Shown: positions 1-64,000 of the stretch, one piece after another | Layout of the letters: each line of letters starts with the position of its first letter | Position numbering within the stretch: position 1 is the stretch's first letter | Program-made: the position numbers and the translations under genes | From: Candidatus Latescibacterota bacterium | GTDB lineage: Bacteria; Latescibacterota; UBA2968; GCA-2709665 | Length of the DNA: 64,000 nt | Direction of reading: 5' to 3' | Assembly: GCA_963662665.2 (NCBI GenBank) | Contig: CAXXJS010000040.1 | Coordinates: 224,001 to 288,000, forward strand | The notes under the pieces: model-generated | What the model was told of the DNA's origin: nothing | The model's database searches: none | The model's input: the letters and a program-made list of their open reading frames with translations, nothing else

Positions 1-1
1 G

Positions 2-130
2 TTGATCATGGGAAAGGGTCTTTCGTTTCAATTGGCGACGCCGTTACCTGATGCGGTTCCGGCTGACGAGTACCTTGCGAAAGAGCGTGAGATCCGCGTC
101 GCCACCGTAATCCCGCACTTAATGGAATAA
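2..130 (+). CDS. 3' end of an unknown CDS (partial)
   Basis: Open frame from the window edge (LIMGKGLSFQ...PHLME) to TAA at 128-130. Confidence 0.35.
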   Translation: MIMGKGLSFQLATPLPDAVPADEYLAKEREIRVATVIPHLME

Positions 131-250
131 ATCAAAGGACAACAACCTACATTTAATGCCCGTTCGACGCACTGTCAAGGGGCATCGCACAGGCTACGGT
201 CATTCCATCGTGGTAGCGGTCAACACAGGTCGGTTTATATGCGCACCGGT

Positions 251-991
251 CTACTCCACAGCGAAAACCCGGTTACGCGATGGCAGGCTGACGATCTTCG
301 AATAGTGGTGTACTTTCAGATCGGGATTACAGGGATCGGCGGGGGTGGGCGCTTCGATCACAAAGTCGGCGAAGTGAGGGGCGTTAAAGGCCACGAAGGC
401 GAGCGACAGGCAGTCGACAAGGCGATCGGGGCGTTTGGAAAGATCGGGGAAGGCGAGCGGACCGGTGTCGACCTGGTAGCGGTCGTCCTCGCGGCGGGTG
501 TTCATCGTCTTTACGGGACATTCGATCAGGGCACTGAGTCCGGTATCATCGTTTCGGATCTCCGTCTGCGAGACCAACGGCGCGAAGCGATACGTTTCCT
601 CGCGGATGGACGCGTTCGACGGCAATTCGCGAATGCTCTCGCCCTCGACAGTGTGGAGGTCATACCCGCCGAACATCTCCCCGTATGACTGCGTTTCCCG
701 GTACCGGTCGCTCAGACGGGCCGGACGCCGGAAGATGAGACCATACTTCGCGCTGAAGATCGGCAGGTAATCGTAGTTGTCACGTTTGAACAAGCCCCTT
801 TCATGGAACGTATTCTCGCTCTTGCAGGAGGCGGTCTGGTAGAAATCCTCGCTGATCCCCTCCCTGTCGTCGATAACGCGGGTACGTGACTCGATCCAGA
901 AGCGCACCTCGTTTGCCCGTCCCTTCCCAATCAGGAACGAACCGCCGTAATCGAGCGGGGTCATTTCGATTCCAACTACCCGAATCCCCAT
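251..991 (-). CDS. hypothetical protein
   Basis: Long ORF directly downstream of SulP; ATG at 991 abuts the SulP stop; no recognised motif. Confidence 0.65.
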   Translation of the reverse strand: MGIRVVGIEMTPLDYGGSFLIGKGRANEVRFWIESRTRVIDDREGISEDFYQTASCKSENTFHERGLFKRDNYDYLPIFSAKYGLIFRRPARLSDRYRETQSYGEMFGGYDLHTVEGESIRELPSNASIREETYRFAPLVSQTEIRNDDTGLSALIECPVKTMNTRREDDRYQVDTGPLAFPDLSKRPDRLVDCLSLAFVAFNAPHFADFVIEAPTPADPCNPDLKVHHYSKIVSLPSRNRVFAVE

Positions 992-992
992 G

Positions 993-3197
993 CTATTGCT
1001 CCGTTCCCGATGCGCCCCGTAGACGCCCTGCCAGCAGGTACCGATACAGCTTAAGCGTAAGCATTTGTTCGTTCTCCTCCAGCTTGTCCAACGCAACCGG
1101 CGTCAGCACCATCGTCCGGCAGGGTTCGTCTGCAATCACCAGCGCTGCCTCCTGCTCCGAAGCATCTGCGGGCCATATCGAATCCCCGGGCCCGACTTGA
1201 AACAAGCGAGCGCCCGCCGAATCGTACCCGGTGGCCCTGCCGGAGATCAGCAATTGCAGACCGTTTTTCGGCGCATCCTGTCTTGCGAGGGCCTCGCCTG
1301 CAGAGTACTGACATTGGTTCAACCACCTTTGCAGTTCATCCGTCAGGTCTTCGAAATCTATCTGACGCTCCAGGTAGCGTTCGAGGTCATCGGCGGCGTG
1401 CTCCAGCAGAGAGGTGCGCCGCGCGTCAGCCCTGTCGGCGTCCGCCTTCCAGGCCGACAGGAGGATCTCCTCCCCGACCTCAAGGGCGCGGTCCGCATCC
1501 GGCTCGACCAGCAACCCCGCAAATACGGCAGGCGGGAGGTTGTGCTTAAATCCGGTCTGCATACCTCCGGACAATCCGCTCAGAACGACCCGAACCCCGG
1601 CAGCACTCGCCGCCTGCAGAAACCTGCACAGGACGTTCACCGCCGAGTAGTCGAAGCCGGAAACGGCGTTGAAGTCCAGTATCAGACAAACAGGACGCGA
1701 AGCGCCCTTAAGGGAATTCCTGAGATGGTCCGCGAGGGGACACACGCTGCCGAAGAAGAGGTAGCCGCGCAGCCGGTACGCCTCCGCCCGCTCACCTTCC
1801 TCCAGCAGAATGGCGCGATCCGGGACAGGACGGGCCCTGTTGCTCCTCCGTTCGCGCGCGGTGAACCGCGACTCGACCGGGTCCACGCGGCTGAGGCGGA
1901 CAGCGAAGAACACGAGTGTGGCGAGCATCCCGACGCCTACACCCTCGATCATTCCGAAAGACGTAATCGCAACGAAGATCAGTAGAATGATGCCGTATTC
2001 CGACCATGGGAGCCGTCTGCGGCTTGCCACGAGGCCCTGGTCCAACAAGCCCACACCGGCAAAGACCAGGATTCCGCCGACGAGCGGCGCAGGAACGAGT
2101 TCCAGCATCGCGTCCCCAAGAAACAATGCCGCCCCGATCACCAGAGCGGCGACCACTCCGGTCAACCTTGTTGTGGCCCCAAGCAACTTGCTGCGCAAGG
2201 AGGCCGGCACGACAAGCGTCGCCACCGTGCCGCCGCCGAGACCGGCGACCATACTCGCAACGCCCGTCATCCGGAACTCCCGGTCCCAGTCCAACTCCTG
2301 ATTCACTGCCAGCTCCAGGCCGGCGAAATTCATCACCACGGCGATAAACGCAACCAGAATCAGCGTCAGCATGTGGGGGGCCTGTCTGGCCATGGAGGAC
2401 CATTGCACGTTTGCGAGGTCGCCCGGATACAGGGCCGGCCACAGGTTCCCGTCGGCAGTTCTGGTGAGCAGCAGGCCTTCCGCACGCGCAGCATCGCCCG
2501 AAATGCCGAGGCTGGCGAGCGCGAAGTGGTACGCGACTACGGCAAGCGCGACGCTTACCGGCAGGATCAGTGGATTCGCCCAACGCTTCATTGCGAAATA
2601 CAGAGCGACCCCATACACCACACCCGGGCTCCATTTCCAGAACGTGGATGCGTCGAAGAGCGCGGGAATCGCGTGCCAGTCCGGATCGGATCCCATCAGC
2701 GACATCGCGGCAAGACATACGGCCCCACCGATTCCGGCCACGAATCCGCCCGCCACAGGATAGGGGATAAAGCGCATCAGGTTTGCGAGCCGGAAGCGCC
2801 CGATGATGAGACAGCCCGCACCGGTGACCACTGCGGTCAGAATAAGCGCAACCGACGTCGTGACGAAAAGCGCATGGCCCTCCGCATCCATCGTGGATCC
2901 GACCGCAGCCATCACGACGACCAGTACGGGAGACAATCCCGCAATTGCTCCGCGGTACCCGCCCCCGAGGGCGATGAACAGACACGCGGTGAAATTTCCG
3001 AAAAGCACCAGCCCGACGCCCTGCGAGGAATAGGGCGCCAGAGGTCCCGAGAAGATAAAGCTCGCGAAGGCGACCTGGGCAACCATCAGACCCAGACCCG
3101 CCGTGAATCCGGCCGTCAGCGCCGGAACCGCCTTCGCGGACCGCAGGTCGGCGCGAAGCTCGAACGCGAGATCTATGAGAAAGGATTTCATCGTCAA
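993..3197 (-). CDS. SulP family anion transporter with STAS and cNMP-binding-like domains
   Basis: Many TM helices, RFIPYPVAGGF motif, STAS segment LRGYLFFGS...LDFNAVSGFD, C-terminal cNMP-like region. Confidence 0.9.
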   Translation of the reverse strand: MTMKSFLIDLAFELRADLRSAKAVPALTAGFTAGLGLMVAQVAFASFIFSGPLAPYSSQGVGLVLFGNFTACLFIALGGGYRGAIAGLSPVLVVVMAAVGSTMDAEGHALFVTTSVALILTAVVTGAGCLIIGRFRLANLMRFIPYPVAGGFVAGIGGAVCLAAMSLMGSDPDWHAIPALFDASTFWKWSPGVVYGVALYFAMKRWANPLILPVSVALAVVAYHFALASLGISGDAARAEGLLLTRTADGNLWPALYPGDLANVQWSSMARQAPHMLTLILVAFIAVVMNFAGLELAVNQELDWDREFRMTGVASMVAGLGGGTVATLVVPASLRSKLLGATTRLTGVVAALVIGAALFLGDAMLELVPAPLVGGILVFAGVGLLDQGLVASRRRLPWSEYGIILLIFVAITSFGMIEGVGVGMLATLVFFAVRLSRVDPVESRFTARERRSNRARPVPDRAILLEEGERAEAYRLRGYLFFGSVCPLADHLRNSLKGASRPVCLILDFNAVSGFDYSAVNVLCRFLQAASAAGVRVVLSGLSGGMQTGFKHNLPPAVFAGLLVEPDADRALEVGEEILLSAWKADADRADARRTSLLEHAADDLERYLERQIDFEDLTDELQRWLNQCQYSAGEALARQDAPKNGLQLLISGRATGYDSAGARLFQVGPGDSIWPADASEQEAALVIADEPCRTMVLTPVALDKLEENEQMLTLKLYRYLLAGRLRGASGTEQ

Positions 3198-4255
3198 TCG
3201 TCCAGGGGCAGCCTGACGGCTTCACCGGTACGGGACGAGCGGTAGGCCGCCAGGGCGATCTCCACGGCCGCCCGGCCGTCTTCTCCCGTGACCGGAGGCG
3301 GCGTGTCGTTTACGATGCATGCGATAAAGTCCCTTACCTCGTCAGCAAACGCCTTCTGCCGCGGGTCCTCCACCGACGCGTGGTCGTACACCGTTTCCCA
3401 TTCCCTCGTGTCCTCACGGGCGATCTTGACCTTGTTGTAGGGATCGACCTCCATCAGCCCCTTCTCACCAATGAGTTCCGCGCCGCAACTGAAACCCCTC
3501 CAGCCGGGCGGAGGGAGGGCCTCGGAATAGATAAGGTGGGCGCTGCCGCCGTTCCGGAAGCCAATCATCACCATGTTGGACGTGATGTCTCCAGGGACCT
3601 CCGTGCGTAACGAATAGGACCGGGCGAACACATAGTCTGCTTCGCATTCGAACCACCAGCGCAATCTGTCGATATTGTGTACTCCCCACGCGATAAGGCC
3701 GCCGGGACCGTAGAGATCCAGGTCCGTGAACCACGCCCGGTTGGGATCGGGCTTGCGGTATCCCGGCGTGGCCAGCGTATCCCTGCACATGAGCAGCCTC
3801 CCGATGACGCCCTCCTGCAGAAGTCGTTTGGATAGTGCGTCGCCTTCCCAGTACCGATGGCTCTGCGCGACCATGAGTTTGCGGTCCGCACGACGCGCCG
3901 CCTGAATAATGGCGTCGCATTTATCCAGGGTCAGCTCCAGTGGCTTTTCCACGAGGGCATGTTTGCCCGCCTCGAGCGCGGCAATGGCGTGTTCGGCGTG
4001 CAGAGCGTGGGGCGTGGTCACGATAACGGCGTGGATATCGTCCCTGGCAACAAGCGACTCCAGGCTATTCTCATAGTCCAGGTCGTACAGTCCGGCAAGG
4101 CCGGGGCCAACGCCCGGAATATTGGCGGGGTCGTTCAAGGCAACGGCTTCGCCGTACTTCACGTCTCTCAGGGCGTCGATATGGGTACGCCCCATCTTCC
4201 CCGCGCCTACGATGCCCACGCGCACGCGTTCCATAGGGATCCTCTCAGGTGTCAA
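3194..4255 (-). CDS. Gfo/Idh/MocA family oxidoreductase
   Basis: GIVGAGKMG Rossmann motif; GKHALVEKP motif. Confidence 0.92.
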   Translation of the reverse strand: MTPERIPMERVRVGIVGAGKMGRTHIDALRDVKYGEAVALNDPANIPGVGPGLAGLYDLDYENSLESLVARDDIHAVIVTTPHALHAEHAIAALEAGKHALVEKPLELTLDKCDAIIQAARRADRKLMVAQSHRYWEGDALSKRLLQEGVIGRLLMCRDTLATPGYRKPDPNRAWFTDLDLYGPGGLIAWGVHNIDRLRWWFECEADYVFARSYSLRTEVPGDITSNMVMIGFRNGGSAHLIYSEALPPPGWRGFSCGAELIGEKGLMEVDPYNKVKIAREDTREWETVYDHASVEDPRQKAFADEVRDFIACIVNDTPPPVTGEDGRAAVEIALAAYRSSRTGEAVRLPLDD

Positions 4256-4282
4256 TTGAGGCGATTCATTGGACTCATCATG

Positions 4283-5179
4283 TTACATAAGGCGTTTTCG
4301 TTTTGCCAGATAGTTGAACAGAACCGTATCGAAGGGACTGGCGGTGTCCAGAAGGACGTAGTCGATGAGGCTTTCACGGCATTCGCGGCCGAATTGCCCG
4401 GTAAGCGCATCCATATGCTCCCTGTAATCGGAGGCCACGTGCCAGGGTTCGGTGGTGACGGAGGCGCCGGATTCGAGGTCGACGAACCGGGTTTCACGGC
4501 CGAAATCGAGATCGCGTTCTCTGGGGTCCTGTATGTGGAAGACGATGACTTCGTGCTTTCGGTGGCGAAAGTGCTTCAGACCGGACAGCAGGGAGCGCGG
4601 GTCGTCCATCAGGTCCGACAGGACCACGATAAGGCCGCGGCGCACAATGCGTTCGGCAAGGCTGTGGAAAGTGGTGGCCAGGTCGGTGTCTTCGCCCTCG
4701 GGGTGGGTATTCTGCAGCGTTCCAAGCAGGGCGTGAAGATGCGTACCCGCCGACCTCGGCGGCAGGTAGGTGCGGATGCTTCGGTCGAATGAGACCAGGC
4801 CGACGGCGTCGCGCTGGCGCAGCATCAGGTAGGAAAGCGCGGCAGCGGTATAGGCAGCATACTGAAATTTGGTGATGCCATTGGAACCGTAGGCCATGGA
4901 CGCGCTGGCGTCCAGGAGGATGTACGCCTTCAGGTTCGTTTCTTCTTCGTACTGTTTCACGTACAACCTGTCGGTTTTACCGTAGACCTTCCAGTCCACG
5001 TTGCGCAGCGGGTCACCCGGTATATACTGACGATATTCGGAGAATTCAACCGAGAATCCGTGATAGGGACTCTGGTGCAGGCCCGTGATGAATCCCTCGA
5101 CCACGAGGCGGGCAACCAGATCGAGGCGGGAAAGTCGGGCGACAACTTCGGGCTGAAGATACGTGCGGAAATCGGGCAT
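4283..5179 (-). CDS. DUF58 domain protein (MoxR-associated, VWA-like)
   Basis: GFSVEFSEYRQY.PGD..R.VDWKVYG, LLDASASM; next to MoxR; start taken at MPDFRTYL. Confidence 0.92.
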   Translation of the reverse strand: MPDFRTYLQPEVVARLSRLDLVARLVVEGFITGLHQSPYHGFSVEFSEYRQYIPGDPLRNVDWKVYGKTDRLYVKQYEEETNLKAYILLDASASMAYGSNGITKFQYAAYTAAALSYLMLRQRDAVGLVSFDRSIRTYLPPRSAGTHLHALLGTLQNTHPEGEDTDLATTFHSLAERIVRRGLIVVLSDLMDDPRSLLSGLKHFRHRKHEVIVFHIQDPRERDLDFGRETRFVDLESGASVTTEPWHVASDYREHMDALTGQFGRECRESLIDYVLLDTASPFDTVLFNYLAKRKRLM

Positions 5180-5198
5180 CGGGTCGGGAACTGCGGCG

Positions 5199-6194
<996 letters not shown>

Positions 6195-6276
6195 GTTCGT
6201 GCATTCCTTCGCGGGGCGGACGTAACCGTTTTCGCCAAATCTCCAGGAAACCGGCTGCTGGCCGCCGGGTTTATGC

Positions 6277-7635
6277 TCACGTCTTCCGTTCTTGTTTTTT
6301 GGCTGCGGGGAACAAGATGTTGTTCAATATGAGGCGATAGCCCGGGGAGTTACGGCGCAGGGCGAGTTGGGTGGGCGGGTCGCCGACGAAGTGGCGATAG
6401 TCTTCCGGATCGTGCCCGGCGTAAAAGGTAAATGTGCCGCGTCCCACGTTTCCGTGGATGTATTTGACCTGGTCCGTGCCGCTGACCTCGCCCATAATGG
6501 TGATCGACTTCTTGATTCGACTTTTGCGAAACGCGGTGGTCTGCCCCAGAAATCCACGGACGACGGGCACGTGATTCTGGGTGAGCATGGCGGGCACAGG
6601 ATCGAATTTGGCTGAGAATTCAAACAGGGTGAACGCATCGGCGTCGGGCCCCCGGAACTGCGCCCCGGTGGCGGGCGAGACGTCTATGTCCGCGTGTTCG
6701 TATTCGTTGGGGTCCGTAACCAGGGAAAAGTTCTCAAAGGCGACGGTTCTTGAAAAGTCCAGCCTGGCCTGTGCGTCAGGGTCAGGCGGGTCTCCGTCGT
6801 AGACGGTATCCACAATGTCGACGCCGGTGGCGGCCAGCGCAATATCAAACGTGTCCGTCGCGGAACACATGGCGAACACGAACCCGCCATTGGAGATGTA
6901 TTGCTGAATTGCCAGCGCAATGGCGCCCTTTTGTGCGGAGACCTTATTGAAACCGAGGCGATTGGCAAGGCTTTCGAACTGGGTCTGCTGGCGGCGGTAC
7001 CAAAGTTCGCGGCCATGGCTTCGGTAGAACTTCCCGAATTGACCCGTGAAATCTTCGTGATGCAAATGCAGCCAGTCGTACTCGGAAAGTTTCCCCGCCA
7101 GCACTTCCTCGTCCCAGAGGACGTCGTATGGAATTTCGGCGTAGGACAGCGCCAGCGTGACGGCGTCGTCCCAGGGTTGTTTGTTGGGTGGCGTATACAC
7201 TGCAATCTTCGGCGCCTTATCCAGCCGGACCGGGTTCATGTTTCCGTGCTCGATCTCCGCGTAGATTCGAGCGGCCTCGGCTCCGGTGATTCGCTCGAAA
7301 TCGACGTCGCGCAGACGCGCCTCCCCGGCCGCCGCTTCCACGTAGTCCATCATGAAGGCGCCGCCCCGGTAGTTGAGCAGCCACTCCACGTCGATACGGT
7401 GCTGAAGCGCCCAATAGGCCAGCCCATAGGCCTTGAGATGGTTGGTCTGCCCAAGATCCATGGGGATGAGCAGTTTGTTTGCGGCCGCATCCGAAATGGC
7501 ACCGAACAGGCAAAACGTCAGCGCCAGGACGAAGACAAGGCGGACGGGAGGCGTGCGCGAAGGATACCCCGAGCGCATGTTCCCGCGTATGCCCGTGAAA
7601 GGCGGCTTTCGGTACGTCCGGCAATGTGTTTTCAC
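6277..7635 (-). CDS. conserved exported protein of the FCB family often labelled 'asparagine synthetase B' (function unverified)
   Basis: LIPMD..Q.NHLKAYG, QPWDDAVTL, DWLHLHHEDFTGQ.GKFY, GYRLILNN motifs; signal peptide; start may be 7578. Confidence 0.8.
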   Translation of the reverse strand: MKTHCRTYRKPPFTGIRGNMRSGYPSRTPPVRLVFVLALTFCLFGAISDAAANKLLIPMDLGQTNHLKAYGLAYWALQHRIDVEWLLNYRGGAFMMDYVEAAAGEARLRDVDFERITGAEAARIYAEIEHGNMNPVRLDKAPKIAVYTPPNKQPWDDAVTLALSYAEIPYDVLWDEEVLAGKLSEYDWLHLHHEDFTGQFGKFYRSHGRELWYRRQQTQFESLANRLGFNKVSAQKGAIALAIQQYISNGGFVFAMCSATDTFDIALAATGVDIVDTVYDGDPPDPDAQARLDFSRTVAFENFSLVTDPNEYEHADIDVSPATGAQFRGPDADAFTLFEFSAKFDPVPAMLTQNHVPVVRGFLGQTTAFRKSRIKKSITIMGEVSGTDQVKYIHGNVGRGTFTFYAGHDPEDYRHFVGDPPTQLALRRNSPGYRLILNNILFPAAKKQERKT

Positions 7636-9462
7636 CTATCCGGGCTCCCTGCGGTTGGTTTCAAGCGCCTTGAGTTTCTCTCGAAGCGCCCGAACCTGTT
7701 CCCGGGCTTCCTCCGCTTCCAGGCTGTGCGGATACGATGCCAGCACGGATTCGTATGTGTGCAGAGCGTCGAGGTATTGGCCCAGTTTCTGATCGTAGAT
7801 CCTGCCTATGGTGACCATCGCCCGTGAGCACAGCGGGCTCCACGGGACGCTTGCAAGCAGGCGCCGAGACATCCGGATGGCGTCGTTGTACCTGCCGAGG
7901 CTGTCCAGAAGCGCAATCTGCGTTGCCAGGGCGCGGTCCAGAAGCCGCGACTTCGGATGGGTTTGCACAAACGTCCGGAACGCGCCAAGGGCCGCTTCAG
8001 GTTGCCGTCTGCGGACAAACCTGGACGCGGCAGCAAAGGATTGAAGCACCCGGACGTCTTCATGGTCTGCCTGCTCGAGCAGGACCGAGAGCGCCAGCGC
8101 ATCGTTAAACGCGAATCGGTTGGACGCCCCCGCCAGAAGGCTGTCTATAATGGACCGTGCGGCGTCGATGTCACCGGAAAAAAAACGACACTCCGCAACG
8201 CCTAAGAGGGCCTGAGCGGCGGCGTCCTTGCCCTCCTGCTCCCGTGCAACGCGGGCGAAAACCGTTTCAGCTTCGGCAAGCCGGTCCGAAATAACCATCA
8301 TATCCGCGATTTCGAAGAGCGCTTGATAACGCCAGGAAGAACGCCTCGTCGCCCCGGCGACCACGCGGAATGCACTCATTGCGGCCGCGGTATCCCGATA
8401 GGCCCGGCGCAGAAGTCGACCCAGGCGATAACCGGCCTCTTGCGCGGACAGGGTTCCCGGATATCTGCCAATCAGACTCCGGTACAGGGCCGCAGCCGTG
8501 TCGACCCGCGCCAATTCTTCGTTCGCCCTTCCCAGACCCAGCAGTGCGCCGGGCAAACGGTGGGTGGCGCCGGAGGCGGTCAGAAGCATTTGATAGGCGA
8601 CGGCCGCTGTCGCGAACCGGCCGGCGTCGAAGGCTTGTCTGGCGAGACGCAGCAGTTGCGTCTTTTGGAATGAATCAAGACGTGGAAACGTCGCAAAGAC
8701 CTGCAGCGCCGGGTCCTCACGACCTGCTGCGAGGGCATATTCCGTGAATAGCCGAAGAGAACGCTCATCTCGCGGATGCGCCTGGACCTCCCGACCGAGT
8801 GTGGCGAGAATCCGGTCCTGTTGATTGCCCTCCCTCGCGTAATGCCGGAAGCGTGATTCGACCGGCCCGACAGTTTGAGGTTGTTGCCGAACAAGAACCA
8901 GGTATTCAACGACAGCATCGTGATAACGCAGGAGCCGTTCCGAGATTTCAGCCATCTCCCTGGCGAACAGCCGCGGGTTTTTCAGGGCACTACGTCCCTG
9001 CAGGCAAACGGAAAGGGCCCGTGAAGGGAGGTTGTGTTTCAGGAAGCGGTTCGCAACCCTCGCAAAGGTTCCCTCATCGGCAACTTGCGTGACGATATGG
9101 TTCCAATTGGCAATTGCCTCCTGCAGTTTGCCCGTTTCGGACTGAATGTCCGCAAGCCGAAAACGGACCGACCTGTCCTGCGGTCTCTCTTTCAGATAGG
9201 ACTCCAGGAGGCGGATGGCTTCGCCACGCCGGCCGGTACGGTAGAGCAGCGATTCCATACGAATGAGAATGTCCGCACGGTCCGGATACCGTTTCAAGAG
9301 TCTGCGGTAAAGCCGCAGCGCTCCCTTCAGGTCGCCGGAAGCCTGCTTCGCATCGGCCAGTTTCAGTGTTTCCCGGGCGGTGCCCGCGGTGAGGCCCACC
9401 GGCGCGATCAGCAGAATTGCCGCAAGCACCGGGAATGTGCAGGACAAAGTCCGCGTCTTCAT
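7636..9462 (-). CDS. tetratricopeptide repeat protein
   Basis: Signal peptide and repeated TPR-like helices (A...Y..LL..YP). Confidence 0.85.
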   Translation of the reverse strand: MKTRTLSCTFPVLAAILLIAPVGLTAGTARETLKLADAKQASGDLKGALRLYRRLLKRYPDRADILIRMESLLYRTGRRGEAIRLLESYLKERPQDRSVRFRLADIQSETGKLQEAIANWNHIVTQVADEGTFARVANRFLKHNLPSRALSVCLQGRSALKNPRLFAREMAEISERLLRYHDAVVEYLVLVRQQPQTVGPVESRFRHYAREGNQQDRILATLGREVQAHPRDERSLRLFTEYALAAGREDPALQVFATFPRLDSFQKTQLLRLARQAFDAGRFATAAVAYQMLLTASGATHRLPGALLGLGRANEELARVDTAAALYRSLIGRYPGTLSAQEAGYRLGRLLRRAYRDTAAAMSAFRVVAGATRRSSWRYQALFEIADMMVISDRLAEAETVFARVAREQEGKDAAAQALLGVAECRFFSGDIDAARSIIDSLLAGASNRFAFNDALALSVLLEQADHEDVRVLQSFAAASRFVRRRQPEAALGAFRTFVQTHPKSRLLDRALATQIALLDSLGRYNDAIRMSRRLLASVPWSPLCSRAMVTIGRIYDQKLGQYLDALHTYESVLASYPHSLEAEEAREQVRALREKLKALETNRREPG

Positions 9463-12400
9463 TGGGAATCTTCACCCTTCAGTGCGTCCTGCATCAACGT
9501 TTCGAAGTAGATCCGGATGAGACGCTGGTATTCGGCGGCAAAGCCCGCATCGAGTGCCTCCCCCAGACGTCTTCGGAGCGGGTTGTCGGCTTCGCCCAGA
9601 TTCGGAGGCAATGAACCCGGACCCCGGTAAGCGAGGTCCGACCCCCGCCGTGCCCGCCGTTCTTTGCTTCGGCCGCGTTCCCGAATCGATCGCTGTGCAT
9701 CCAGCAGGCGCGTGAGAATCCTGCGCTGGCGTTTCAGCGTTCGGCTGCCCGCGCGCTGGTTTTTCATCTCATGAATAACAGCCTCCATCTCAGAAGCTAT
9801 ATTGTCGAGATCGCCCAGGAGCGCCTGTCGTCGGCTGCCCATTCCCAGGCGGACTTCCTCCAGCGCCCGTTGGATGGCTCTCTGCCGGGCGGCCATTCGG
9901 GCGAGGCCCAACTGCTGACCGTCCCCTCCCTCGGTCGGACGCGCACCGAGCATGGATTCACTCTGTGCGTTCAGCCCCTTCTGCTGATCTGCCAGTTCCT
10001 GCATACGCTGGAGCATTTCTTCAAGACCCACCGAAGAACTTGCGGCGGCGATGTCTTTAACAACCTTCCGGAGCGCCACAGCCGCTTCGTTCAGGGCGCC
10101 CATGGCGTCCTTTCCGGTACCGGTAGCCCGGGTACCGTGGCCGGACTGAATATGACCGGCAGTCTCATGGATCTTGATGAGCGCCCGGCCCAGCGCCGCG
10201 CCGGTTTCAGGCGTTACAAAATACGTCGTATGAGCGGCTGCCATCAGGTGGTCCGTCAGACGCGTCACCCCCGCCAGAATACGGGCCTGTTCGATCGCCA
10301 GCGCAGTCGGATCACTGTCCCTTGAAATGTCCCCCGCACTGCGCGCGGTCTTTTCCTGTGCCGCGGAAAGGCCAAGCAGGTTGTGCGTCAACTGATCAAG
10401 TTGCCGTGTCAGCGCTTCTTTCCGGCGACTGACGAAGCCCTGCCTCGCCGCATCGAGGTCTTTCGCGAACCTGTTGAGGTCTCCCGCTATGCGTGCGCCC
10501 CGGGATTGAGCGGACCCCGCTGCTCCCTTGAGGAGATCCCCACTGACGCGCCCCATTCTCTCCGTGATGCGCTGCGCTTCAAACCGGTCCGACAGGCGTT
10601 GCAGTTCGTTCATCGCGTTCGGGTCGCCCGTCATTTTCCGGGCAGTTTGCGCAAGTTCGTCCTCGAATAGTCCGGCCTGCCTTTCAATCGCGTCCTGCTT
10701 CCCTGCCAGGGACGACGGATCGGGTTCGTCCCGGATGTTTTCAACCACGCGCCGCTGCGCTTCGGTCAGCGCTTCCGCGGCTCGGACCAGCGCCTCAAGG
10801 GCCTGCTCCTTGCGCAGTTGTTGCAGCAGGGCGATTGTCCGCTCCAGCGCTTGTTGAAAGCCTTTCTGTTCGGCGCGAAACGCCTTCAGCGCCGTCTCCA
10901 CGGCTTCAGGATCGACGCGCTGCATCGCGCTGCGGAGTTCCTCCATAGCTTCTCTCATCCCGGGCGTTTCAATTTCGGAAAGCAGTTCGTGTATCTGGTC
11001 CAGCTTTTGAAGGGTTTCCTCCCCCAGCACACCGCTCTGTTGCAATCTGTCGAGGGTTTCTTCGAGTTTCCCTTTTTCCTTCCGGAGTTGTTCAGCGGCG
11101 CCGGCGTGGTCATCGATTGCGGTTTCCAGTTCCTTACGATGCTGCCATTGCATCTGACGTTCCTTCAACAATCGGCGCGCAATCTCTTCAAGGCGTTCCC
11201 GTACTGCCTCCCCGCTCTCCTGAATGGCTGCCATCCGTTCCAGACCCTCTTCCTGCACCCGTTGCGCCTGCCGGTGAATCTCCAGCAAAGTTGGAAAGCG
11301 AATTGTGAAGGCCGGTGTTTCCGCTATGCCGGGACCGGATATGGCGTTGGCGTCATACGCGCGTAACCGGTAGACGATGCGATCGCCCGGCAGCAAGTCC
11401 AGGCTCGAAAGATCCCAGACGTGGGTCCGGGTGAGTTCTCCGGCGCCCGGGTTATCCAGGGGGACAGCGAGGTTTGACGCCCCTTCGTCATCGTTCAGGC
11501 TGTAACGGATTTCGATCCGGGCAACGCCAAAATCGTCACGGGCTTCAACGAACAGGGGAACGAGCATGTTCTCCCCAAGTTCGGTGTCTTTGCCCGGGCG
11601 GAGGAGGCGGATTTCAGGAGGATGGTCCTGAAGGGCCACAACGCGGTATTCTACAGGATTGGCGCTGGATATACCGTGTGTGTCGCGAAGAGCGACTGTA
11701 TATCGCCGGTTCCGTTTAACGGCCAGGTTGACAAGAGCGAAAGTTCCGTTAATTTGCGCTGTAGACGCGATGCTGTCGTCGAAGACGATTTCAGCCGTAC
11801 TCAACGGATGGCTGGATTCGACATGAAGGGTGGTCGAAGTCCCCGTAATGGCCACAATATCGCCGCCGTCCACGTCGCGGACGTCCTCCAACCCTGTATA
11901 GGCCGGATAGCGGTTGTCGTGGCTAAGCCGTACGACCACCGGCCGGGGCTTTGCGGTAACCGTATAAACCGGCGTCACCGCGTCGTTCGCTCGAAGTCGG
12001 TACTGAAACGACCGTTTTACGACGGGCATCCTGTGCGCGATCCGCGCGTTGCGGACCCTGATCTCGAGGGGAGTCCACGTGTCGTTCTCCCTTAAATGGA
12101 CATGGGCATGAAGGGGCACAAGACCTGTAAGGGTCGCCGATATTGCAAAGGGTTCGCCAGCGATGATTTCAGCGCTACCGGGATGGGTGGCAATGAATGT
12201 TTCGGGCGGCCGGACGTAGGCCGTCGCAGGATGGGCAAGGCGGCGGGCGGCGGCGGTAAGCGGTCCGGGCAGGATCGTGAACGCAAGGAGGATGGCCATG
12301 CCCAGCGCGCCGCAAAGGGCGGCCATTCGCAGAGGCGGGGTGCGGGGAACCAGGGGATCCAGGTTCAGATTCGCGAGGGTTTCATCCGCCTGCATAACAG

Positions 12401-12791
12401 ATGCTTCGATCATCCCGGGTGAAAAGTCGGCGCGGCCGTAGTGACCGGGGAGTTGCAGCGCACTGATCAGGCGTTGCTGCAGGCCTCCGAACGCCCGTTC
12501 GACCTGCAACGCGACGTCTTCCATTGAAGGTGGCAGGAAAAGCGGGCGAAAGCAGTATGCAACCGCAAGACCGAGCAGCGCGAGTCCCGCGGCGCCCGCC
12601 GCTGCCAACTTGACAGCGGGCGACAGATACAGGGCGGTTTCGAGCAGAAGCAAAACGAAAAAGCACCCCAGCGCGCAGCATAGGGTCGCTCCCGCGCCGT
12701 ACAGGATCCGGGCGGCCGTTTGTCTTCTGCGAAGCCCGCTGAGCGTGCAAAGCAGACTCTGGTACGCGGTATCTGCGGATGGTCTGGCCAT
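9459..12791 (-). CDS. DUF4175 family membrane-anchored coiled-coil protein
   Basis: N-terminal TM helices, YPAYTG, ARDDFG, long Q/E-rich coiled coil, RQRRILTRLLDAQRS. Confidence 0.8.
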   Translation of the reverse strand: MARPSADTAYQSLLCTLSGLRRRQTAARILYGAGATLCCALGCFFVLLLLETALYLSPAVKLAAAGAAGLALLGLAVAYCFRPLFLPPSMEDVALQVERAFGGLQQRLISALQLPGHYGRADFSPGMIEASVMQADETLANLNLDPLVPRTPPLRMAALCGALGMAILLAFTILPGPLTAAARRLAHPATAYVRPPETFIATHPGSAEIIAGEPFAISATLTGLVPLHAHVHLRENDTWTPLEIRVRNARIAHRMPVVKRSFQYRLRANDAVTPVYTVTAKPRPVVVRLSHDNRYPAYTGLEDVRDVDGGDIVAITGTSTTLHVESSHPLSTAEIVFDDSIASTAQINGTFALVNLAVKRNRRYTVALRDTHGISSANPVEYRVVALQDHPPEIRLLRPGKDTELGENMLVPLFVEARDDFGVARIEIRYSLNDDEGASNLAVPLDNPGAGELTRTHVWDLSSLDLLPGDRIVYRLRAYDANAISGPGIAETPAFTIRFPTLLEIHRQAQRVQEEGLERMAAIQESGEAVRERLEEIARRLLKERQMQWQHRKELETAIDDHAGAAEQLRKEKGKLEETLDRLQQSGVLGEETLQKLDQIHELLSEIETPGMREAMEELRSAMQRVDPEAVETALKAFRAEQKGFQQALERTIALLQQLRKEQALEALVRAAEALTEAQRRVVENIRDEPDPSSLAGKQDAIERQAGLFEDELAQTARKMTGDPNAMNELQRLSDRFEAQRITERMGRVSGDLLKGAAGSAQSRGARIAGDLNRFAKDLDAARQGFVSRRKEALTRQLDQLTHNLLGLSAAQEKTARSAGDISRDSDPTALAIEQARILAGVTRLTDHLMAAAHTTYFVTPETGAALGRALIKIHETAGHIQSGHGTRATGTGKDAMGALNEAAVALRKVVKDIAAASSSVGLEEMLQRMQELADQQKGLNAQSESMLGARPTEGGDGQQLGLARMAARQRAIQRALEEVRLGMGSRRQALLGDLDNIASEMEAVIHEMKNQRAGSRTLKRQRRILTRLLDAQRSIRERGRSKERRARRGSDLAYRGPGSLPPNLGEADNPLRRRLGEALDAGFAAEYQRLIRIYFETLMQDALKGEDSQ

Positions 12792-12900
12792 AAGCGTAGG
12801 AAACGCAAAGACCGAGCTGCGTTCGGCCTGTTCGATAGAGGCGCCGGACCAAGGGGGTAACGTGGGGGATCCCCTATTTCACCCCGAGCCGGCCGCGTAG

Positions 12901-13620
12901 TTAGTGCGTGAGCGCCCAGACAATGACGTTCGTCCCCATTTTCAAGGCGGCATCGCGCTTTTCCGGTGGATCTTCGTGAACGGCTGCATCGTTCCAACCA
13001 TCCCCGAGGTCGCACTCGTAATTATAAAACACCACAAGCCGTCCTTCGTGAAAGATGCCGAAGGCCTGTGGTCTCTTGCCGTCGTGCTCGTGGATTTTCG
13101 GCAGGCCGTCCGGAAACCGGAAAGGCCTTTGAAAGACACCGAACGAGGGCGGCAGTTCCACCAGTTCCTTGTCGGGGAAGGTTCGTTTGATTTCACGGCG
13201 AAACGCTTTGTCGAGTCCGTAATCGTCATTGGCAAAAAGGAAACCGCCGCGTTCAAGGTACGCGCGGAGGCGCCTGACTTCCTCTTCGGTAAATCGGATA
13301 TTTCCGTGCCCGGTGAGATAAAGAACCGGATAAGCGAAAAGGTCTTCGTCCATGATTTCCACCCGGGCTTCCTGTTCTGCCGTGTGGATCGTCGTTCGGC
13401 TCCCGATAAAGGCCAGAAGGTTCGGAATCTCAGTGGGCCCGTTGTACCAGTCTCCGCCGCCCCCGAATTTGAGCCTCGCTATCGTGAACGATGCCGGTGG
13501 ATCGGAAAGCTGCGCCGGACAGCGGGCGGCGCCTGGCGTCAGGAGGCAGAACGCAACGATAGCTAAGCCCCATCGTACCGGCAATCCAACGGTATTTTTT
13601 TCCTTTTCACTCCTGTTCAT
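12901..13620 (-). CDS. DUF4159 domain protein
   Basis: GGGGDWY, GGFLFANDDYG, KIHEHDGK, DLGDGW, MGTN motifs. Confidence 0.9.
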   Translation of the reverse strand: MNRSEKEKNTVGLPVRWGLAIVAFCLLTPGAARCPAQLSDPPASFTIARLKFGGGGDWYNGPTEIPNLLAFIGSRTTIHTAEQEARVEIMDEDLFAYPVLYLTGHGNIRFTEEEVRRLRAYLERGGFLFANDDYGLDKAFRREIKRTFPDKELVELPPSFGVFQRPFRFPDGLPKIHEHDGKRPQAFGIFHEGRLVVFYNYECDLGDGWNDAAVHEDPPEKRDAALKMGTNVIVWALTH

Positions 13621-13668
13621 CTTTTTTGAGAATAGCCCTCCGGTTCAGTGACACAGGTGCCGGACATG

Positions 13669-13700
13669 GGAAAGCGGGGACCCTGCGATCCCCGCTTTCC
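13669..13700. repeat. intergenic 12-bp perfect hairpin (REP-like or terminator-like)
   Basis: ggaaagcgggga-N8-tccccgctttcc; no U-tract; a similar aaagcgggga start occurs near 55036. Confidence 0.4.
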
Positions 13701-13755
13701 GGCGCCCAACGCCCAACCCCGGACTAAACGTGGCGCCGGTGCTCCCGGGCTCCGG

Positions 13756-14103
13756 CTAATCGGTGTCGATCTGAAGTATTGGTTTCGCCCGTTCCGGTTC
13801 GACCAACGAACTCTTCGCGAAACTGAATGTGCAATCAAATTCGACGTCGGCCAGACAACGCTCGTCGATAGGAAACGCGCTACACTGGCGTGGCCGGTTT
13901 TCGTAGATGCTGCAGGCGGAAAAACCATCGTCCTGCTTGATTACGAACGGGCATCGGAATAGAATCTCGCAGCAGTTGCCGCAGCGGTTGCATTCGCCCG
14001 ACAGGCGCGATGCCTGCTCGGCAACATAGGATTGGCGGAAGTGGGCAAAGAAAAAACGGCGAACTTTTCCTGCGGCCTGCCTAGCCTTCAGCGACAAATT
14101 CAT
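13756..14103 (-). CDS. YkgJ-like CxxCxxCC cysteine cluster protein
   Basis: CNRCGNCC...CPF...CSIYENRP.QC..FP. Confidence 0.8.
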   Translation of the reverse strand: MNLSLKARQAAGKVRRFFFAHFRQSYVAEQASRLSGECNRCGNCCEILFRCPFVIKQDDGFSACSIYENRPRQCSAFPIDERCLADVEFDCTFSFAKSSLVEPERAKPILQIDTD

Positions 14104-14135
14104 GTCGACTCCGCATCTCTTTCGCAGATATGCAG

Positions 14136-15673
14136 TCAGGGACCGTCGGGACGGTTCTCCGTAGATACACCTGGCTTTGCGCCAGCCGCCTTCGGTAGCC
14201 TGAACAGTTCACGGATTTCCTGCCACTCTCCTGTTTCCAGGAAGTTCCAACCCCACAGGATAAGCGGATACGCCAGCATCAGAAGGCACCGGGCCGCAAT
14301 GCCGGATGGGCTGAGGTTTGAGACGTTTCCCGATACGACGAGGAACACGATACCGCCGGCGACCCCGATCTTCGCAAGCCGGGCGTACTCGTAGGCAACA
14401 GGATAAAACCGTCGTGTGTACAGATAGAGGAAAAGGACCATTACACCGTAAGCGGCCAGGGTACTCCAGGCCGCCCCGAGCACGCCCATACGCGGGATAA
14501 GCAGAAGGTTGAACCCCACGTTGACACCCGCGCCCAGGCCCACCACGAGGGGCAGCATGCGTGAGCGACCCTCCGCGTAGACCCCGGCCGTCAATATAAT
14601 GTATATTCCGGATAGCAGGAATGCAAGGGTTACAATTGGGATGACACCCTGTGCAGGCAGATATTCGGAGGCTTTGCTTCCACATCCCAGCAGGATGAGA
14701 TCCCGTGCGAAGGTGGAAAGCGCGAGCAGCAACAGGGTGGCTCCCGCCGCGAAATAGGTCGTCATCCGGGCGACAACCGTGCGGGCCTCGGTTCTGTCCG
14801 GAATGGCCAGGATACCCGGCGCCCACGCGGCGCGGAATACCCGCGTAAGCATCTGCATGGGCAGGCAGAACCTGAAGAGAATCTGAAGAATCCCGACGGG
14901 ATCCTTGCCGAGGAAAAATTTCAGGAGCAACCGGTCGGAAAGGTTGATCAGAAGAAGGGCCGCGGCGGATGGTACAAAAGGCAGACCAAAGCGAAGAAGA
15001 TCGCGCAGTATAGACGGCGAATAGACGGGCCGTAGTGTACTGAGTCCGATTGACACAGGACCAGAAAGGCAAAAACGGAGCTGACCAGGTTGCTCCAGAA
15101 AATAGCACGTACCCCGTGCCCTTCCCAGACGATCAGGTACACGGTGAGACCAAGCTGCAGCGTGTGCTGGACGAACCGCACGGACGCGTAGATTCCGGAT
15201 CGCTGCCTCACCCTGCACAACGTTAAAAATGGCTCGGACAGGGTGTCCAGCAGCAGAATCACCGCAATTATGTGGAAGACGTCCGCGTAGGCCGTGTCAT
15301 TGAGAAAAAAGACGGCCAGGTGCGCGGCGGAATTCCATACCGCGAAGGATAAAAGGACGCCCGTGACCATAAGCGTCCAGTATGCCGTGCTGAACTTGAG
15401 GCGCAGATCGGCTTCATCGCGCTCGACGGCGAGGTGGCGCACGAGCGCATGGTTCAGACCGAGGGCGTACAGGAGAACGCTGAAGCTGACAAAAGCGTAC
15501 GCAAGGGCCATATCGCCGTTTTCGGATGGGGAGAGAAGCCGGGCATAGACGGGTACCAGAAGGATACCCGTGGCTTTACCGAGCATGTCGCCCATCCCGT
15601 AAACGGCAGTGTGTCTTGCGAGCGATCTGACGTGTCGGAAGCCCATGGACAAAACGGGGCCCTCCATCTTCAT
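14136..15673 (-). pseudogene. oligosaccharide flippase (Wzx/MATE-like), split by a frameshift near 15052
   Basis: N-half in ORF 14948-15673, C-half (LLRFGLP, SDRLLL, NLLLIPRMGVLGAAW) in ORF 14136-15218; one extra base restores ...VLCPIGLSTL; may be a sequencing error. Confidence 0.8.
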
Positions 15674-15773
15674 CGGGTTTGGACGGGTCGACAGACGTTC
15701 CTTCCCGCGGGAGAAACTGGATCGCGCATGTCGTATTCCGGTTCGCGACCGATGAGTCGGATGGCTGGAACGG

Positions 15774-18203
15774 TTACAACATCGATACAGGGTCTATGTC
15801 CACGTCCAGCGTCACGGCTGCGCGGCGATTTCGGCCGAATTCGCGCAGGGCCCTGCGGGCGAGAACGTTCAGGTTCCTGGACGAGGGTGTCTTGAGTATG
15901 ACCTGCCAACGATAGCTCCTGCGGATCCGGGCAAGGGGCGCCTGTGCCGGTCCCATCACGTCCACGTGCGGCAATGCCATTTCGCGCAGGGCCTCGGCGC
16001 ACAATCCGGCGGTTCGGGCGACATCGGGTTCATGCCTGCCTTTGAAGAGGAGCAGGGCCATGCGGCCGAAAGGAGGATAGAGCACGCTGCGTCGCCCCTC
16101 GAGTTCAAGTTCAGCGAATTTCTGAAAGTCGTGATTCCTTGCGCACCGCACGGCTTCCCCCTCCGGCAGGTGGGTCTGTATGACGACCTCGCCGGGAGAG
16201 TGCCCGCGCCCGGCCCGGCCGCTCACCTGCGTAAGCAACTGGAAAGTACGCTCTCCCGCTCTGAAGTCCGGTAGATGAATGCCGGTATCCGCCGAAATGA
16301 CGCCAACCAGGGTAACGCCGGGGAAATCCAGGCCCTTGGCCACCATTTGCGTTCCAAGCAAAACATCCGCCTGGCCCAACCTGAAGGACTCCAGGATACG
16401 GTCGTGCGCCCCTTTCCTGCGTGTCGAGTCGACGTCCATGCGGAGCAGGCGCAGGTCGGGGAATTGCTCCTTGAGGGCCTCCTCCACCCGTTGCGTGCCC
16501 ACACCCAGCAGCCGGAGATTAGGCCCCTCGCAGCCGTGGCATACGGAAGGCGCCGGGGTATCGAAGGCGCAATAGTGGCACACCATCCGCCGGCCCGGGG
16601 CATGGTAGGTGAGGGTGACACGGCAATTCGGACATTGTACGCTCCCGCCGCAATCCTGACATTGCACAAAGGGAGCATACCCTCTGCGGTTTTGCAGCAG
16701 GATGACCCGCTCCTTTTTCTTGAGGCGGTCCCTGAGTTTCTCCCGCAGAACCCGTGAAAAGAGGCCGCCGCTTTCTTTCCTCATATCCGCAAGGATAACC
16801 GTGGGCAGGGGGCGGGCGTCGATCCGTTCCGGCAGAGAAAGTAAATTGAACTTGTCGGTTTCGACATTGTGAAAGGACTCAAGCGCCGGTGTCGCCGAGC
16901 CCAGAATGACGGGGATATCTTCCATTTTCGCCCGCATTACCGCAACGTCCCGAGCGTTGTACCGCGGCGCCGGATCCGACTGTTTGTACGCGCCGTCGTG
17001 CTCCTCGTCCACAATGATCAGGCCGAGGTTCGATACCGGCGCAAAAACGGCGGAACGAGCACCTATGACAATGGTCCGCCGGCCCTCGCGGACGTCCCGC
17101 CAGGCATCGTAGCGTTCGCTCTCCGACAGAGCGCTGTGGATGACGGCGACCCGGTTGCCGAAATGGGATCGGAAACGGCGCACCGTTTGAGGGGTGAGCG
17201 AGATCTCGGGTACCAGGACCAGTGCGCCCATCCCGGCCTGCAGGACCCGATCGACCGCCTGAATGTAAACCAGCGTCTTGCCGCTCCCGGTAACCCCGTG
17301 CAGGAGAAAGGGACTGAATCTGGAGGGACTGAACGAACACTCGATTTCCTCTAGCGCTTTCTGCTGATGCGCGGTGGGGGTCAGCCGCTCGGGAGGAACG
17401 GGTTCCACTTCGGCGTACGGGTCCCTCCGGACTTCGCGCTCGTAGATCCTGACCAGTCTTCGGACGGACAGCGCTTTGAGGACGCCCGGCCCTATACCGG
17501 CGTGGCGAAGTGCTACCGACGGCATGGCGCCGCCGCAAGCCTGAAGACGCCTGAGACACTCCGCCTGTCGGGGCGCCCTGCGCTCGAGTGCGGGCCATTC
17601 AAGTTCGAACCACCGCGCATCAGCCACCAGACGAACCATACGCTCCTGCCTGGGCTTGACTCGAGGATCTTCAATGATCTGATGGGTTGTAAGCATACCC
17701 CTGCGAATCAGTCCGTAGACGGCACTTCGGACCGCGTTTCCCGGCAGGCGGCGCTGAAGTTGACGGAGGCTGGCCGGGCCCCCGGTTTGCAGGTGGTCCA
17801 GCACCTTTTCCTGAAATGCGGTAATCGGGCCTCGACCGCCGCCATTGAGGGTATTAATCCTGATGCGCTGTCCGCTGTGTGTGTGGATGCCGGCGGGAAG
17901 CGCGGCCGTGAGGACTTCGGACAGGGTGCAGACGTAATATCCCGCCATCCAGCGACAGAGGTCGAGGACGATTGGTGAAACGACGGGATAGGAATCGAGC
18001 AGAATACCGATTGCCTTGACGTTGTCCAGATCGGTGTGGTCTTGAAAACCGACGACAATGCCGGTTGTCCATCGGGGACCCAGAGGAACGAGCGCCCTGC
18101 TTCCGACGTGAGTTTGATGCTTGAGATCGTCGGGAACCAGGTAGGTCATTTCCCGGTCTATTGGCGTGGCGAGGGGGACAATTTGCGCGTAGTTTGAATC
18201 CAT
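15774..18203 (-). CDS. priA: primosomal protein N'
   Basis: GVTGSGKT, DEEH, SAT, NRRGY, four CxxC zinc ligands, GTQMVAKGLDF, DIDP. Confidence 0.97.
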   Translation of the reverse strand: MDSNYAQIVPLATPIDREMTYLVPDDLKHQTHVGSRALVPLGPRWTTGIVVGFQDHTDLDNVKAIGILLDSYPVVSPIVLDLCRWMAGYYVCTLSEVLTAALPAGIHTHSGQRIRINTLNGGGRGPITAFQEKVLDHLQTGGPASLRQLQRRLPGNAVRSAVYGLIRRGMLTTHQIIEDPRVKPRQERMVRLVADARWFELEWPALERRAPRQAECLRRLQACGGAMPSVALRHAGIGPGVLKALSVRRLVRIYEREVRRDPYAEVEPVPPERLTPTAHQQKALEEIECSFSPSRFSPFLLHGVTGSGKTLVYIQAVDRVLQAGMGALVLVPEISLTPQTVRRFRSHFGNRVAVIHSALSESERYDAWRDVREGRRTIVIGARSAVFAPVSNLGLIIVDEEHDGAYKQSDPAPRYNARDVAVMRAKMEDIPVILGSATPALESFHNVETDKFNLLSLPERIDARPLPTVILADMRKESGGLFSRVLREKLRDRLKKKERVILLQNRRGYAPFVQCQDCGGSVQCPNCRVTLTYHAPGRRMVCHYCAFDTPAPSVCHGCEGPNLRLLGVGTQRVEEALKEQFPDLRLLRMDVDSTRRKGAHDRILESFRLGQADVLLGTQMVAKGLDFPGVTLVGVISADTGIHLPDFRAGERTFQLLTQVSGRAGRGHSPGEVVIQTHLPEGEAVRCARNHDFQKFAELELEGRRSVLYPPFGRMALLLFKGRHEPDVARTAGLCAEALREMALPHVDVMGPAQAPLARIRRSYRWQVILKTPSSRNLNVLARRALREFGRNRRAAVTLDVDIDPVSML

Positions 18204-18209
18204 TGCGGA

Positions 18210-19268
18210 TCAACGCACGGGTGGCGGCGCCACAGATTCAATCTCTTCAACCCAGATATTGGATCGGGAGATGAACAGGCGGTGTTTCCGGCCGTGTTTG
18301 GTGGGAACGGAAACAGGCCTGTCCTGCAGGGAGAGGGAGACAGCGGCGGGGTCTGCAATTTCCACGCGGAACCGATCGCGGGCGATCCACTTCCTCTGAT
18401 CGCCCGAAATCAGCCGACTTTCAATGGTTGAGTCGCCGTCGCTGGAAACGCGTACCCGCGTATCCAGCAATGCATGAACGGTAAGGACTAACTCGTCTTC
18501 CCGGATTCCCGAGTACTGCTGCGGAAGCGAATACGCCGACACCACACGCTCGCCCGACGGCGAAGCCTCCGGGTTGTCCGGTTCCTTCGGTTCGGTATGG
18601 AGGGATTCGGCCGGCGCCGTCGCTGCCTCGTTGCGGCCTGCAGACGCAACAGGGACCGCTTCGGGTTCCAGCGTTGTTGAAGTCTCCGTACCGGACGTCG
18701 TCGATCTGCTTACGTCCCCCGACGTCTGCGCTTCCGTATCTACCGGCGCCGGCGCTGCCTCGTTGCGGCCTGCAGGCGCCACAGGGACCGCCTTGGGTTC
18801 CAGCGTTTTTGAAATCTCCCGTTCGGACGTCGTCGATCTGCTTACGTCTCCAGGCATCGGCGCTTCCATCTCTACCGGCGGCGGCGGCGGCGAATCACTC
18901 CGGAGTACCACGGCAGCGATGACAACGACCAATGCCAATACACATAGAATCGCAAGGATGGGACCCCACGACAGTGACCGGTCCCGTGTCCGGTGTACGG
19001 CGACCTGGGGCAATTCCGAGTTGGGCCTGGCTTTGTCATATCTGTCCAAAGTCTCCTCGACGTTGAGGCCGACTTCCTGCGCGTATTTTTTGAGAAAGAG
19101 GCGAACGTAAATTTCCGGAAGGACGTCGTAGTTGCCGGTTTCGATGGCGCGGAGGTACTCCGGGTTGATCCGCGTACGTTCGAACAGTTCGTCCAGGGAC
19201 ATACCGCTGGCTTCACGTTGGACGCGTAACTCAGATGCAAATTCACGCATTAGCGGCTCCGAAATCAA
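18210..19268 (-). CDS. rodZ: RodZ-like HTH membrane protein with DUF4115
   Basis: N-terminal HTH (TRI...YL.AIE.G...LP..YVR.FLK.YA..VGL), one TM helix, low-complexity linker, C-terminal beta domain. Confidence 0.8.
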   Translation of the reverse strand: MISEPLMREFASELRVQREASGMSLDELFERTRINPEYLRAIETGNYDVLPEIYVRLFLKKYAQEVGLNVEETLDRYDKARPNSELPQVAVHRTRDRSLSWGPILAILCVLALVVVIAAVVLRSDSPPPPPVEMEAPMPGDVSRSTTSEREISKTLEPKAVPVAPAGRNEAAPAPVDTEAQTSGDVSRSTTSGTETSTTLEPEAVPVASAGRNEAATAPAESLHTEPKEPDNPEASPSGERVVSAYSLPQQYSGIREDELVLTVHALLDTRVRVSSDGDSTIESRLISGDQRKWIARDRFRVEIADPAAVSLSLQDRPVSVPTKHGRKHRLFISRSNIWVEEIESVAPPPVR

Positions 19269-19870
19269 TCATTCCAACGCCCGGAGGCAAACTGCAAGGG
19301 CGACTTGCCCACCATTTGTTCGAGGAGTGAGCAGAACAGCGAGAGCGGTAATCCCACAACATTGTAAAAGCAGCCCGAGATTGATTGAACAAACGCGGCC
19401 GCCATTCCCTGAACCGCATACGCGCCCGCTTTGTCCATGGGTTCCCCGGTTTTTACGTAGAATTGGATTTCTTCCGGTTTGAGCGGTCTCATGGCGACGT
19501 CCGTCACCGCCGCGTCCCGGAGAAAACGACCGGACTCCGTATCGATCAACATCAGACCGGTATGAACCTGGTGAGTCTTTCCCGATAGCCTGCTCAGCAT
19601 TTGAATCGCCTCGACCTCTCCGGCGGGCTTTTCTAGAATGTCGCCGTCCAGAACAACCACGGTGTCCGCGCCAAGGACAAGCTCCCGGCGGAAACTGGCA
19701 GCAACCGTCCGCGCCTTTCGGGAAGCAATTTCACGGACATAGTCCGCAGGTGGAATCGACCTGTCCATGGTTTCCGAAACATGGCTCGGCACAACTTCAA
19801 AGGACATGCCGAGCAGACGCAGCAGTTCGGACCGCCTCGGTGATGCAGAGGCCAGGATGAGCTTTTTCAT
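19265..19870 (-). CDS. maf: Maf family nucleotide pyrophosphatase
   Basis: LILASASPRR, GADTVV, EKP, DKAGAY, NVVGLP. Confidence 0.95.
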   Translation of the reverse strand: MKKLILASASPRRSELLRLLGMSFEVVPSHVSETMDRSIPPADYVREIASRKARTVAASFRRELVLGADTVVVLDGDILEKPAGEVEAIQMLSRLSGKTHQVHTGLMLIDTESGRFLRDAAVTDVAMRPLKPEEIQFYVKTGEPMDKAGAYAVQGMAAAFVQSISGCFYNVVGLPLSLFCSLLEQMVGKSPLQFASGRWND

Positions 19871-19926
19871 GTTTGGGAATGTTGATGCCCGGTACGACTG
19901 CGCGGCGTTAATAACCCGTGTATTTA

Positions 19927-20367
19927 TTACGAAGTCTCAACCATGATGGTGACGGGGCCGTCGTTGTGTATTTCAACGTGCATGTTGGCGCCGAACTTCC
20001 CCGTGCTGACCGATACACCCTGGTTGCGCAGCACATCCACGAATTCGTTATAGTGTGCCTCGGCCATCCCGGGGGGAGCCGCGCTGGCGTAACCGGGACG
20101 ACGACCCTTACGGGTATCGCCATACAGCGTGAACTGTGAGACAACCAGGGCCTGCCCTCTGACGTCAACGAGGGAACGATTCATCTTGCCCTGTTCATCT
20201 CCGAAGATCCGGAGTTGGGCGCATTTGCCGGCAACGTACTGGATGTCTGCGGGGGTGTCCTGCCGGCCCACGCCCAGAAGAATCAGCATACCCCGGCCGA
20301 TTTCCGCGGTGAGTTGTCCGTTGATGTATACCGCGGAACGGCTGACCCGTTGTACAAGCGCTCGCAC
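19927..20367 (-). CDS. dtd: D-aminoacyl-tRNA deacylase
   Basis: MRALVQRV, SQFTL, NDGPVT. Confidence 0.97.
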   Translation of the reverse strand: MRALVQRVSRSAVYINGQLTAEIGRGMLILLGVGRQDTPADIQYVAGKCAQLRIFGDEQGKMNRSLVDVRGQALVVSQFTLYGDTRKGRRPGYASAAPPGMAEAHYNEFVDVLRNQGVSVSTGKFGANMHVEIHNDGPVTIMVETS

Positions 20368-20562
20368 CCTGGTCCCTGGAATTCAAGATACGCCACCAAT
20401 GGTGGGGTTGCATTGGAGATTTGGCGGCATTAGAAACAAAGCGGCATACCTACAGGTAATTTAGCCGATTCGCGAGGTCGAGGCAAGGGAAAGAACACGC
20501 TGCGAGAATGGAAACCGGGGGTGGGGACGGAAAGGGGAGATTCCAATGCTATCCGGCTGATT

Positions 20563-22935
20563 TCAAAGCCCGAAACCGCCCCGGCGATGTTCCAGTTTGA
20601 TCTGGGGGAAATCCTTGATATTGAGCTTGAAATGAAAGCCCTTGTTGAAGCCGGTGGGATACCAGCTGAGCGTGGCCTGCCAGCAGTGCAGGTCTCTGTA
20701 GACGTAGAGCGTCTGTGAGATTAGCCGGGTGTTGATCAAGTCGTAGTTTATTGAATAGTTGAAGCGCCATACACGCGTGGGATTCAATGCCAGGTCCGCT
20801 TTCACCCAGGAGCGCCTGGTCGAACCGGAGCCCGGGGTGAAAGGCGCCCGATGGCTGAAATAGTGACCCAGGTTGAAATGCCAGGGTTGGGTGGCGTCGC
20901 CAAAGTCGCGGTAGACGTCGTCTTCAAAGTTAAAACCGGTACCGTGGACGGGCAGCATGGACCCCCGGTATTGGCGCCGATCGGATCGGCCTTCGGTGCG
21001 GCCGCTGAAGCGGAGGCTGGTGTTGACCGTGAGGCTGCGCAGATGAGGACGATACAGATTCAGACGATCCAGTGCATCATAGAACCTGTGGGTCATGTTG
21101 AGACGAACGTCTATCCGGCGGGCTGGCTTTATGGAGGCTGAAGTACGCAGATCACGCCATTTTCCCGTCGGATTGGTGTCGAAGTCGTACCCGGTCGATA
21201 AACTCGCCGTGGCGAAAGTGGATCGCCGTACTTTGCCGTCGGCCTCGGTTTTGATTTCGATCGTGTTATTGAGGCGCAAATTGAGTGTGCGCCTGGGGTC
21301 GTTCCAGTCCCGGCGGCCGTGGAAACCCAGGGTGGCGCCGTCCACCGTTGCGTTCTGGTAGTACCTGAAGTCTATCTGCGGCTGGAACCGGTGGCGGATT
21401 CCCCTGAGCCGTCCAACGTGAGGCTGAAAAATGCCATAGAGCGCAGTGCCCGCGGCCATACTGGCATTGTAGGATTCACGGCGCGTACGGGCGTCCCGGT
21501 TCAGACGTGAGGAGGTCTGACTGACGTTGAACCGGTGGGTGAGATCCAGCCAGCCGAAGGGTCGGTGCTGGCTGCTTGCGCCGAAGCGGGAGTTCAGGGT
21601 CAGATTGTGGGTGTTGTCGGCCTCATCCTCGTTGCGCGTGAAAACGTTCGTCAATCCGCCGGAAACGTCGTAATAGAACGCGTGGTACCAAAGAGCTTCC
21701 CGGTTCGATTCGGGTTGACCGAAAATACGTCGCCTGCCCTGGCGGAACGAAAGGCGGGGGAATCCCTGGAACCGGTTCTGATTCTCGTCGAGGTCACGGT
21801 AGTAGTTGAGATTGAGATCCATGCTTCGACGGGCTTCGGTCCAGCGCTTGTCAATGGAAAAAGACGACCGGAGTTGCCGGTTCAGGTATCGATAGAGATT
21901 GTTGGCGTTGTGAAGGTCGAAGCTGGAACTGTTGGTGAAATCACCCCTGGCCCTCATGTTGAGCGTTCGGTTCAGCCGATGCTGATGGTGGAAGTTCAAA
22001 CGCCAGGCGCGGCGGGCATCGCCGGAAGGCTCTCGCCCGCGTTCATAGGAGAGGTTCATGTACCCGCTGAGTCGTTTGCGCACGGCGTAGTCGATGCCCG
22101 TGTCAAAAAGGAATCCATTGCGTTCGCGCAGGGCTGTCTTGAACGTAGCATCCCAATAGTCGCTGGGCGCCCAATAGTATCCGATGTTGCTTACGTTCAC
22201 GCCGTCGCGGCTATTGCTGCCTACCCTGGGGGTTAGAATGCCGGAGCGTCTGCCCTGAGTGAGCGGAAACACGTAGAACGGGAGCCACATGACCGGGACC
22301 GGACCGATGCGAAACGTAACCGAACGGGCGATGGCTTTGTCATTCTCCACGACCTTCAGCGCCTGGCATAGAAAGTCGTAGTGGGTGTGGTCCAGGTCGC
22401 AGGAGGACATGGAAACCGTACGGGCATGAAGTTCACGGTGTCGATCCAGTAGGATCTGCTCACCCCTGTAATATCGCCTCCGATGGCGCGCCCGGCCACC
22501 CCGCACGCGGCCGCGGCCGGTCTCCAGGTTATAGACCATCGACGAACCGGTGAACCGCTCCCCGCGCCGGTTAAACTCAGGCATACCAACGGTCTTTCTT
22601 CCGGTGGAATCCTTCAGCGCTTCGGCCTCCATACGTTTTTCCTTACGATAGAGCACGATGCGTCCTGCTCGCAGTTCCACGTCTCGATATTTGAGTACGG
22701 CATTTCCCGTAAAGACGACGCGCCCCGTCGCGATATCATCCACGACTTGATCGGCCTCGTATTCGTAAAGCAGGGAGTCCGGCGCCGTCGCGTCCCGGCG
22801 GACGGGAAGCGGGCCTGGTTCTCCCTGCGCGAACGCGACATTGCCCGGGCATACCACCAGGAAGACTAACGCAGCGGAGGCGACGTGGATCGCCTTCCGG
22901 ATAACAGTAGCCGTATTTACTCTTGACTTGGTCAT
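20563..22935 (-). CDS. lptD: LPS-assembly protein LptD (FCB type)
   Basis: OstA-like N-terminus, RRSGILTP, GYYW..SDYWD, beta-barrel strands, YRDLHCW. Confidence 0.85.
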   Translation of the reverse strand: MTKSRVNTATVIRKAIHVASAALVFLVVCPGNVAFAQGEPGPLPVRRDATAPDSLLYEYEADQVVDDIATGRVVFTGNAVLKYRDVELRAGRIVLYRKEKRMEAEALKDSTGRKTVGMPEFNRRGERFTGSSMVYNLETGRGRVRGGRARHRRRYYRGEQILLDRHRELHARTVSMSSCDLDHTHYDFLCQALKVVENDKAIARSVTFRIGPVPVMWLPFYVFPLTQGRRSGILTPRVGSNSRDGVNVSNIGYYWAPSDYWDATFKTALRERNGFLFDTGIDYAVRKRLSGYMNLSYERGREPSGDARRAWRLNFHHQHRLNRTLNMRARGDFTNSSSFDLHNANNLYRYLNRQLRSSFSIDKRWTEARRSMDLNLNYYRDLDENQNRFQGFPRLSFRQGRRRIFGQPESNREALWYHAFYYDVSGGLTNVFTRNEDEADNTHNLTLNSRFGASSQHRPFGWLDLTHRFNVSQTSSRLNRDARTRRESYNASMAAGTALYGIFQPHVGRLRGIRHRFQPQIDFRYYQNATVDGATLGFHGRRDWNDPRRTLNLRLNNTIEIKTEADGKVRRSTFATASLSTGYDFDTNPTGKWRDLRTSASIKPARRIDVRLNMTHRFYDALDRLNLYRPHLRSLTVNTSLRFSGRTEGRSDRRQYRGSMLPVHGTGFNFEDDVYRDFGDATQPWHFNLGHYFSHRAPFTPGSGSTRRSWVKADLALNPTRVWRFNYSINYDLINTRLISQTLYVYRDLHCWQATLSWYPTGFNKGFHFKLNIKDFPQIKLEHRRGGFGL

Positions 22936-23117
22936 ATGTCGGCGGCGACGCCTGCTTCCGCGTATGATCGCCGGAAACGGGCGGGGAAAAGCAACTGCGC
23001 ATCACTGGAAGGATCGACGGCCGAACCTGATCACGGATCTGGTGTTCTATCCCCGTTTTCACATTTCCAGGCGCTCCGAACGTGGACAACCCCATATTCA
23101 GCAACGGACAATTCCGG

Positions 23118-23147
23118 TTGACTTTTTTACGTTTTACGCGTTATTAT
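23118..23147 (+). promoter_or_regulatory. putative sigma70 promoter upstream of tRNA-Leu
   Basis: TTGACT-N18-TATTAT. Confidence 0.4.
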
Positions 23148-23230
23148 AGGCGGCGTCTCCGGCGCACCGAACAGGTTGGAAATGATTTTCAGATTGAAAT
23201 CTCGTGGAAATTTAACTTATTGTAATTAAT

Positions 23231-23316
23231 GCGGAAGTGGTGGAATTGGCAGACACGTCAGATTTAGGATCTGGTGGGCAATGCCCGTGGGGGTTCGAAT
23301 CCCCCCTTCCGCACCA
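23231..23316 (+). tRNA. tRNA-Leu (anticodon TAG)
   Basis: GCGGAAG/CTTCCGC acceptor stem, TCAGA-TTTAGGA-TCTGG anticodon arm, long variable arm, GTTCGAATC, encoded CCA. Confidence 0.97.
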
Positions 23317-23494
23317 GCGTTGATGCCGGACGGCGGGCTCCGAAAATCCGGGCCGTGCGCTGAAGTTATTCTGGTGCACGGCTTTCCTCTTGTACATGCG
23401 ATCTTAGGCGAATCCGTCAGCCGGCGCTGTGGTCCCGCGCGCCTCATAACCGAAACCTGTTAGATGCGGGCCCGGGAACCCAACGGGCTGTTAG

Positions 23495-23817
23495 CAGTCC
23501 GTTGAAAAAGTCGCTCTGCAGGCGAGGTATGGTGTCCCGTCCCTGAAATATGTCACCATTCAGCCGCCGATTCATCCCGTCTCGCCGCGTTGCCCTCGCT
23601 CTCCGACCTTGCACAGGTCGTCTCGCTCAGGCGCCTTGCCTGCCGGGCGACTCGGCGGCTGAATTTCGGCAATCTATTTCCGGGACAGAACACTTGCCAT
23701 TGTGGCCGAAGACAAGGCGCGCGACCGCGTCGAATCGGGGATTCGGGGAGGGAGCGCAACGCAGTCATTCGGCCACAAGGGCCGGACGCAGACCGGATGG
23801 ACTTTTTCAACGGGCTG
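23495..23817. mobile_element. MITE with 18-bp terminal inverted repeats (IS5/IS1182-like ends)
   Basis: cagtccgttgaaaaagtc ... gactttttcaacgggctg (17/18 match), TTAG on both sides, no transposase. Confidence 0.75.
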
Positions 23818-23901
23818 TTAGGGCAACTTCTGAATGAATATTCCGTTTTTCGGCAGGCGAGTCAAGCCGAATCCCGGATATATGAACACCGGGGAGCGAT
23901 A

Positions 23902-25176
23902 ATGGAGCAGCTTGCGTTCTTGACCGAGGAGACCGTCCGAGAGATCAGGCGCCGGTTTGGCACGCCCGTCTTCGTCTACGACCAGGAGACATTGGAAGCC
24001 CGCGCCAGGGATCTGTTGGACTTTCCCAATGCGTATGGATTGACCGCCCGGTACGCGATGAAGGCGTTACCCACGGCGGCTGTCGTTAGAATTCTGAACC
24101 GGGCGGGTCTGCACATCGACGCCAGCAGCGGATACGAAGTGGAGCGGGCCATACAGGCGGGCGTACCTCCGGAGCAGGTCCAGCTCACGGCGCAGCGTAC
24201 GCCGCGAAATCTGGAAGCCCTGGTGAGACAGGGCGTCAGATTCAATGCCTGTTCGCTGCAACAACTGCGGAATTTTGGTGAACTGTTTCCGGGTTGTTCA
24301 CTGACCGTACGAATCAACCCCGGTCTCGGTTCGGGTCACAGCAAGAAGACCAACGTGGGTGGTCCATCCGCCAGTTTCGGGATCTGGCACGAATACCTGG
24401 ATGAGGTCCAGGCCATTGCAAAGGCTTGCCGATTGAGGATTACGAGCATGCATACCCACATCGGCTCCGGCAGCGATCCCGAGGTATGGGAACACTGCGC
24501 GATGATATCGCTGCGCATTGCCTCGCTGCTTCCTGAGGTGGAGGTGCTCAGCCTCGGCGGAGGGTTCAAGGTGGGGCGTATGGCTGGGGAAGCGTCTACC
24601 GACCTGAAGCGAATCGGACTGCATGTTCTGGAAGCGTTCCGAGCCTTTGGGAGCGAACGGGGGCGCAGACTTCGGCTCGAGGTGGAGCCGGGTACCTATC
24701 TGGTGGCCAATGCAGGGGCGCTGATCTGTTCCGTTATCGACTGTGTCGATACCGGCAGGAACGGGTACGATTTCCTGAAGGTGGACGCCGGTATGACCGA
24801 ACTATTGCGTATCAGCCTTTACGGCGCACAGCACCCGATCGTGACCGTGCCCGCGCAGCCGGAGACGCGCCGTTTAAGGGAATACCTGATTGCCGGCCAT
24901 TGCTGTGAAAGCGGGGACGTGCTGACGCCCGCGCCTGGCGATCCGGAGGGTTTGCAGCCCCGGCTGCTCGCCGAGGCGAGGATGGGCGATCTGCTTGCGG
25001 TGGGTGGGTCCGGCGCGTACTGTTCCGCGATGGCGTCCAAGAATTACAATTCGTTTCCGGAGGCCGCCGAGGTCTTACAGGCCCGGGACGGCACACTGCA
25101 CCAGATTCGGAAACGACAGACGCTGCATCAGATTACGATAAATGAGGAAATGCCGGATTTTCTGGATCCCGGATAA
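23902..25176 (+). CDS. lysA: diaminopimelate decarboxylase
   Basis: FGTP.FVYD, YAMKA, DASS, HIGSG, EPG, CESGD, GAY, NYN; start MEQLAF after a GGAG RBS. Confidence 0.93.
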   Translation: MEQLAFLTEETVREIRRRFGTPVFVYDQETLEARARDLLDFPNAYGLTARYAMKALPTAAVVRILNRAGLHIDASSGYEVERAIQAGVPPEQVQLTAQRTPRNLEALVRQGVRFNACSLQQLRNFGELFPGCSLTVRINPGLGSGHSKKTNVGGPSASFGIWHEYLDEVQAIAKACRLRITSMHTHIGSGSDPEVWEHCAMISLRIASLLPEVEVLSLGGGFKVGRMAGEASTDLKRIGLHVLEAFRAFGSERGRRLRLEVEPGTYLVANAGALICSVIDCVDTGRNGYDFLKVDAGMTELLRISLYGAQHPIVTVPAQPETRRLREYLIAGHCCESGDVLTPAPGDPEGLQPRLLAEARMGDLLAVGGSGAYCSAMASKNYNSFPEAAEVLQARDGTLHQIRKRQTLHQITINEEMPDFLDPG

Positions 25177-25364
25177 ATGACGCGCCAGCGTGGCAGTGTG
25201 GATGAATTGGACGTCGCGTTGTTCGTGTGCGCCTCGCTCCTCCAGGAAAACTCTGCTCCCTTTCCTCGTCTCACCGTATTGTGGCCAAATCTACATCCAA
25301 CACGGCCGCATTGACCGGGCCCCTCCGGTCGCGAGCGCGTGGAACCCGCTCCCCGAAACCCGGA

Positions 25365-27224
25365 TCATTCTGAGACCCGGTAGCTGTAAAGGTGGGATCC
25401 GCTGCCGAAATAGATGCGGCCATCCAGGATGTCTCCTCCAGGACCCACGGGTACCGGCGATTCCGCGAGCATCCGTATGTCATATGATTTGGGTTCCACA
25501 ACGGCAATGCCCTTCGTGAAGAGGATGTATATGGCGCCGTCCGGCGCCGTGACAAATACCCTGGGGCCCTGCTGCGAGGTCGTGGGACCGAACCCGGACT
25601 CGAGTTCTTGCTGGTGGATCACCCTTCTGTCGTTGGGATCGAAGACGAAAAACCGCTTTCGATCGGCGATGCCGTAGACGACGCCCTGTGGCCCCGAGCA
25701 CATATCGGTATACCCCTGCACACCCGGGAAGACCACCCCGTGCCAGTCGAGTTGCCTGGTTTTCAGGTCCATAATGTAGAGTTCTGCTTCGTCGGCCTTC
25801 TGTTCGCCGCCCGTGCCGGCGCTGGTGGTTGTACCACCCAGAAGCTTGTCGTTGGACAGGGGAACCAGGCTCATCGTGGAAAGGTCGGGCAGGACGTCGG
25901 TATGTTCGAGCAGGGTGTGCTCGCGGGTGTCCCTGTCCCAGAATAGCATGCCGCCACCGGTTAGCCCGTACCCGGGGGTGCCGGCAAGCACCACGGTTTT
26001 TCCGCCCGGATGGGCAAGCAGCATATGGGGTCGGTTGATAACTTCGTGGCATTCGTAAAGCAGTTCCGGATTGCAGCCGGTTTTGCCCCGTTCGGTGGGT
26101 ATCCATGGTTTGGCGGGGTCCCATTCTTCCAGCAGACCGTGCGTATATGCACCTACAAAGAACATGTCGCCCTCTCTCGCGACGGTATTCCACTGCCCCA
26201 GGGCCGGGCGGTTGATCCAGGTGTCGGTGTCCGGATTGAAGCTGAAAAAGTGCATCGGAAAGGCGGTACCCCCGCAGATGGTGTTGTCCGGAGCTGTAGC
26301 AACGCCCATGATGTGGGCGCCTTCGCTGGTGTAGTCGAAGGAAACTTCGCGGGTCTCGCCGGAACCGGGATCCTCGACCGCGAGCGTGCGATCGACCAGG
26401 CTGCAGGCGACCATACGTTTGCCGTCTGGAAATTCGGTGTGGAACAGGCCCTGGCTGCCGGCTATGATGGTTTTTTCGCGCCGGTTCTCAATCTTGCCGA
26501 TATCCGTTCTCGCACCTCGGTACAGTTGCATCCATCCGTCTTCCGAACCGCCGCTAGTGTGACCGTAGACCTTCCCGTTGAGGTCGCGGTACACAGCCGC
26601 GTGAGCCTGGGTTCGTTCGTCTTCGGCCAGGAGGGGCTCGGCGCCGCCGGTATCCGGGTCCAGGGAGATGATCTGGCTGGCCGTGCTGCCAATGCCGAAA
26701 TAGACCCACCCCGTATCGTCAGCGGCGATGGCGCGAGGATACTGCCGCCAGTTCTGGTCGTAAAGGTTACCGTAGTCACGGAATTCCCCGGTGCGCGGGT
26801 TATAGGATGCCACCGCGCTGTTCGGATAGGTTCCCGACCAGATGCGGCCGTCGTCGTCCTCGGTCATGCTCATGGCCATCTGCGGAAGGGTCTTGTGGTG
26901 GAAGGTGAATGCGCGAGCCTCGGGGTCGAATTCCACAAAGTGGCTGTTGAAGTGGGTATAATACCTGTTTCTGCTGGACAGAATGGCTGCAAACGGACCG
27001 TCGCCTCCCGGTGGATAGGGCATGGGAAACTCTTCGCTCTTACCGGTTGCCGCATCGATCATCAGAAGGGCGTACCCACCCCGGTTGTCATAAAGCCAGA
27101 TGAGTACAACGTTGCGGCCCTCGCCGTCTACGGTAACGGCGGTTCCCCGGTGGTTGCTGATGGGCGTCGCGACGCCGTGATGGAAAAAGCCGTTGCCCAA
27201 TTCTTCGGTATTGGAACCAGACAT
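25365..27224 (-). CDS. beta-propeller repeat protein, function unknown
   Basis: Repeated DG.IW.GT / FDP blades; GGAGG RBS. Confidence 0.75.
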   Translation of the reverse strand: MSGSNTEELGNGFFHHGVATPISNHRGTAVTVDGEGRNVVLIWLYDNRGGYALLMIDAATGKSEEFPMPYPPGGDGPFAAILSSRNRYYTHFNSHFVEFDPEARAFTFHHKTLPQMAMSMTEDDDGRIWSGTYPNSAVASYNPRTGEFRDYGNLYDQNWRQYPRAIAADDTGWVYFGIGSTASQIISLDPDTGGAEPLLAEDERTQAHAAVYRDLNGKVYGHTSGGSEDGWMQLYRGARTDIGKIENRREKTIIAGSQGLFHTEFPDGKRMVACSLVDRTLAVEDPGSGETREVSFDYTSEGAHIMGVATAPDNTICGGTAFPMHFFSFNPDTDTWINRPALGQWNTVAREGDMFFVGAYTHGLLEEWDPAKPWIPTERGKTGCNPELLYECHEVINRPHMLLAHPGGKTVVLAGTPGYGLTGGGMLFWDRDTREHTLLEHTDVLPDLSTMSLVPLSNDKLLGGTTTSAGTGGEQKADEAELYIMDLKTRQLDWHGVVFPGVQGYTDMCSGPQGVVYGIADRKRFFVFDPNDRRVIHQQELESGFGPTTSQQGPRVFVTAPDGAIYILFTKGIAVVEPKSYDIRMLAESPVPVGPGGDILDGRIYFGSGSHLYSYRVSE

Positions 27225-27352
27225 GGGATTGCCTCCGTTGGGTTACCGTACGGAATTCGGGAGCCGGCGCCTCGGAAGAGGGGCTGGTCGATTTGAACGA
27301 ATATAATATCCGGGTGGCGGGAGAAAAACCGATTTTGGAGGACGATCCCCAA

Positions 27353-27370
27353 CAGTCCGTTGAAAAAGAC
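27353..27370. repeat. solitary copy of the MITE terminal repeat
   Basis: cagtccgttgaaaaagac matches the left end at 23495. Confidence 0.6.
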
Positions 27371-27449
27371 CATTCGGGCTGCCAAGTCCTGAATAGGGGT
27401 CCGCGTGTACGTTTTCGGGGTTGTGGCGGGGGGCTGCCTGACGGCAAAG

Positions 27450-27594
27450 GGAGGGAGAGGGAATCGAAGGTCTCGTTGACGCTGTCGACCGCGAGGTCGT
27501 GGCCGAAAGGTTTTCCGTTTCCATCGGCGCGTCGGCGCAGGCGTTCCCCATAAAAATCAAGCGCTTCGGTGGGAATCGGCACCGCCGCCGGGTC
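27450..27594 (-). pseudogene. glmE: C-terminal remnant of glutamate mutase E subunit
   Basis: DPAAVPIPTEALDFYGERLRRRADGNGKPFGHDLAVDSV resembles the GlmE C-terminus (VPF..E...YN.ERL..RA..EG, recalled) and sits where glmE is expected. Confidence 0.6.
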
Positions 27595-28975
27595 GGATCT
27601 GTGTGAGCGCGAGCGTTAGCGCGGCTTCAGGATCGGCCGCAGCAAGGAGCCCGCAGGCGTACAGGACGTGATTCCGGTCCAGCAGCAACCGCGGCTTACA
27701 GGGTTTCAGCGAGAACGGATCGACCGCATCCGCGAGGGCCATCTCCAGAATTTCATCCGGCTTTCCGGACGCGGCCAGAACGCCGCCCGTACCCACGACG
27801 GCGCTGACGTCGGTGAGGTCTTTGCCGCGCTGGACGACGACCGGCCCGCCGGTCGTATGAACGGTCTCGACCGATCCGGCATGCCGGCTTACCGCAATGC
27901 GTACCGCGGCGCGGGCAAGGGCGCGGTCGACCATCCGGTCTTCGAAATCGCCAGGCAATCCTGCGACGCACCCGTGTACAGCGCGGACGATTGCTTCCAC
28001 CCGTGTGGCCGGCAGGCCGGCGTCGGTGGCCACGGCCTCCAGACCTGCGGCTTCCAGCACGGATAATGCGTTGTGACGCATTCCAAGGTCGCCCTCCACT
28101 GTACGTTTGGCGTACGGTTCCGGCAACGGGTCGGCCGAAACGCTACCCAGGGTGGACTCCCCCGCGCAAATAGAATGCACATCGGTCGTCGAGCCGCCGA
28201 CGTCCACCGCCACCAGCGTTCCCAGACCCGTTCGTTGACCGTCGCCGTCAGCCAGAAGCCGCGCACCTTCCAGAACGGCTGCCGGCGTGGGCATCAGAAC
28301 CAGATCGAACATCCCGTTCACGCGATCGATTCCTTTAGCGTGGACGAAGTGTTTAATGAAGATTCTTCGGATTTCCTCGCGTGCGGGCTCGATATTCAGT
28401 ACGCCGTATGACGGCATTACGTTCTCGGTTAACGCAACGTGCTTGCCGGCGGCTTTGAGTACATCGTTTATCCTGGCAGCGGCCGCAAGGTTTCCAGCGA
28501 CCACCACCGGGCAGCGAATCGGGAGAGTTGCGAGTGTCAGCGCATTCGCGACAATGACCTCGCTGTTGCCTCCGTCCGTACCGCCTGCCAGCAAAATGAT
28601 ATCCGGATTGAGGCAGGCGATTCTGTCGGCGTCCGCGCGGGTCAACTCATACGCGAACGCGTCAATCAGTTTCGCTCCCGCTCCAAGCGCCGCCTGTCGG
28701 GCCGCTTCGGCGGTCAACTCGCGGACCAGGCCGACCGTAACCAGACGGAGACCGCCAGCGGCGCTGCTGCAGGCCAGTCTGTAGCGGAAACGCGGTGGCT
28801 CGCGCAAGCTTTGGCGCAGAATCCGGAGGGCCTCTTTGAACCCAACCGTTACGTCCGTTTCCACCGTGGAGGGCGCCTGGCCGGAAGCAAGAAGCCGACC
28901 GCTGCTGAGATCGACGGCTCTCAACTTGGTGTAGGTACTGCCGAAATCGATAAGCAGTGCCACCGAGGCGCTCAT
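27557..28975 (-). CDS. glmL: glutamate mutase accessory protein GlmL (MutL of the mutase system)
   Basis: IDFGSTYTK, CSSAAGGL, LAGGTDGGN, MPTPAAV, DVGGSTTDVHS, KRTVEGDLGMR. Confidence 0.92.
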   Translation of the reverse strand: MSASVALLIDFGSTYTKLRAVDLSSGRLLASGQAPSTVETDVTVGFKEALRILRQSLREPPRFRYRLACSSAAGGLRLVTVGLVRELTAEAARQAALGAGAKLIDAFAYELTRADADRIACLNPDIILLAGGTDGGNSEVIVANALTLATLPIRCPVVVAGNLAAAARINDVLKAAGKHVALTENVMPSYGVLNIEPAREEIRRIFIKHFVHAKGIDRVNGMFDLVLMPTPAAVLEGARLLADGDGQRTGLGTLVAVDVGGSTTDVHSICAGESTLGSVSADPLPEPYAKRTVEGDLGMRHNALSVLEAAGLEAVATDAGLPATRVEAIVRAVHGCVAGLPGDFEDRMVDRALARAAVRIAVSRHAGSVETVHTTGGPVVVQRGKDLTDVSAVVGTGGVLAASGKPDEILEMALADAVDPFSLKPCKPRLLLDRNHVLYACGLLAAADPEAALTLALTQIRPGGGADSHRSA

Positions 28976-29421
28976 GGATGGCCTTTGCGAATTGCGCCCG
29001 TGCGCGCCTGGAAGTCCCGTTTGAGTGCGGAGATCACGTCGTCCGGACGCGTTCCGGGAGGAAAGGCCCGGTCGAAACCCATATTGAGAAAGCGGTTTTC
29101 CGCGTTGCACCAGTCCTGATTGCGAACGACCAGGTTGCCGCCGACATAGATCAGAATCTCTCCGACTCCCGCCTCGATACAAATCTCGCGGAAGCCGCGG
29201 CAGTCGAGTTCGGCCTGTCCGCACAGCGAGGAAACCAGGATGCCGTCGGCGTCGGTTTCCACAGCCGCGTTGACGAATTCGAAGGGAGGCGTAAGGGCCC
29301 CCAGCGACACAACGTTGAATCCCGCCTTTTCCAGGGCCGTGCTGAGGACTCGCGTGCCGACAATGTGGCGATCCGATCCAATCACGCCGGTGATCAGTGT
29401 TTTCGATTCATTGGACTGCAT
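28972..29421 (-). CDS. glmS: glutamate (methylaspartate) mutase S subunit, B12-binding
   Basis: DxHxxG (DRHIVG), SSL.G, YVGGNLVV, MGFDRAFPP. Confidence 0.92.
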   Translation of the reverse strand: MQSNESKTLITGVIGSDRHIVGTRVLSTALEKAGFNVVSLGALTPPFEFVNAAVETDADGILVSSLCGQAELDCRGFREICIEAGVGEILIYVGGNLVVRNQDWCNAENRFLNMGFDRAFPPGTRPDDVISALKRDFQARTGAIRKGHP

Positions 29422-29539
29422 CGCGCGTTAAATCTCTGTCAATCGAATCCGGCTGTCAATTGAAACACCAGATACAGGAGCACCTTGATACGATGGTGTG
29501 GCGCAACGGGTTTCGGTGCATAGCCGGCAGGCGCGCCTC

Positions 29540-30736
29540 TCATCCGTAGCGCTGCGCCCATCGACGTACGATGCGGCTCAGGTGCCCGAGGCGGACTCGC
29601 CCCACCTGGGGGTATACGGGAAGGAACAGAAGTTGCGACAGAAGCGCTATGGCGGAGGTCGGCACCTGGCCCGGCAGATTGCGATCGGGCTCGACTACGC
29701 ACAGCGACGGTGGCCACAGATGTGCGTCAAGGCCTGCATCCCAAAGCCGCCGGCACAGGTCTGCAGCGTCACCGACCCTGACGGCGAAGAGCCAGTAGGA
29801 GTGTTTCACGCTACGGCCGGGGTAGCAGAGGAACGGAACGCTGCGATGAAATGCCTGGGCTTCCGGACGGCAGCCCCTGGGCTTGCCGGCATTGGAACGC
29901 ATGCGCCTCGACAACAAATTCAAGAGGGCGCCGCAGGGCTGGCGGCGGATTTTTCTGAGCAATTCCAGTCCTCTGAAACCACGCGTGGCCCGGTAGCTCA
30001 CGGAATCGTGGGACATGCCCAACAGGCGGCACGCGGCGCATAGAAGGGTATATGGCCCCGGCCTGTTGAGCACGAGAACAACGCCGTATTTTGCCAGGCG
30101 CAAGAAGAACCACCCGTTGCTCTGCACGGGATAACTGCTGTGCAGCCGTCTGACGTTTTCACGAAGGACGGGATCGCCCACAAAGAGGAGGCCTCCGCCC
30201 AACGCGGAATTGTACTTGATAGGCCCGAAACTGAACATGCGCACGTCACTGTCCGGATGACCTGTGAAGCCGTCTCCCCGATGCGCCTGGGCGCAGTCTT
30301 CAAACAGCACGAGGCCGTGTCGTTTGGCGAAGCCTACAAGGGGATCCATGGGGATGCGGGCGCCGAACAAATGGGTCGCCAGCAGGGCAACCGTCCTGGG
30401 CGTAAGCCCGCTTTTCAGGCTGGCCGGATCCGGTTCAAGCGTGAGTGGATCCAGGTCAACCGGGACGGGTACGAGTCCGTGGCTCCGGATGATTTCAAGT
30501 ATGTCGGGAATGGTGATGGCGGAGACCAGGATGTGCGAACCACGGGGAAACCGGGCTGCCTGGAGACAGGCATCGAAGCCGCTGCGAAGCGAAAGAAAAA
30601 ACAGGGCCTCGCCGGGGGCGCTGGTGCTTGCCCGGCAGGCAGCGTGACCTTCCGCGCGCCGGTCGCCCAGGAGGCATTGGCCCATGCCGAAGAAGAGATC
30701 GCGCCAGCCGATATCCAGTCTTTTTCGAGGAATCAT
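29540..30736 (-). CDS. DegT/DnrJ/EryC1/StrS family PLP-dependent enzyme
   Basis: THLFG, EDCAQ, SFGPIK, GGG; start taken at MIPRKRLDIG. Confidence 0.85.
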   Translation of the reverse strand: MIPRKRLDIGWRDLFFGMGQCLLGDRRAEGHAACRASTSAPGEALFFLSLRSGFDACLQAARFPRGSHILVSAITIPDILEIIRSHGLVPVPVDLDPLTLEPDPASLKSGLTPRTVALLATHLFGARIPMDPLVGFAKRHGLVLFEDCAQAHRGDGFTGHPDSDVRMFSFGPIKYNSALGGGLLFVGDPVLRENVRRLHSSYPVQSNGWFFLRLAKYGVVLVLNRPGPYTLLCAACRLLGMSHDSVSYRATRGFRGLELLRKIRRQPCGALLNLLSRRMRSNAGKPRGCRPEAQAFHRSVPFLCYPGRSVKHSYWLFAVRVGDAADLCRRLWDAGLDAHLWPPSLCVVEPDRNLPGQVPTSAIALLSQLLFLPVYPQVGRVRLGHLSRIVRRWAQRYG

Positions 30737-31089
30737 GGCCGATTCACTCAACTGCTGGCGCGGGCGGGCACGATCGGCCGATATGGAGGAACTGATTACG
30801 CATTGGGCGAACGTATAGTCGGATCGGGCCCGACCTTCAGGGCTCGAAGAATCGTATTTCCCCAACATCCGTGAACTTACATCATAATTCCCTCCATAAT
30901 ACCTATTTGCCGTAGCATCCTGCAACACATTCGTTGACTTCGAAACTGCGATGCGGGAATGCCGACGGACGTGGACGGCGACGCGGAATGATCGATGGGT
31001 AGCGGACATATCTCCTCGGACGACATTTCTTCGGCAAGCCAGAATCGCAAACGACGTCTCTGGCGGAAATTCCCGTTCAATTCTCGCCT

Positions 31090-31944
31090 TCAGACCGGTT
31101 CCCGGTCAGCTGGCGCCTCGTCCTGATCCGGATGAGCGCGGTGTTCGTGCGAGGCCCCTTCGCGTTTTACCATCTGATTGAACCACCACAATCCTGTGAC
31201 GGCCAGGACGATACCACTTGCAAACAGCCACCACGGGAGAAACACCGGAACATCCCAATTCTCCAATGGTCCGAATAATTCCAGACGTGCTGACGTCATC
31301 GACAGAAAATTGTTCAGCGCGTGACCGAACAACGCGGGCAGCAAGGAACCTGTCTGTACGACCCACCAGGCAAATACAATACCCAATAACAGGGCTGCCG
31401 GAAATTGCCAGGGATTCATGTGTAGCACACCGAACAATACCGCCGACCAAAATATGCCACCACCCTGAGTACGGTGTGTCAACAGGCCGCCGAGAATCAC
31501 ACCTCTGCAGAAAACCTCCTCAGTAAGCGGCGCTTGAATGACCAGGACATAAAACGCAAAGGCATAGGGTGTGCCACGCCCCATCAGATCGCGAAATAAA
31601 TCGAGCATTGCCTCGGAAATCGGAATCAGGTACTGAGTGAAGTTCCCAATGTTGAAATTAACGACGACCAAGCCGATAATGGATAGGGTAACAGGCAGAC
31701 ACATTTTCCAGGGAACGGTCCTGAACAGTACGACTTGCGACAGGGACCGACCGGATCGACGTTGAGCGTACAACACGAACAGCGCGAAAACGGGTAGATT
31801 TGCAACCCAACCCATATAATTGAGAAGTCTCCCAGGTTGCCCCGGGACAGCACCAAGGTGATAGAACACCAGCCCCAATGCGAACGTGACAAGCGGGACC
31901 AGGATCACCAGACAAACGGATTGCTTCAGATTCGGATACACCAT
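31090..31944 (-). CDS. CPBP (Abi/CAAX) intramembrane metalloprotease
   Basis: EEVFCRG, FGVLH.NPWQ, HALNN; GGGAGG RBS. Confidence 0.9.
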   Translation of the reverse strand: MVYPNLKQSVCLVILVPLVTFALGLVFYHLGAVPGQPGRLLNYMGWVANLPVFALFVLYAQRRSGRSLSQVVLFRTVPWKMCLPVTLSIIGLVVVNFNIGNFTQYLIPISEAMLDLFRDLMGRGTPYAFAFYVLVIQAPLTEEVFCRGVILGGLLTHRTQGGGIFWSAVLFGVLHMNPWQFPAALLLGIVFAWWVVQTGSLLPALFGHALNNFLSMTSARLELFGPLENWDVPVFLPWWLFASGIVLAVTGLWWFNQMVKREGASHEHRAHPDQDEAPADREPV

Positions 31945-32020
31945 GTAATCCCTCCCATTTGGACGAGGCAATAGCGGCAAACGGAACGAGCCGGATCCAC
32001 GTCGAGTGTCGACATTGGCG

Positions 32021-32857
32021 TTACGCCGTCAGACAGAGTCCCCCGTCAGCCGCCGTTTCGACCGGCTCGCCTCTGCCTTTTGACACCAAATTGAACCAGC
32101 ACATTCCAACCAGGACCAGAAAAACGCCGCAGACATGCAGCCACCACGGAAGCATCGTCCCTGTGCTGAAATCATCCAGTGATCCAAAAACCTCCAGGTG
32201 CGTGGACGTCACTATCAGAAAATTGTTCAACGCGTGTCCCACAATCGCTGGAAGCAGTGAACCGGACCGGACGACCCACCATGCGAATACGAGCCCCAGT
32301 ATCAGAGCCGTGGGATATCGCCACGGGTGCAGGTGAGATATAGCGAATAGCAACGCAGACCAGACAATGGCCCGATTCCGCGTTCGGTGAGCCAACAGGC
32401 CGCCCAGTATAACGCCTCTGAAGAGGACTTCCTTTACAAGCGGCGCCTGCACCACCATGGCATAAAACGTGAACATGTACGGCGTCTCTCTTCGTGCCGA
32501 CCCCCCGAACAGGTCTTGCACACTTTCGGGCACCGGTATCAGGTGCCGGAACAGATTTCCCAGGTCCGATCCAACAATTGCCAGTCCGACAACGCACACG
32601 CCGAGCGGCAGGTACAGTTGCCACGAAACGGGCTTGAGCAGCAGGATGTCGGACCACGTCCGGTCCGTTCGACGGTATGCGTACATTGCCGTCAAAATGA
32701 AACTGGCCAGTATCAAGAACTGGATTACGTAGGGACTCTTGAACAAGGGCCGGTCGAGAATGGCGCCAAGAACGCCAAACGGCAAGCCTACCACCATGCT
32801 GAACAGGAAAAACAGCACCACCAGCCAGAAGGATTGCTTTAAATTCGGATACGCCAT
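32021..32857 (-). CDS. CPBP family protein with degenerate EExxxR motif (KEVLFRG)
   Basis: FAISH and HALNN retained; first Glu replaced by Lys. Confidence 0.88.
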   Translation of the reverse strand: MAYPNLKQSFWLVVLFFLFSMVVGLPFGVLGAILDRPLFKSPYVIQFLILASFILTAMYAYRRTDRTWSDILLLKPVSWQLYLPLGVCVVGLAIVGSDLGNLFRHLIPVPESVQDLFGGSARRETPYMFTFYAMVVQAPLVKEVLFRGVILGGLLAHRTRNRAIVWSALLFAISHLHPWRYPTALILGLVFAWWVVRSGSLLPAIVGHALNNFLIVTSTHLEVFGSLDDFSTGTMLPWWLHVCGVFLVLVGMCWFNLVSKGRGEPVETAADGGLCLTA

Positions 32858-33217
32858 GAATTCCCTCCCATGTAACGGATGTCAGCACTTCCAACGAACC
32901 ACATGCCGGTGCGGGGGATGACTATTCGTCAATGTCCATTTGAGCGATGCTCACGACAAGACTCTCGCGCCGACCTTCACCGTAGCTGACCCGCGCAATC
33001 ACCGCATTTCCCGTCTTCCGCTGAAAGCAAGACGTGCCCTTTGTTGTCAGATGCCCGGCAATCGCATCGATGGCGAAGTCGTGGTAGTCCGTCCTTCACC
33101 ATCTTATGGCGGACGCGCCTGTAACGAACCGCGGTCTGTTTGCCCTCCCGACCCCGGCAAACCCCTTGCAATGAACGCATGATGAACTCTTTGACGTTGA
33201 ACATCCCGGTTTGGACC

Positions 33218-33232
33218 GCAAATTACAGGCCA
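33218..33232 (-). promoter_or_regulatory. putative sigma54 (-24/-12) promoter upstream of the CPBP pair
   Basis: Minus strand TGGCCTGTAATTTGC; AT-rich tract 33240-33278 and candidate enhancer repeats further upstream. Confidence 0.6.
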
Positions 33233-33503
33233 GGCTTGATATAGTAAATAACTTATTGTATATGAGCTATTTATTTTAAGAGAAGGTGACTCGAAAGCGT
33301 CCCGACGTGTAGCAAAATGCGCCGCGCTGCCTCAAGGACGATGCCGGTAGGCGCACACGGAAGGGCCATGATGTGTCGTTCATGCCTATTTGTAGCATCA
33401 GATTAAAAGGTGGCGAGAGAAAGTGATGTAATCTGCATCGCATGGCGCATCTTGCAGCGTACGGCGCCGTCGCATCAGTTCACCGAACGTCCCTGAGAGG
33501 CAT

Positions 33504-33720
33504 AAAAAAAATCCCGCATCATCCCCTCGCCATTCGGTGATGAACTTTCCTTCGGCACCCCGATTAAAGGGTGCCGGGCAGTGTCACCACTCACGCAGCT
33601 TTGAGGATGCGGGAAGGTCCTACGTATTCGCCGGGGACAAGGGAGCTACCCCTGCCCCTGAATGTCGGCTATTGTATTCGGTAGGCTACCCGACATACGG
33701 GTCCTGCCCGAGTGGTGACA
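33504..33720 (-). ncRNA. candidate structured non-coding RNA, family not recognised
   Basis: 11-bp closing helix (33710-33720 with 33582-33592), internal hairpins, crossing 9-bp pairing (33606-33614 with 33512-33520), U8 tail, TTGTTT-N17-TATATT just upstream. Confidence 0.55.
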
Positions 33721-33826
33721 ACCGAAATATAATTTCTGTGAATGACAAAAACAAGGGCAAATTTGCTTTTCTACGGAGACGGGTCGATCTGAGAGTAGCG
33801 AGGCCATAGACGCAGGCCACGTTTAA

Positions 33827-34773
33827 CCTTGATTCGCAAGTGCGCCGTGAAAAGGCGCGGAACTTCAGTGGGTGAGAGTCCCACCCGACAGATGTTGCCA
33901 CAGTCGGAAGCAATCGGAGCGGAGACGTAGGTAACGACATCTCCGAAGCCTCCGGTGTAGAGGGTCGCCAGGCGACTCGGCGAGTATGTGGGCTGAAACG
34001 TGAGTAAACGCTGAGCAGGCCTCGAAAAGGGTAATGCGGGAGCCGACCCGGCTTGCGAACGGGGAAGGCCGCCGTCGTTGGGGAAGCAGGCAACGAGAGC
34101 ACCCAACGGTCCCGCCGGGGTAATGGCGGAGGCACGCATACAAGGAGATCCGACGCAACACGGGAAGCCCCAGCGGTGGTGGAGAGCCACCAACCGGAAG
34201 CCCGTGAGGGCCAGGCCGGGCCGTATGGGGTGGCGGACAGGCTCGTAGTACCTGTGATGCCGGGTAACGCCGGCGGAGGAAAGGGGCCTGACTTCGGATG
34301 TGCTTGTGAAGGGGACAACTGTCGGGAGAGTGGCGCAAGCCTATAACCTCCTCCAGAATAAGACGAGGCGACTCCAGATCAAGCTAAGGTTTCAGGTGAA
34401 GCTGTCCGGGCAGATCGGGCAGTGTGTACCTGAAGGCGATGTCCGTCGGAGAGCCGGATGCGGTAACTCCGCACGTCCGGTTCGACGAGCGGGATGTGGA
34501 AACGGAGCAGGGAGGGGCTATTGAGGCACCGCCAGACGAAAGGGGCGGGAACAGACAGGCCACTCCTAAACCACCGCGCCACATCTCGACTCTACTTCTT
34601 CGGGGAAGTAAAACCGAATATATGCAAGTAGATAAAGGCGATTTAACTTCTGATTACCAGGATACACCAGGTCACTGGACGTGGACTGAAAAAACGTCCT
34701 TTTTAACGACCGTTACGCCCCGTTTCAGGGGTTTTCGTCGCGTTGCCGAGTTGCTGTTTTTTTCACATTGAGG
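33827..34773. mobile_element. MITE copy 1 (about 190 bp, CC...GG ends, IS1380-like), interrupted by a group II intron
   Basis: 33827-33839 plus 34596-34773 is near-identical to 46251-46442; TTAA on both sides. Confidence 0.8.
33840..34595 (+). mobile_element. ORF-less group II intron (756 nt)
   Basis: 5' GTGCG; domain V gagccggatgcggtaactccgcacgtccggttc (34451-34483); domain VI ending ctcgactctAC; EBS1 TTGCGA (34053-34058) complementary to exon TCGCAA; no RT ORF. Confidence 0.93.
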
Positions 34774-34891
34774 TTAAGAACTGTATCGCCGTGCGGGTGC
34801 GACAAAGTCACGTCAGAGAAATGATGGTTGCGTCCCGACCACTGAATTTTCGCCATGGCGGAGGGACCCGTCATCGCACCACGCCTCACAT

Positions 34892-35710
34892 CTACTCCCG
34901 GTTCTCCTTCCCGGCTTCCTGAATCGGATACCGTATGTCCGCACGCTGCAACTCACCTTGAAGCCACTGGCTGAACAGCGTGTCGCGAATTTCGCTTATG
35001 ACGCGTTCGTCCAGGGCCGCCGGATATTTCCGCTGAAGCATATACAACGCGAAACCGCCGGACGCCTTCTCAGGTCCGAAGATTTCACCTGACGAGGCCG
35101 CGAAGAGCCGTGCGGAAATCCCCCCCGGCAATTGCGCGCGACGAACGCGCCCCATATATCCGCCGGCCGGTCGGGTCCGCTCATCCTGCGAGAATTCACG
35201 GGCCAGTGCGCAAAAATCGGCCCTTTCTTCCCGCGTCTGGAGCCCGATCTCCTCAATTACCGCTCTTTCCCGGTGGAAAACCCAGCAGACCTCCGCCTCG
35301 TCGAAATCAAGCGTGTGTTGAGCGAAGTATGACTCGACCCGTCCTTCTGCGACTTTTTCAGACAGCATGCGCTCCAGCCGCCTGGCCTGGGCCTCTTCGG
35401 CCACGTCGTCCAGGGCGATCCCTCGCGAAACGAGCCATGCCTGGGTGTCTTCCACCCGTTCCAGGCGATGTCGATACCGCCAATCGTCCACGGCACGCTG
35501 GATGTCTTCGGGCGTCGCGAGAACGCCTTCCCGGACGGCAAGCTGCCGCACCAGTTCTTTGCGTGCGAATTCACCGAAAAAATCGAGTTTGTCCGCAACG
35601 CCCAGTTGACGTACGACCCGTTTGAGCGACACGTCAATGCCATTCACCCGGACCAGCGTTATTTCAAGGGCCGTGGTTGAGGATTCATCTCCCACCTGAT
35701 GCCGCATCAC
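34892..35710 (-). CDS. parvulin (PpiC-type) peptidyl-prolyl isomerase / foldase of the export locus
   Basis: F..LAREFSQD....AGGYMG.V.R..L, GEIFGP; overlaps the hlyD stop. Confidence 0.85.
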   Translation of the reverse strand: MMRHQVGDESSTTALEITLVRVNGIDVSLKRVVRQLGVADKLDFFGEFARKELVRQLAVREGVLATPEDIQRAVDDWRYRHRLERVEDTQAWLVSRGIALDDVAEEAQARRLERMLSEKVAEGRVESYFAQHTLDFDEAEVCWVFHRERAVIEEIGLQTREERADFCALAREFSQDERTRPAGGYMGRVRRAQLPGGISARLFAASSGEIFGPEKASGGFALYMLQRKYPAALDERVISEIRDTLFSQWLQGELQRADIRYPIQEAGKENRE

Positions 35711-37107
35711 ATAACCCCCGGCTGCTCAATTGACGTTTCCACGGCGTCGTACGTTGCGGACTCATACAGCTTTCTCAAAGGACTCAACAGCATCAGCAGG
35801 ACAGATTGACGGTCCGTCATGATCTCCGCTGTTCCCTTCATGCCGAACAGCAGCGGCTTCTGCTGTCCCTTTACGGCCATCGTGGTTTCTTCCAATTCAA
35901 CGAGACCCTTGAAGATCGGCCCGACGCGCTCATCGATAGTGGCATCGGGCGAAAGCTGTTTCAGCCACCCTCGTTTGATGCCGAAATCCTGAAATGCAAA
36001 TGCGTCATATTTCAGTTTTACTATCTGTCCGGGTTTAAGCAGACCCACGTCCTTGTTCAATACGGCGAGTTCGGCAACCATTGGCGCAGAGGCCGGCGCC
36101 ACTGAAATCAACGTCTGCCCCTTGCTGATCACCTGGCCCAGGGTGTTCACCATCACCTGCGTTACGATGCCCGGCTCCGGCGCCAGAATCAGGTCCGATT
36201 CGGCTTCCAACTGGCGGTCGACCCGTTTGCGCGCCTGTTCCAGTCTCAATCGCGCGGTTTCATATGCATGTCTCATCTGCGAGGTCTCGCGCCGGTGTGC
36301 GATGCGTGCTTCGAGAATCTGCCGTTTGAGATCCTGGACTGACGCCTCGTTCTTGTAGATTTCCGACATGCGTCCCGGAAGCGCCGCCAGAGCGCTGAGG
36401 TACCGCACCCGGGCACGATTGATTTCCGCAGTACTGATCAGCTTGCGTTCATATAACTTTTTCTGCTGCATGTACTCCTGTTTCAATTGATCGATTTCAG
36501 CCTGGCGAAAGCCGATTTGCGCATCCAACTCTTCGTTTATTGCGCTCCCGCCCGCGGAGTCGGCGTGACCCACGTCCGCCCGGTAATCCTGCAAGGCATC
36601 CTGATGCGCCGCCATGAACCGCTCCAGAACAGAGAGCCGTGTCTTCAATGAGGCCATCGTTTCCCGGTTCAATTCCGTCCTCTGGGGCAACACGTGGTGA
36701 AGATCGTACCTGGCCTTCCGATACGCCATTTCCGCCTGTTCCAGTTCGCGAAGGTCTCCCCAGGTTTCCCATGATTTCAGTTTGAACAGCAACTGGCCTT
36801 CTTCGATGCGATCGCCTTCCCTGACGCCAATGTGCTCGATCTCACCGCCGCGACGGGCCTGCAGCGTTTTCACCTTGCCCAGCGGAACCAATTGGAACGG
36901 CGCCGACGCCACGACGTCCACCTTTCCCCACCACGCCCAGATCACGGCGATTCCGACAAACAGAAGCACGAGATACAGCAACGCCCGCCCCCAGAACGGC
37001 CGGAGAGATCCCACGAACGCCTGCATCTCTTCTGCGCCGCCGTCCCGTACCGGGAGTACGATCGGGGACGCTGCCCCTGGCGAGGACGTCCGGGCGGGTT
37101 CTGCCAT
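35707..37107 (-). CDS. hlyD: HlyD family membrane fusion protein
   Basis: N-terminal TM helix, VREGD.I..GQ.L, coiled coil, V.LKYDAF.FQ.FG, GM.GTAEI.T. Confidence 0.92.
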   Translation of the reverse strand: MAEPARTSSPGAASPIVLPVRDGGAEEMQAFVGSLRPFWGRALLYLVLLFVGIAVIWAWWGKVDVVASAPFQLVPLGKVKTLQARRGGEIEHIGVREGDRIEEGQLLFKLKSWETWGDLRELEQAEMAYRKARYDLHHVLPQRTELNRETMASLKTRLSVLERFMAAHQDALQDYRADVGHADSAGGSAINEELDAQIGFRQAEIDQLKQEYMQQKKLYERKLISTAEINRARVRYLSALAALPGRMSEIYKNEASVQDLKRQILEARIAHRRETSQMRHAYETARLRLEQARKRVDRQLEAESDLILAPEPGIVTQVMVNTLGQVISKGQTLISVAPASAPMVAELAVLNKDVGLLKPGQIVKLKYDAFAFQDFGIKRGWLKQLSPDATIDERVGPIFKGLVELEETTMAVKGQQKPLLFGMKGTAEIMTDRQSVLLMLLSPLRKLYESATYDAVETSIEQPGVM

Positions 37108-37134
37108 AAGGCCGCATCCCTTTCTGGCGGAAGT

Positions 37135-40100
37135 TCAGACCGCCTGCAACTGCTGGCTGCACATATGAAAATAAAGACCGCGTTGAGCCATCAGTTCATC
37201 GTGCGCGCCCACATCGGCGATATGGCCCTTTTCCATGACGACAATTGTATCTGCATCCCGTACGGTGCTCAATCGATGAGCGATAACGAGCGCTGTGCGA
37301 TTTTCGAGGAATAGCGCAAGATTGGATTGAATCGCACTTTCCGAGTCGGTATCAAGCGCATTTGTCGCTTCGTCGAATATCAATATTTTCGGATCGCGAT
37401 ACAGCGCCCGGGCGATTGCAATCCGTTGCCGTTGACCGCCGGACAGTCCGATTCCCTGTTCGCCCACCTTCGTCTCGTATCCCAAAGGCATATCGCTTAC
37501 GAAATTGTGGACGCATGCCAACCCGGCTACTTCCAGCAGCCGGTCAAGATCCGCGTCGGATTCGCCCACCGCGATGTTCTCCGCAATGGTGCCGCTGAAC
37601 AGAAACGAGTCCTGCATAACCATCCCCACCTGGCGTCGGAGCCAGTGAGGATCGAAATCGCGTACGTCCATCCCGTCCAGAACCACGCGACCTTCCGAGG
37701 GATCGAACAGGCGTGGAACGAGCTTTACGAGCGTGGTCTTACCCGCGCCGCTGCGGCCGACAATGGCGACTTTCCGGCCGGGTTCCAATTCCAGGTTGAC
37801 GTTGTTCAACACGTAGGGTTCGTCGGAACCGACGGCGTACCGGAAGAACACCCCGTCGAACGCAAGCCGACCCTCGACCTGTTTCAGCCTCAGGCCGTGT
37901 CCTCGCTGGCGCGCATCCTCCATCCTCGAGTCGTAGACGTCATTCAGCCGATCCAATGCGACCCGGGCTTCCTGGACCTCCGGCCAAACGCCGATCAGTC
38001 CCATAATGGGTCCCATTACATTGCCGATGAGGGCATGGAACGCCATCAACTGACCCACCGACAACTCGCCCTCGATCACCAGGGAAGCGCCATACCACAA
38101 TATTACGGTGGAACTCAAGAGGTTGATCATACTTCCGCCCGCGCCGAACAACATCTCCATTTTCAGCCGCCGAAACCCGATCTGAATTTCCTTCGTAAAC
38201 TTGCCCTCCCACTGCCATCTCGTAACCCGCTCGACGGATTCGGCTTTCACCACGTCAATGCCATGCAGCGAATCGATCAGAACGGAAGACTGTTCCGCCC
38301 GCGCAAGGAAAGCTCGCTGGCTGAAGGACTTCAGAATAGGAGTATAGATCAGCGTCAGCCCCACGGACAGCGGCACGAATATCAACATCACGAGCGTCAA
38401 TTCCCAGTTGTAGTAGAACATCAGTCCGAGATAGACGAATAGCATGACAAAGTCGAGTATCGCCGAGATGGTGGTGTCCGTAAAGAGGCGCTGAATCGTG
38501 GCGTTTTCCTTGAACCTCGTGGTCAGATCTCCGGTACGGCGCAGTGCGAAAAACCGCATGGACAGACCCAGCAGATGCCGGTAGAAACGGGACAGCATGG
38601 TCAGGCTCAACCGGGCGCTCATATACCCGATCAGATACGCGCGCAGCGTCGAGGTGCCCATTTGGAACAGCGCCACCACGACCATGCCCGCCAGCATCAG
38701 GTTCAGGAGATCCTTATCATGGTGAACCAGCACCTGGTCGACAATCGTCTGCGTAAAGATAGGCGAGGCAAGGCCGAATAGGCTGAGTACGAGGGACGCC
38801 AGCAGCACCTCGATCAGGATGGGCGCATAGGGCTTGATCAAAGGCAGGAATCGTTTGAAGGAAGACCTGGAGGGTTCATTCTCCGCAACCTGGTCCGTAT
38901 ATTCCAACAACAGCGCCATGTTGGTCCAGCTTTTCTCGAACTCCGGACGCTTCAACCGTCGAAGGCCCAAACCGGGATCGGCTATTCTCACCTCCTTTTT
39001 GGTGATTTCATACAACACAACGAAGTGGTTGCCTTCCCAGTGCAGTATCGCCGGCAGTCCGGTCCGCATCAGCGCTTCATAGCCCGTTCGCACGCCCCGC
39101 GTGACAAACCCCAGCGTCTCCGCCGCCTCAGCCAATGCCGCCATCGACGTACCGTCCCGAGACACGTTGCACATATCGCGCAGCCTGTTCAGTCCGATCG
39201 GCATCGTGTAATACTTGCAGATCATCCCCAGACACGCTGCGCCGCAATCGGACTGATCGTTCTGTTTCAGGAAGGGAAAACGAAACGACGTTGGCGCCGC
39301 CTGTCTAACTTCATCCGTATCGCGATCCCCGTTACCGGATGGCCGACCGTTCGTCTCAGCCAGATTGCTCCCGTCCGGCCCTCCCGCCGCGATCCGAGTT
39401 CCGGTGCGTCGCGTCGGGGAAGACAGCGACCTGTCCGATTCCTGCTCCGGGGGCAATCGCCGGGCTGCCTCGCGCAGGGACACCAATGCTGGAATTGCAT
39501 AGCTGAGGCGATCGAAGTCGTCTCTTTCCAAATAATAGATAACGCAATCCCCCCGACCGCGGATCGTCCTCGGCTCGCCGCGCGAAGCATCCGTATCCTC
39601 GAAAAAATCACCCGCGACCAGCGTCAGCGCACGACCATCCTCCGAGGCTACTTCCAACTGACCCTTGCCCACCAGGCAGAACCGCCCGCGCGAGCGACCG
39701 GGTTCCGAAACGGTCGTTCCATCCGCGACGTCTGCGCGCGTCATTCGCCGTAACAGCTCTCCCCACGCGTCTCCCGGGACAGACCCTTTCAGATACCGGG
39801 TGAAGTTCCGAAAGGCGATGTTCCTGACATGGTCCTGGAGATGCGCCTTCAGTTCCGGTTCTCTCTTCAACACCTTGAAGAATTCATCCAGGGGTACCCG
39901 CAGCACACTGGAGTCCTCAACCGCGCGCACCGTCGCCCGATGCCCGTCGCCTGTAAGCAGCGCCCCTTCGCCGAAGTGATCGCCGGCGTACAGAAAGCCC
40001 AGGGTTTCCGGTTGGCCATCCGCACTCTGCTTGATCACCCTCAATCGACCCGACTGAAGAATGCAGAAGACATCACCGGTTCCCCCTTGATCGAAGACGA

Positions 40101-40170
40101 CCGACCCGAAAGGAAACCGAACGGACTCTGACTGAACGGACTCTTCTAAAAACGGGGACAAGACGTCCAT
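37135..40170 (-). CDS. peptidase-containing ABC transporter (cNMP-like domains + C39 + TMD + NBD)
   Basis: GDHFGEGALL; QNDQSDCGAACL, HFVV, ADP catalytic triad; GRSGAGKT, LSGGQ, DEAT, AHRLST. Confidence 0.95.
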   Translation of the reverse strand: MDVLSPFLEESVQSESVRFPFGSVVFDQGGTGDVFCILQSGRLRVIKQSADGQPETLGFLYAGDHFGEGALLTGDGHRATVRAVEDSSVLRVPLDEFFKVLKREPELKAHLQDHVRNIAFRNFTRYLKGSVPGDAWGELLRRMTRADVADGTTVSEPGRSRGRFCLVGKGQLEVASEDGRALTLVAGDFFEDTDASRGEPRTIRGRGDCVIYYLERDDFDRLSYAIPALVSLREAARRLPPEQESDRSLSSPTRRTGTRIAAGGPDGSNLAETNGRPSGNGDRDTDEVRQAAPTSFRFPFLKQNDQSDCGAACLGMICKYYTMPIGLNRLRDMCNVSRDGTSMAALAEAAETLGFVTRGVRTGYEALMRTGLPAILHWEGNHFVVLYEITKKEVRIADPGLGLRRLKRPEFEKSWTNMALLLEYTDQVAENEPSRSSFKRFLPLIKPYAPILIEVLLASLVLSLFGLASPIFTQTIVDQVLVHHDKDLLNLMLAGMVVVALFQMGTSTLRAYLIGYMSARLSLTMLSRFYRHLLGLSMRFFALRRTGDLTTRFKENATIQRLFTDTTISAILDFVMLFVYLGLMFYYNWELTLVMLIFVPLSVGLTLIYTPILKSFSQRAFLARAEQSSVLIDSLHGIDVVKAESVERVTRWQWEGKFTKEIQIGFRRLKMEMLFGAGGSMINLLSSTVILWYGASLVIEGELSVGQLMAFHALIGNVMGPIMGLIGVWPEVQEARVALDRLNDVYDSRMEDARQRGHGLRLKQVEGRLAFDGVFFRYAVGSDEPYVLNNVNLELEPGRKVAIVGRSGAGKTTLVKLVPRLFDPSEGRVVLDGMDVRDFDPHWLRRQVGMVMQDSFLFSGTIAENIAVGESDADLDRLLEVAGLACVHNFVSDMPLGYETKVGEQGIGLSGGQRQRIAIARALYRDPKILIFDEATNALDTDSESAIQSNLALFLENRTALVIAHRLSTVRDADTIVVMEKGHIADVGAHDELMAQRGLYFHMCSQQLQAV

Positions 40171-40459
40171 TATTTCGTTCCTGTAAGTTGTAGGACTATG
40201 CGACAGTCCGCATATAACTCGATGTCCGCCAGGAGGCCGCGCACAAATTGCCGACTATGCGTCCGGTCAGGTTCACGGGACATCCCGTCGGAGACGGCTT
40301 ATCCTGCGCCCGGCGTTCTGTTTTCGTTTGCCGCTTTGAAATGCGCCAATTCCGTCAAGTATATACCATATATAGTATGCACACGTGCGTCAGCGACCGA
40401 TCGCCAGGCCTGAGAACCCCGTGGCCGATGTGGTTGGGATCAAAGCCTTCAGTGTCCCA

Positions 40460-41308
40460 TTAGCTCCTAACTGCGTCCGACTCGGCATCCGCAGGCGGAT
40501 CCAGGCCCAGGGAAATCTGTTGTGTGTCGTTTGAAACCCGGTAAAACCACCACAGTCCAAGAGCAGCCAACAGCATCCCCGACGCACTCCACCACCAGGG
40601 ATTGAACGCAACTTCGTTAAGGTCTCCTGAAATGTCCAAATGACGAGAATAAAAATGTATAGCGGTCACGGCGATGAGGTTGTTCAACGCGTGCCCGAAC
40701 AACGCCGGCAGCAGTGACCCGGTACGGATTACCCACCAGGCCCAGACAACGCCCGATCCAACAATAGGCGCCAGTTTCCAGAGATCCAGATGCATCGCAC
40801 CAAACAGAACCGCCGTCCAGATAATGGCGGAAGGCCTTGTATGATGCGCCAGCAGACCGCTCAGGATAATTCCCCTGAACAGCAACTCTTCCCCGAACGG
40901 AGCCACTATGACTGCTCCGAACAGCGCAGACATAAAGGATGTTCTGCTGAAGATCTCCAAACGATAGATCTCTTGTATCCACTCCGGCACAGGAACGATG
41001 CGAGTCACGACTTTCATCAATTCAGTATCGAGCATCCCCAGACCGACTACTGAAATTGCAACGCAGGGCCATACCCGCGAATCAAAATCCCTGTTGAACA
41101 GATGCCGTACGTATTTCCAGTCCAGATCGGCGCGGCGATACACGTAGCCCAGAATGACAACGAAATTTGCAAATAACAGAATTCCCAGCACGAAGTCGTC
41201 GTCCAGCTGCCACCCGTCAACAATGGCCACAGGAATTGCCAAAACTGCCTGAACCAGCAGGAATAAAACCAACAGCCAAATCGCCTGCCTCAGGTTCGGA
41301 TATGCCAT
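40460..41308 (-). CDS. CPBP (Abi/CAAX) intramembrane metalloprotease
   Basis: EELLFRG, FGAMH, HALNN; shared MAYPNL start. Confidence 0.9.
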   Translation of the reverse strand: MAYPNLRQAIWLLVLFLLVQAVLAIPVAIVDGWQLDDDFVLGILLFANFVVILGYVYRRADLDWKYVRHLFNRDFDSRVWPCVAISVVGLGMLDTELMKVVTRIVPVPEWIQEIYRLEIFSRTSFMSALFGAVIVAPFGEELLFRGIILSGLLAHHTRPSAIIWTAVLFGAMHLDLWKLAPIVGSGVVWAWWVIRTGSLLPALFGHALNNLIAVTAIHFYSRHLDISGDLNEVAFNPWWWSASGMLLAALGLWWFYRVSNDTQQISLGLDPPADAESDAVRS

Positions 41309-41405
41309 CGACGTCTTACCAGATTTCGTGGCCGGCCTTGATTGATGGCAATCAGTGCGTTCAAGCATGATCTTTCCTGGATTCGTTTCGGATCGTTAGG
41401 CGATC

Positions 41406-41514
41406 TCAATCTGCGGGAGATTCCCCTTCCGGCCAGATGAAACATCCTGGTTTCGATGGGTGATCCAGAACCCACAGGTAGGCGGGGAAATTCTGAACCT
41501 TGAAAATAGGTCAA
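41406..41514 (-). pseudogene. C-terminal remnant of a DUF3267 paralog
   Basis: LTYF/KVQNFPAYLWVLDHPSKPGCFIWPEGESPAD (one frameshift) matches LTYFRVQDYRSDLWVKDHPSEPGCFIWPDGQTPFE of 43651-44256. Confidence 0.75.
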
Positions 41515-41652
41515 CTGAGTTCTTACATCGTTATCGGGCTACCCCGCAGGCGATCCGATATCGACATTAATGTATTCGTCTCCCAAAGCGTTCGGGAAAC
41601 GGCAGAGCTTTGGAATCAACCAACCCCTTGAAGCGTGTTCAGATACGCATGC

Positions 41653-42465
41653 TTACAGTGCGGGCGTCTCCCCGGCGGGAAATATGATGAAACCCACTTC
41701 CGACGGGTGATCCTGAATCCATCTGTCATTGTCATATCTGCGAGCCCTTAATAAAACCATGACATCTCCCGCACACCCGGCGAATGTAACACTCAAGAGC
41801 AAGACCGACCAGATCGCGGGATCCCACAACAGCACCAAACCAGCAACGGGTGCGGTAACTATCATCGGCAAGACCGCGAATACCCGGAAAGCGCAGACCT
41901 TCATCGGTCTGTCGGCGTGACAGTACAGCGCCCCCAATCGCCAATTGATTCCAAAGTGCAGCGATCTTATTGGGACTCTTGCCCAAGTCAACGCGGCAAG
42001 GCCGTGAATCGCTTCGTGAGTCACAAACAGGGCGATTATACATCCAATCAATTTCCATAGATCGGCGAGCGGGAATTGCAACTCAATTGCCCAGAGAAGC
42101 AAGGCATCTACCACGACGATAGACATTCCCGAAAACCATAACATCAAAAAGGACAGGTTGTGGATATCTTCTTTGTAAAATACCACTTCGGAGACCTTTT
42201 GATTCTCGGCCGTATCTATTTCGCCCGTGCTCGCCTCAAGGAGTACGGAGAGTGCGGTCACCATTCCCGCTGCAGTTACGAAGAATTTTCCTCGGAAGAT
42301 AATAAACGAGACTGCCTGAACAACCAGGACCGCCAGCAGAATGGCTAATTCGATTTGAAAGACGTATCTGAGAATCAGCATGGCAGGCAAAACGGAAAAT
42401 AACCCGTACAATATAGCCGTGAGAATCCAACGACTCCACATTCCCCCTGGGAGGAAATCCTTCAT
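41653..42465 (-). CDS. DUF3267 putative membrane zinc protease with extra N-terminal TM helices
   Basis: HEAIHG, FG.NW...YCH, GD, IQDHPSEVGF. Confidence 0.82.
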   Translation of the reverse strand: MKDFLPGGMWSRWILTAILYGLFSVLPAMLILRYVFQIELAILLAVLVVQAVSFIIFRGKFFVTAAGMVTALSVLLEASTGEIDTAENQKVSEVVFYKEDIHNLSFLMLWFSGMSIVVVDALLLWAIELQFPLADLWKLIGCIIALFVTHEAIHGLAALTWARVPIRSLHFGINWRLGALYCHADRPMKVCAFRVFAVLPMIVTAPVAGLVLLWDPAIWSVLLLSVTFAGCAGDVMVLLRARRYDNDRWIQDHPSEVGFIIFPAGETPAL

Positions 42466-42563
42466 CCGGGAACTCCGATCTTATGTCAATCGACTCTTTT
42501 ATAGGGCAGGTGCGTGCCTCCTGATCTGTTCCTGGCATAAATCGAGAAACAGCCGGACAGCGG

Positions 42564-43418
42564 CTATTCGCTTTCTCCTGGCGTTTCTCCCGTCTCAATC
42601 GCGTCCGGTGCGGCTGATTTGGTGTTTTGAGAAACCCGGTAAAACCACCACAGTCCAAGAGCAGCCAGCGCCACCCCGGTTGCACTGAACCACCAGGGAT
42701 TGAAAACCACGACGTTCAGGTCTTCTGCCACCTCGAAATATGGTATTTCGAAACGCAAAGCCGTCACTCCAATGAAATTGTTCAATGCGTGGCCGACCAG
42801 AGCAGGCCACAAGGATCCCGTCCGGATATACCACCAGGCGAATACGAACCCGTACAGTAGGGCCGGGGGAAATTGCCAGGGGTTCAGATGGCCCACGCCA
42901 AACAGAAATGCCGACCAGAAAATCGCCCGGTTCCTGGTATAGTGTGCCAGCAAACCGGTAAATATCGCGCCTCTGTATAGTAACTCTTCGACGGACGGTG
43001 CGACAAACACTGCACGGAATACGGCTGAGGAATAAGATGTCTTGCGCCCGAACTCCGATCCAAAAATATCCTGGATGAAATCGGTCATCGGAATTAGGCG
43101 AATCACCACTTTGTCCAATTCCAATAGAACCATCCCCAGGCCAACGATCGAAATTGCCACACAAGGCCATACGCGCCAATCAAAGTCCGTATTCACCATT
43201 TGCGATAGGTCTTTCCATGTTCGATCCGTGCGGCGGAAGACATAACGCAAGAAAACGTAATAAACCACCAGAGTTAGACCTCCAGTCAAGAGGTTTTCGT
43301 GTCGAAAACTCTCGCCAAGGATGGTCTGTACAAAGTGGATGATGAGTCCCAAGACAAATTGTGTTATCCAGAATAGTACCACTAACCAGATGGACTGCCG
43401 CAAGTTCGGATACGCCAT
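42564..43418 (-). CDS. CPBP (Abi/CAAX) intramembrane metalloprotease
   Basis: EELLYRG, FGVGHLNPWQ, HALNN. Confidence 0.9.
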   Translation of the reverse strand: MAYPNLRQSIWLVVLFWITQFVLGLIIHFVQTILGESFRHENLLTGGLTLVVYYVFLRYVFRRTDRTWKDLSQMVNTDFDWRVWPCVAISIVGLGMVLLELDKVVIRLIPMTDFIQDIFGSEFGRKTSYSSAVFRAVFVAPSVEELLYRGAIFTGLLAHYTRNRAIFWSAFLFGVGHLNPWQFPPALLYGFVFAWWYIRTGSLWPALVGHALNNFIGVTALRFEIPYFEVAEDLNVVVFNPWWFSATGVALAALGLWWFYRVSQNTKSAAPDAIETGETPGESE

Positions 43419-43650
43419 TCGAATATCCTATCATTAGACGTCACGGACCGTTGTTTCCCGTGTGGCCGGAAACTCTAACCGGATCGTGCCTAGAGAAAAA
43501 AGCGACGCAACATTATGTTCTGGAAAAACCATTTACACTACAATCTGCCCGTTCCTCCAGCCTGCCTAATAACCTGAGAGATTGCGAGCGATAAAATGCA
43601 CATAGAGCCGATTTCTCCGCAGCGGCTCCTCTCCGCCGCGCAAGGCTGAA

Positions 43651-44256
43651 TCACTCGAATGGGGTCTGCCCGTCCGGCCAGATGAAACATCCAGGTTCTG
43701 ACGGGTGATCTTTTACCCACAGGTCGCTACGATAATCCTGGACCCTAAAATACGTCAATACATCTGCTGCACTGGCCGAAAATGCTAGACAGAACAAAAA
43801 AAGTGTCCAGATGGCCGGATCCAACAAAAGCACAAGACCGGTCACCGCCGTGGTGACCCCGAGAGGCAGAAGCAAAAAGACACGAAACGCACCCATCCTT
43901 ATCGGTCGCGAAAAATGGCAATAGGGGGCGAGCCATTTCCATTTGAATCCGAAACGAATCGAACTGAATGGGACGTTGCCCCACTGCAATGCGGCAAAGG
44001 CGTGTAGCGCCTCATGAAAGACGACGACCAGAATTGCGCAAGCCAGAAACATCCAGCGGTCGCGATTGGTGAAGCGGAAATCGATTTCCCATAAATTGAC
44101 CATCTCGCCTACGAAAACAAGAGTAGAAGCGAACCAGAACATTACTAAGGAAAAAACGACCATATAGACTTTGTTTACGCGTACCTCAAGAATCTCGTGC
44201 CCGATCTTATCTCGATCGCGAAATCGCCCCGAATCGACCTCATCATTCGTCGGCAT
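43651..44256 (-). CDS. DUF3267 putative membrane zinc protease
   Basis: HEALH, FGFKWKWLAPYCH, DHPSEPG; GAGGA RBS before MPTNDE. Confidence 0.82.
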   Translation of the reverse strand: MPTNDEVDSGRFRDRDKIGHEILEVRVNKVYMVVFSLVMFWFASTLVFVGEMVNLWEIDFRFTNRDRWMFLACAILVVVFHEALHAFAALQWGNVPFSSIRFGFKWKWLAPYCHFSRPIRMGAFRVFLLLPLGVTTAVTGLVLLLDPAIWTLFLFCLAFSASAADVLTYFRVQDYRSDLWVKDHPSEPGCFIWPDGQTPFE

Positions 44257-44471
44257 TTCATCCTCACGCTTCCGTGTCCGAATCAAGATTGCAACACCTG
44301 CCAGGTTTCGTGATTGTGACACTCGGATGATGGAAATCCGGAGCCGCAAAGCAGGGAAGCATTGGAGACTTCTCGAATGGCAACGGCGTCAGGACCGGTG
44401 CAGGCTCCCAAATGCGAACCCACACCGGTCGCGTCAGACACTGGCTACGGGATCTTTCCGACTTGTCGCTC

Positions 44472-44765
44472 TCAGAGATTCGACATCCCGTCAGCCATGC
44501 CGGACATTAGGTCGCCGGCGACGAAGTCGAGGGCGTCGCGGGCCCTGTCGTAATACCATCTAGCAGTTTCAGGTATTCCTGTCGGATTAGTAACAATATT
44601 GACGGCGAGACCAACAACAAAACCGACAAATATCGGATTCAGTCCGCCTGATATTTCGGCCATGAATTGTTCACTTAACACTTCTTGCTTCGTTGGCAGG
44701 GCCGTACTCACAGAGAATCCGTAATTGCCATTTGTCGCCAATGGAATAGCCAATCCATGAGTCAT
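44472..44765 (-). CDS. double-glycine leader peptide precursor (41-aa leader, 56-aa core)
   Basis: AGGAGG RBS; leader ends LPTKQEVLSEQFMAEISGG; hydrophobic core LNPIFVGFVVGLAVNIV... Confidence 0.85.
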   Translation of the reverse strand: MTHGLAIPLATNGNYGFSVSTALPTKQEVLSEQFMAEISGGLNPIFVGFVVGLAVNIVTNPTGIPETARWYYDRARDALDFVAGDLMSGMADGMSNL

Positions 44766-45193
44766 GATGTCCTCCTGAAGAGTTAATGGGACTTGCTGTT
44801 TTGCATCAAATTAACCCGAATCGTCACGTTACGGTAGCGGTGTCTATTCCCGACGGTCATTGGGTTCAAGAATCGTGTTGTACTCTTCGTCGGGATGTCA
44901 GATCCCGTGCTCCTTCGATAACCTTAGCGGTCGATCTGCGTCTGATTATCCAGGATCCACCGGACCCCAATGTAACATGGACCGACGCTCTATCACGGCC
45001 TTTCTCGGCCGCTTCGGCGAGGCCCCGGCAGGACCCGTCGCCCGACACTGAATGCAACTTGGGCAATTCTTCGTTGGATTGAATTGTGGACGATTCCATG
45101 TGGGTTCACGGAATCTTCTGAGAAGCCAACTACATCAGTAGTCGATTTCGGCAGGATAAATTACTTTCCGCCTGACAGACCCCACACTCGATT

Positions 45194-45394
45194 TCAGTCG
45201 TCGAAATAATCGACGATGGCCTCTACCGCCATTATGACAAGGCTCGTCCTTAAAAAACCTCCCCCAACGGGTAACAAACCAATTCCACCAGATGCATTCC
45301 TCATTTCGCGCCGCACAAGATTGGTTTCCCGACCTGGAAGTTGGGCACAGTTCGCGAAGGCCTGCACGGGTTGCAGCTGAATTCGCTCTGTCAT
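45194..45394 (-). CDS. double-glycine leader peptide precursor (37-aa leader, 29-aa core)
   Basis: AAGGA RBS; leader ends LPGRETNLVRREMRNASGG; core IGLLPVGGGFLRTSLVIMAVEAIVDYFDD. Confidence 0.75.
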   Translation of the reverse strand: MTERIQLQPVQAFANCAQLPGRETNLVRREMRNASGGIGLLPVGGGFLRTSLVIMAVEAIVDYFDD

Positions 45395-45475
45395 TTCACC
45401 ACGTCCTTTCTGTTTTGTTTCTGTTATGAACACGTGAGTTTTCCATCCGAACTTTATCTAAGTGCTTCAACTCCA

Positions 45476-45682
45476 CTACAGGACCGGACCGGACGACCTG
45501 TCCGGCTCCGGCAACGTTACGCCGAAAATTTCAGCGACCAGATCTCTGATGAGGCGCCCAAGCCCGGCGTCTCCACCGGAGATTTGCGCGGTCTGCCAGG
45601 CGGTCAAGTCCTCCGTCTGAATCGGCAACCGAGACGGAATTCCGGAAGCGTCCGCAGGGCCTGATACAATTCGTCTGCTCAT
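45476..45682 (-). CDS. double-glycine leader peptide precursor (37-aa leader, 31-aa core)
   Basis: AAGGAGGTGAT RBS; leader ends LPIQTEDLTAWQTAQISGG; core DAGLGRLIRDLVAEIFGVTLPEPDRSSGPVL. Confidence 0.82.
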   Translation of the reverse strand: MSRRIVSGPADASGIPSRLPIQTEDLTAWQTAQISGGDAGLGRLIRDLVAEIFGVTLPEPDRSSGPVL

Positions 45683-45910
45683 GTCTATCACCTCCTTTCG
45701 TCGACATCCCCGCGATATCCAGTCCGTCTCCATTATCTCTGTTCGTGTAGCTGGATCCGCATCGCTGAGATGCCTTGATGTCCGAAGCGCTTCGTATGCC
45801 TCTTTTGCGATTACGGCACACGCCCCGATCGGGCGGCTTCGGTTGCAAATATCGGCAATTACCTGTTACGCGACACCCGCTGCCGGTGACTCCGTCGACG
45901 CATTGAACTC

Positions 45911-45925
45911 GCAAGGATTGTGCCA
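45911..45925 (-). promoter_or_regulatory. sigma54 (-24/-12) promoter of the precursor operon
   Basis: Minus strand TGGCAC-AATCC-TTGC, a consensus match about 230 bp upstream of the first precursor. Confidence 0.75.
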
Positions 45926-46250
45926 CTCCCCATGCCCCGACGCATAACTGTCTGGCTTGCAAACGCGGATTATTTTTGAACTGTTGTCAGGTTGCCGTGG
46001 CGCCGCTCGTTCTTGAAAAATGTGTTCCACTTCTCGTTACTAAAACGAAACGATGTTGCATTTTGGACGACGACGAATACACCGTGAAGCATTGCAAAAA
46101 AAAGACACCGGCGACAAGAGCCACCGATGTTCGATCCAATAAGAAACTTCAGATGGGAAATTTCAGCCTACGCTCGGCGGGCAATCTCGCGAAGGGTATC
46201 TGGTCAACAAAACGCAATGTCGACCAGCGAACTACCCGTTAAGAAACTTA

Positions 46251-46442
46251 CCTTGATTCGCAATTCTTCGGGGAAGTAAAACCGAATATATGCAAGTAGA
46301 TAAAGGCGATTTGACTTCGAATTACCAGGATACACCAGGTCACTGGACGTGAACTGAAAAAACGTCCTTTTTTGACGACCGTTACGCCCCGTTTCAGGGG
46401 TTTTCGTCTCGTCGCCGAGTTGCTGTTTTTTTCTAATTGAGG
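46251..46442. mobile_element. MITE copy 2 (192 bp, intron-free allele)
   Basis: ccttgattcgcaa|ttcttcggggaag...aattgagg; direct repeat of copy 1. Confidence 0.8.
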
Positions 46443-46830
46443 CTAAACATTGACTGACGCCAGATTCCGACTGAACCGGCGCCCGGCGAGGTCCGGTTCA
46501 GTTGCTCGACGTCGATTTTCGCCATTCCCGGCATCGCATCCATCACTGCCGATGGATCGCGCTCCTTCAGCTGCGGAACTGCCTGTACTAAAATGGTAAG
46601 GCCCCTCGCTCGACCGTTACGATAATACAATCAAACGTCGCGGGTTGCGTAGACGCAGTCCCGCCAGCGACATCCCGTTACTGTTGCCGAGGTTCGGGGA
46701 TATCGTTAAACTTGGTAAGACTGACACAGAGCAGTCCGCATCGCATTCTTGAAATGAAGCAACGGAGCGACAGCGTCAGGTATCGCATCAGGGACCCTGT
46801 CACGCCACCACACGCAACCCGACGACATCT

Positions 46831-47271
46831 ATGCGACGATACCGAAAATTCCTGTCACCGACGTACGTAAAATTCGTGATCACCGGCCTATCGGGCGTGT
46901 TTGTCAATCTCGGTTCGTTTCAGATGATGCTGAGTCTCGGTGTGCACGAATTGCTGGCGTCGCCGATTGCGATCGAGCTGTCGATCATCTCGAATTTCCT
47001 GCTCAACAACTACTGGACCTTCCGTTACCGCGCGCTGGCCGAAAAAAAACGCGTTCGGGGCTTGAAGTATCACTTCGTTTCGCTGCTGACCCTGTTGCTC
47101 AGCTACGGCACGTTCGTATTGCTTTCCTTCCTCTTTCCGGATGTGCCGCTGGTGATCCTGCAGGGATGCGCGATCGCACCGGCCGGCGTACTCAACTACT
47201 CCGCCAATTCTCTTTGGACGTTTCGCGAGGCGCCTCCTGAGGGTAAAGACGATGTCCGGAACGGAGCCTGA
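46831..47271 (+). CDS. GtrA family protein
   Basis: KF.I.G.SG..VN, NF..N..WTF, four TM helices. Confidence 0.9.
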   Translation: MRRYRKFLSPTYVKFVITGLSGVFVNLGSFQMMLSLGVHELLASPIAIELSIISNFLLNNYWTFRYRALAEKKRVRGLKYHFVSLLTLLLSYGTFVLLSFLFPDVPLVILQGCAIAPAGVLNYSANSLWTFREAPPEGKDDVRNGA

Positions 47272-49320
47272 TGGTTCGCGCACACGCCGGAAATGAGTCG
47301 TTCGACCCGATCCGCGACGGCATCGCGCTGGCTGCGTCCCTGGTCGCACCGCTCGTGCTGTATGTACTGACGATGCCGCGCACCGTTGTCCTGGAGGACG
47401 ACGGGCTGTTTCTGATGGCTGGTGCGCACCTGGGCGTGGCCCACCCCCCCTGGATATCCGCTCTATACGCTCATTGTCTATCTCTTCACGCAATTGCCCT
47501 TCGGCAATGCCGCCTTCCTCGGCCATTTGTCCAGCGCGGTACTGGGCGCGCTTGCGTGCGGCTGCCTCTACGCGTGCGGTCGTCTGATTGGCGCCTCGTC
47601 CATTCCCGCCCTCTCCGCCTCCCTGCTGTTCGCCGCCTCGGAACACTTCTGGTCTCAGGCCATTGTCACCGAGGTCTATACGCTCAATGCGCTGCTTTTC
47701 TTCGGGCTTTACGCGCTGCTCCTGTTCGGTATCCGCCAACCTCACCGTAACGGCATCTGGATCATCGCCGCCGCGGCTTACGGATTGAACCTGGCCAATC
47801 ACGTGCCGCTGACCGTGCTATCAACGCCGGGACTCGTGTTGCTGGCCTTTACCGTTCGGCGGACACTGTACAAGAAGCTCCCGATACTCTTCACCATTCT
47901 CGTGTGTTGCGCGGCATTGCCCTATGCATGGATGGTATGGCGGTCGCATCAGAACATTCTGATCAATTTCTACGGCTCGATCGATACCCTGAAGGACTTC
48001 TGGTTCTACTTCAGCCGCCAGGGGTATATCGAAGTCGATATCAGTCCCAGCGCGGGGTGGGACGACCGGTTCAAGTTCATGCAGTGGCTTGGCAACGAGT
48101 TCCTGTGGCAATTGACGCTGCCGGGATTCGCGCTCGCAGTCTTAGGCCTGGTCATCCTGTTCCGGAGGCGACAGGCCGCAATTGCCTGGTCCGGAGCGTT
48201 GGTCTTTCTCACGAACAGCATCGTGCTGATTGTACTGCTGCGCTTCGATTTTGACTTCTTCCAGGTTGCGGTTTTCCGGCCCTATTCACTGTCGTGCTAC
48301 GGCATCCAGGCGTTGTGGCTGGGAATCGGTTTGCAGGTTGCTCATGCCTGGCTGGCAGGAACCGTCTCCGCCAAAACAGGCCATGGGCCGAAGTTGAAAA
48401 TATGCGTGGCAACGCTCTTCGGGATCGTTCTCGTCTGGTGGTCTGTCATTTCTCACTGGCAGTCCAACGACAGAGCGGACAGCGACTTCGCAAAGCGGTA
48501 TGCTGAAGTGCAACTGGACCTGTTGCCGGAAGACGCTATCCTCTTTGTCTTCGGAGATACAACCGGCCCTATCGGCTACTATCGATACGTCGAAAACCGG
48601 CGTCCTGACGTCACACTATACAATCTGCAGGGTCTGGTATACGGCAAACGCCTCTTCGGCCCCTTCCTGCCAAAAGGCAAGAGGAAAGAAGCACTCGAAC
48701 AATTCATCGATTCTACCGATAAAAGGCTCTTTTTTCCAGTGGACGTCGATATCTACCCCAGCCGTCAGTTCCGGCTCTACGGCTTTCTCATGGAAGCTGT
48801 CAGGGACGGCCAACCCGGGAACATAAAGCTCAAGTACCACCCGCGCAGCGATGATTTCTTCGTTCAACTCACCGCACGACAACCGGTTGATCGCTGGGAA
48901 CGCGTCCGGAGAAACGAACTGTTGTTCCATTACGGGAGATACCTGGGATTGGTTGGGTTTACGGGCGACCCGATAGGCAAGCGAATGCAGGAATCACTCC
49001 GTCTAGTTGAAGGAAGCTACGCCTCTCTGCTCGGTCTGGCCTCCGTCGTCCTGGACAACGGTAACAGCGCCAACTGGGATCAGGTATCGGCGTGGCTGGC
49101 TAAGGCTGAGAACCTGAAGCATGAAGCACTCAAGAAGAAATCGCTGGCACAGCTATACTACCTGAAGGGAAACCTGTTGCAGAAGCAGGGTCAGACGAGT
49201 GCCGCCATCAGGGCTTTCAGGATGTCACTGGACGTATATCCTCATCCCGAAAACACGTCGTCCGATGCCCTCGATCAATACCGGATTGACTTCAAGCGGG
49301 TCAAACAGCCGCCTCGATAG
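47271..49320 (+). pseudogene. DUF2723 (TMEM260-like) membrane glycosyltransferase, frameshifted in a C7 run
   Basis: LGVAHPP in one frame continues as PPGYPLY...FWSQA...EVYTLN in another; C7 at 47444-47450 where C6 restores HPPGYP; C-terminal TPR. Confidence 0.85.
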
Positions 49321-49710
49321 GTAGCATTATCCCCGCATCCCCACCTGCCGCGTATCCAATAATTCCCGCTCCTGTTGTCCCGACACGACGGTTCTTCCAG
49401 CAACATTTCGAACAGCATGCAAGGGAGTGTGCCGACCGTGGTAAGGTCTCGCGAAGCAACCGATGGTTATTGCCGGGCCTGGAGGGGAATTGCAGACTCA
49501 GAACCTCACGCGCGCACTCGTGTATTGCGCGTCTCGACGCAATTGTTGCCACTGTGGTGCAGAAGAAGATGGGAAAAAGGTCAACTGCGTTTCGCTAAGG
49601 GATGCTGCGAGGCGTTTCAGCGGAGGATCGATCGGACGGAACGGCAAGGATCGCAAGGCCAGATCGAGTATAGCGCTTCATGGGATAGCGCCCGACGCCC
49701 TGCGGCTCTT

Positions 49711-50124
49711 TCAGCCATGTATCCCGTCCAACTCCGGCAGAAGCCGGACGCTCTCCTGCTCATTGGGGTCGGTGCGGGTGATGACGGCGATGCAGGGTTC
49801 GGTCTCACTGGCGTTATACGGCAGGTGGGGAACGCCGGGCGGGATGTAGACGAAATCGCCGCTGTTGGCGCACATGTGTTCCTCCAGGTTGTCGCCGTAC
49901 CACATTCCTGACTCGCCGCTGATGACGTATACGGCGCTCTCGTGGCCTTCGTGCAGGTGTGGCCTGGAGCGTTCGCCCGGAGGGATTGACAGCAGATGCA
50001 TGCTGAGTCCCCGTGAGCCGGTGTTTTCGGCCGTGACACCCTTACGATATGTAAAGGCCTGCTTGCCGGTGAAAACGCCCTGCGAGCGAATCAGCTTGCA
50101 TGTCTGAGCGGTTGGCGACGGCAT
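49711..50124 (-). CDS. cupin domain protein
   Basis: HLHEGHES, GDFVYIPPGVPHLP, RTDPNEQESV. Confidence 0.9.
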   Translation of the reverse strand: MPSPTAQTCKLIRSQGVFTGKQAFTYRKGVTAENTGSRGLSMHLLSIPPGERSRPHLHEGHESAVYVISGESGMWYGDNLEEHMCANSGDFVYIPPGVPHLPYNASETEPCIAVITRTDPNEQESVRLLPELDGIHG

Positions 50125-50185
50125 TGTCCATCTCTCCCGGATATCACGACATTGTTGGCTTGATTGCCCACGTGTTTCGCGGGCA

Positions 50186-50953
50186 TTATGTCTTCACGGC
50201 TCGACAACAGAAAACCGGCCAGTAGAACTCGAAATCGTCTTTGCCCAGGCGTCGTATCCCGAACTCGCTCCTGACACCCTGAGACGCGGCCGCGAATTCA
50301 AGATGCAACCCGTCCTGCGCCGCCACAGGCGTCCCGGACCTCTCAACCCACTCCCGAAACGTCATGTCCACCCGTGTGTTTGCGGTATGGGTTATTTCGA
50401 AGCCCGTGTCGGCCACGTCCCTGCGCCAACCGGACGGCGTTGGCGCCGTCACATGGGTGGGATCCCGTTCCACCTCCACCCGATGATGCCACGCCGCGAC
50501 CTCCGGGTCTTCAGACGTCGTCGTGTCGCACAGAAGAAAGACGCCCCCCGGTCTCAACACGCGGTGGACTTCTGAAAGAAACCTGCCGATGTCCGGAAAA
50601 TGGTGGGGCGCCGTCCTGCACGTGACCAGGTCGAGAGATGCGTCCGGATACGAAATATCGCACGCATCGACAATTTCGAAGCGTACGTTGTCAATGCTCC
50701 GCTCTCCAGCGATTCTGCGGGCCTGGTCCAGCATCCCCGGCGCGATGTCCGATGCAACGATTGTGTCGCAGAATCCGGCAACCGAGAATGCCGTGAAACC
50801 GGGACCCGTGGCAATATCCAGTCCCAGGGTGTAGCGTTTGAGGGACGCCCAGGCCGTGAGGATGCGCAGACTTTCTCCTGATGCGTGCGCCTCGCTCACG
50901 GCGTATCTGGCCGCCTGGCGATTGAACTGCTCTCCAGCTGAATTCAATCTCAA
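50186..50953 (-). CDS. class I SAM-dependent methyltransferase
   Basis: LDIATGPG, DLVTCR.APHHF, RVLRPGG. Confidence 0.9.
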   Translation of the reverse strand: MRLNSAGEQFNRQAARYAVSEAHASGESLRILTAWASLKRYTLGLDIATGPGFTAFSVAGFCDTIVASDIAPGMLDQARRIAGERSIDNVRFEIVDACDISYPDASLDLVTCRTAPHHFPDIGRFLSEVHRVLRPGGVFLLCDTTTSEDPEVAAWHHRVEVERDPTHVTAPTPSGWRRDVADTGFEITHTANTRVDMTFREWVERSGTPVAAQDGLHLEFAAASQGVRSEFGIRRLGKDDFEFYWPVFCCRAVKT

Positions 50954-51112
50954 TCCCGCAGTTGTACTTTCTTCCTCAAGTCAGACGCCGATAATCCGGC
51001 ACGGTCGCCGCGACGCCGCTGGTGATGCACAAAAGGCAATCGACGCGCTATCGCACGGGTTCGGAGTACCACCCGGTACAGGCCCGTTGACGCGAAGGAA
51101 GCATGTTTCCTC

Positions 51113-52249
51113 TCACGGTGCCCCGAGAACCTCACGCAATCGATCACCCACGACCTCCAGATCCTCGTCCGTCAACGTGGGCACCGACACGTGGAGCGCA
51201 TCTGCGGAATTCCCCAGCACGACGCTGGGCCGTCCCTCCTTCAGTTCGGCCAGGACCTGCGACAGGGATTTTCCCAGGGCCTTCCCGTCGAACCGGATCA
51301 GCAGCCCGCTGCCGAGCCCGCGTTTTTCCGTCACGTGTTCCACCTGGATGTTTGGAACTCCGTTCAGTGAGCGGAACAGTTGGACGGCCTTGCGCCGGTG
51401 ATCGGCGAAACGCGCCTCGTGGTCCATTTCAAACCATTCCTTCAACGCGGCCGTCACGGCGATCACCTCCTGGCGGTCCACCTTCAGAGGGCGGCCCACG
51501 GTTCGCCGCTCCTCGGTTTCGAATCCGATAAAACCCTGCACGAAAGCTGCGTCCACCAGGTCTTTCCGTCCGCACATGATCCCCGTGGAGTTGCACGCGC
51601 CGAAATATTTCGCGCCGTATCCCACCACGTCCGCGCCCATCCGGGGGTACCGGCACATCACGTCCAGCGGGAATACCTGGGAGGCCGCATCCACAATCAC
51701 CGCAACGCCGCGGTCCCTCGCGATCGCCAAAGCGTCCTCCAGAGGGACGACGCCCGCCCCGCCGCCCGGCGCAACGTAGAGAAGCCCCGCCGTCCGCCCG
51801 CTCATCGCCTCCCGCAGTTGGGCCGCGGTCGTGCCGTTCTCGTCCCCCACCTCCACCAGCTTTCCGCCGTAAACCGTCACGCAACGTTCGTACTTGTATC
51901 GCTGCCTGGACTGAATCAGAAACTCGTTCGGCATGCCGGTTGTGTCGGGCAACCGCTCCATCCTGGCGGGGTCGTTTCCCGTCATGCACGCCGCCGACCC
52001 CAGCGCGAGCACCGAGGCGCAACCGGGTGTGACCAGCGCCGCCTCCGCCCCCAGCATCCCGGCAATCACCTCGCCCGACCGCTTCAGCAGTTCCTTCATA
52101 TCCACAAAATACCGGTTCGCGTCCTGCATGGCCCGGAGCACCGTGGGAGACAGGCGCGAACCACCCAGTACGGTCTGGCTTCCCATCGCATTGATTACAG
52201 GATTCACACCCAGGTCTTCGTAGATCCGGCGTCCTCTTTCGCTGTCCAT
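51113..52249 (-). CDS. SelA-like PLP-dependent enzyme (DgaE-related)
   Basis: LGV.PVINA.G..T.LGGS, IVDAAS, YGAKYF, GRPLKV. Confidence 0.85.
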   Translation of the reverse strand: MDSERGRRIYEDLGVNPVINAMGSQTVLGGSRLSPTVLRAMQDANRYFVDMKELLKRSGEVIAGMLGAEAALVTPGCASVLALGSAACMTGNDPARMERLPDTTGMPNEFLIQSRQRYKYERCVTVYGGKLVEVGDENGTTAAQLREAMSGRTAGLLYVAPGGGAGVVPLEDALAIARDRGVAVIVDAASQVFPLDVMCRYPRMGADVVGYGAKYFGACNSTGIMCGRKDLVDAAFVQGFIGFETEERRTVGRPLKVDRQEVIAVTAALKEWFEMDHEARFADHRRKAVQLFRSLNGVPNIQVEHVTEKRGLGSGLLIRFDGKALGKSLSQVLAELKEGRPSVVLGNSADALHVSVPTLTDEDLEVVGDRLREVLGAP

Positions 52250-52476
52250 ACGCACCCCTTTATTGGCAGACAATCCGCAGGGAAAAGCTCGCAAGATAAG
52301 GGACTCCCTTTGCCTCTGACAACGCCGTTAAGATAGCCTTCCTACTATTGTCGATCAATTCCTTTCTGTCCACACGCAAAACAACGAAAGACGACCACAA
52401 TGGCCGACCCTGTCCGCGATTGGACATCTTCACGATGGATTAACCCGATTACCCGACCGCTCAGCGACGGACGACG

Positions 52477-53613
52477 TCATCTCTCGCTGACGGGTTCCCA
52501 TCGGCGGCCCGTCGCGCCGACGTATTCCGCCCGCGGCCGTATAATCCGATCCTGCGCCTTCTGCTCGAGTCCGTGCGCCGTCCACCCGCCAACGCGCCCC
52601 ACCGCAAACGTGGGCGTGAACAACGCGGACGGCAGACCCAGCCCGTGCAGCAGCAGCGCCGTATAGTACTCCACGTTCGTCTCCAGGTTCCTACCCGGTT
52701 TGTATTCGGCCAGCAGCCGCACGGCGGCCCGCTCCACCTCCCGGGCGAGATCGTACAGCTCCCTGTCGCCTTCAGACCGGAAGAATCGGGCCGCTTCCGC
52801 TGCGAGCACGTCCGCGCGCGGATCCCTCACATTGTAAACCGCGTGGCCGAACCCCATCAGCCGTTCACCGCGTTCCAGTTTCGCCCGCAGATAAGGTTCA
52901 ACGTTATCCCTGGTTCCGATCTCGAACACCATGTCCAGCGCCGGACCGGGCGCGCCGCCGTGCAGCGGTCCCTTTAGAGCGCCAAGGGCGCCCGTTACCG
53001 CCGAGGTCATGTCCGATCGCGTGGACACGATCACCCGTGCCGTAAACGTGGATGCATTCATCCCGTGATCCGTCACGGTGTTCAAATACGTTTCGATTGC
53101 GCGGTTTCGCGATGGGCCGGATTCTTCGCCGGTGAGCATGTACAGGTAATTCGCCGCATGCCCCAGGTCGCCGCGCGGCGCAATTGGCTCCGAACCGTTC
53201 AGCAACCGCCAGTACGCCGCGACCAACGTGGGAAACCGCGCCACAACCGTCAACGCACCGGTGCGTTCGTCCAAAGACGCAGGGCATCCGAGACTCAACG
53301 TACTTACGCCCATCCGAAGCGCGTCGATCACCGGCGCCCCCCCTGCCGCCGCCGCCCGAAGCAGCGAGATGGTCGCCTCGGGAAGCGGGCGGGCTATTGC
53401 CAGCGCCTCAGTGACCTCGTTCAATTGCCGGGCATCCGGAAGCCGATCGTTCCACAACAGGTGGAGCATCTCTTCGTATGATGCGTTGTGCGCCAGCGAT
53501 TCGAGAGGAAACCCGCCAACGATCAGCTCCCCGGCGTCGCCATCGATCCTGCTAAGCAGGGTCTGCGCGGCGACTACGCCTTTAAGGCCGGGAACATAGC
53601 CCTTTTCCGGCAT
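52477..53613 (-). CDS. citrate/methylcitrate synthase family protein
   Basis: DHGMNASTF, GPLHGGA, MGFGH.VY..DPR, NVEYY; GGAGGAGG RBS. Confidence 0.92.
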   Translation of the reverse strand: MPEKGYVPGLKGVVAAQTLLSRIDGDAGELIVGGFPLESLAHNASYEEMLHLLWNDRLPDARQLNEVTEALAIARPLPEATISLLRAAAAGGAPVIDALRMGVSTLSLGCPASLDERTGALTVVARFPTLVAAYWRLLNGSEPIAPRGDLGHAANYLYMLTGEESGPSRNRAIETYLNTVTDHGMNASTFTARVIVSTRSDMTSAVTGALGALKGPLHGGAPGPALDMVFEIGTRDNVEPYLRAKLERGERLMGFGHAVYNVRDPRADVLAAEAARFFRSEGDRELYDLAREVERAAVRLLAEYKPGRNLETNVEYYTALLLHGLGLPSALFTPTFAVGRVGGWTAHGLEQKAQDRIIRPRAEYVGATGRRWEPVSER

Positions 53614-53700
53614 CTGAACCTCCTCCATTTGACGCGCATTCGCGCCGGGTTTGCGTACACCGTTACGTTTTTCCGGCAAATTTCGCTTGTATCCTGAATT

Positions 53701-53750
53701 CTATATAATTGATATATATTGTCAATCTTGATTTTAAAATCAATATATAG
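53701..53750. promoter_or_regulatory. palindromic operator candidates between divergent citrate synthase genes
   Basis: TTGATTTTAAAATCAA (53728-53743, perfect) and TTGATATATATTGTCAA (53709-53725). Confidence 0.6.
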
Positions 53751-53785
53751 TATCTTTGTCATAATCGAAGAAAGGGAGTTGCGCC

Positions 53786-55027
53786 ATGAAGAACACTCGA
53801 TATCTCACCGCCAGGGAGGCTGCCGGCGAACTGAATATCGCCGTGGACAGTCTCTACGCCTACGTGAGCCGCGGACTGATCCGCTCCGAGGCAGTGGGGC
53901 GCAACCGTCGCTCTCGACGGTATTATGCCGACGACGTGCAGAAACTCAAGGCAAGAAAAAAGGGCCGTAGAGACCCGGAGACGATCGCGGAAGACGCCCT
54001 GCACGCGGGGGCGCCGGTACTCGAATCGGCCATTACACTCATCACCGACGACTGCGTCTACTACCGGGGTCGCAACGCCCTGGTCCTTGCCAGACACTGC
54101 AGCATCGAACAGGTAGCGGCGCTCATCTGGACGGGAAATCCCGAAACGGAGATTCCAGCGCCGGCCACTCCGGATGACAAGGCCTTTTCGGGGAGAATTC
54201 TTGGGGGCTTGCAACACGTTGCGGAACTGCGGCCCGTCGACGCCTTTCAGGTTCTGTTGCCCCTGGCTGCGACCGAAGATCTTTTTGCCTTTGACCTTCA
54301 TGCCCGTTCGGTCGTCCGGACCGGGAGCCGCATCCTCTACCTGCTCGCAGCCCTTGCGTCCGGAGGGGAAATCACGGCCGGAGGCATTGCCCGGAACCTT
54401 CAGCGCGCATGGGCCCCGGACGACGAACACGCCGCGTTCCTCATCAACGCCGCGCTGATTCTGTGCGCCGATCACGAACTTAATGCGTCTGCCTTCACCG
54501 CGCGATGCGTAGCCTCTACCGGTGCGACACCCTATTCCGTGGTGACGGCAGCCCTCAGCGCCTTTCAGGGATACAAACACGGCGGGGCCAGCGAACAGGT
54601 CGAGGCGCTCTTCCGCGAGATGGAAACGCAACCCGATGTCCGGCAGGCCTTGCTGGCCAGGCTCAAACGGGGCGAAACGCTACCTGGTTTCGGTCACGTG
54701 ATATACCGGGACGCCGACCCGCGGGGCAAACTGCTGCTCCGGTTGCTCCAGGAATCCCGCGGAGACCACCCCGATGTCCGCCTCGCGCTGACCACGGTCC
54801 GGGCCGCGGCCGAGGTCTCCAGCCTCCCGTTCAATGTCGACCTCGCGCTGGCCGCGCTCGCCCGCGTACTCAACCTGCCACCGGGTGGCGCGATGACGCT
54901 GTTCGCCCTGGGCAGAACCGTGGGCTGGATCGGTCACGCGATCGAACAGTACCGGATCGGACGGATCATCCGCCCGCGCGCCCGGTACGTGGGCGAACTC
55001 CCGGAGGAAACGGCATCGATCCGGTAA
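53786..55027 (+). CDS. HTH (excisionase-like) plus citrate synthase-like fusion, probable regulator
   Basis: YLTA.EAA..L.I...SLYAYVSRGLI; ADHELNAS, HGGA, PGFGH, NVD. Confidence 0.9.
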   Translation: MKNTRYLTAREAAGELNIAVDSLYAYVSRGLIRSEAVGRNRRSRRYYADDVQKLKARKKGRRDPETIAEDALHAGAPVLESAITLITDDCVYYRGRNALVLARHCSIEQVAALIWTGNPETEIPAPATPDDKAFSGRILGGLQHVAELRPVDAFQVLLPLAATEDLFAFDLHARSVVRTGSRILYLLAALASGGEITAGGIARNLQRAWAPDDEHAAFLINAALILCADHELNASAFTARCVASTGATPYSVVTAALSAFQGYKHGGASEQVEALFREMETQPDVRQALLARLKRGETLPGFGHVIYRDADPRGKLLLRLLQESRGDHPDVRLALTTVRAAAEVSSLPFNVDLALAALARVLNLPPGGAMTLFALGRTVGWIGHAIEQYRIGRIIRPRARYVGELPEETASIR

Positions 55028-55105
55028 GGCATGAAAAGCGGGGATCCCTTTCCCGATGAACTCGGTGGAATCCCCAGATTGTTCGCTTCTTTAGTTGCCT
55101 ATACT

Positions 55106-56263
55106 CTACAACCGCGGCCGGCTGCCCGTCCCGTACCCCACGAGTTCCACGTATCCCTGGCCAATTGGCTTGCCATCCGGGCCGGTGATATCCACCGCGC
55201 CCTCCCAGTAGAACATCGACTTGATCAACACGCTGCGATTCTCCTGGTCCGCCATCACGGGTCGTACCAACAACCGCAGATCCTCGCAGGGCAGCGTGAT
55301 CTCCCATCGCGACGGATACACGGCATCCGTCTCGGGGCTCCTCCAGGTCTCCGTTGCGCGAATGGAAAACGCCTCAGCCCCCAGATATCCGGCGTGACCT
55401 GAAGCCGAGACGATTGTCCCGTGCGAAAAATCCACGGCGCCCGAAGTGTCCCGCAGTACGTAAAGCATCGCCTCGCGGCCGTCGTCAAGCTGCAGGCTGA
55501 ACCAGTCCCACCCCACCTGATGGGCTTCGAGCTGGTTCGACCCGAACTCCTTGTCCATCCAGCTCTGGCCCGTTACCGCCAGCCGTTCGTCGCCCAGCCT
55601 GATCTCGCCCGATGTGGCAAGCCGCGTAAAGCTGTAGTACTGGCTGGCCGCATCATCTCCCCTACCCTTCTTACTGTATCCGCCCGGCCCCTGAAAGATC
55701 ATTGGCTTCGCCAGTCGGGTCGATAGCGAGAATCCCATGCGCTGCCCGCTGTCGGCCATCGAGAAGTCGAACCCGGACCCGTTCCAGCGCAGCGTCCACA
55801 GACCGTCTGTACCCGCCGGCGCCCTGCTCCAGGCGATAAGCGTATCGGGATACGCGCCGAACCCGCCCAGCAGCGGCGTGACCCGGTAAACTACCTCGCT
55901 GAAGAGATGGCGTTGCGATTCGTGATCGCCGATGGCCGCGTGGCCCATAATCAGAGTGCCGGTCGCCCACTCCGACGCCAGCGAGGGGCGCTGCGGCAAC
56001 AGCCCAACCCTGAAGAAGGTGAACTGGTACCCGAATCGCCGGCCGTCCTCCGACGACAGATGTCCCGTAAAATACCACCACTCCGTCTTGTATCCGTCAC
56101 GCGCCCAGTGATCGTGCGGGAAGGACCACGGATAGTCCGGCCGCGCGGTCTTCCACTCCTCGGCGTGGACCACGGGGGCGAGGGCGAGCAGGCAAAAAGC
56201 AAGCGCAGCCCTTATCTTGTCATTCCAGTGACGGGCGCGCTCCATTTCCATGATCAATTTCAC
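55106..56263 (-). CDS. AttH / carotenoid 1,2-hydratase-like lipocalin-fold protein
   Basis: FP.DH, EWWYFTG.L, GYQFTFFR, WMDKEF, GWDW, YWEG, GY.EL.GY. Confidence 0.88.
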   Translation of the reverse strand: MKLIMEMERARHWNDKIRAALAFCLLALAPVVHAEEWKTARPDYPWSFPHDHWARDGYKTEWWYFTGHLSSEDGRRFGYQFTFFRVGLLPQRPSLASEWATGTLIMGHAAIGDHESQRHLFSEVVYRVTPLLGGFGAYPDTLIAWSRAPAGTDGLWTLRWNGSGFDFSMADSGQRMGFSLSTRLAKPMIFQGPGGYSKKGRGDDAASQYYSFTRLATSGEIRLGDERLAVTGQSWMDKEFGSNQLEAHQVGWDWFSLQLDDGREAMLYVLRDTSGAVDFSHGTIVSASGHAGYLGAEAFSIRATETWRSPETDAVYPSRWEITLPCEDLRLLVRPVMADQENRSVLIKSMFYWEGAVDITGPDGKPIGQGYVELVGYGTGSRPRL

Positions 56264-56400
56264 AATTCGTGCGATTCGTCCTCCTGGTGTTCTTCGAGAT
56301 TCGTCCTTACGACAACGGTGCCCGCGATGAAGTCATGGATGGCGCGGCGCCTGCGGTTCGTGAGCAACGAGCGCCGAACCCATCAGGCATCCTCATCGAT
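56260..56400 (-). pseudogene. RDD family C-terminal fragment
   Basis: LTNRRRRAIHDFIAGTVVVR; N-terminal part missing. Confidence 0.55.
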
Positions 56401-56450
56401 GAGTTCAGAAGTTCAAACGACCCTATTGTCCAACTCTCCATCAGACGGTC

Positions 56451-56664
56451 TCAAGCGACCCCCAACACTCTGTTGAGCCTGTCGTCGAGCCCCTTAATGG
56501 CGGCCTGAATCGCATAGACCTCGCGTTCCTCGAAGTATGCCTCACCCCCTTTAATCGCTTACCAAGGCCGGCACGGTGTCGAGTACCAGGTGATACCCGT
56601 CGCGGTCAACATGGAAGGGCGCCTTTGAGCGTTGCATCTTTCCATGACAGTGGATACAATTCAT
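56451..56664 (-). pseudogene. YgiT-type zinc finger protein, disrupted
   Basis: MNCIHCHG...VPALVSD* then frameshifted GEAYFEEREV; the second CxxC is lost. Confidence 0.65.
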
Positions 56665-58118
56665 CTTGAACTTTCCATTACCAACCCCTCGAAGCCCTCC
56701 CGCCCGCGGCGGAAGAGTTCCCTGACGTCTTCGCGCTGCCCGTCTGTGTTGTACCGGCCCCAGGTATCGATCCATTTCAGCGAGTCGTCGATTCCATCCA
56801 GGAAATACCGGGCGGATTCATTTCGTTCTGCAGGGGGGCGGCCGCACGCGAAATAGACCGGGCTGCCGTGGGCGTAGATGGACTGCCCGAAGCTGTCGCG
56901 CCCGTCGCCCCAGAGCCGCGCGGCGATCCACCCGTCCCTGTCGACCTCCACGCGGTGGCGGATGGCGCCCTCGCGTTTGCCTTCGGCATCGTTCTCGGCG
57001 TGAATGACGCGACCGTTCATTACGATTTCCGCGCGATGGACGGGATAGAAGGAATTGAAACTGACCTCGATATCCAGCGCGCCGCCGGCGGGGAGCTGGA
57101 CCGTCGCGCCCATTGGCTGATCGTTGACGGTCAGATCGATGGCGGGACCATTGGTGATGAAGGTATTGCCCGCCTTCATACCGGCAATCCAGTTTTCGTA
57201 GGAAAACGTTCCGCTGGTGTTGACGTACACGCGGTTGTTGGAGCAGACAAACCAGTCCGTTCCGGTGGACGCGGGAAGACGGATGCCGCAGTTGAGGAGC
57301 TTGTACCAGAGATCGTATTCGGGGTCCATCCAGAAGGGATCGAACAGATTGAAGGCGTCCAGCTTTCCCATCACCGCGGCAATCGGCGCCTCCATGCCCC
57401 TGCCGTTGTGGCACCAGATGACGATACCGCCCTGATCTCGGGCCTCGTCACAGCAGAAGCAAAGAGGAGGATAGTCAGGGTCGAACTGGGCGGTGAGGAT
57501 GTGGCCGCGGCTGACGGGCTGGACGAGGTTCCGAATGTTGAGAAACATCACGTGTCCGTACCCGAAACCCCAGGGCGAGTTCTCGCCGTAATGGCGGTTC
57601 TCTTCGCCGATGTCCAGGACGTGATGCGCGGTGGTGAAGTCATTCATCACGCCTATGGGATACTTGTTGCTGGCGTAGGGGAGTTGCCTCCTGTCCAGGA
57701 CGCTGACGACGGTCACGTTGTAGCCTTCTACGCTGCAGTCGATGGCCAACCGGTCATCCGGCCGGGTCTCCTTCTCGTCGTAGTGGATGTGGGTGTTGCC
57801 CGGGTACCAGTTATTCTCCTGTGGGAAATACCATCGATTGAGGCTGATTTCGACGTCTCTTGCGCCGTGTTCGGGCATGTCGACAACCGTGCGCAGGGGC
57901 TCGTATTCCGTCCCGCGTTCAACCAGAACGTCGGTGCGCCCGCGGCCGCCCCGGACCTCGAAGGAACCGTCGCAGAAGAAGAACGGCGTGCCCGGGCCAC
58001 GCTTCAGCACGGCCTCGCGCGGATGTGCAAATCGGCCATCGGAGGTCAGCACGTGAACCTTGGCGTCGATCTGCTCGCCAGTTGCGCTGTCAATGATATG
58101 CCCGTGCAGGATGCCCAT
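56661..58118 (-). CDS. CehA/McbA family PHP-like metallohydrolase
   Basis: RG.EY, WYPGNTHIH, GH, WY.LLNCG..LPAS.GTD, F.TNGP, AH.SPVY. Confidence 0.85.
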   Translation of the reverse strand: MGILHGHIIDSATGEQIDAKVHVLTSDGRFAHPREAVLKRGPGTPFFFCDGSFEVRGGRGRTDVLVERGTEYEPLRTVVDMPEHGARDVEISLNRWYFPQENNWYPGNTHIHYDEKETRPDDRLAIDCSVEGYNVTVVSVLDRRQLPYASNKYPIGVMNDFTTAHHVLDIGEENRHYGENSPWGFGYGHVMFLNIRNLVQPVSRGHILTAQFDPDYPPLCFCCDEARDQGGIVIWCHNGRGMEAPIAAVMGKLDAFNLFDPFWMDPEYDLWYKLLNCGIRLPASTGTDWFVCSNNRVYVNTSGTFSYENWIAGMKAGNTFITNGPAIDLTVNDQPMGATVQLPAGGALDIEVSFNSFYPVHRAEIVMNGRVIHAENDAEGKREGAIRHRVEVDRDGWIAARLWGDGRDSFGQSIYAHGSPVYFACGRPPAERNESARYFLDGIDDSLKWIDTWGRYNTDGQREDVRELFRRGREGFEGLVMESSR

Positions 58119-58284
58119 AGAGAACTCCAGGGAAAGAGTTTCAAGTTACAATGGTGCCGATCGTCCCCAACAGCCGCCGACGAATCCGCGCAGGTTCACT
58201 TCACACAGCCGGTGTCGAACGACACACACGCCACAAGGGTATCCTGACTCAGGCCGTCGCTGAGTACAATGCCACTGTGCCGGG

Positions 58285-59445
58285 CTACTCGCCAAACGCT
58301 TTCGCAAAGATCAGAAAATCGCCGAATCCTATGGTACCGTCCATGTCCAGATCAAACTGCGCATCAAATCCGGTGTCGCCCTGGTTCAATCCGAAATTCG
58401 CGGCAAACTGCACAAAGTCGGCAAAGTCGACGGGACCGCTGCCATCGAAGTCCGCATTGGCGGTTGGAGGGACGATGCGCGGCGCCAGATTCCACAACAC
58501 AATCGTGCTGTCCACGCTTCCACTGGCGAGAGTCCTCCCGTCGGGAGAAATCGCCACGCTAATGACAGGACCTGTGTGCCCTCGCAGTGTGGCTTTCTCC
58601 TTACCACTGACCACGTCCCACAATCGAACCGTATGATCTTCACCCCCACTCGCGAGAGTACTCCCGTCCGGTGAAAATGACAAAGAACCAACGTCCCCCG
58701 CATGCCCAATTAACAGGTTTCTTCGTCGACCGCTGTCCACGTCCCACAGTCGAATCGTAGCGTCCACGCTTCCGCCGGCGAGAATCCTCCCGTCAGGTGA
58801 GAACGCCACGGACGAAATCCCACGCTGATGACCCCAGAACGTCGCCTTCTGCTGACCCCTGTCCACGTCCCACAATCGAATCACACCGTCACGTCCTCCA
58901 CTGGCGAGAGTCCTCCCGTCGGGTGAGAACGTCACGTAATAAAGACTCAAACCCTGCCCGCGCAGTATGGCTCTCTCCTGACCGCTGGCCACATCCCACA
59001 ACAGAATATCCACGAGGCAGACTGCGAGTGTACTTCCATCCGGAGAGTACGACAAGGAGACGGGAACACTTAAATATCCCTGTAGCGACGCCTTTTCCTT
59101 AAGGCTGGCTACGTCCCACAACCGAACGACTCCGCTGGCACTGGCCAGGGTTCTCCCATCCGGCGAGAACGACACGGCATAGACATACCAACTATTCCCC
59201 GTAAGCCTGGCCTGCTCCCGTCCACCGGCCACGTCCCACAATCGAATCGTGCGGTCCCAACTGCCACTGGCGAGTGTACTTCCCTCCGGCGAGAACGACA
59301 AGGACCAAACCCGACCGGTATGCCCTCGAAGTGTGGCGCCGCGTTCGGGAAAACCGTTGGGACTATTGTCTTGAGCGAGGCTGCTCTGTGTCGACAGGAC
59401 ACACACGAACAGGACGGCAATTTCGAATCTATAGCTCTTTTTCAT
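58285..59445 (-). CDS. secreted WD40 repeat protein with C-terminal dockerin/EF-hand-like pair
   Basis: Signal peptide; about 7 GH...FSPDG..LASG..D..IRLWD repeats; DFDGSGPVDFADF and DLDMDGTIGFGDF. Confidence 0.92.
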   Translation of the reverse strand: MKKSYRFEIAVLFVCVLSTQSSLAQDNSPNGFPERGATLRGHTGRVWSLSFSPEGSTLASGSWDRTIRLWDVAGGREQARLTGNSWYVYAVSFSPDGRTLASASGVVRLWDVASLKEKASLQGYLSVPVSLSYSPDGSTLAVCLVDILLWDVASGQERAILRGQGLSLYYVTFSPDGRTLASGGRDGVIRLWDVDRGQQKATFWGHQRGISSVAFSPDGRILAGGSVDATIRLWDVDSGRRRNLLIGHAGDVGSLSFSPDGSTLASGGEDHTVRLWDVVSGKEKATLRGHTGPVISVAISPDGRTLASGSVDSTIVLWNLAPRIVPPTANADFDGSGPVDFADFVQFAANFGLNQGDTGFDAQFDLDMDGTIGFGDFLIFAKAFGE

Positions 59446-59623
59446 AGGCTGACCCTTTCTTTCGACAGATTTGGACCTCTCCTCCGACACGTTCAGAAAT
59501 AGCTCTCAGCTATCAGTGGTCAGCTGTCGGCCACAAACAAAAACTGAATCCGGTGACGTCGACGCCACAATGCGGGCGACCGCGACAGGCGGACCTCTCG
59601 CCCCGGCCCTTCTCCTAAGAGCG

Positions 59624-59645
59624 GTGAGACGTGAGACGTGAGACG
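59624..59645. repeat. heptamer tandem repeat (GTGAGAC)x3
   Basis: Read directly; degenerate TCAGCTR heptamers also at about 59506-59526. Confidence 0.6.
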
Positions 59646-59803
59646 GTAGAAGAAATCCTTGCCCGATCTGCTCTTCCTCAAGGCCTCCGGTCTGATCTTC
59701 TGATCTGAAAACTCACAGGGCAGGCAATCTCGCCCGGCTTTCCTCTCCCGGCCATAAGGCGACCTCGCCCACAGCCCCCCCGTCATGTCACCTTCACGCC
59801 AGA

Positions 59804-60964
59804 CTACCCGCCGAAGGCTTGCGCAAAGTTCAGAAAATCATCGAATCCAATGGCGCCGTCGCCGTCTATATCATAACCTGTATAATACCCGACGTCGCCA
59901 AAACTCAACCCGAAATGCGCGGCAAACTGCAAAAAGTCGGCGAAGTCAACGGCGCCACTGCCATCGAAGTCCGGATTGGCGGGCTGAGGGGTTATATGCG
60001 GAGACATATTCCACAGGACAATCGTGCCGTCCCTACTCGCGCTGGCGAGAATCCTCCCGTCCGGCGAGAACAAGACGGTACCAACCGAACCCGTATGCCC
60101 TCGGAGTGTGGCCTTCTCCTTTCCGCTGGCCAGATCCCACAATCGAACCGTATGGTCTCTCCCTCCGGTGGCGAGAGTACTCCCATCCGGTGAGAACGAG
60201 AAGGACGAAACCGAGCCCTCAGGCCCTTGTAATGTTGCCTTCCTCCGTCCGGTGGCCACATCCCGCAAACGTACCGTATCGTTTCCACTGCCGCTTGCGA
60301 GAATACGCCCGTCCGGAGAGAACAACACGGTACCAACCGCACCCGCGTTATCCCAAAACGTGGCTATCTGCTGACCCGTGTCCGCGTCCCACAATCGAAC
60401 CGAGGTGTCATTGCCTCCGCTGGCAAGCGTTCGCCCATCAGGTGAGAACGTCACGGTAAAAGCACTGGGCGAATGACCTCGCAGCCTGGCCTACTCCCAA
60501 CGGCTGGCCACGTCCCACAAATGAATGTCTGACAGACAGGCGGCGAGCGTGCTTCCATCCGGCGAAAACGTCAAGGCAAAAAAAGCCCTCGTATGCCCGT
60601 CCAGCGGCGCCTTCTGCTGACCGCTGGCCACGTCCCACAATCGAACGTCTTCGTTGCTGCTGGCCAGGGTTTTCCCGTCCGGCGAAAACGCCACGGAATT
60701 GACAAGCCCCGTGTGCCCCGTCAGTCTGGACTTCTCCCGAAATGCGACCACGTCCCACAATCGGACCGTCGCGTCATTACTCCCACTGGCAAGGGTTCGC
60801 CCATCCGGCGAAAACGACACGGACCAAACCCCCGAGATATGGCTTCGCAGAGTGATGCGGCCTTCGTCCAAACTGATGGGATTATAGTCTTGAGCGAGGC
60901 TGTTCTGCACCAGCAGGACGAAGACATACAGGACGGCAAGACCGAATCTATTGCTCTCTTTCAT
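59804..60964 (-). pseudogene. secreted WD40 paralog with one in-frame TAG (60491-60493)
   Basis: ORFs 60491-60964 and 59804-60454 are in the same frame: WDVASRWE*ARLRGH. Confidence 0.85.
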
Positions 60965-61049
60965 AGGATACCCCTTTCCTTAGCAAATGTGGATGAATCC
61001 GCGTTTTCTCCAAAGCAACGCGCTGGTGGCCCGAACTCAATCGCGTCGT

Positions 61050-61196
61050 CGCAGAAGTAAAACGGCGTGCCGCGGCATGCATTAGCACCGCCTTGCGAGG
61101 ATGCGCAAAGCCGCCGTCGGAACCCAGCACGTGAACCCTGGCGCCGATCTGCTCGCCGGTCGCGTCGGCGATGATATTCCCTCGCAGGATGCCCAT
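61050..61196 (-). pseudogene. duplicated 5' fragment of the CehA/McbA gene
   Basis: MGILRGNIIADATGEQIGARVHVLGSDGGFAHPRKAVL versus MGILHGHIIDSATGEQIDAKVHVLTSDGRFAHPREAVL; same upstream RBS sequence. Confidence 0.8.
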
Positions 61197-61386
61197 AGAG
61201 AACTCCGGGGGCTGGTGTGTACGGTCAGATAGATTGGCTCGTGTAAGGGGCTGGCCAGGTAGAGGAAGAAGCCATATTCAACCTCAACTGTCCATACATG
61301 TCCTTATTGGAGAAACACGAATAAAGCGGATGTTCCGAGTGGCAGTATCGCGGCTTTTTAGTGTCCGATCAAACCCAACATCTACC

Positions 61387-61416
61387 GTTGACAAATCAAT
61401 CAACAGCGGATATATT
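61387..61416 (+). promoter_or_regulatory. sigma70 promoter with overlapping inverted-repeat operator
   Basis: TTGACA-N17-TATATT; GTTGA-N8-TCAAC over the -35. Confidence 0.75.
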
Positions 61417-61463
61417 AGCATAGTCAAGTTCGACTGAATCTTATTTCCAAGCAGACTTCATCA

Positions 61464-64000
61464 ATGAAAGAAAAAATGGAATTCGGCGATTACTTGCGTT
61501 CGCTGAGAGCGAAGGAAAACATCAGCTTACGGTCACTCTCATCTGCCGTGGGAGTCGATCCGGCTCACTTCTCACGAATCGAGGCAGGAAAAATCCTGCC
61601 ATCTGAATCGCTAATCGTGCGGCTCACCCGGGTCTTGGATTGCGATCCAGAGGAAATGTTGCTACTTTCGGGCAGACTGACAAAGGTGATGAAAAAGTTC
61701 GTAGCAAATGATCCTCGATATGCAACATCTGTCCTGAATCGCGTATCTGACGTGTCCGTCGCAGAGACGGTCGTACCCTATGGTGTACCGGACTTAGTGG
61801 AATTCAGTCTTAAATTGGGCGAAGACACTCTATCTGAACGGCCTCAAGCTCAGCGAAAGGAAGCCGGACAATTCCTCACACCCGATCTGGTCGGCCGCTT
61901 TATGGCCACGCAACTCGGACCGCTACGTGACGGCGAAAGATTGCTCGATCCATCCATCGGTTCCGGTGTACTGGCATGTGCCCTCGTCGAGTGCGCGATC
62001 AATGAAGGACGCCCAATAGAACTCTGGATCGACGGATACGAAATCGACAAAGAGTTATCTGAAGTTTCCCGCGTGGCACTTGAACGGGCAGCGAGACGAG
62101 CCAAGGAAAAGGGAATTACCGTTCACGTGCAGGTGTACAATCGGGATTTTATCTTGGATTGCACCCCTTCTTCTCAGCTTGGGTTATTCCAGGCCAACGC
62201 AAAAGGTAAAGCGAGAAAGCCGTTACGTTACAACAAAATTATCGCAAATCCACCATATTTCAAACTCAATAGCGACGACACTCGCGTGAAAGCGGTAGCA
62301 GGACAGATAAACGGACATTCGAACATCTACACACTGTTCATGGCACTCTCAGCGAGAATGCTCGCGCCTGACGGATGCGCGTGTTTCATCGTGCCGCGCA
62401 GCTTCTGCTCAGGCGCTTACTTCTCCTCATTCAGGCGAGAGTTTCTAAGCCAAACGCTGCCCCTTTCACTTCACCTGTTCGAATCACGACACGAGACGTT
62501 CAGCAAAGATTCCGTCCTTCAGGAAAATGTCATCATTACATTCCGCAGGTTACAGAGCAAAAACGTACCTGAATCCGGGTTCATCAGAATCTCATCTTCG
62601 AAAAATGCTCTGGATATAGGTAAATCGAAAACCCGAACGATATCGATGAACCATTTTATTCGGGAGTACGAAAACAAGCTCAACTTCAGATTGCCGACGA
62701 GCGAGTTCGACGAACAGGTCATTGAAGTCGTGGATAGCTGGCCGGATACGTTGCAGAAATACGGTTGGGAAGTGTCAACAGGTCCGGTGGTTGCGTTCCG
62801 TGCTCGACAATATCTCGCGGATGAAGGTGCAGTTGAACAGAAAGAAGCAATCCCGCTTCTATGGATGCGCAACATCCGTCACCGAAAAGTTGAGTGGCCG
62901 GCGACGAAAGGCAATAAGCCGCAGAGCATCCTTCTCGGCGAAGCCACTCACGATCTGTCCGTTCCGGTTTCCAACTACGTCCTGCTTCGCAGGTTTAGCG
63001 CAAAAGAAGAACCGCGCCGTCTGATTGCCGCGCCCGTTCTGAGAGAACAATTTACACACAAAAGGATTGGGCTGGAGAATCATCTTAATTATATATACAA
63101 GAAAGACGGCGAACTGGATGCCGACGAGACGCTTGGACTATCAGCAATTTTCAACAGTGCACTATTGGATCGTTACTTCCGTATTTCAAATGGAAATACC
63201 CAGGTAAACGCAACGGAATTACGCGCACTGCCACTTCCTCATCGAGCAGTCATCAGACAAATTGGTGAACGGTATCGGTCTGCTGATCAATCTGAGACAG
63301 GAGTAGATATAGATGTTCTGGTATTTTCGACGTTGCGAGAATCTGGATGTATTCCAGAAGATTTCCCTACAATAGAGGAAACCCGTATGGCGACAGGACG
63401 AATACAGGAGGCTCAGGACGTCTTGGAATTTTTAGGGCTGCCTTCTGCACAACAAAACGAGATGTCGGCACTGACATTGCTCGTATTGGCGCAGCTTTCC
63501 GAAGAAACACCCTGGGCGGATGCCGAGAGTCGTAGTTTGCGTATACACGATATATTGGCAGAAATCAAGGGCAGATACAATCGCGAATATGCGGAGAACA
63601 CCCGTGAGACGATTCGTAGGCAGGTCATTCATCAATTCGAGCAGGCAGGGCTTGTAGTACGAAACCCGGAAGACCTTTCCCTATCGACAAACAGCCCGCG
63701 CACCCATTATGCATTGTCTGAATCCGCGGTCCGGACCATTAACACGTACGGTACCGAAATGTGGCAACAAGCGGTTGCATCATTCAATGATGCAAAAGGC
63801 GTACTATTCGAGATTTATCGGAAACGCCGGGATCTGCACATGGTGCCATTGCGATTGCCCAGCGGCAAGGCGTACCATCTCTCGCCCGGTTCACACAACA
63901 AACTACAGGCTGCTGTTGTTGAAGAATTCGGCCCGCGATTCGCACCCGGAGCCCAGCTTCTCTACCTTGGCGATACAGAAGATAAGACGTTAATTGTGGA
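61464..64000 (+). CDS. XRE-HTH + N6-adenine methyltransferase + BsuBI/PstI-type restriction endonuclease fusion (runs off the window)
   Basis: Manual translation finds no stop; HTH (LRSLRAKENISLRSL...SRIEAG), GQFLTP, LDPSIGSG, NPPY, GNTQVNATELR, then YAENTRETIRRQ, NSPRTHY, LSPGSHNKLQ, YLGDT. Confidence 0.88.
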   Translation, partial: MKEKMEFGDYLRSLRAKENISLRSLSSAVGVDPAHFSRIEAGKILPSESLIVRLTRVLDCDPEEMLLLSGRLTKVMKKFVANDPRYATSVLNRVSDVSVAETVVPYGVPDLVEFSLKLGEDTLSERPQAQRKEAGQFLTPDLVGRFMATQLGPLRDGERLLDPSIGSGVLACALVECAINEGRPIELWIDGYEIDKELSEVSRVALERAARRAKEKGITVHVQVYNRDFILDCTPSSQLGLFQANAKGKARKPLRYNKIIANPPYFKLNSDDTRVKAVAGQINGHSNIYTLFMALSARMLAPDGCACFIVPRSFCSGAYFSSFRREFLSQTLPLSLHLFESRHETFSKDSVLQENVIITFRRLQSKNVPESGFIRISSSKNALDIGKSKTRTISMNHFIREYENKLNFRLPTSEFDEQVIEVVDSWPDTLQKYGWEVSTGPVVAFRARQYLADEGAVEQKEAIPLLWMRNIRHRKVEWPATKGNKPQSILLGEATHDLSVPVSNYVLLRRFSAKEEPRRLIAAPVLREQFTHKRIGLENHLNYIYKKDGELDADETLGLSAIFNSALLDRYFRISNGNTQVNATELRALPLPHRAVIRQIGERYRSADQSETGVDIDVLVFSTLRESGCIPEDFPTIEETRMATGRIQEAQDVLEFLGLPSAQQNEMSALTLLVLAQLSEETPWADAESRSLRIHDILAEIKGRYNREYAENTRETIRRQVIHQFEQAGLVVRNPEDLSLSTNSPRTHYALSESAVRTINTYGTEMWQQAVASFNDAKGVLFEIYRKRRDLHMVPLRLPSGKAYHLSPGSHNKLQAAVVEEFGPRFAPGAQLLYLGDTEDKTLIV

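Follow-up and report, generated by a model that had tools for sequence, protein, structure and literature searches.

An ORF-less group II intron in the inverted repeat of a MITE and its probable retrohoming with a reverse transcriptase supplied in trans

The window, a stretch of 64,000 nucleotides from a Candidatus Latescibacterota bacterium, carries a MITE that is interrupted by a group II intron without an ORF. The genome is a 66-contig draft, 92% complete with 5.4% contamination, of the same genus as other Ca. Latescibacterota MAGs. Since the long ORFs on either side (32021–32857 and 34892–35710) both lie on the minus strand, the intron is intergenic and antisense to its neighbours; it would act as a retroelement that is dispensable for the expression of any gene. 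The features of the locus and of its uninterrupted counterpart are as follows.

33823–33826, plus strand: left target-site duplication TTAA, identical to the TTAA after the right end.
33827–33839, plus strand: 5' exon, the outer 13 nt of the MITE left inverted repeat; IBS1 is TCGCAA at 33834–33839 and IBS2 is ACCTT at 33826–33830.
33840–34595, plus strand: ORF-less group II intron, 756 nt, GTGCG...CTCTAC, with Rfam matches and eight genome copies that show 0–2 differences.
33866–34003, plus strand: domain I segment, Rfam RF02003 (group-II-D1D4-4), 89.7 bits against a gathering score of 49, E 2e-18.
34028–34032, plus strand: proposed EBS2, AGGGT, the five bases after CUCGAAA, pairing with exon positions -14 to -10 (ACCTT).
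34053–34058, plus strand: EBS1, TTGCGA, in a 9-nt loop, pairing at 6/6 positions with IBS1 TCGCAA.
34290–34445, plus strand: domain IV remnant after loss of the ORF, kept among the ORF-less copies of other-species genomes G003, G008, G009 and G011.
34451–34483, plus strand: domain V, a catalytic hairpin of 33 nt with a 2-nt bulge, from the RF00029 match and the fold.
34487–34592, plus strand: expanded domain VI of ∼106 nt, in which the fold leaves A 34589 bulged, 7 nt short of the 3' splice site.
34596–34773, plus strand: remainder of the MITE (3' exon) up to and including its right inverted repeat, ...CACATTGAGG.
34774–34777, plus strand: right target-site duplication TTAA, matching the left copy.
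46251–46442, plus strand: empty MITE copy with a perfect target (ACCTT..TCGCAA, then TT), flanked by CTTA on the left (46247–46250) and CTAA on the right (46443–46446).

Removal of 33840–34595 restores the uninterrupted CCTTGATTCGCAATTCTTCGGGGAAG that begins at 46251, which fixes both splice sites. Direct reading of 33600–35000 and 46100–46500 gives ...TTAA CCTTGATTCGCAA, followed by the intron (GTGCG...CTCTAC) and then by TTCTTCGGGGAAG; the longer intron ends are GTGCGCCGTG and CTCGACTCTAC. The termini are those of a group II intron, with 5' GTGCG at 33840 (GUGYG) and 3' ...CTAC ending at 34595 (AY). In the Rfam scan RF02003 lay above its gathering score, while RF00029 (domains V and VI), retained in a permissive scan at 34449–34595, scored 35.7 bits against a gathering score of 40, the shortfall being due to an insert of ∼85 nt in the loop of domain VI; its model end falls exactly at 34595. 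The last 147 nt of the intron fold at -67.9 kcal/mol (z = -5.1, with 0 of 200 shuffles equally stable), and the basal stem of domain VI covaries in relatives (ATGTGG/CCACAT, GTCTGG/CCAGAC, AGGTGG/CCACCT). Domain IV contains no reverse transcriptase (RT) ORF: the longest wholly intronic ORF on the plus strand is 97 aa, and a 115-aa plus-strand ORF starts inside the intron and runs out into the MITE. The element is therefore confirmed as a group II intron without an ORF. Junctions, RF02003 match and fold all agree with the original prediction of such an intron inside a MITE, with the empty allele 12 kb away at 46251–46442, and the span then proposed, 33827–34773, is exactly the MITE core. Domain IV is longer than had been thought, the remnant measuring ∼155 nt rather than ∼120 nt.

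The intron presumably splices in vivo. The spliced joint between 33839 and 34596 (ligated exons CCTTGATTCGCAA-TTCTTCGG) was not found in the assembled contigs of four public runs out of 24 listed, namely X5 and X6, of unrecorded kind and taken as DNA, and X15 and X17, which are RNA; the check used contigs only. Contigs from the two RNA runs match parts of the intron, one of them spanning the ORF-less-specific segment 34326–34471, at only 90–95% likeness, so that they derive from relatives and show neither transcription nor splicing of the window copy. Contigs from X5 and X6 cross each junction by 14–30 letters, with 0–2 other letters, which is below the 31-letter bridging rule, and provide weak independent support for the junctions.

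As predicted, EBS1 (TTGCGA, 34053–34058) perfectly complements the exon end TCGCAA (33834–33839). In full-length relatives from other genomes this 9-nt loop and the 5' exon vary in step (loop/exon pairs CATGGAT/ATCCATG, TGAATT/AATTCA, TGAATA/TATTCA and TTTGAGA/TCTCAAA), which argues that the EBS1 match is not due to chance. Over 49 introns, 269 of 294 positions of EBS1 and exon -6 to -1 are paired (91%), as compared with a mean of 134 (46%) and a maximum of 161 in 2000 shuffles, and with 39% in the register -7 to -2. The proposed EBS2 pairs with its IBS2 at 5/5 positions, one of them G-U, and this IBS2 straddles the last base of the target duplication and the first four bases of the repeat. 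A blind 6-mer search for EBS2 gave no consistent column; its position was found only after the layout of RmInt2 served as guide. Over 59 introns EBS2 pairs with the exon at 194 of 295 positions (66%), against a shuffled mean of 129 (44%) and maximum of 153, and neighbouring registers pair at 41–50%; the covariation is less tight than for EBS1. The introns in both sets are kin, and the shuffles therefore overstate their independence.

The host repeat is ∼191–196 bp long and without an ORF, and the intron lies 13 nt inside its left inverted repeat. A blastn search of the genome returned 77 hits, 56 of them near full length, with a conserved block that starts CCTTGATTCG and ends CGAATTGGGG. The inverted repeats are imperfect: on the consensus, compared by eye, the left end (TTAACCTTGATTCG) and the reverse complement of the right end (TTAGCCCCAATTCG) match at 10 of 14 positions. 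Identical 4-mers, with the consensus YTAA, flank 35 of the 56 copies on both sides (CTAA 16 times, TTAA 10 times, TTCA three times, and CCAA, CGAA, TCAA, CTTA, GTAA and TAGA once each). Among 37 copies with the same 3-mer on both sides, the fourth base agrees as well in 35; shuffling gives 17.2 on average, and none of 10000 shuffles reaches 35. The fifth flanking base agrees in only 10 of 56 copies, so that the duplication stops at four bases. The family is restricted to the genus: of the other genomes searched, it is found in 13 of 14 within the genus, in none of seven from other genera of the family and in none of 19 from the sister family. The repeat is thus what the original prediction had called it, a MITE: small, ORF-less, multi-copy, and with imperfect terminal inverted repeats and a covarying 4-bp target duplication.

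The 'CC' ends and 4-bp duplication of the MITE fit the IS1380 family. The genome holds 15 full-length IS1380-family elements of 1704 bp (PF13701, 518–521 bits), together with two partial or weaker PF13701 matches. This resident element makes the same NTAR 4-bp duplication as the MITE; its own ends are TCTGAATAATTCA and CCTGACCTATTCA, and by manual comparison they agree with the MITE ends at only 6 of 13 bases. A scan for inverted end pairs found no autonomous parent with the MITE's own ends in the 92% complete draft; the ORFs enclosed by the candidate pairs were judged by eye not to be transposases. An IS5-like fragment at the start of a contig was likewise discarded as a parent, its ends being unrelated. 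The T-rich hairpin of the MITE was considered as a terminator and was not called by the terminator scan.

It could be argued from the missing parent, from the different ends of the 15-copy IS1380-family element and from the imperfection of the inverted repeats that this is some other dispersed intergenic repeat, for which 'MITE' would be a misnomer. We consider this very improbable, because the flanking duplication covaries and ends at exactly four bases, because the family is high-copy and confined to the genus (no hit in 26 genomes from other genera), and because genuine IS ends carry relatives of the intron at the same offset of 13 nt. By separating the outer 13 bases of the repeat from the rest, the intron would presumably make that end unusable for transposition.

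The genome contains eight copies of the 756-nt intron, at an identity of at least 99.87% and with 0–2 differences between them. All eight lie at the identical MITE position, after ...CCTTGATTCGC followed by A or T and a further A, and before the MITE interior. At the window locus, the MITE sequence 3' of the intron is 93.99% identical to the empty copy over 183 nt. The host MITEs of the eight introns (13 + 183 nt) differ from one another by 8–31 of 196 nt (84–96% identity, mean 90.5%). Near-identical introns in diverged MITEs point to separate and recent entry into pre-existing copies and not to carriage by the MITE, a pattern that indicates probable independent retrohoming rather than hitch-hiking.

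Occupancy of the available sites bears this out. Recognisable MITE left ends number 72, of which 62 are empty and 10 occupied. Ends that read TCGCAA are occupied in six cases and empty in 11, those that read TCGCTA in two and one, and both TCGATT ends are occupied, in each case by a full-length intron; every other hexamer is empty, in 50 of 50 ends. Occupancy by the ORF-less intron thus tracks the match to EBS1, with 8 of 20 TCGCAA or TCGCTA sites filled and none of the 50 others. At the corresponding place the right-hand repeat has TCGAAA, and no copy in this genome is occupied there. The uniform position and the EBS1-tracking occupancy support the view, put forward originally, of a non-autonomous retroelement that targets a non-autonomous DNA element.

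The intron might instead have multiplied passively at the DNA level, by transposition of an intron-bearing MITE or by gene conversion, without reverse transcription. That it always lies in the same element, and that multi-copy MITEs offer ∼180 nt of homology on its 3' side, would be expected on such grounds. Nevertheless, we regard passive multiplication as highly unlikely. The MITEs have accumulated 8–31 differences in 196 nt and the introns 0–2 in 756 nt; occupied MITEs forming a near-identical subfamily of their own were not seen; the 3' exon of the C23 copy diverges starting at its third base, showing that the flanks were not co-converted; homology on the 5' side amounts to only 13 nt; and site choice follows the complement of EBS1.

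Three full-length introns of 1975 nt are present in the genome (C61, C24 and C16), 95% identical to the ORF-less intron over positions 1–450 and 96% over 606–756. A full-length relative with an RT ORF had been anticipated, and each of the three carries an open 441-aa RT plus maturase ORF without stops. The Pfam domains of this intron-encoded protein (IEP) are RVT_1 (E 2.7e-36) and GIIM (E 2.4e-13), with no endonuclease (En) domain, and a YADD motif is visible in the translation. Its best sequence match in the PDB is the GsI-IIC RT (E 1e-53), which reflects only what has been solved. It scores 354–356 bits against TIGR04416 (cut-off 300), and matches to that model in the genome are confined to the three full-length copies, whose ORFs are the only group II IEP genes found. 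The three are likely helpers of the ORF-less intron, and their IEPs would bind and mobilise its RNA. The EBS1 loops of the three full-length copies do not match their own 5' exons, which calls into question either the assembly or their own mobility.

The two forms part in domain IV, which is the usual place of IEP binding. When the ORF-less intron is aligned by blast with the full-length form, only segments 1–450 and 606–756 are recovered. On the 5' side of domain IV, 48 of 73 positions are identical, including the region of the former start codon (ATG in the full-length form, GCA in the ORF-less one), while the 3' side of the ORF-less form does not align with the full-length form. The ORF-less domain IV is not a simple deletion of the resident full-length copies. 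A peptide relic of the IEP, NKTRRLQIKL, had been proposed here; DNA homology around the former start codon does exist, but the peptide itself falls away, with 4 of 10 residues shared with DKVRKLRMTL at the N-terminus of the IEP and a frame that contains stops in sister copies of other species. The divergence of domain IV (48/73, with the 3' side unaligned) counts against the resident IEP as helper.

The ORF-less form extends across the genus. The closest IEPs, at 86–90% identity, come from two complete Candidatus Latescibacterota MAG chromosomes of the same genus. Other species of the genus also hold the whole 756-nt ORF-less form with its domain IV remnant: G008 has one copy (97%), G003 at least 15 (89–92%), G011 about six (79–88%) and G009 three, of which two are full-length (86–89%) and one is truncated (84%). 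Partial ORF-less copies occur in further genomes of the genus. We compared EBS1 and exon in 20 ORF-less copies from other species for which flanks were available. The EBS1 loops vary among these copies, in agreement with the exon of each (TTTCGA/TCGAAA, TGACGA/TCGTCA, CATGGAT/ATCCATG and TGTCAG/CTGACA). In G011, EBS1 TGACGA lies in the same MITE site, where the exon is TCGTCA; in G008, EBS1 TTTCGA lies at an end that reads TTAGCCTCAATTCGAAA, the other type of repeat; CATGGAT, in both G003 and G011, lies in the ATCCTGTnnATCCATG repeat; and TGTCAG, in G003, lies in a third repeat. Varied loops that match their own exons indicate that the deletion is old and that the lineage has stayed mobile through changes in its guide sequence.

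In a tree of domains I–III, the full-length introns of the window genome cluster, at 100/100 support, with its own ORF-less intron and that of G008, apart from the full-length introns of other species. The ORF-less rows fall into more than one group, and at least two changes are forced by the starred branches of the tree. This suggests that ORF-less and full-length forms may have exchanged sequence. Two of the genomes with ORF-less copies lack a recognisable helper: in G011, a single contig that is 99% complete, there was no IEP match at E 1e-10 or better, and the best TIGR04416 hit is a sub-threshold RT at 72 bits (cut-off 300); in G008, neither the IEP nor the TIGR04416 search found a group II IEP. 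The copies in G011 imply that the lineage can persist without a resident helper.

These observations also bear on the possibility that the eight copies are a frozen past burst, the intron now being immobile either because domain IV has diverged too far for the resident IEPs or because the true helper has been lost. The divergence of domain IV between the forms and the IEP-free genomes G011 and G008 lend themselves to this account, as does the treatment of IEP-less introns as having lost retromobility in a review (PMC4424553). Still, with 0–2 differences among eight copies any such burst must have been very recent; intact IEP genes are present alongside ribozyme arms that are 95% identical; and the 100/100 grouping of full-length with ORF-less introns suggests ongoing exchange. 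We therefore judge a frozen burst to be unlikely, if less so than the two alternatives discussed above.

The reading that we favour, to which we assign a probability of roughly 0.8, is that a non-autonomous group II intron spreads by retrohoming into MITE ends, most likely with the IEP of its relatives acting in trans. The ribozyme keeps EBS1, EBS2, domain V and a branch-point domain VI, the RT gene being absent. Spliced intron RNA, together with an RT/maturase made elsewhere, would reverse-splice into DNA at ACCTT-N3-TCGCAA, that is, at the junction of the target duplication and the left inverted repeat (its first 13 nt) in a ∼191-bp MITE of IS1380-like build, and the inserted RNA would then be copied into DNA. 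The most likely donor of the enzyme would be one or more of the three 1975-nt relatives in the same genome, with their 441-aa En-less RT plus maturase. As this protein lacks an endonuclease, replication forks would be the source of primers, as for other introns of the En-less kind. The precedents of TeI3/TeI4 (PMC2882425) and RmInt2/ISRm17 (PMC4615759) count in favour of this reading.

The choice of a transposon end extends well beyond the genus. We assembled 58 full-length relatives with a defined 5' junction, from many phyla, which gave 55 distinct exons. TAG or TAA lies at -16 to -14 in 25 of the 55, and eight more start at -15, as compared with 0–2 in other registers. Among the 43 loci with enough sequence, the 13-nt exon end recurs inverted downstream, with at most one mismatch, in 11, mostly with the same CTAG, TTAG or TAG after it; for a control 13-mer from 30 nt upstream the figure is 1 of 43. 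The elements enclosed in this way measure 26 bp, 150–255 bp, ∼0.9–1.1 kb and 1.7 kb. One of 893 bp encodes DUF4096 and DDE_Tnp_1 proteins and is thus of IS4/IS5 type, and the 1.7-kb element has ends that are 12/13 identical to those of the IS1380-family element of the window genome. Homing ∼13 nt inside transposon ends is accordingly a property of the clade, of which the window intron is the ORF-less, MITE-directed version.

A broader reading is possible, and we put it forward tentatively, as more doubtful than not. The En-less D1D4-4 clade with expanded domain VI may form a cross-phylum guild that reads the junction between flank and transposon (NTAR plus a 'CC...' end) of IS1380-like elements and MITEs and splits the transposase-binding end 13 nt in; its ORF-less derivatives would persist across speciation, swap sequence with helpers and survive in a complete genome without a group II RT. 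If so, either helpers are resupplied from outside or the intron is kept as a brake on transposition, by crippling the transposon end.

One parasite living upon another is a kind of arrangement already known, and the interest of this case lies in a lineage without an ORF that extends through the genus, in a genome that carries it without a helper and in homing into transposon ends across phyla. To our knowledge, the only well-worked proliferating ORF-less lineage is that of one cyanobacterium. The window case would be a second, phylogenetically distant one, and a clean natural experiment, in which eight fresh insertions can be set against 62 empty targets, with retargeted sister copies and one helper-less complete genome for comparison. 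Homing into transposon end-repeats, documented for RmInt2, is a widespread habit of one intron clade with members in many phyla. Should the split repeat be inactivated by the intron, a retroelement would here be holding a DNA transposon in check. In annotation, introns of this kind explain 'oversized' MITE copies and can break short-read assemblies. We found no report of a group II intron inside a MITE in the literature searched, which included part of PMC6053426, and an earlier description is possible; the reverse arrangement, a MITE inside a group I intron, has been described (PMC4853749).

Bacterial ORF-less introns are described as rare and as nearly always accompanying related IEP-encoding introns (review PMC4424553). 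One of the two closest parallels is that with the ORF-less TeI3 introns of Thermosynechococcus elongatus, mobilised in trans by the 'driver' IEPs of TeI4 (Mohr, Ghanem and Lambowitz 2010, PMC2882425). Both lineages are bacterial and ORF-less, apparently through one deletion, and retain traces of sequence near the point where the ORF began; in both, the ORF-less copies are more numerous than the relatives with an ORF, whose IEP genes lie in the same genome; and both families have diversified by EBS changes, with mostly good EBS/IBS pairing (PMC2882425). Unlike TeI3, the window intron comes from a Latescibacterota-type MAG, is associated with an En-less 441-aa IEP, is of the Rfam D1D4-4 type with an expanded domain VI, and targets transposon end-repeats, and one genome of its genus has copies without any IEP. 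Mobilisation in trans is reported for TeI3 by TeI4 (PMC2882425); for the window intron we infer it from sequence.

In its choice of target, the window intron most resembles RmInt2 of S. meliloti, which homes into both inverted repeats of ISRm17 and selects CTAGTTC at -16 to -10, with a 2-nt linker before IBS1 (PMC4615759, PMC5894124). RmInt2 and the window clade share an En-less IEP and a target inside a transposon inverted repeat, and the geometry is nearly the same, with IBS2 at about -14 to -10 and a short linker to IBS1; the CTAG/T of RmInt2 at -16 to -13 may be set beside the TAG/TAA at -16 to -14 in 25 of 55 window-clade exons. Unlike RmInt2, which has its own ORF and a full IS as target, the window intron is ORF-less, its target is a MITE, and only the left end matches EBS1. 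The window-genome IEP has RT and X domains without D/En domains (RVT_1 + GIIM, 441 aa), as in class D, to which RmInt1 and RmInt2 belong and of which the window clade may be a member. Its identity to introns of S. meliloti 1021 pSymA is 34% and 30–42%, and the RNAs of the pSymA introns match RF01999 or no D1–D4 model, and not RF02003. Class C (IIC) introns, which insert after terminator hairpins or into attC sites (PMC4424553), are like the window intron En-less and choose non-coding, repeated, structured DNA motifs over genes; unlike them, the window intron has a full-size domain I, a 6-nt EBS1 together with an EBS2, and an insertion point inside a repeat arm.

The three full-length 1975-nt introns of the genome that carries the window, each with a 441-aa RT/maturase ORF and the likely helpers of the window's ORF-less intron, have the following EBS1 loops and 5' exons.

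C61:80849-82823, full-length intron L001, EBS1 TTTTGG, 5' exon TCGATT
C24:8271-10245, full-length intron L002, EBS1 TTTTGG, 5' exon TCGATT
C16:124183-126157, full-length intron L003, EBS1 AATCGA, 5' exon TCGGAA

The EBS1 loops of all three (n = 3) mismatch their own 5' exons and match each other's; TCGATT, the exon of the C61 and C24 introns, is the perfect complement of AATCGA, the EBS1 of the C16 intron. This crossed fit reflects either an assembly chimera over a 211-nt identical stretch or a genuine exchange between copies. A simple swap would not give the counts seen (two versus one). The site surrounding L002 (C24:7973-10290) is itself rearranged: a truncated MITE in reverse orientation lies upstream, followed by a 13-nt MITE left end and then the intron; ∼20 nt beyond the intron this left end recurs in inverted orientation (CGAATCAAGGTTAA).

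The same genome also holds an intron fragment and arrays of MITEs.

C5:13690-13948, minus strand, group II intron 5' fragment of ∼260 nt (RF02003, 67.7 bits; 78% identical to the intron in the window)
C9:10020-10323, head-to-tail MITE copies
C36:43133-43446, head-to-tail MITE copies
C30:42475-42736, head-to-tail MITE copies
C61:175179-175361, head-to-tail MITE copies

The C5 fragment comes from a group II intron that is more distantly related, has neither domain V nor an ORF, and is a dead remnant. At each of the four MITE loci the copies share one common target duplication; they are tandem or nested insertions into one another's ends.

At least six ORF-less intron copies (L103–L106, L111 and L113) are present in G011, a complete genome of the same genus (99% complete), in which no group II RT/maturase gene was found, the best match to TIGR04416 scoring 72 bits versus a cut-off of 300. 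In L103, L106, L111 and L113, additional palindromic inserts of ∼27–33 nt occupy three different loops of the intron. These inserts are GC-rich hairpins with sequences of the kind CCTGCCTGCG...CGGCAGGCAGG and seem to add a third level to the nesting of small repeats.

A 90–95% relative of the window's intron, with the loose end of its alignment at window position 33839, was seen within a metatranscriptome contig (run X17), in which ...CTCCTAGCCTGATTAATTC precedes the intron, another transposon-end-like target after CTAG.

Two further features lie in or near the window.

Window 23231-23313, tRNA gene (Rfam tRNA, 57.6 bits) whose extra arm is long
C40:221151-222854 (approximately), just upstream of the window, IS1380-family element of 1704 bp (PF13701, ∼520 bits, 479-aa frame)

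The IS1380-family element occurs as 15 full-length, near-identical copies in the genome (that on C40 and 14 elsewhere), with a 4-bp target duplication, NTAR. For related introns in a sister genome (locus L011), the natural target type is the left end of this element.

Follow-up and report, generated by a model that had tools for sequence, protein, structure and literature searches.

A double-glycine peptide export locus with candidate intramembrane proteases in an uncultured Latescibacterota lineage

What is exported from a locus that joins three small double-glycine (GG) precursor genes to a peptidase-containing transporter, and do the membrane protease genes beside them mature the peptides or protect the producer? 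The locus lies in a Latescibacterota genome (assembly 92% complete), within a window of 64,000 nucleotides, i.e., the whole stretch of DNA that was analysed.

Locus layout, conservation and promoter

All genes named in an earlier note on this DNA were found on the minus strand, from the three GG precursors through the DUF3267 genes with their remnant, the CPBP genes, PCAT and HlyD to the parvulin-like gene. Between positions 34892 and 45925 there are two DUF3267 genes, one DUF3267 remnant and two CPBP genes, and two extra CPBP genes lie downstream, beyond these coordinates. The features are as follows.

47422-49320, divergent from the locus: TMEM260/PMT-like glycosyltransferase, conserved neighbour in the genus
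46831-47271, divergent from the locus: GtrA, conserved neighbour in the genus
45911-45925, minus strand: predicted promoter of the sigma-54 type, TGGCAC-N5-TTGC, 229 nt ahead of the ATG of pre1
45476-45682, minus strand: pre1, 68 aa; 37-aa leader ending in ISGG, 31-aa amphipathic core (type A1)
45194-45394, minus strand: pre2, 66 aa; 37-aa leader ending in ASGG, 29-aa hydrophobic/acidic core (type B)
44472-44765, minus strand: pre3, 97 aa; 41-aa leader ending in ISGG, 56-aa core (type C1)
43651-44256, minus strand: short DUF3267, 201 aa (PF11667, E 4.9e-14); start taken from database gene calls, the longest open reading frame extending to 44349
42564-43418, minus strand: CPBP 1, 284 aa (PF02517, E 4.9e-21), with EExxxR, FxxxH and HxxxN motifs
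41653-42465, minus strand: long DUF3267, 270 aa (PF11667, E 7.7e-13), with two additional N-terminal hydrophobic helices
about 41370-41504, minus strand: DUF3267 remnant (repeat D6), the 3'-terminal part of another short-form gene
40460-41368, minus strand: CPBP 2, 302 aa (PF02517, E 5.4e-19), with all three motifs
37135-40170, minus strand: PCAT, 1011 aa; cNMP_binding (two stretches), Peptidase_C39, ABC_membrane and ABC_tran (Pfam)
35707-37107, minus strand: HlyD-family type I secretion adaptor, 466 aa (TIGR01843, 216 bits; cut-off, 208.65)
34892-35710, minus strand: SurA/PrsA-like protein with a single parvulin domain, 272 aa (Rotamase, E 1.9e-09)
32021-32857, minus strand: CPBP 3 (PF02517, E 4.2e-18), downstream of the locus
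31090-31980, minus strand: CPBP 4 (PF02517, E 5.7e-19), downstream of the locus

The locus is syntenic throughout the 14 genomes of the genus that were compared, and the sister family has variants of it. Across the genus the chromosomal position is fixed, while the cargo and membrane-protein cassettes vary by species; within-genus identity is 80 to 87% for PCAT versus 40 to 89% for the DUF3267 and CPBP proteins. An LptD gene inside the window and TolC-like (OEP-family) genes on other contigs of the genome identify the host as a diderm, which upholds the description of a double-glycine peptide export locus in such a bacterium.

The promoter proposed for the start of the locus is present as an element, but not of the sigma-70 type, for which a scan at 45911 to 45925 returned nothing. 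The sigma-54-type element that was found there is the single match in the window and one of 25 in the whole genome, and 13 of 13 loci of the genus keep it ahead of their first precursor. The genome carries at least 11 sigma-54 activator genes. The sigma factor gene rpoN was found in five of five complete relatives but not in the 92%-complete assembly itself, which weighs against the bacteriocin mechanism considered below.

Precursors and export machinery

A Shine-Dalgarno-like stretch precedes the ATG of each precursor, and all three precursors share one leader family of 37 to 41 residues. In a profile search of the genome's 90,966 stop-to-stop frames, the leader profile matched exactly three, namely pre2 (E 1e-17), pre1 (E 2e-15) and pre3 (E 3e-10), the next best frame reaching E 0.018. 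Homologues of pre1 are present in 14 of 14 same-genus loci, the window counted. Given these exclusive matches and the homologues kept in relatives, the small open reading frames are more than chance occurrences; the earlier note had named their non-conservation as grounds for abandoning its proposal. The leader family is rare (59 matches among 1.84 billion cluster representatives), and no NCBIfam or Pfam family, including the curated leader models NHLP, Nif11 and TIGR01847, matched any of the three precursors at E ≤ 0.01. Among 58 leader-bearing frames in 21 loci the Gly-Gly site is retained in all but a few, and the exceptions terminate in D-G. The leader also carries a conserved LP-x-R-x-E-x-L segment beyond the usual C39 reading range.

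The cores are hypervariable where the leaders are conserved, and at least six core types were distinguished; pre3 falls into a family of only two clusters among 5.8 billion proteins. Its core opens with a predicted transmembrane helix, closes with a conserved tail and contains no cysteine, the helix call being a hydropathy estimate (Kyte-Doolittle score of 1.65 at core residues 1 to 19). For the pre2 core the best 19-residue window scores 1.63, and in many other members of the leader family a helix-like segment follows immediately after Gly-Gly. The D-type precursors of relatives are Cys-tailed.

PCAT contains the sole C39 domain of the genome. As had been claimed, its catalytic triad is intact: in an alignment with PCAT1 (4ry2), Cys309, His382 and Asp398 fall on its counterpart residues, and the position of Cys309 is the one changed to Ala in entry 7n87. 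The first of the two cNMP-type domains keeps FGEGALL at residue 66 and HRATV at residue 77, and we take this G-E...R-A stretch to be phosphate-binding-cassette-like. A studied cNMP-domain PCAT is HetC of Nostoc PCC 7120 (PMC10986499), likewise described as an ABC exporter of a diderm with a cNMP-type domain N-terminal to C39; the protein studied here differs in having two such domains and in being adjoined by its cargo genes.

The parvulin-like gene is translationally coupled to HlyD, its start overlapping the HlyD stop by 4 nt. Its product lacks an N-terminal hydrophobic segment and is cytoplasmic as judged from its sequence; the AF2 model (pLDDT of 81.9) was matched by Foldseek to SurA (2pv3, E 4e-9) and PrsA. 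Parvulin activity is defined by a conserved pair of histidines. In alignment with the G-F-H and G-W-H stretches of SurA, the second histidine is replaced by Ala221, which is invariant in 16 relatives, and an active parvulin PPIase was rejected on this ground. Membership in TIGR04500 was rejected as well (93.2 bits versus a cut-off of 180, which none of 41 relatives reached). This family includes MirC, the SurA-like partner of a graspetide synthetase in rosaritide biosynthesis (PMC13097080), which resembles the protein described here in being a cytoplasmic, parvulin-related protein encoded beside a PCAT in a peptide cluster; the RRE-like N-terminal 80 profile residues, however, are missing here (matched positions, 82 to 335). 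The graspetide ATP-grasp partner TIGR04187 had no match in the 92%-complete genome, and with no such ligase the partner of the parvulin-like protein, if any, would have to be the precursors or PCAT.

Overall, the export core is an ordinary one. GG precursors with a PCAT (CvaB), HlyD (CvaA) and TolC and with adjacent membrane proteins form the class II microcin or colicin V layout (PMC12219008), a known type I secretion arrangement; HetC and the DUF3267 protein TmcP, discussed below, have been characterised too, so that the statement that no characterised system has this architecture was too strong. Shared with class II microcins are the GG leader, a PCAT with intact C39, HlyD, a TolC-like channel whose gene lies elsewhere, genes for small membrane proteins just after the peptide genes and the lack of modifying enzymes in the locus, where, in agreement with the earlier note, none was seen. 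The differences are a separate, longer leader family without a curated model, two cNMP-type domains in PCAT, a SurA-like cytoplasmic protein coupled to HlyD, candidate immunity genes that encode intramembrane proteases with intact catalytic motifs instead of small nonenzymatic proteins, and the Latescibacterota host. Three small peptides without modifications are very likely the secreted products of the locus.

Membrane proteases and their pairing with the peptides

The short DUF3267 protein scores above the PF11667 cut-off and carries HEALH at residues 81 to 85 (H81, E82 and H85) and Asp165, all invariant in 26 sequences; the long form has HEAIH at 150 to 154 and Asp234. When the AF2 model of the short form (pLDDT of 87.5) was compared with known structures by VIA-align, site-2 proteases made up four of the top five matches: SpoIVFB (Z 7.4, rmsd 3.0, 106 aligned), RseP (Z 6.3), mjS2P (Z 5.5) and Aquifex RseP (Z 5.4), all of them below Z 8, where a match can reflect a common helical arrangement. 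Foldseek returned nothing at E ≤ 0.001 for this model (3b4r at E 0.74). From its motifs and gene neighbourhood, the short DUF3267 protein looks like an intramembrane metalloprotease of the S2P-like kind, with pre3 as its cognate peptide.

In 10 of 10 loci with a pre3-type gene, the gene for the short form comes directly after it; alleles are matched within the genus, core C1 occurring with DUF3267 cluster D3 in three of three loci and core C2 with cluster D4 in four of four. In a test of eight loci (28 pairs), core identity correlated with DUF3267 identity at r 0.82 (Mantel p 0.0008, a value that kinship among the loci makes overstate the case), the comparison value for PCAT being r 0.61. The pre3-type peptide and the short DUF3267 protein co-vary as a cassette. 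By core type, C pairs with the short and D with the long form, and both core types begin with a hydrophobic helix. The long DUF3267 gene adjoins D-type precursors in relatives; it is an orphan in the present locus and is present in seven loci without D-type peptides.

Orphans occur among short forms as well. Intact D3-type copies with HExxH and Asp are found in loci L017 and L025, both of which are devoid of a C1 peptide, and the position of the remnant holds intact DUF3267 copies in L017, L018 and L025. By tblastn the remnant, which has an in-frame stop, is 63% identical over 30 aa to the C terminus of the short DUF3267 protein (E 1.7e-13) and 67% identical over a stretch of 45 aa to the orphan of L017 (E 1e-20). 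A further locus, L027, encodes an A-type peptide and no DUF3267 protein whatever.

The CPBP proteins behave differently. All four exceed the PF02517 cut-off and three carry the full motif trio (EExxxR, FxxxH and HxxxN/D), a strict EExxxR match being absent from the gene at 32021 to 32857. A homologue of that gene is found in 12 of 13 same-genus loci, again downstream of the parvulin-like gene. Identity of the next CPBP and of the pre3-type core correlated at r 0.29 (8 loci, 28 pairs), and no clear pairing of any CPBP with a given peptide type was seen across the loci compared. Since the CPBP proteins and the pre3 peptide show no co-variation, the paired DUF3267-CPBP module of the earlier note is unsupported, and of the proposed pairings that between DUF3267 and peptide stands. 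CPBP/Abi proteins are said to act as bacteriocin immunity factors in Firmicutes (reportedly Kjos et al. 2010, J Bacteriol 192:2068). The present locus resembles that setting in having Rce1-like domains with conserved motifs inside a GG-peptide locus and extra copies nearby, and departs from it in the diderm host, the company of DUF3267 proteases and the lack of any CPBP-peptide pairing found here.

Self-protection, maturation and other readings

We consider a lineage-specific, multi-peptide bacteriocin system of the class II microcin type, with cognate proteolytic immunity, to be the best reading, at a probability of about 0.5. Gene content, catalytic motifs, conservation, leader homology and peptide-DUF3267 coupling are its observed basis. 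The C39 triad, the above-cut-off HlyD, the TolC-like genes and the kept Gly-Gly site argue for it, and conserved leaders with hypervariable cores at a fixed site with variable cassettes point to bacteriocin-like evolution of presumably antibacterial peptides. In this mechanism a sigma-54-dependent promoter would drive the three unmodified precursors with their common leader, and the SurA-like protein would act as a cytoplasmic chaperone that keeps the hydrophobic precursors export-competent. The C39 domain would cut after Gly-Gly, and PCAT, HlyD and the TolC-like channel would move the cores across both membranes, with export probably gated by a small-molecule signal through the two cNMP-type domains. 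The S2P-like DUF3267 and CPBP intramembrane proteases would protect the producer, each recognising a particular core in the inner membrane and probably cleaving it. An immunity role is suggested by the cognate pairing, by the orphan DUF3267 copies and by the precedents of CPBP and of microcins, whose verified immunity proteins are encoded beside the microcin gene, span the inner membrane and are at most 216 aa long (PMC12219008). The CPBP proteins, which show no clear peptide pairing, weigh against cognate immunity, and the intergenic gaps of 215 to 430 nt, which allow more than one operon structure, count against this explanation as well. No RNA run was found to contain the locus. We know of no S2P-clan protease that serves as an immunity protein, which also speaks against it.

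Alternatively, the proteases may be biosynthetic: pre3, and perhaps pre2, would insert into the inner membrane, where DUF3267 and/or CPBP would trim it before PCAT extracts and exports it. The model for such maturation is TmcP, the one DUF3267 protein characterised (2025-26), which is the leader peptidase of the TMcins; it is described as having four helices and as freeing a membrane-inserted bacteriocin precursor, with a transmembrane helix in its mature part, from its leader (PMC13712780). This precedent favours maturation over immunity, as do the invariant catalytic residues, the S2P-like fold matches below Z 8, the pairing of both DUF3267 forms with helix-first cores and the helix-like segments that follow Gly-Gly in so many leader-family members. 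TMcin clusters of Bacillota and Actinomycetota (TmcA, TmcP, TmcE, TmcBC and TmcD) share with the locus an HExxH and distal-Asp DUF3267 protein beside the peptide gene, a transmembrane helix at the start of the mature peptide and an ABC exporter in the cluster (PMC13712780, PMC12328743), the likeness of pre3 to TmcA being one of helix placement and gene neighbourhood. However, as described, TMcins rely on the peptidase-less TmcBC and on peptides with two conserved disulfide cysteines (PMC13712780), whereas the present locus has a GG leader, a C39-PCAT and HlyD, a Cys-free pre3 core and no DsbA-like gene, together with several peptide types per locus, a diderm host and orphan DUF3267 copies; a TmcE-like small two-helix gene was not recognised in the gaps (codon-position substitutions, one spacer). 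PCAT already has an intact C39 domain, and the conserved Gly-Gly site coincides with the helix boundary, which leaves little apparent need for another leader peptidase. Intact orphan genes kept without their peptide fit immunity genes and are unexpected for a dedicated maturase, and the A-type peptide of L027 has no DUF3267 protein at all. Maturation is the main rival reading, at a rather low probability.

The peptides might also be modified, as RiPPs or glycopeptides, whether by the products of the divergent GtrA and PMT-like genes or by enzymes from other parts of the genome, which would be compatible with either role of the proteases. In the sister family and a second genus, the precursors are immediately preceded by two glycosyltransferase genes (GT4/GT28 and GT1) that themselves follow the sigma-54-type motif seen here. 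This limits the term "unmodified" to the present genus and raises the possibility of a modified ancestral product, a point against the preferred reading. The claim of unmodified peptides thus holds for the locus in this genus but not for those relatives. The conserved GtrA and PMT-like neighbours, two SPASM-domain radical SAM genes on other contigs and the long leader with its additional conserved segment also speak for modification. Enzymes of the GtrA and PMT types, however, usually target envelope glycans or proteins outside the cytoplasm. The sister-family glycosyltransferases have no close homologue in the genome (best, 31% over 161 aa) or in 13 same-genus loci, and YcaO and graspetide ATP-grasp enzymes had no match in the locus or the 92%-complete genome; LanC had none either, but the LanC control was blank in every control genome and this result is uninformative. 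Modification is considered improbable. Least probable is a role of the peptides in cell-cell signalling or as developmental cues, with nucleotide-second-messenger-gated export, as proposed for HetC, and with proteases that process or degrade them, as the CPBP protein MroQ and the S2P Eep process peptide pheromones in Firmicutes: sigma-54-type control would suit such signals, but the locus in this genus has no receptor kinase or response regulator, and hypervariable cores, multiple peptides and allele-specific and orphan partners are usually marks of toxin and immunity diversification, not of a receptor-matched signal.

Within the bacteriocin reading, a bolder version is possible, which we put forward tentatively: each helix-bearing GG peptide would be matched by a cognate S2P-like DUF3267 protease that cuts it in the producer's own membrane, making the system a diderm counterpart of the TMcins in which a protease family that elsewhere helps to produce the toxin has come to disarm it, with the SurA-like protein as a dedicated chaperone to a nucleotide-gated PCAT. 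The pairing of a variable peptide with its own membrane-protease gene appears to be a novel form of self-protection or of processing. Proteolytic immunity by DUF3267, if true, would be a mechanism not described for the S2P clan, and, should the bacteriocin reading hold, the locus would be the first testable peptide-based competition system in Latescibacterota, a phylum without a cultured member. DUF3267 would gain a second, independent setting beyond TMcin leader removal, namely helix-containing secreted peptides in a host with an outer membrane. The allele pairs (C1-D3 and C2-D4) and the orphans offer natural material on how an intramembrane protease recognises a peptide, and the 59 cluster representatives of the leader family, with their diverse cores, amount to a small library of candidate membrane-active peptides for one transporter.

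Gene content, promoter and chromosomal setting

The gene order and domains that an earlier note had claimed for this locus were borne out by Pfam, which backed every named domain, by the open reading frames and, for a gene remnant, by tblastn.

Features of the locus in order of transcription, and two genes beyond it
45911-45925, minus strand: sigma-54-type promoter element TGGCAC-N5-TTGC, first in transcription order
45476-45682, minus strand: pre1, small precursor gene
45194-45394, minus strand: pre2, small precursor gene
44472-44765, minus strand: pre3, small precursor gene
43651-44256, minus strand: short DUF3267 gene (Pfam)
42564-43418, minus strand: first CPBP gene (Pfam)
41653-42465, minus strand: long DUF3267 gene (Pfam)
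~41370-41504, minus strand: 3' remnant of another short DUF3267 gene (tblastn)
40460-41368, minus strand: second CPBP gene (Pfam)
37135-40170, minus strand: C39-peptidase-containing ABC transporter (PCAT), 1011 aa (Pfam)
35707-37107, minus strand: HlyD gene (Pfam)
34892-35710, minus strand: parvulin-like gene (Pfam), its start overlapping the HlyD stop by 4 nt
32021-32857: further CPBP gene, downstream of the coordinates in the earlier note
31090-31980: further CPBP gene, likewise downstream

According to Pfam, the PCAT combines two cNMP-binding stretches with a C39 domain, an ABC membrane domain and an ATPase. The intact Cys-His-Asp set attributed to it was confirmed, with Cys309, His382, and Asp398 retained when the domain is aligned with PCAT1, whose structure is solved, and with a double-glycine protease domain that stands alone. 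A studied parallel for cNMP-type domains on a PCAT is HetC, in which the domain was found to bind ppGpp in vitro (PMC10986499). Both DUF3267 proteins contain an HExxH motif and a distal Asp, which are invariant across alignments of 16 and 26 relatives, and the CPBP proteins of the locus retain the motifs EExxxR, FxxxH, and HxxxN. The DUF3267 remnant, detected at an E value of 1.7e-13 and containing an in-frame stop, is genuine. The only C39 domain of the genome and its two DUF3267 genes all lie within this locus. LptD, encoded in the window, and several TolC-like genes elsewhere in the genome show that the envelope is diderm.

The promoter proposed in the earlier note coincides with the TGGCAC-N5-TTGC element; scans for sigma-70 promoters and intrinsic terminators gave counts no higher than in shuffled sequence, with nothing usable upstream of pre1. 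The sigma-54-type element has a single match in the window and 25 in the whole genome; it is conserved upstream of the first precursor in 13/13 same-genus loci, and in the homologous loci of the sister family and a second genus it stands ahead of the first glycosyltransferase gene. Neither rpoN nor a sigma-54 DNA-binding domain was found in the 92%-complete assembly of 66 contigs (G000, the window's own genome), which counts against the sigma-54 reading; yet an assembly gap is probably the likelier reason, because rpoN is present in all five complete relatives and genes for at least 11 sigma-54 activators occur in the window's genome.

All 13 same-genus loci compared occupy the same chromosomal place, flanked on one side by GtrA together with a PMT-like gene and on the other by a CPBP gene. 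In the window, the GtrA-like and TMEM260/PMT-like glycosyltransferase genes (46831-49320, plus strand) are divergent from the locus and are conserved neighbors in the genus. Direct repeats of 180 nt that bracket the locus here (34596-34777 and 46264-46446) were considered as island ends and rejected, both on their 78 BLASTN matches on 28 contigs and on the synteny of the locus across the genus; this interspersed repeat carries hairpins, and ORF-less intron copies abut one of its ends. In L059, a locus of the same genus (G014:C1:4364500-4384499, from another genome), only N-terminal fragments of a broken PCAT are present and the parvulin-like gene is cut short; its four precursors and the DUF3267 and CPBP genes are kept.

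Two further elements adjoin the locus. A group II intron without an ORF (~777 nt, 33823-34600, plus strand) lies between it and a candidate small RNA, with Rfam matches to D1-D4 at 33866-34003 and, below its cut-off, to domain V/VI at 34449-34595; the ORF-less form has 8 genome copies at an identity of at least 99.6%, and in three longer copies an insert encodes a reverse transcriptase-maturase (locus L063:797-2167). The second element (33465-33745, minus strand, ~250 to 280 nt) occupies part of the interval from the parvulin-like gene to the next CPBP gene, and its DNA identity of 84 to 92% in 12 same-genus loci exceeds that of the flanking proteins. Upstream of it is a promoter-like pair, TTGTCA / TATATT, and downstream a run of T; its predicted fold is a long rod plus a hairpin, with 57 pairs, 3 of which show compensatory changes. 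A search of Rfam returned no family, the weak match to sRNA-Xcc1 reaching 27.6 bits against a cut-off of 53; the element is a candidate for a new small RNA.

A leader family with variable cargo

Each of the three precursor genes starts with ATG and is preceded by a Shine-Dalgarno-like stretch, and no internal gaps are needed to align the three leaders. With their relatives included, they form a family of 37 to 41 residues with the pattern M-x-[RD]-R-I ... L-P-x-[RQ]-x-E-x-L ... S-G-G. Of the genome's 90,966 stop-to-stop frames, a profile of the leader recovered only those of pre1 to pre3 (E values of 1e-17, 2e-15, and 3e-10), the next-best frame scoring 0.018. The three double-glycine precursors described earlier are thus upheld, and they are conserved, as the profile found 58 distinct leader-bearing frames in the window and 20 related loci. 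Among 1.84 billion cluster representatives, 59 proteins carry the leader at an E value of ≤0.001; 55 of them are shorter than 200 aa, and in 27/27 inspected the leader is located at or near the N terminus. None of the curated leader families NHLP, Nif11, and TIGR01847 matches the three precursors. The start sites, the specificity of the profile, the relatives, and the lack of a curated-family match show that the small ORFs are conserved genes, whose leaders make up a rare family of their own. Between pre2 and pre3, the 428-nt gap contains a 77-aa ORF (44866-45099) that was rejected as a fourth precursor: it has no leader match, the corresponding spacer of the related locus L024 does not keep its frame open, and the three codon positions carry 16, 22, and 18 substitutions.

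On sequence comparison, the cargo of the locus is modular and hypervariable, the leaders being conserved and the cores not. The window contains the types A1 (pre1), B (pre2), and C1 (pre3).

Core types, as grouped in this analysis
A1/A2: ~30 aa, amphipathic
B/B2/B3: ~25-40 aa, hydrophobic then acidic
C1/C2: N-terminal predicted transmembrane helix, then conserved tail
D: helix plus Cys-rich C terminus
E: glycine-zipper-like
F: acidic, Cys first

Within the genus, PCAT, HlyD, and the parvulin-like protein share 72 to 87% identity; for the DUF3267 and CPBP proteins the figures span 40 to 94%, and their number and order vary. One precursor type absent from the window ends in two basic residues that come after a Cys-rich tail, and its genes adjoin long DUF3267 or CPBP genes; that CPBP proteins may trim such a tail is an idea.

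Precursors with a Cys-rich tail in compared loci
L016:10332-10694
L022:10350-10637
L026:10552-11085
L028:10559-10921

Membrane proteases and the parvulin-like protein

In 10/10 loci, a short DUF3267 gene directly follows the C-type gene, with a gap of 109 to 421 nt. Within the genus, C1 cores occur with DUF3267 sequence cluster D3 in 3/3 cases and C2 cores with cluster D4 in 4/4, and in other genera C2-like cores are accompanied by cluster D2 or D7. Pairwise identities of the C core and the adjacent DUF3267 protein correlate with an r of 0.82 over 8 loci (Mantel p 0.0008, a value overstated because relatives are not independent), compared with 0.61 for the PCAT and 0.29 for the next CPBP protein. 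As an example, the window and the related locus L021 share 85% identity in the PCAT and 89% in the CPBP protein, but 49% in the core and 52% in DUF3267. Because this identity pattern is bimodal and matched, it nevertheless shows that peptide and DUF3267 gene are exchanged as a single cassette. Long DUF3267 genes accompany D-type cores in 6/6 loci, directly adjacent in four of these, and the DUF3267 cluster varies with the D-core subtype. There are also orphans: an intact D3-type DUF3267 gene without a C1 peptide in the related loci L017 and L025, and a long DUF3267 gene without a D peptide in seven loci, the window included. The remnant in the window sits at the position of the orphan D3-type copies of L017 and L025.

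For CPBP genes, no comparable pairing with a peptide type was found in the compared loci. In our tally, CPBP cluster C1 (a protease label, not the core type) occurs in 7/7 A1 loci and also in 4/8 A2 loci, and CPBP cluster C3 in 4/8 A2 loci and 1/7 A1 loci, which is no more than suggestive of a pairing with the A1/A2 alleles. The earlier proposal of paired DUF3267 and CPBP factors is supported for DUF3267, by adjacency and correlation, but not for CPBP. A complex prediction for the short DUF3267 protein (26-row alignment) with pre3 (8 rows) gave no answer (score 0.01) and weighs neither for nor against their pairing.

The structural model of the short DUF3267 protein is confident (pLDDT 87.5). 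Foldseek gave no match to it in the PDB at an E value of ≤0.001, and the five best matches of an exhaustive aligner include SpoIVFB at a Z of 7.4, RseP in two structures, and the site-2 protease of M. jannaschii. The Z values are middling, but the matches agree with PMC13712780, where DUF3267/TmcP is assigned to the S2P clan. In the chaperone and parvulin parts, the model of the parvulin-like protein (pLDDT 81.9) matches both SurA and PrsA (E values of 3e-9 to 5e-7). No signal peptide or anchor was found in the sequence of this protein, and an invariant Ala aligns with the His of the G-F-H / G-W-H stretches of SurA. Against the nearest curated family, TIGR04500, it reaches 93 bits where the cut-off is 180, and the first 81 positions of the profile find no match. 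MirC, a true member of TIGR04500, is described in PMC13097080 as a partner protein stabilizing a graspetide ligase; the window's genome has no such ligase. We infer that the parvulin-like protein is a cytoplasmic chaperone for hydrophobic precursors or a partner of the PCAT.

Distribution and interpretation

The 18 loci with the closest DUF3267 relatives in a species-representative collection comprise 13 from Candidatus Latescibacterota/Latescibacteria MAGs, three from Gemmatimonadota, one from an 'uncultured bacterium,' and one from Sedimentisphaerales. The order is represented by 41 genomes, counting the window's own; a relative of the parvulin-like protein is encoded in 34 of them and DUF3267 in 28. 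By our tally of these genomes, 36/42 DUF3267 matches share a contig with a parvulin-like match no more than 20 kb away, and five of the six exceptions come from assemblies of 100 to 820 contigs. In a sample of the phylum, DUF3267 was found in 41/168 genomes, concentrated in the two families of the order (14/21 and 17/31) versus 9/115 elsewhere; the DUF3267 loci of other Latescibacterota families (L054-L058 and L062) showed no PCAT or leader peptide on the short contigs searched.

The export core very probably represents the layout of class II microcins, as set out in PMC12219008. For the membrane proteases, a role as immunity factors is favored, with a probability of roughly 0.5. This reading draws on DUF3267 copies that are intact yet orphaned, on diversification by whole cassettes, on the redundancy that a second leader peptidase would have where the C39 domain is intact, on one locus that makes an A peptide without DUF3267, and on the Abi/CPBP proteins, which provide a precedent for immunity. 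A role of the proteases in maturation is a less likely alternative, against which that redundancy counts. It is supported by the fact that DUF3267 pairs only with cores that bear a helix, and by TmcP, the leader peptidase of TMcins and the only experimental datum on the family, which according to PMC13712780 cleaves a membrane-inserted, helix-bearing precursor.

Modification of the peptides by hidden enzymes, compatible with immunity as with the other readings, is improbable. Neither YcaO nor a graspetide ligase was found in the window's genome, in line with the earlier claim that tailoring enzymes are lacking; two SPASM radical SAM genes are located on other contigs. On the other side, homologous loci of the sister family and a second genus have GT4/GT28 and GT1 genes directly before the precursors.

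Glycosyltransferase-bearing loci, sister family and second genus
L031:1084-5228
L033:9105-11810
L029:8013-12015

These two genes have no close homologue in the window's genome or the 13 same-genus loci, and for this reason 'unmodified' is a property of this genus and not of the whole system. Cores in the glycosyltransferase-bearing loci often start with Cys, a hint at glycosylated peptides in those lineages. Signaling, the other role once proposed for the peptides, appears very unlikely beside immunity.

The statement that no characterized system has this architecture needs division: the export core and DUF3267 have characterized precedents, but the combination of DUF3267, CPBP, and PCAT, like DUF3267 outside the TMcin work, was not described in the literature searched, which left most subscription journals uncovered. 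Overall, the locus is an ordinary exporter of double-glycine peptides with an unusual, well-conserved accessory set, in an uncultured phylum.

Follow-up and report, generated by a model that had tools for sequence, protein, structure and literature searches.

The window analysed here, a 64,000-nucleotide stretch from an uncultivated Candidatus Latescibacterota bacterium, raises the question of whether three small open reading frames (ORFs) at positions 44472-45682 are real genes, what unites them, and what their products might do. A first-pass annotation had proposed that they encode peptides with a shared leader and unrelated cores. All three lie on the minus strand inside exactly this span, and are here called pepA, pepB and pepC (Table 1).

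The annotation had also assigned a ribosome-binding site (RBS) to each ORF, and each has one: AAAGGAGGTGA for pepA, the same in all 13 upstream regions aligned from the genus, CAGGAGGA for pepC, and the weaker AAAGGA for pepB. The start codons are backed by N-termini that are conserved among orthologues. The ORFs could be chance reading frames and their common motif a coincidence, a reading that fits their shortness and the zero matches of pepA and pepB to Pfam and NCBIfam models. Several observations speak against it. Across the 9.72 million residues of the six-frame translation of the complete 4.86-Mb genome, the proposed motif, LPx5Lx4[MT]x2[IA]SGG, is found three times where composition predicts 0.014, and these occurrences are pepA, pepB and pepC; a looser version also occurs three times, with 1.2 expected. 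Because the motif was drawn up after the three peptides had been seen, independent proof comes from orthologues: the genes are kept in 20 loci, with starts and RBS conserved. A non-conserved control ORF (44866-45099), in the gap between pepB and pepC, has a stop codon within its frame in the closest relative. The existence of orthologues already refutes a chance origin, to which we give a negligible probability, and the three genes are real.

The control ORF was itself rejected as a gene, since it has no RBS and its frame is disrupted in that relative. A supposed relic of a further, fourth peptide in the pepB-pepC interval was also rejected: its tblastn matches were all weak (best E 0.003, against a database of 429 bp).

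Table 1. Features of the peptide locus, in coordinates of the window.
Feature	Position	Strand	Description
Intrinsic terminator	46105..46130	(-)	11-bp stem and T run; conserved in 12/13 upstream regions
Sigma-54-type -24/-12 promoter element	45911..45925	(-)	Upstream of pepA; TGGCAC-N5-TTGC
Conserved 5' leader RNA	45683..45900	(-)	~215 nt; 16-bp long-range helix just before the RBS
pepA	45476..45682	(-)	68-aa precursor: 37-aa leader ending SGG, 31-aa amphipathic acidic core, first residues DAGLG
pepB	45194..45394	(-)	66-aa precursor: 37-aa leader ending SGG, 29-aa hydrophobic acidic core, IGLLP...DYFDD
pepC	44472..44765	(-)	97-aa precursor: 41-aa leader ending SGG, 56-aa core, first residues LNPIF
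DUF3267_1 (D1)	43651..44256	(-)	S2P-like intramembrane zinc protease, HEALH and distal D; PF11667, 53 bits (cut-off 27.1)
CPBP_1	42564..43418	(-)	Rce1-like (CAAX/Abi) glutamic intramembrane protease; PF02517, 75.3 bits
DUF3267_2 (D2)	41653..42465	(-)	Longer S2P-like protease with HEAIH; PF11667, 49.2 bits
CPBP_2	40460..41368	(-)	Second Rce1-like protease; PF02517, 68.7 bits
PCAT	37135..40170	(-)	1011 aa: two cNMP-binding domains, C39 peptidase, ABC membrane domain, ATPase
HlyD-type membrane fusion protein	35707..37107	(-)	TIGR01843, 216 bits (cut-off 208.65)
PpiC-type rotamase-like protein	34892..35710	(-)	PF00639
Two further CPBP genes	32857-32021, 31980-31090	(-)	No neighbouring peptide gene; motifs read

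Homologous leaders had been predicted to stand near PCATs in other genomes, and on the genomic side this holds. A leader profile gives exactly three matches in this genome (92% complete), at 51-66 bits, and is positive in 42 of 168 genomes of the phylum, all from two families of one order. Orthologues of all three peptides occur in 20 related loci, with the gene order preserved and the same transporter alongside; these comparisons show synteny and co-inheritance. By tblastn (E<1e-5), pepA orthologues were found in 15 of the 20 loci; a related-locus search with the 8 closer pepA rows gave 6 loci. The alignments comprise 14 orthologous sequences for pepA, 10 for pepB and 24 for pepC, whose family forms 25 clusters among 5.8 billion proteins. 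Identities in leader and core are 57 and 31% for pepA, 58 and 33% for pepB, and 52 and 36% for pepC. Between species the locus varies in the manner of a cassette. Within this genome the system is unique: the three leader matches, the one C39 domain and the two DUF3267 genes all occur here.

The leader had been described as a gap-free motif of 19 residues, with LP at -19/-18, L at -12, T or M at -7, I or A at -4, and SGG. These positions are as stated (M at -7 in pepB and pepC, T in pepA), but the homology is not limited to 19 residues. In profile-profile comparison by hhalign the shared region takes in the whole leader: the three alignments span 39, 35 and 36 columns, at probabilities of 93.2, 94.9 and 94.7% and E-values between 2.9e-7 and 4.1e-8, and end at the GG or at most two residues past it. 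With GG at -2/-1, L at -12 and I or A at -4, all three have the features of the double-glycine consensus, which calls for G-G (or G-A or G-S) at -2/-1 and hydrophobic residues at -4, -7 and -12 (PMC3140520). As had been noted, the leaders exceed classic class II leaders in length. At 37, 37 and 41 aa, with conserved N-termini, they are more than twice as long as the 15-18 aa of class II microcin signal sequences (PMC12219008).

The proposal of a new leader subfamily is borne out in part. The family is distinct, as the lack of Pfam and NCBIfam matches for pepA and pepB indicates, but L at -12, the hydrophobic residues at -7 and -4 and the GG are the classical consensus, and only the LP box and the N-terminal part are new. 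The leader has two parts: its last ~13 residues form a classical double-glycine signal, and the N-terminal ~24, LP included, form a lineage-specific extension with an R-hydrophobic-x-S-x-P box, often followed by C-x-x-L-P. No Pfam or NCBIfam model covers this extension, which is specific to one bacterial order. Among NCBIfam models, NHLP, Nif11 and other curated leader models gave no match at E<=1 for the three peptides, and no NCBIfam or Pfam leader model recurred among 31 wider family members.

The cores were described as unrelated, Cys-free, hydrophobic or amphipathic and net acidic, and they are: those of pepA, pepB and pepC cannot be aligned, contain no Cys and carry charges of -2, -3 and -3. 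The three genes encode paralogous precursors united only by a common 37-41-aa leader. Acidity was thought to set these cores apart; it is less odd than claimed, since cyanobacterial NHLP/N11P precursors are mostly negative in charge (PMC3140520). In the family catalogued here, 51 of 64 cores are net negative. The predicted mature pepA and pepB are about 3 kDa. Residues 1-20 of the pepC core form a hydrophobic segment of helix length (mean hydropathy 2.09), and no such transmembrane-length segment was found in pepA and pepB. After this transmembrane-length helix in pepC would come a C-terminal helix that is long, conserved and acidic and contains the motif W-Y-x-D-R. An AlphaFold2 model of pepC from a 24-row alignment places helices at 44-59 and 61-94, at low confidence (mean pLDDT 50.4), and was too poor for a fold search.

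Some evidence links pepC to class IIb bacteriocins. The window's own pepC reaches 11.8 bits (E 0.16) against TIGR03949, below the 21.5-bit cut-off, and 7 of its 24 relatives match at E<=0.1 (best E 2.3e-5), one of them named at NCBI as a TIGR03949-type class IIb bacteriocin; in the pepA family 0 of 15 match. Like the lactobin A/cerein 7B peptides of this model, pepC has a Gly/Ala/Val-rich helix after the GG leader end; unlike them, it carries the acidic W-Y-x-D-R helix, which is absent from the 45-position model. Neighbours in the protein atlas that carry the names bacteriocin or colicin V reach 0.82-0.86 and, like all atlas hits, stay below 0.9, so they are leads only.

An intrinsic terminator closes the upstream unit, so that the peptide operon starts after it. 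The putative sigma-54-type element ahead of pepA is the only exact copy of TGGCAC-N5-TTGC in the window, where 0.12 are expected, and is kept in 13 of 13 aligned upstream regions. Within the structured 5' leader RNA, helix 5 is 94.7% paired and has compensatory changes in 4 of its pairs. Together, the promoter element and the structured leader suggest conditional, regulated expression. No sigma-54 activator was found beside the locus in the window's flanks; at least 11 are encoded elsewhere in the genome.

Downstream of the peptides lie two DUF3267 and two CPBP genes, followed by the C39 exporter, HlyD and the PpiC-like gene. The PCAT, 4.3 kb downstream of the peptide genes on the same strand, holds the only C39 domain in the genome, and the synteny is likewise found in the 20 related loci. 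Its Pfam order is PF00027 twice, PF03412, PF00664 and PF00005, with HlyD and then PF00639 encoded next. Residues 298-1006 match PCAT1 (4ry2) at E 4.6e-128, and the protein also aligns with ComA and HlyB. The adjacent PCAT and membrane fusion protein genes are the pair used for one-step export of class II microcins out of Gram-negative cells. The PpiC-like protein scores 93 bits against TIGR04500, below the 180-bit cut-off, and no hydrophobic segment was found in its sequence.

This arrangement resembles the cyanobacterial group I/II 'long type' PCAT-HlyD-SurA clusters (Wang et al. 2011), among them HetC and PteB/EbfG1-4, in which cNMP, C39 and ABC domains, HlyD and a rotamase occur together (PMC3140520) and tandem small GG peptides lie upstream (PMC4997328). 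Here too, CAP_ED/cNMP domains stand N-terminal to C39-ABC, with HlyD and the rotamase protein adjacent. The present system belongs to another phylum and has a leader family that is not NHLP, Nif11 or HetP. In the available text of the cyanobacterial survey (PMC3140520), DUF3267 and CPBP pairs are not among the components described for the clusters, and 'CAAX' has no occurrence.

The catalytic motifs of all the membrane proteases are intact. CPBP_1 has EExxxR, FxxxH and HxxxN, and the HExxH (HEALHA) and distal Asp of D1 are invariant in 12 of 12 D1 sequences. The D1 ORF may start as far upstream as 44349, and the true start of CPBP_2 is probably the internal MAYPNL. The two further CPBP genes have 42% identity to CPBP_1, and one to three CPBP genes follow the PpiC-like gene in 11 of 20 related loci. 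A DUF3267 gene directly follows pepC in 10 of 10 loci with pepC. Within the genus it is always pepC's own clade (D1), which all 7 loci with pepC have and none of the 6 lacking pepC, where one locus holds a D1 fragment. The co-occurrence counts overstate the support, as the genomes are related and hence not independent. The D2 clade is present at 12 of 13 genus loci in the tree (12 rows), and the thirteenth (L036) has a D2-like fragment only. A proposed link of D2 to the two pepA core variants was rejected, as the clades do not match. DUF3267 is absent from 12 of 42 leader-bearing genomes and is therefore not a general part of the pathway.

We hypothesize that the peptides of this locus are class II microcin-like, mostly anionic and exported by the PCAT, and that the accompanying protease genes serve immunity or handling, a reading we hold at about even strength. 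The operon would be transcribed from the sigma-54-type promoter through the structured 5' leader, and the precursors would dock on the cytoplasmic C39 domain of the genome's only PCAT and be cleaved after the GG. Export would proceed through the PCAT and its HlyD adaptor to an outer-membrane channel whose gene lies outside the locus, as suggested by the C39, ABC and ATPase domains of the PCAT, the HlyD score above cut-off and the fit of leader positions -12, -7, -4, -2 and -1 to the consensus. Through its two N-terminal cNMP-binding domains the pump may be gated by a nucleotide. Once released, the small and mostly anionic peptides, of which pepA is amphipathic, pepB is hydrophobic and pepC has a transmembrane helix, would most likely be directed against relatives in the manner of class II microcins. 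The CPBP and S2P-like DUF3267 proteases may each confer immunity to a particular peptide or help to handle it, D1 being reserved for the membrane-spanning pepC. A toxin/immunity function is suggested circumstantially by the cassette-like variation of the locus, the pairing of pepC with D1, the peptide-less CPBP genes behind the transporter and the TIGR03949 matches of pepC relatives. CAAX/Abi proteases have repeatedly been reported as bacteriocin immunity proteins (PMC9298176), and the immunity proteins of class II microcins usually span the inner membrane (PMC12219008).

With class II microcins the locus shares small ribosomal precursors, a GG motif with hydrophobic -4, -7 and -12 positions, an adjacent C39 ABC transporter and HlyD adaptor, and inner-membrane proteins encoded alongside (PMC12219008). 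It differs in the length and conserved N-terminal box of the leader (15-18 aa in microcins; PMC12219008), in candidate immunity genes that are proteases (CPBP, DUF3267) rather than small membrane proteins, and in the two cNMP-binding domains of the PCAT. Counting against the microcin reading are the anionic cores, the size of mature pepA and pepB when class II microcins are 5-10 kDa (PMC12219008), and the position of the window's own pepC under the TIGR03949 cut-off. So do EbfG1-4/PteB, GG peptides with a proven non-antibiotic role, and the leader-bearing genomes without DUF3267. Proteases of both kinds also have other known roles: the CAAX proteases SagE, MroQ and SilX mature peptides rather than protect against them (PMC9298176), and DUF3267 has so far been demonstrated only as a leader protease, TmcP (PMC13712780).

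The peptides might instead be secreted signals or extracellular matrix or surface components of the EbfG1-4/PteB and HetC type, processed or sensed by the membrane proteases, which we consider rather unlikely. Besides the 'long type' layout of the exporter (CAP_ED, C39, ABC) with HlyD and a rotamase protein (PMC3140520), there is the precedent of PteB/EbfG in Synechococcus, where four tandem GG peptides have a role in biofilms and the transporter is said to have a HetC-like domain organisation (PMC4997328). HetC, a cNMP-bearing PCAT, binds ppGpp and has no substrate named in the available account (PMC10986499), and MroQ and SilX are CAAX proteases that mature signalling peptides (PMC9298176). 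Anionic, Cys-free, amphipathic cores and the suggestion of conditional expression from the promoter and 5' leader would also fit. However, no receptor kinase or regulator lies within the conserved locus, the way in which a peptide and its own membrane protease come and go as a module, together with peptide-less CPBP genes, is more typical of toxin/immunity sets, and some pepC relatives pass the bacteriocin model.

A somewhat more doubtful alternative is that pepC, and perhaps pepB, is matured in the membrane like a TMcin: the helix would insert, D1 would cut at the membrane face, an ABC transporter would extract the product and the CPBPs would cut further, making the proteases biosynthetic. 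In the Gram-positive TMcin pathway (TmcA/TmcP), the S2P-like DUF3267 protease TmcP, encoded beside the precursor, cuts a 45-residue leader off a precursor that is integrated in the membrane, and the product retains its transmembrane helix (PMC13712780). The likeness lies in the two PF11667 proteins above cut-off in the cluster, in the 41-residue leader of pepC, followed at once by a 20-residue hydrophobic helix that the mature peptide, in pepC only, is predicted to retain, in the constant adjacency and co-inheritance of pepC and D1, and in the invariant D1 catalytic residues. Yet the two conserved disulfide Cys of TMcins (PMC13712780) are absent from the pepC core, as from the other two, no disulfide-forming or escort protein candidate is evident among the conserved genes, and no TmcD- or TmcE-like gene was recognised at the locus. 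The 12 genomes that carry the leader but lack DUF3267 and the lack of a membrane segment in pepA also argue against it. Unlike TMcin clusters, the locus has a C39 PCAT and a Gram-negative-type export set with HlyD, and with a perfect GG site in pepC and an intact C39 domain, a second leader protease is not needed.

On a further, more novel reading, in our view also rather unlikely, the N-terminal box of an order-specific two-part leader could be a second recognition element, read by the cNMP region of the HetC-type PCAT, by the PpiC-like protein through the invariant Leu-Pro, or by the proteases. The leader would feed a set of diversifying anionic peptides into export, including a membrane-spanning one handled by a dedicated DUF3267. 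Were this so, in-membrane TMcin biosynthesis would have a Gram-negative counterpart in this locus, and PCATs of the long type would gain natural substrates to which they are genetically linked.

PCATs with an N-terminal cyclic-nucleotide-binding domain are widespread. The commonest cyanobacterial group in Wang et al. has few linked precursors, 0.35 per cluster (PMC3140520, Table 2), and HetC, the best-studied member, is still without a known substrate (PMC10986499). Because the only PCAT of this genome lies directly behind three clear substrates, the locus offers a clean model for cargo recognition, for the extra domains and for the rotamase partner. The recent finding of DUF3267 as a peptide-leader protease comes from Gram-positive TMcin clusters (PMC13712780); its place here, beside a GG peptide that spans the membrane and within an export set of Gram-negative type, poses the question of whether it is an immunity or a maturation factor. 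With this family, mostly anionic cores of an uncultivated lineage join the candidate microcin-like peptides, and the family's leader is a lineage-specific long version of the classical double-glycine export leader. For this uncultivated bacterium, the locus most likely serves microcin-like competition or signalling.

The minus-strand ORFs pepA, pepB and pepC, three small peptide-precursor genes, exactly span 44472-45682, and the 19-residue stretches that the first-pass annotation had aligned in them are present as quoted and align without gaps. Its description of the genes also holds: the leaders are 37-41 aa long, the cores lack Cys and are net acidic, and each ORF has a ribosome-binding site, strong in pepA (where it is identical across 13/13 upstream regions of the genus), CAGGAGGA in pepC and a weaker AAAGGA in pepB. 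The pepC core opens with a hydrophobic stretch of helix length (residues 1-20). When the complete 4.86-Mb assembly is translated in six frames (9.72 million residues), the annotated motif turns up three times against 0.014 expected, always at this locus; as the motif was drawn up from these same sequences, conservation carries the decisive weight. The 428-bp pepB-pepC gap commonly holds a second pepB-type gene in relatives, absent from this genome. A 77-aa ORF there (44866-45099, minus) was rejected as a gene, as it lacks a ribosome-binding site and a stop codon breaks it in the closest relative.

Features of the peptide locus and its surroundings
Feature	Position	Strand	Details
Terminator	46130-46105	minus	strong; ahead of peptide operon
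Sigma-54-type -24/-12 element	45925-45911	minus	TGGCAC-N5-TTGC; ~230 nt upstream of pepA
pepA	45682-45476	minus	68 aa; leader 37 aa; core charge -2
pepB	45394-45194	minus	66 aa; leader 37 aa; core charge -3
pepC	44765-44472	minus	97 aa; leader 41 aa; core charge -3
DUF3267_1 (D1)	first downstream	minus	PF11667
CPBP_1	second downstream	minus	PF02517
DUF3267_2 (D2)	third downstream	minus	PF11667
CPBP_2	fourth downstream	minus	PF02517
PCAT	fifth downstream	minus	1011 aa; two cNMP-binding, C39 peptidase, ABC membrane and ATPase domains (Pfam)
HlyD adaptor	sixth downstream	minus	exceeds TIGR01843 cut-off
PpiC-type rotamase-like protein	seventh downstream	minus	weak match; TIGR04500 sub-threshold
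Two further CPBP genes	31090-32857	minus	past group II intron remnant
Group II intron RNA domains	33866-34003, 34449-34595	+	RF02003 89.7 bits; RF00029 35.7 bits, below gathering score

Querying 61 related genomes with the DUF3267 protein encoded next to the peptide genes, then retrieving 18-20-kb regions, yielded 20 loci that share this layout, so homologous leaders do stand beside PCATs elsewhere. Using tblastn and motif scans, we found orthologues of all three peptide types in these loci, with conserved start codons. Mean pairwise identity is higher in leaders than in cores (57% vs 31% for pepA, 58% vs 33% for pepB, 52% vs 36% for pepC). Profile-profile alignments among the three families cover 39, 35 and 36 columns (probability 93.2, 94.9 and 94.7%; E 2.9e-7 to 4.1e-8) and begin near residue 3, ending at GG or no more than two residues past it. 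The cores are thus unrelated behind a common leader, as first proposed, but the common part is the entire leader rather than 19 residues. Its last ~13 residues match the double-glycine consensus (L at -12, hydrophobic at -7 and -4, GG; PMC3140520, in part), and the N-terminal ~24 are additional, with L at -19 invariant and P at -18 nearly so.

A 37-position leader profile built from 34 leaders has exactly three matches in this genome and matches in 42/168 genomes of the phylum. These fall in two families of one order (18/21 and 23/31 genomes, excluding that of the window), with none in 115 genomes of the other twelve families. Among 1.84 billion representative proteins there were 49 matches at E<=0.001, of which 42 are peptides of 54-147 aa matched N-terminally; the other seven, long multi-stretch proteins, are regarded as spurious. 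None of ten matches looked up had a functional name. The pepC family comprises 25 clusters among 5.8 billion proteins, and the four with source names read 'hypothetical protein' (three) and class IIb bacteriocin (P0015).

Many different core types carry the leader across the fetched loci. Among 64 catalogued cores (leader >=35 bits, leaving out 25 of 89 unique rows), 51 are negative, 10 neutral and 3 positive. Some peptides of family f2 (L034, L041, L045, L068, L071, L073, L076, L083, L085, L086) have leaders ending in G-L instead of G-G, with Gly/Ala-rich or long, acidic, Cys-containing cores, implying either an atypical cleavage site or different handling. Three loci of the same genus as the window (L015, L050, L065) have a further core type behind a pepC-like leader: a hydrophobic segment that ends in a Cys run and then basic residues.

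Downstream, on the same strand, lie D1, CPBP_1, D2, CPBP_2, PCAT, HlyD, the PpiC-like gene and two more CPBP genes; the DUF3267 proteins are S2P-like and the CPBP proteins Rce1-like intramembrane proteases. PCAT residues 298-1006 align to PCAT1 (E 4.6e-128). All catalytic motifs are present (HExxH and a distal Asp; EExxxR, FxxxH and HxxxN; the C39 Cys- and His-containing motifs). The only C39 domain of this genome (92% complete) and both of its DUF3267 genes belong to this locus. The two further CPBP genes share a MAYPNL-type N-terminus with CPBP_1 and CPBP_2, adjoin no peptide gene, and in one of them K-E replaces E-E in the first catalytic motif; 11/20 related loci have one to three such peptide-less genes after the PpiC-like gene. 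The group II intron domains lie between the PpiC-like gene and this pair, with no obvious intron-encoded protein; the 210-aa ORF encoded opposite them (33686-34318) is without a Pfam match and seems spurious. Elsewhere in the window (52477-55027) are two divergently placed citrate-synthase-family genes, the second with an N-terminal MerR/HTH-like segment.

Across 21 loci (the window and 20 relatives), pepC occurs in ten, each time with a DUF3267 gene directly after it. A maximum-likelihood tree built from 31 DUF3267 proteins divides those of the genus into a D2 clade (12 rows, one each in 12/13 genus loci, L036 having only a D2-like fragment) and a D1 clade (10 rows, 7 loci). D1 is found in 7/7 genus loci with pepC and 0/6 without it, one of the six keeping a 107-aa D1 fragment. 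As the genomes are related, these counts do not represent independent events. The leader does not always come with DUF3267, which is matched in 30/42 leader-bearing genomes; one of the 12 without it has eight leader peptides.

The exact sigma-54-type element occurs once in the window (0.12 expected) and is kept in 13/13 relatives; outside the window's flanks, the genome encodes at least 11 sigma-54 activators. Between 45683 and 46130 (minus) there are conserved boxes, inverted-repeat-like TGCAAC..GTTTCA. The conserved ~215-nt 5' leader RNA of the operon contains a long-range 16-bp helix (94.7% paired, 4 compensatory pairs) with a covariation score of 0.224 vs 0.164 for shuffles and <=0.072 for slid partners. 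It could be a regulatory RNA or attenuator that has so far gone unrecognised in the peptide operons of this genus.

The export core resembles the cyanobacterial 'long type' PCAT-HlyD-SurA clusters (Wang et al., PMC3140520, in part), and the peptides qualify as double-glycine peptides. Their leaders exceed the 15-18 aa of class II microcin signals (PMC12219008, in part), as the first-pass annotation had it, and its suggestion of a distinct leader family is upheld, since the leader is order-specific and is matched by no curated model in Pfam or NCBIfam. We regard the locus as a variant of the double-glycine type: its extended leader family is specific to one order, its cores are anionic and it encodes paired intramembrane proteases. 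In the literature on cNMP-domain C39 transporters, DUF3267 bacteriocins and Latescibacterota bacteriocins (main texts) we found no paper on it, and the available portion of one Latescibacterota/sponge preprint does not mention such peptides.

By analogy, we consider it highly probable that pepA, pepB and pepC serve as substrates of PCAT, being cleaved behind GG and leaving via PCAT and HlyD. The main alternative to an antagonistic role is that they would serve a secreted, non-antibiotic function, like EbfG1-4 exported with PteB (PMC4997328, in part) or the cargo of HetC, a transporter with no known substrate (PMC10986499, in part). Alternatively, and overlapping with our preferred reading, pepC might be matured inside the membrane by D1, as TmcA is by the DUF3267 leader protease TmcP (PMC13712780, in part); against this speak the GG site in pepC, the missing Cys pair of TMcins (no Cys occurs in any of the three cores) and the existence of leader-bearing genomes that have no DUF3267. 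For the function itself we favour, with roughly even confidence, a microcin-like competitive role in which the CPBP and DUF3267 proteins would act as peptide-specific immunity or handling proteins, because the locus varies cassette-like, pepC and D1 form a module, CPBP genes without a peptide exist, CAAX/Abi proteins have a known immunity role (PMC9298176, in part) and pepC relatives partly match a class IIb bacteriocin model.
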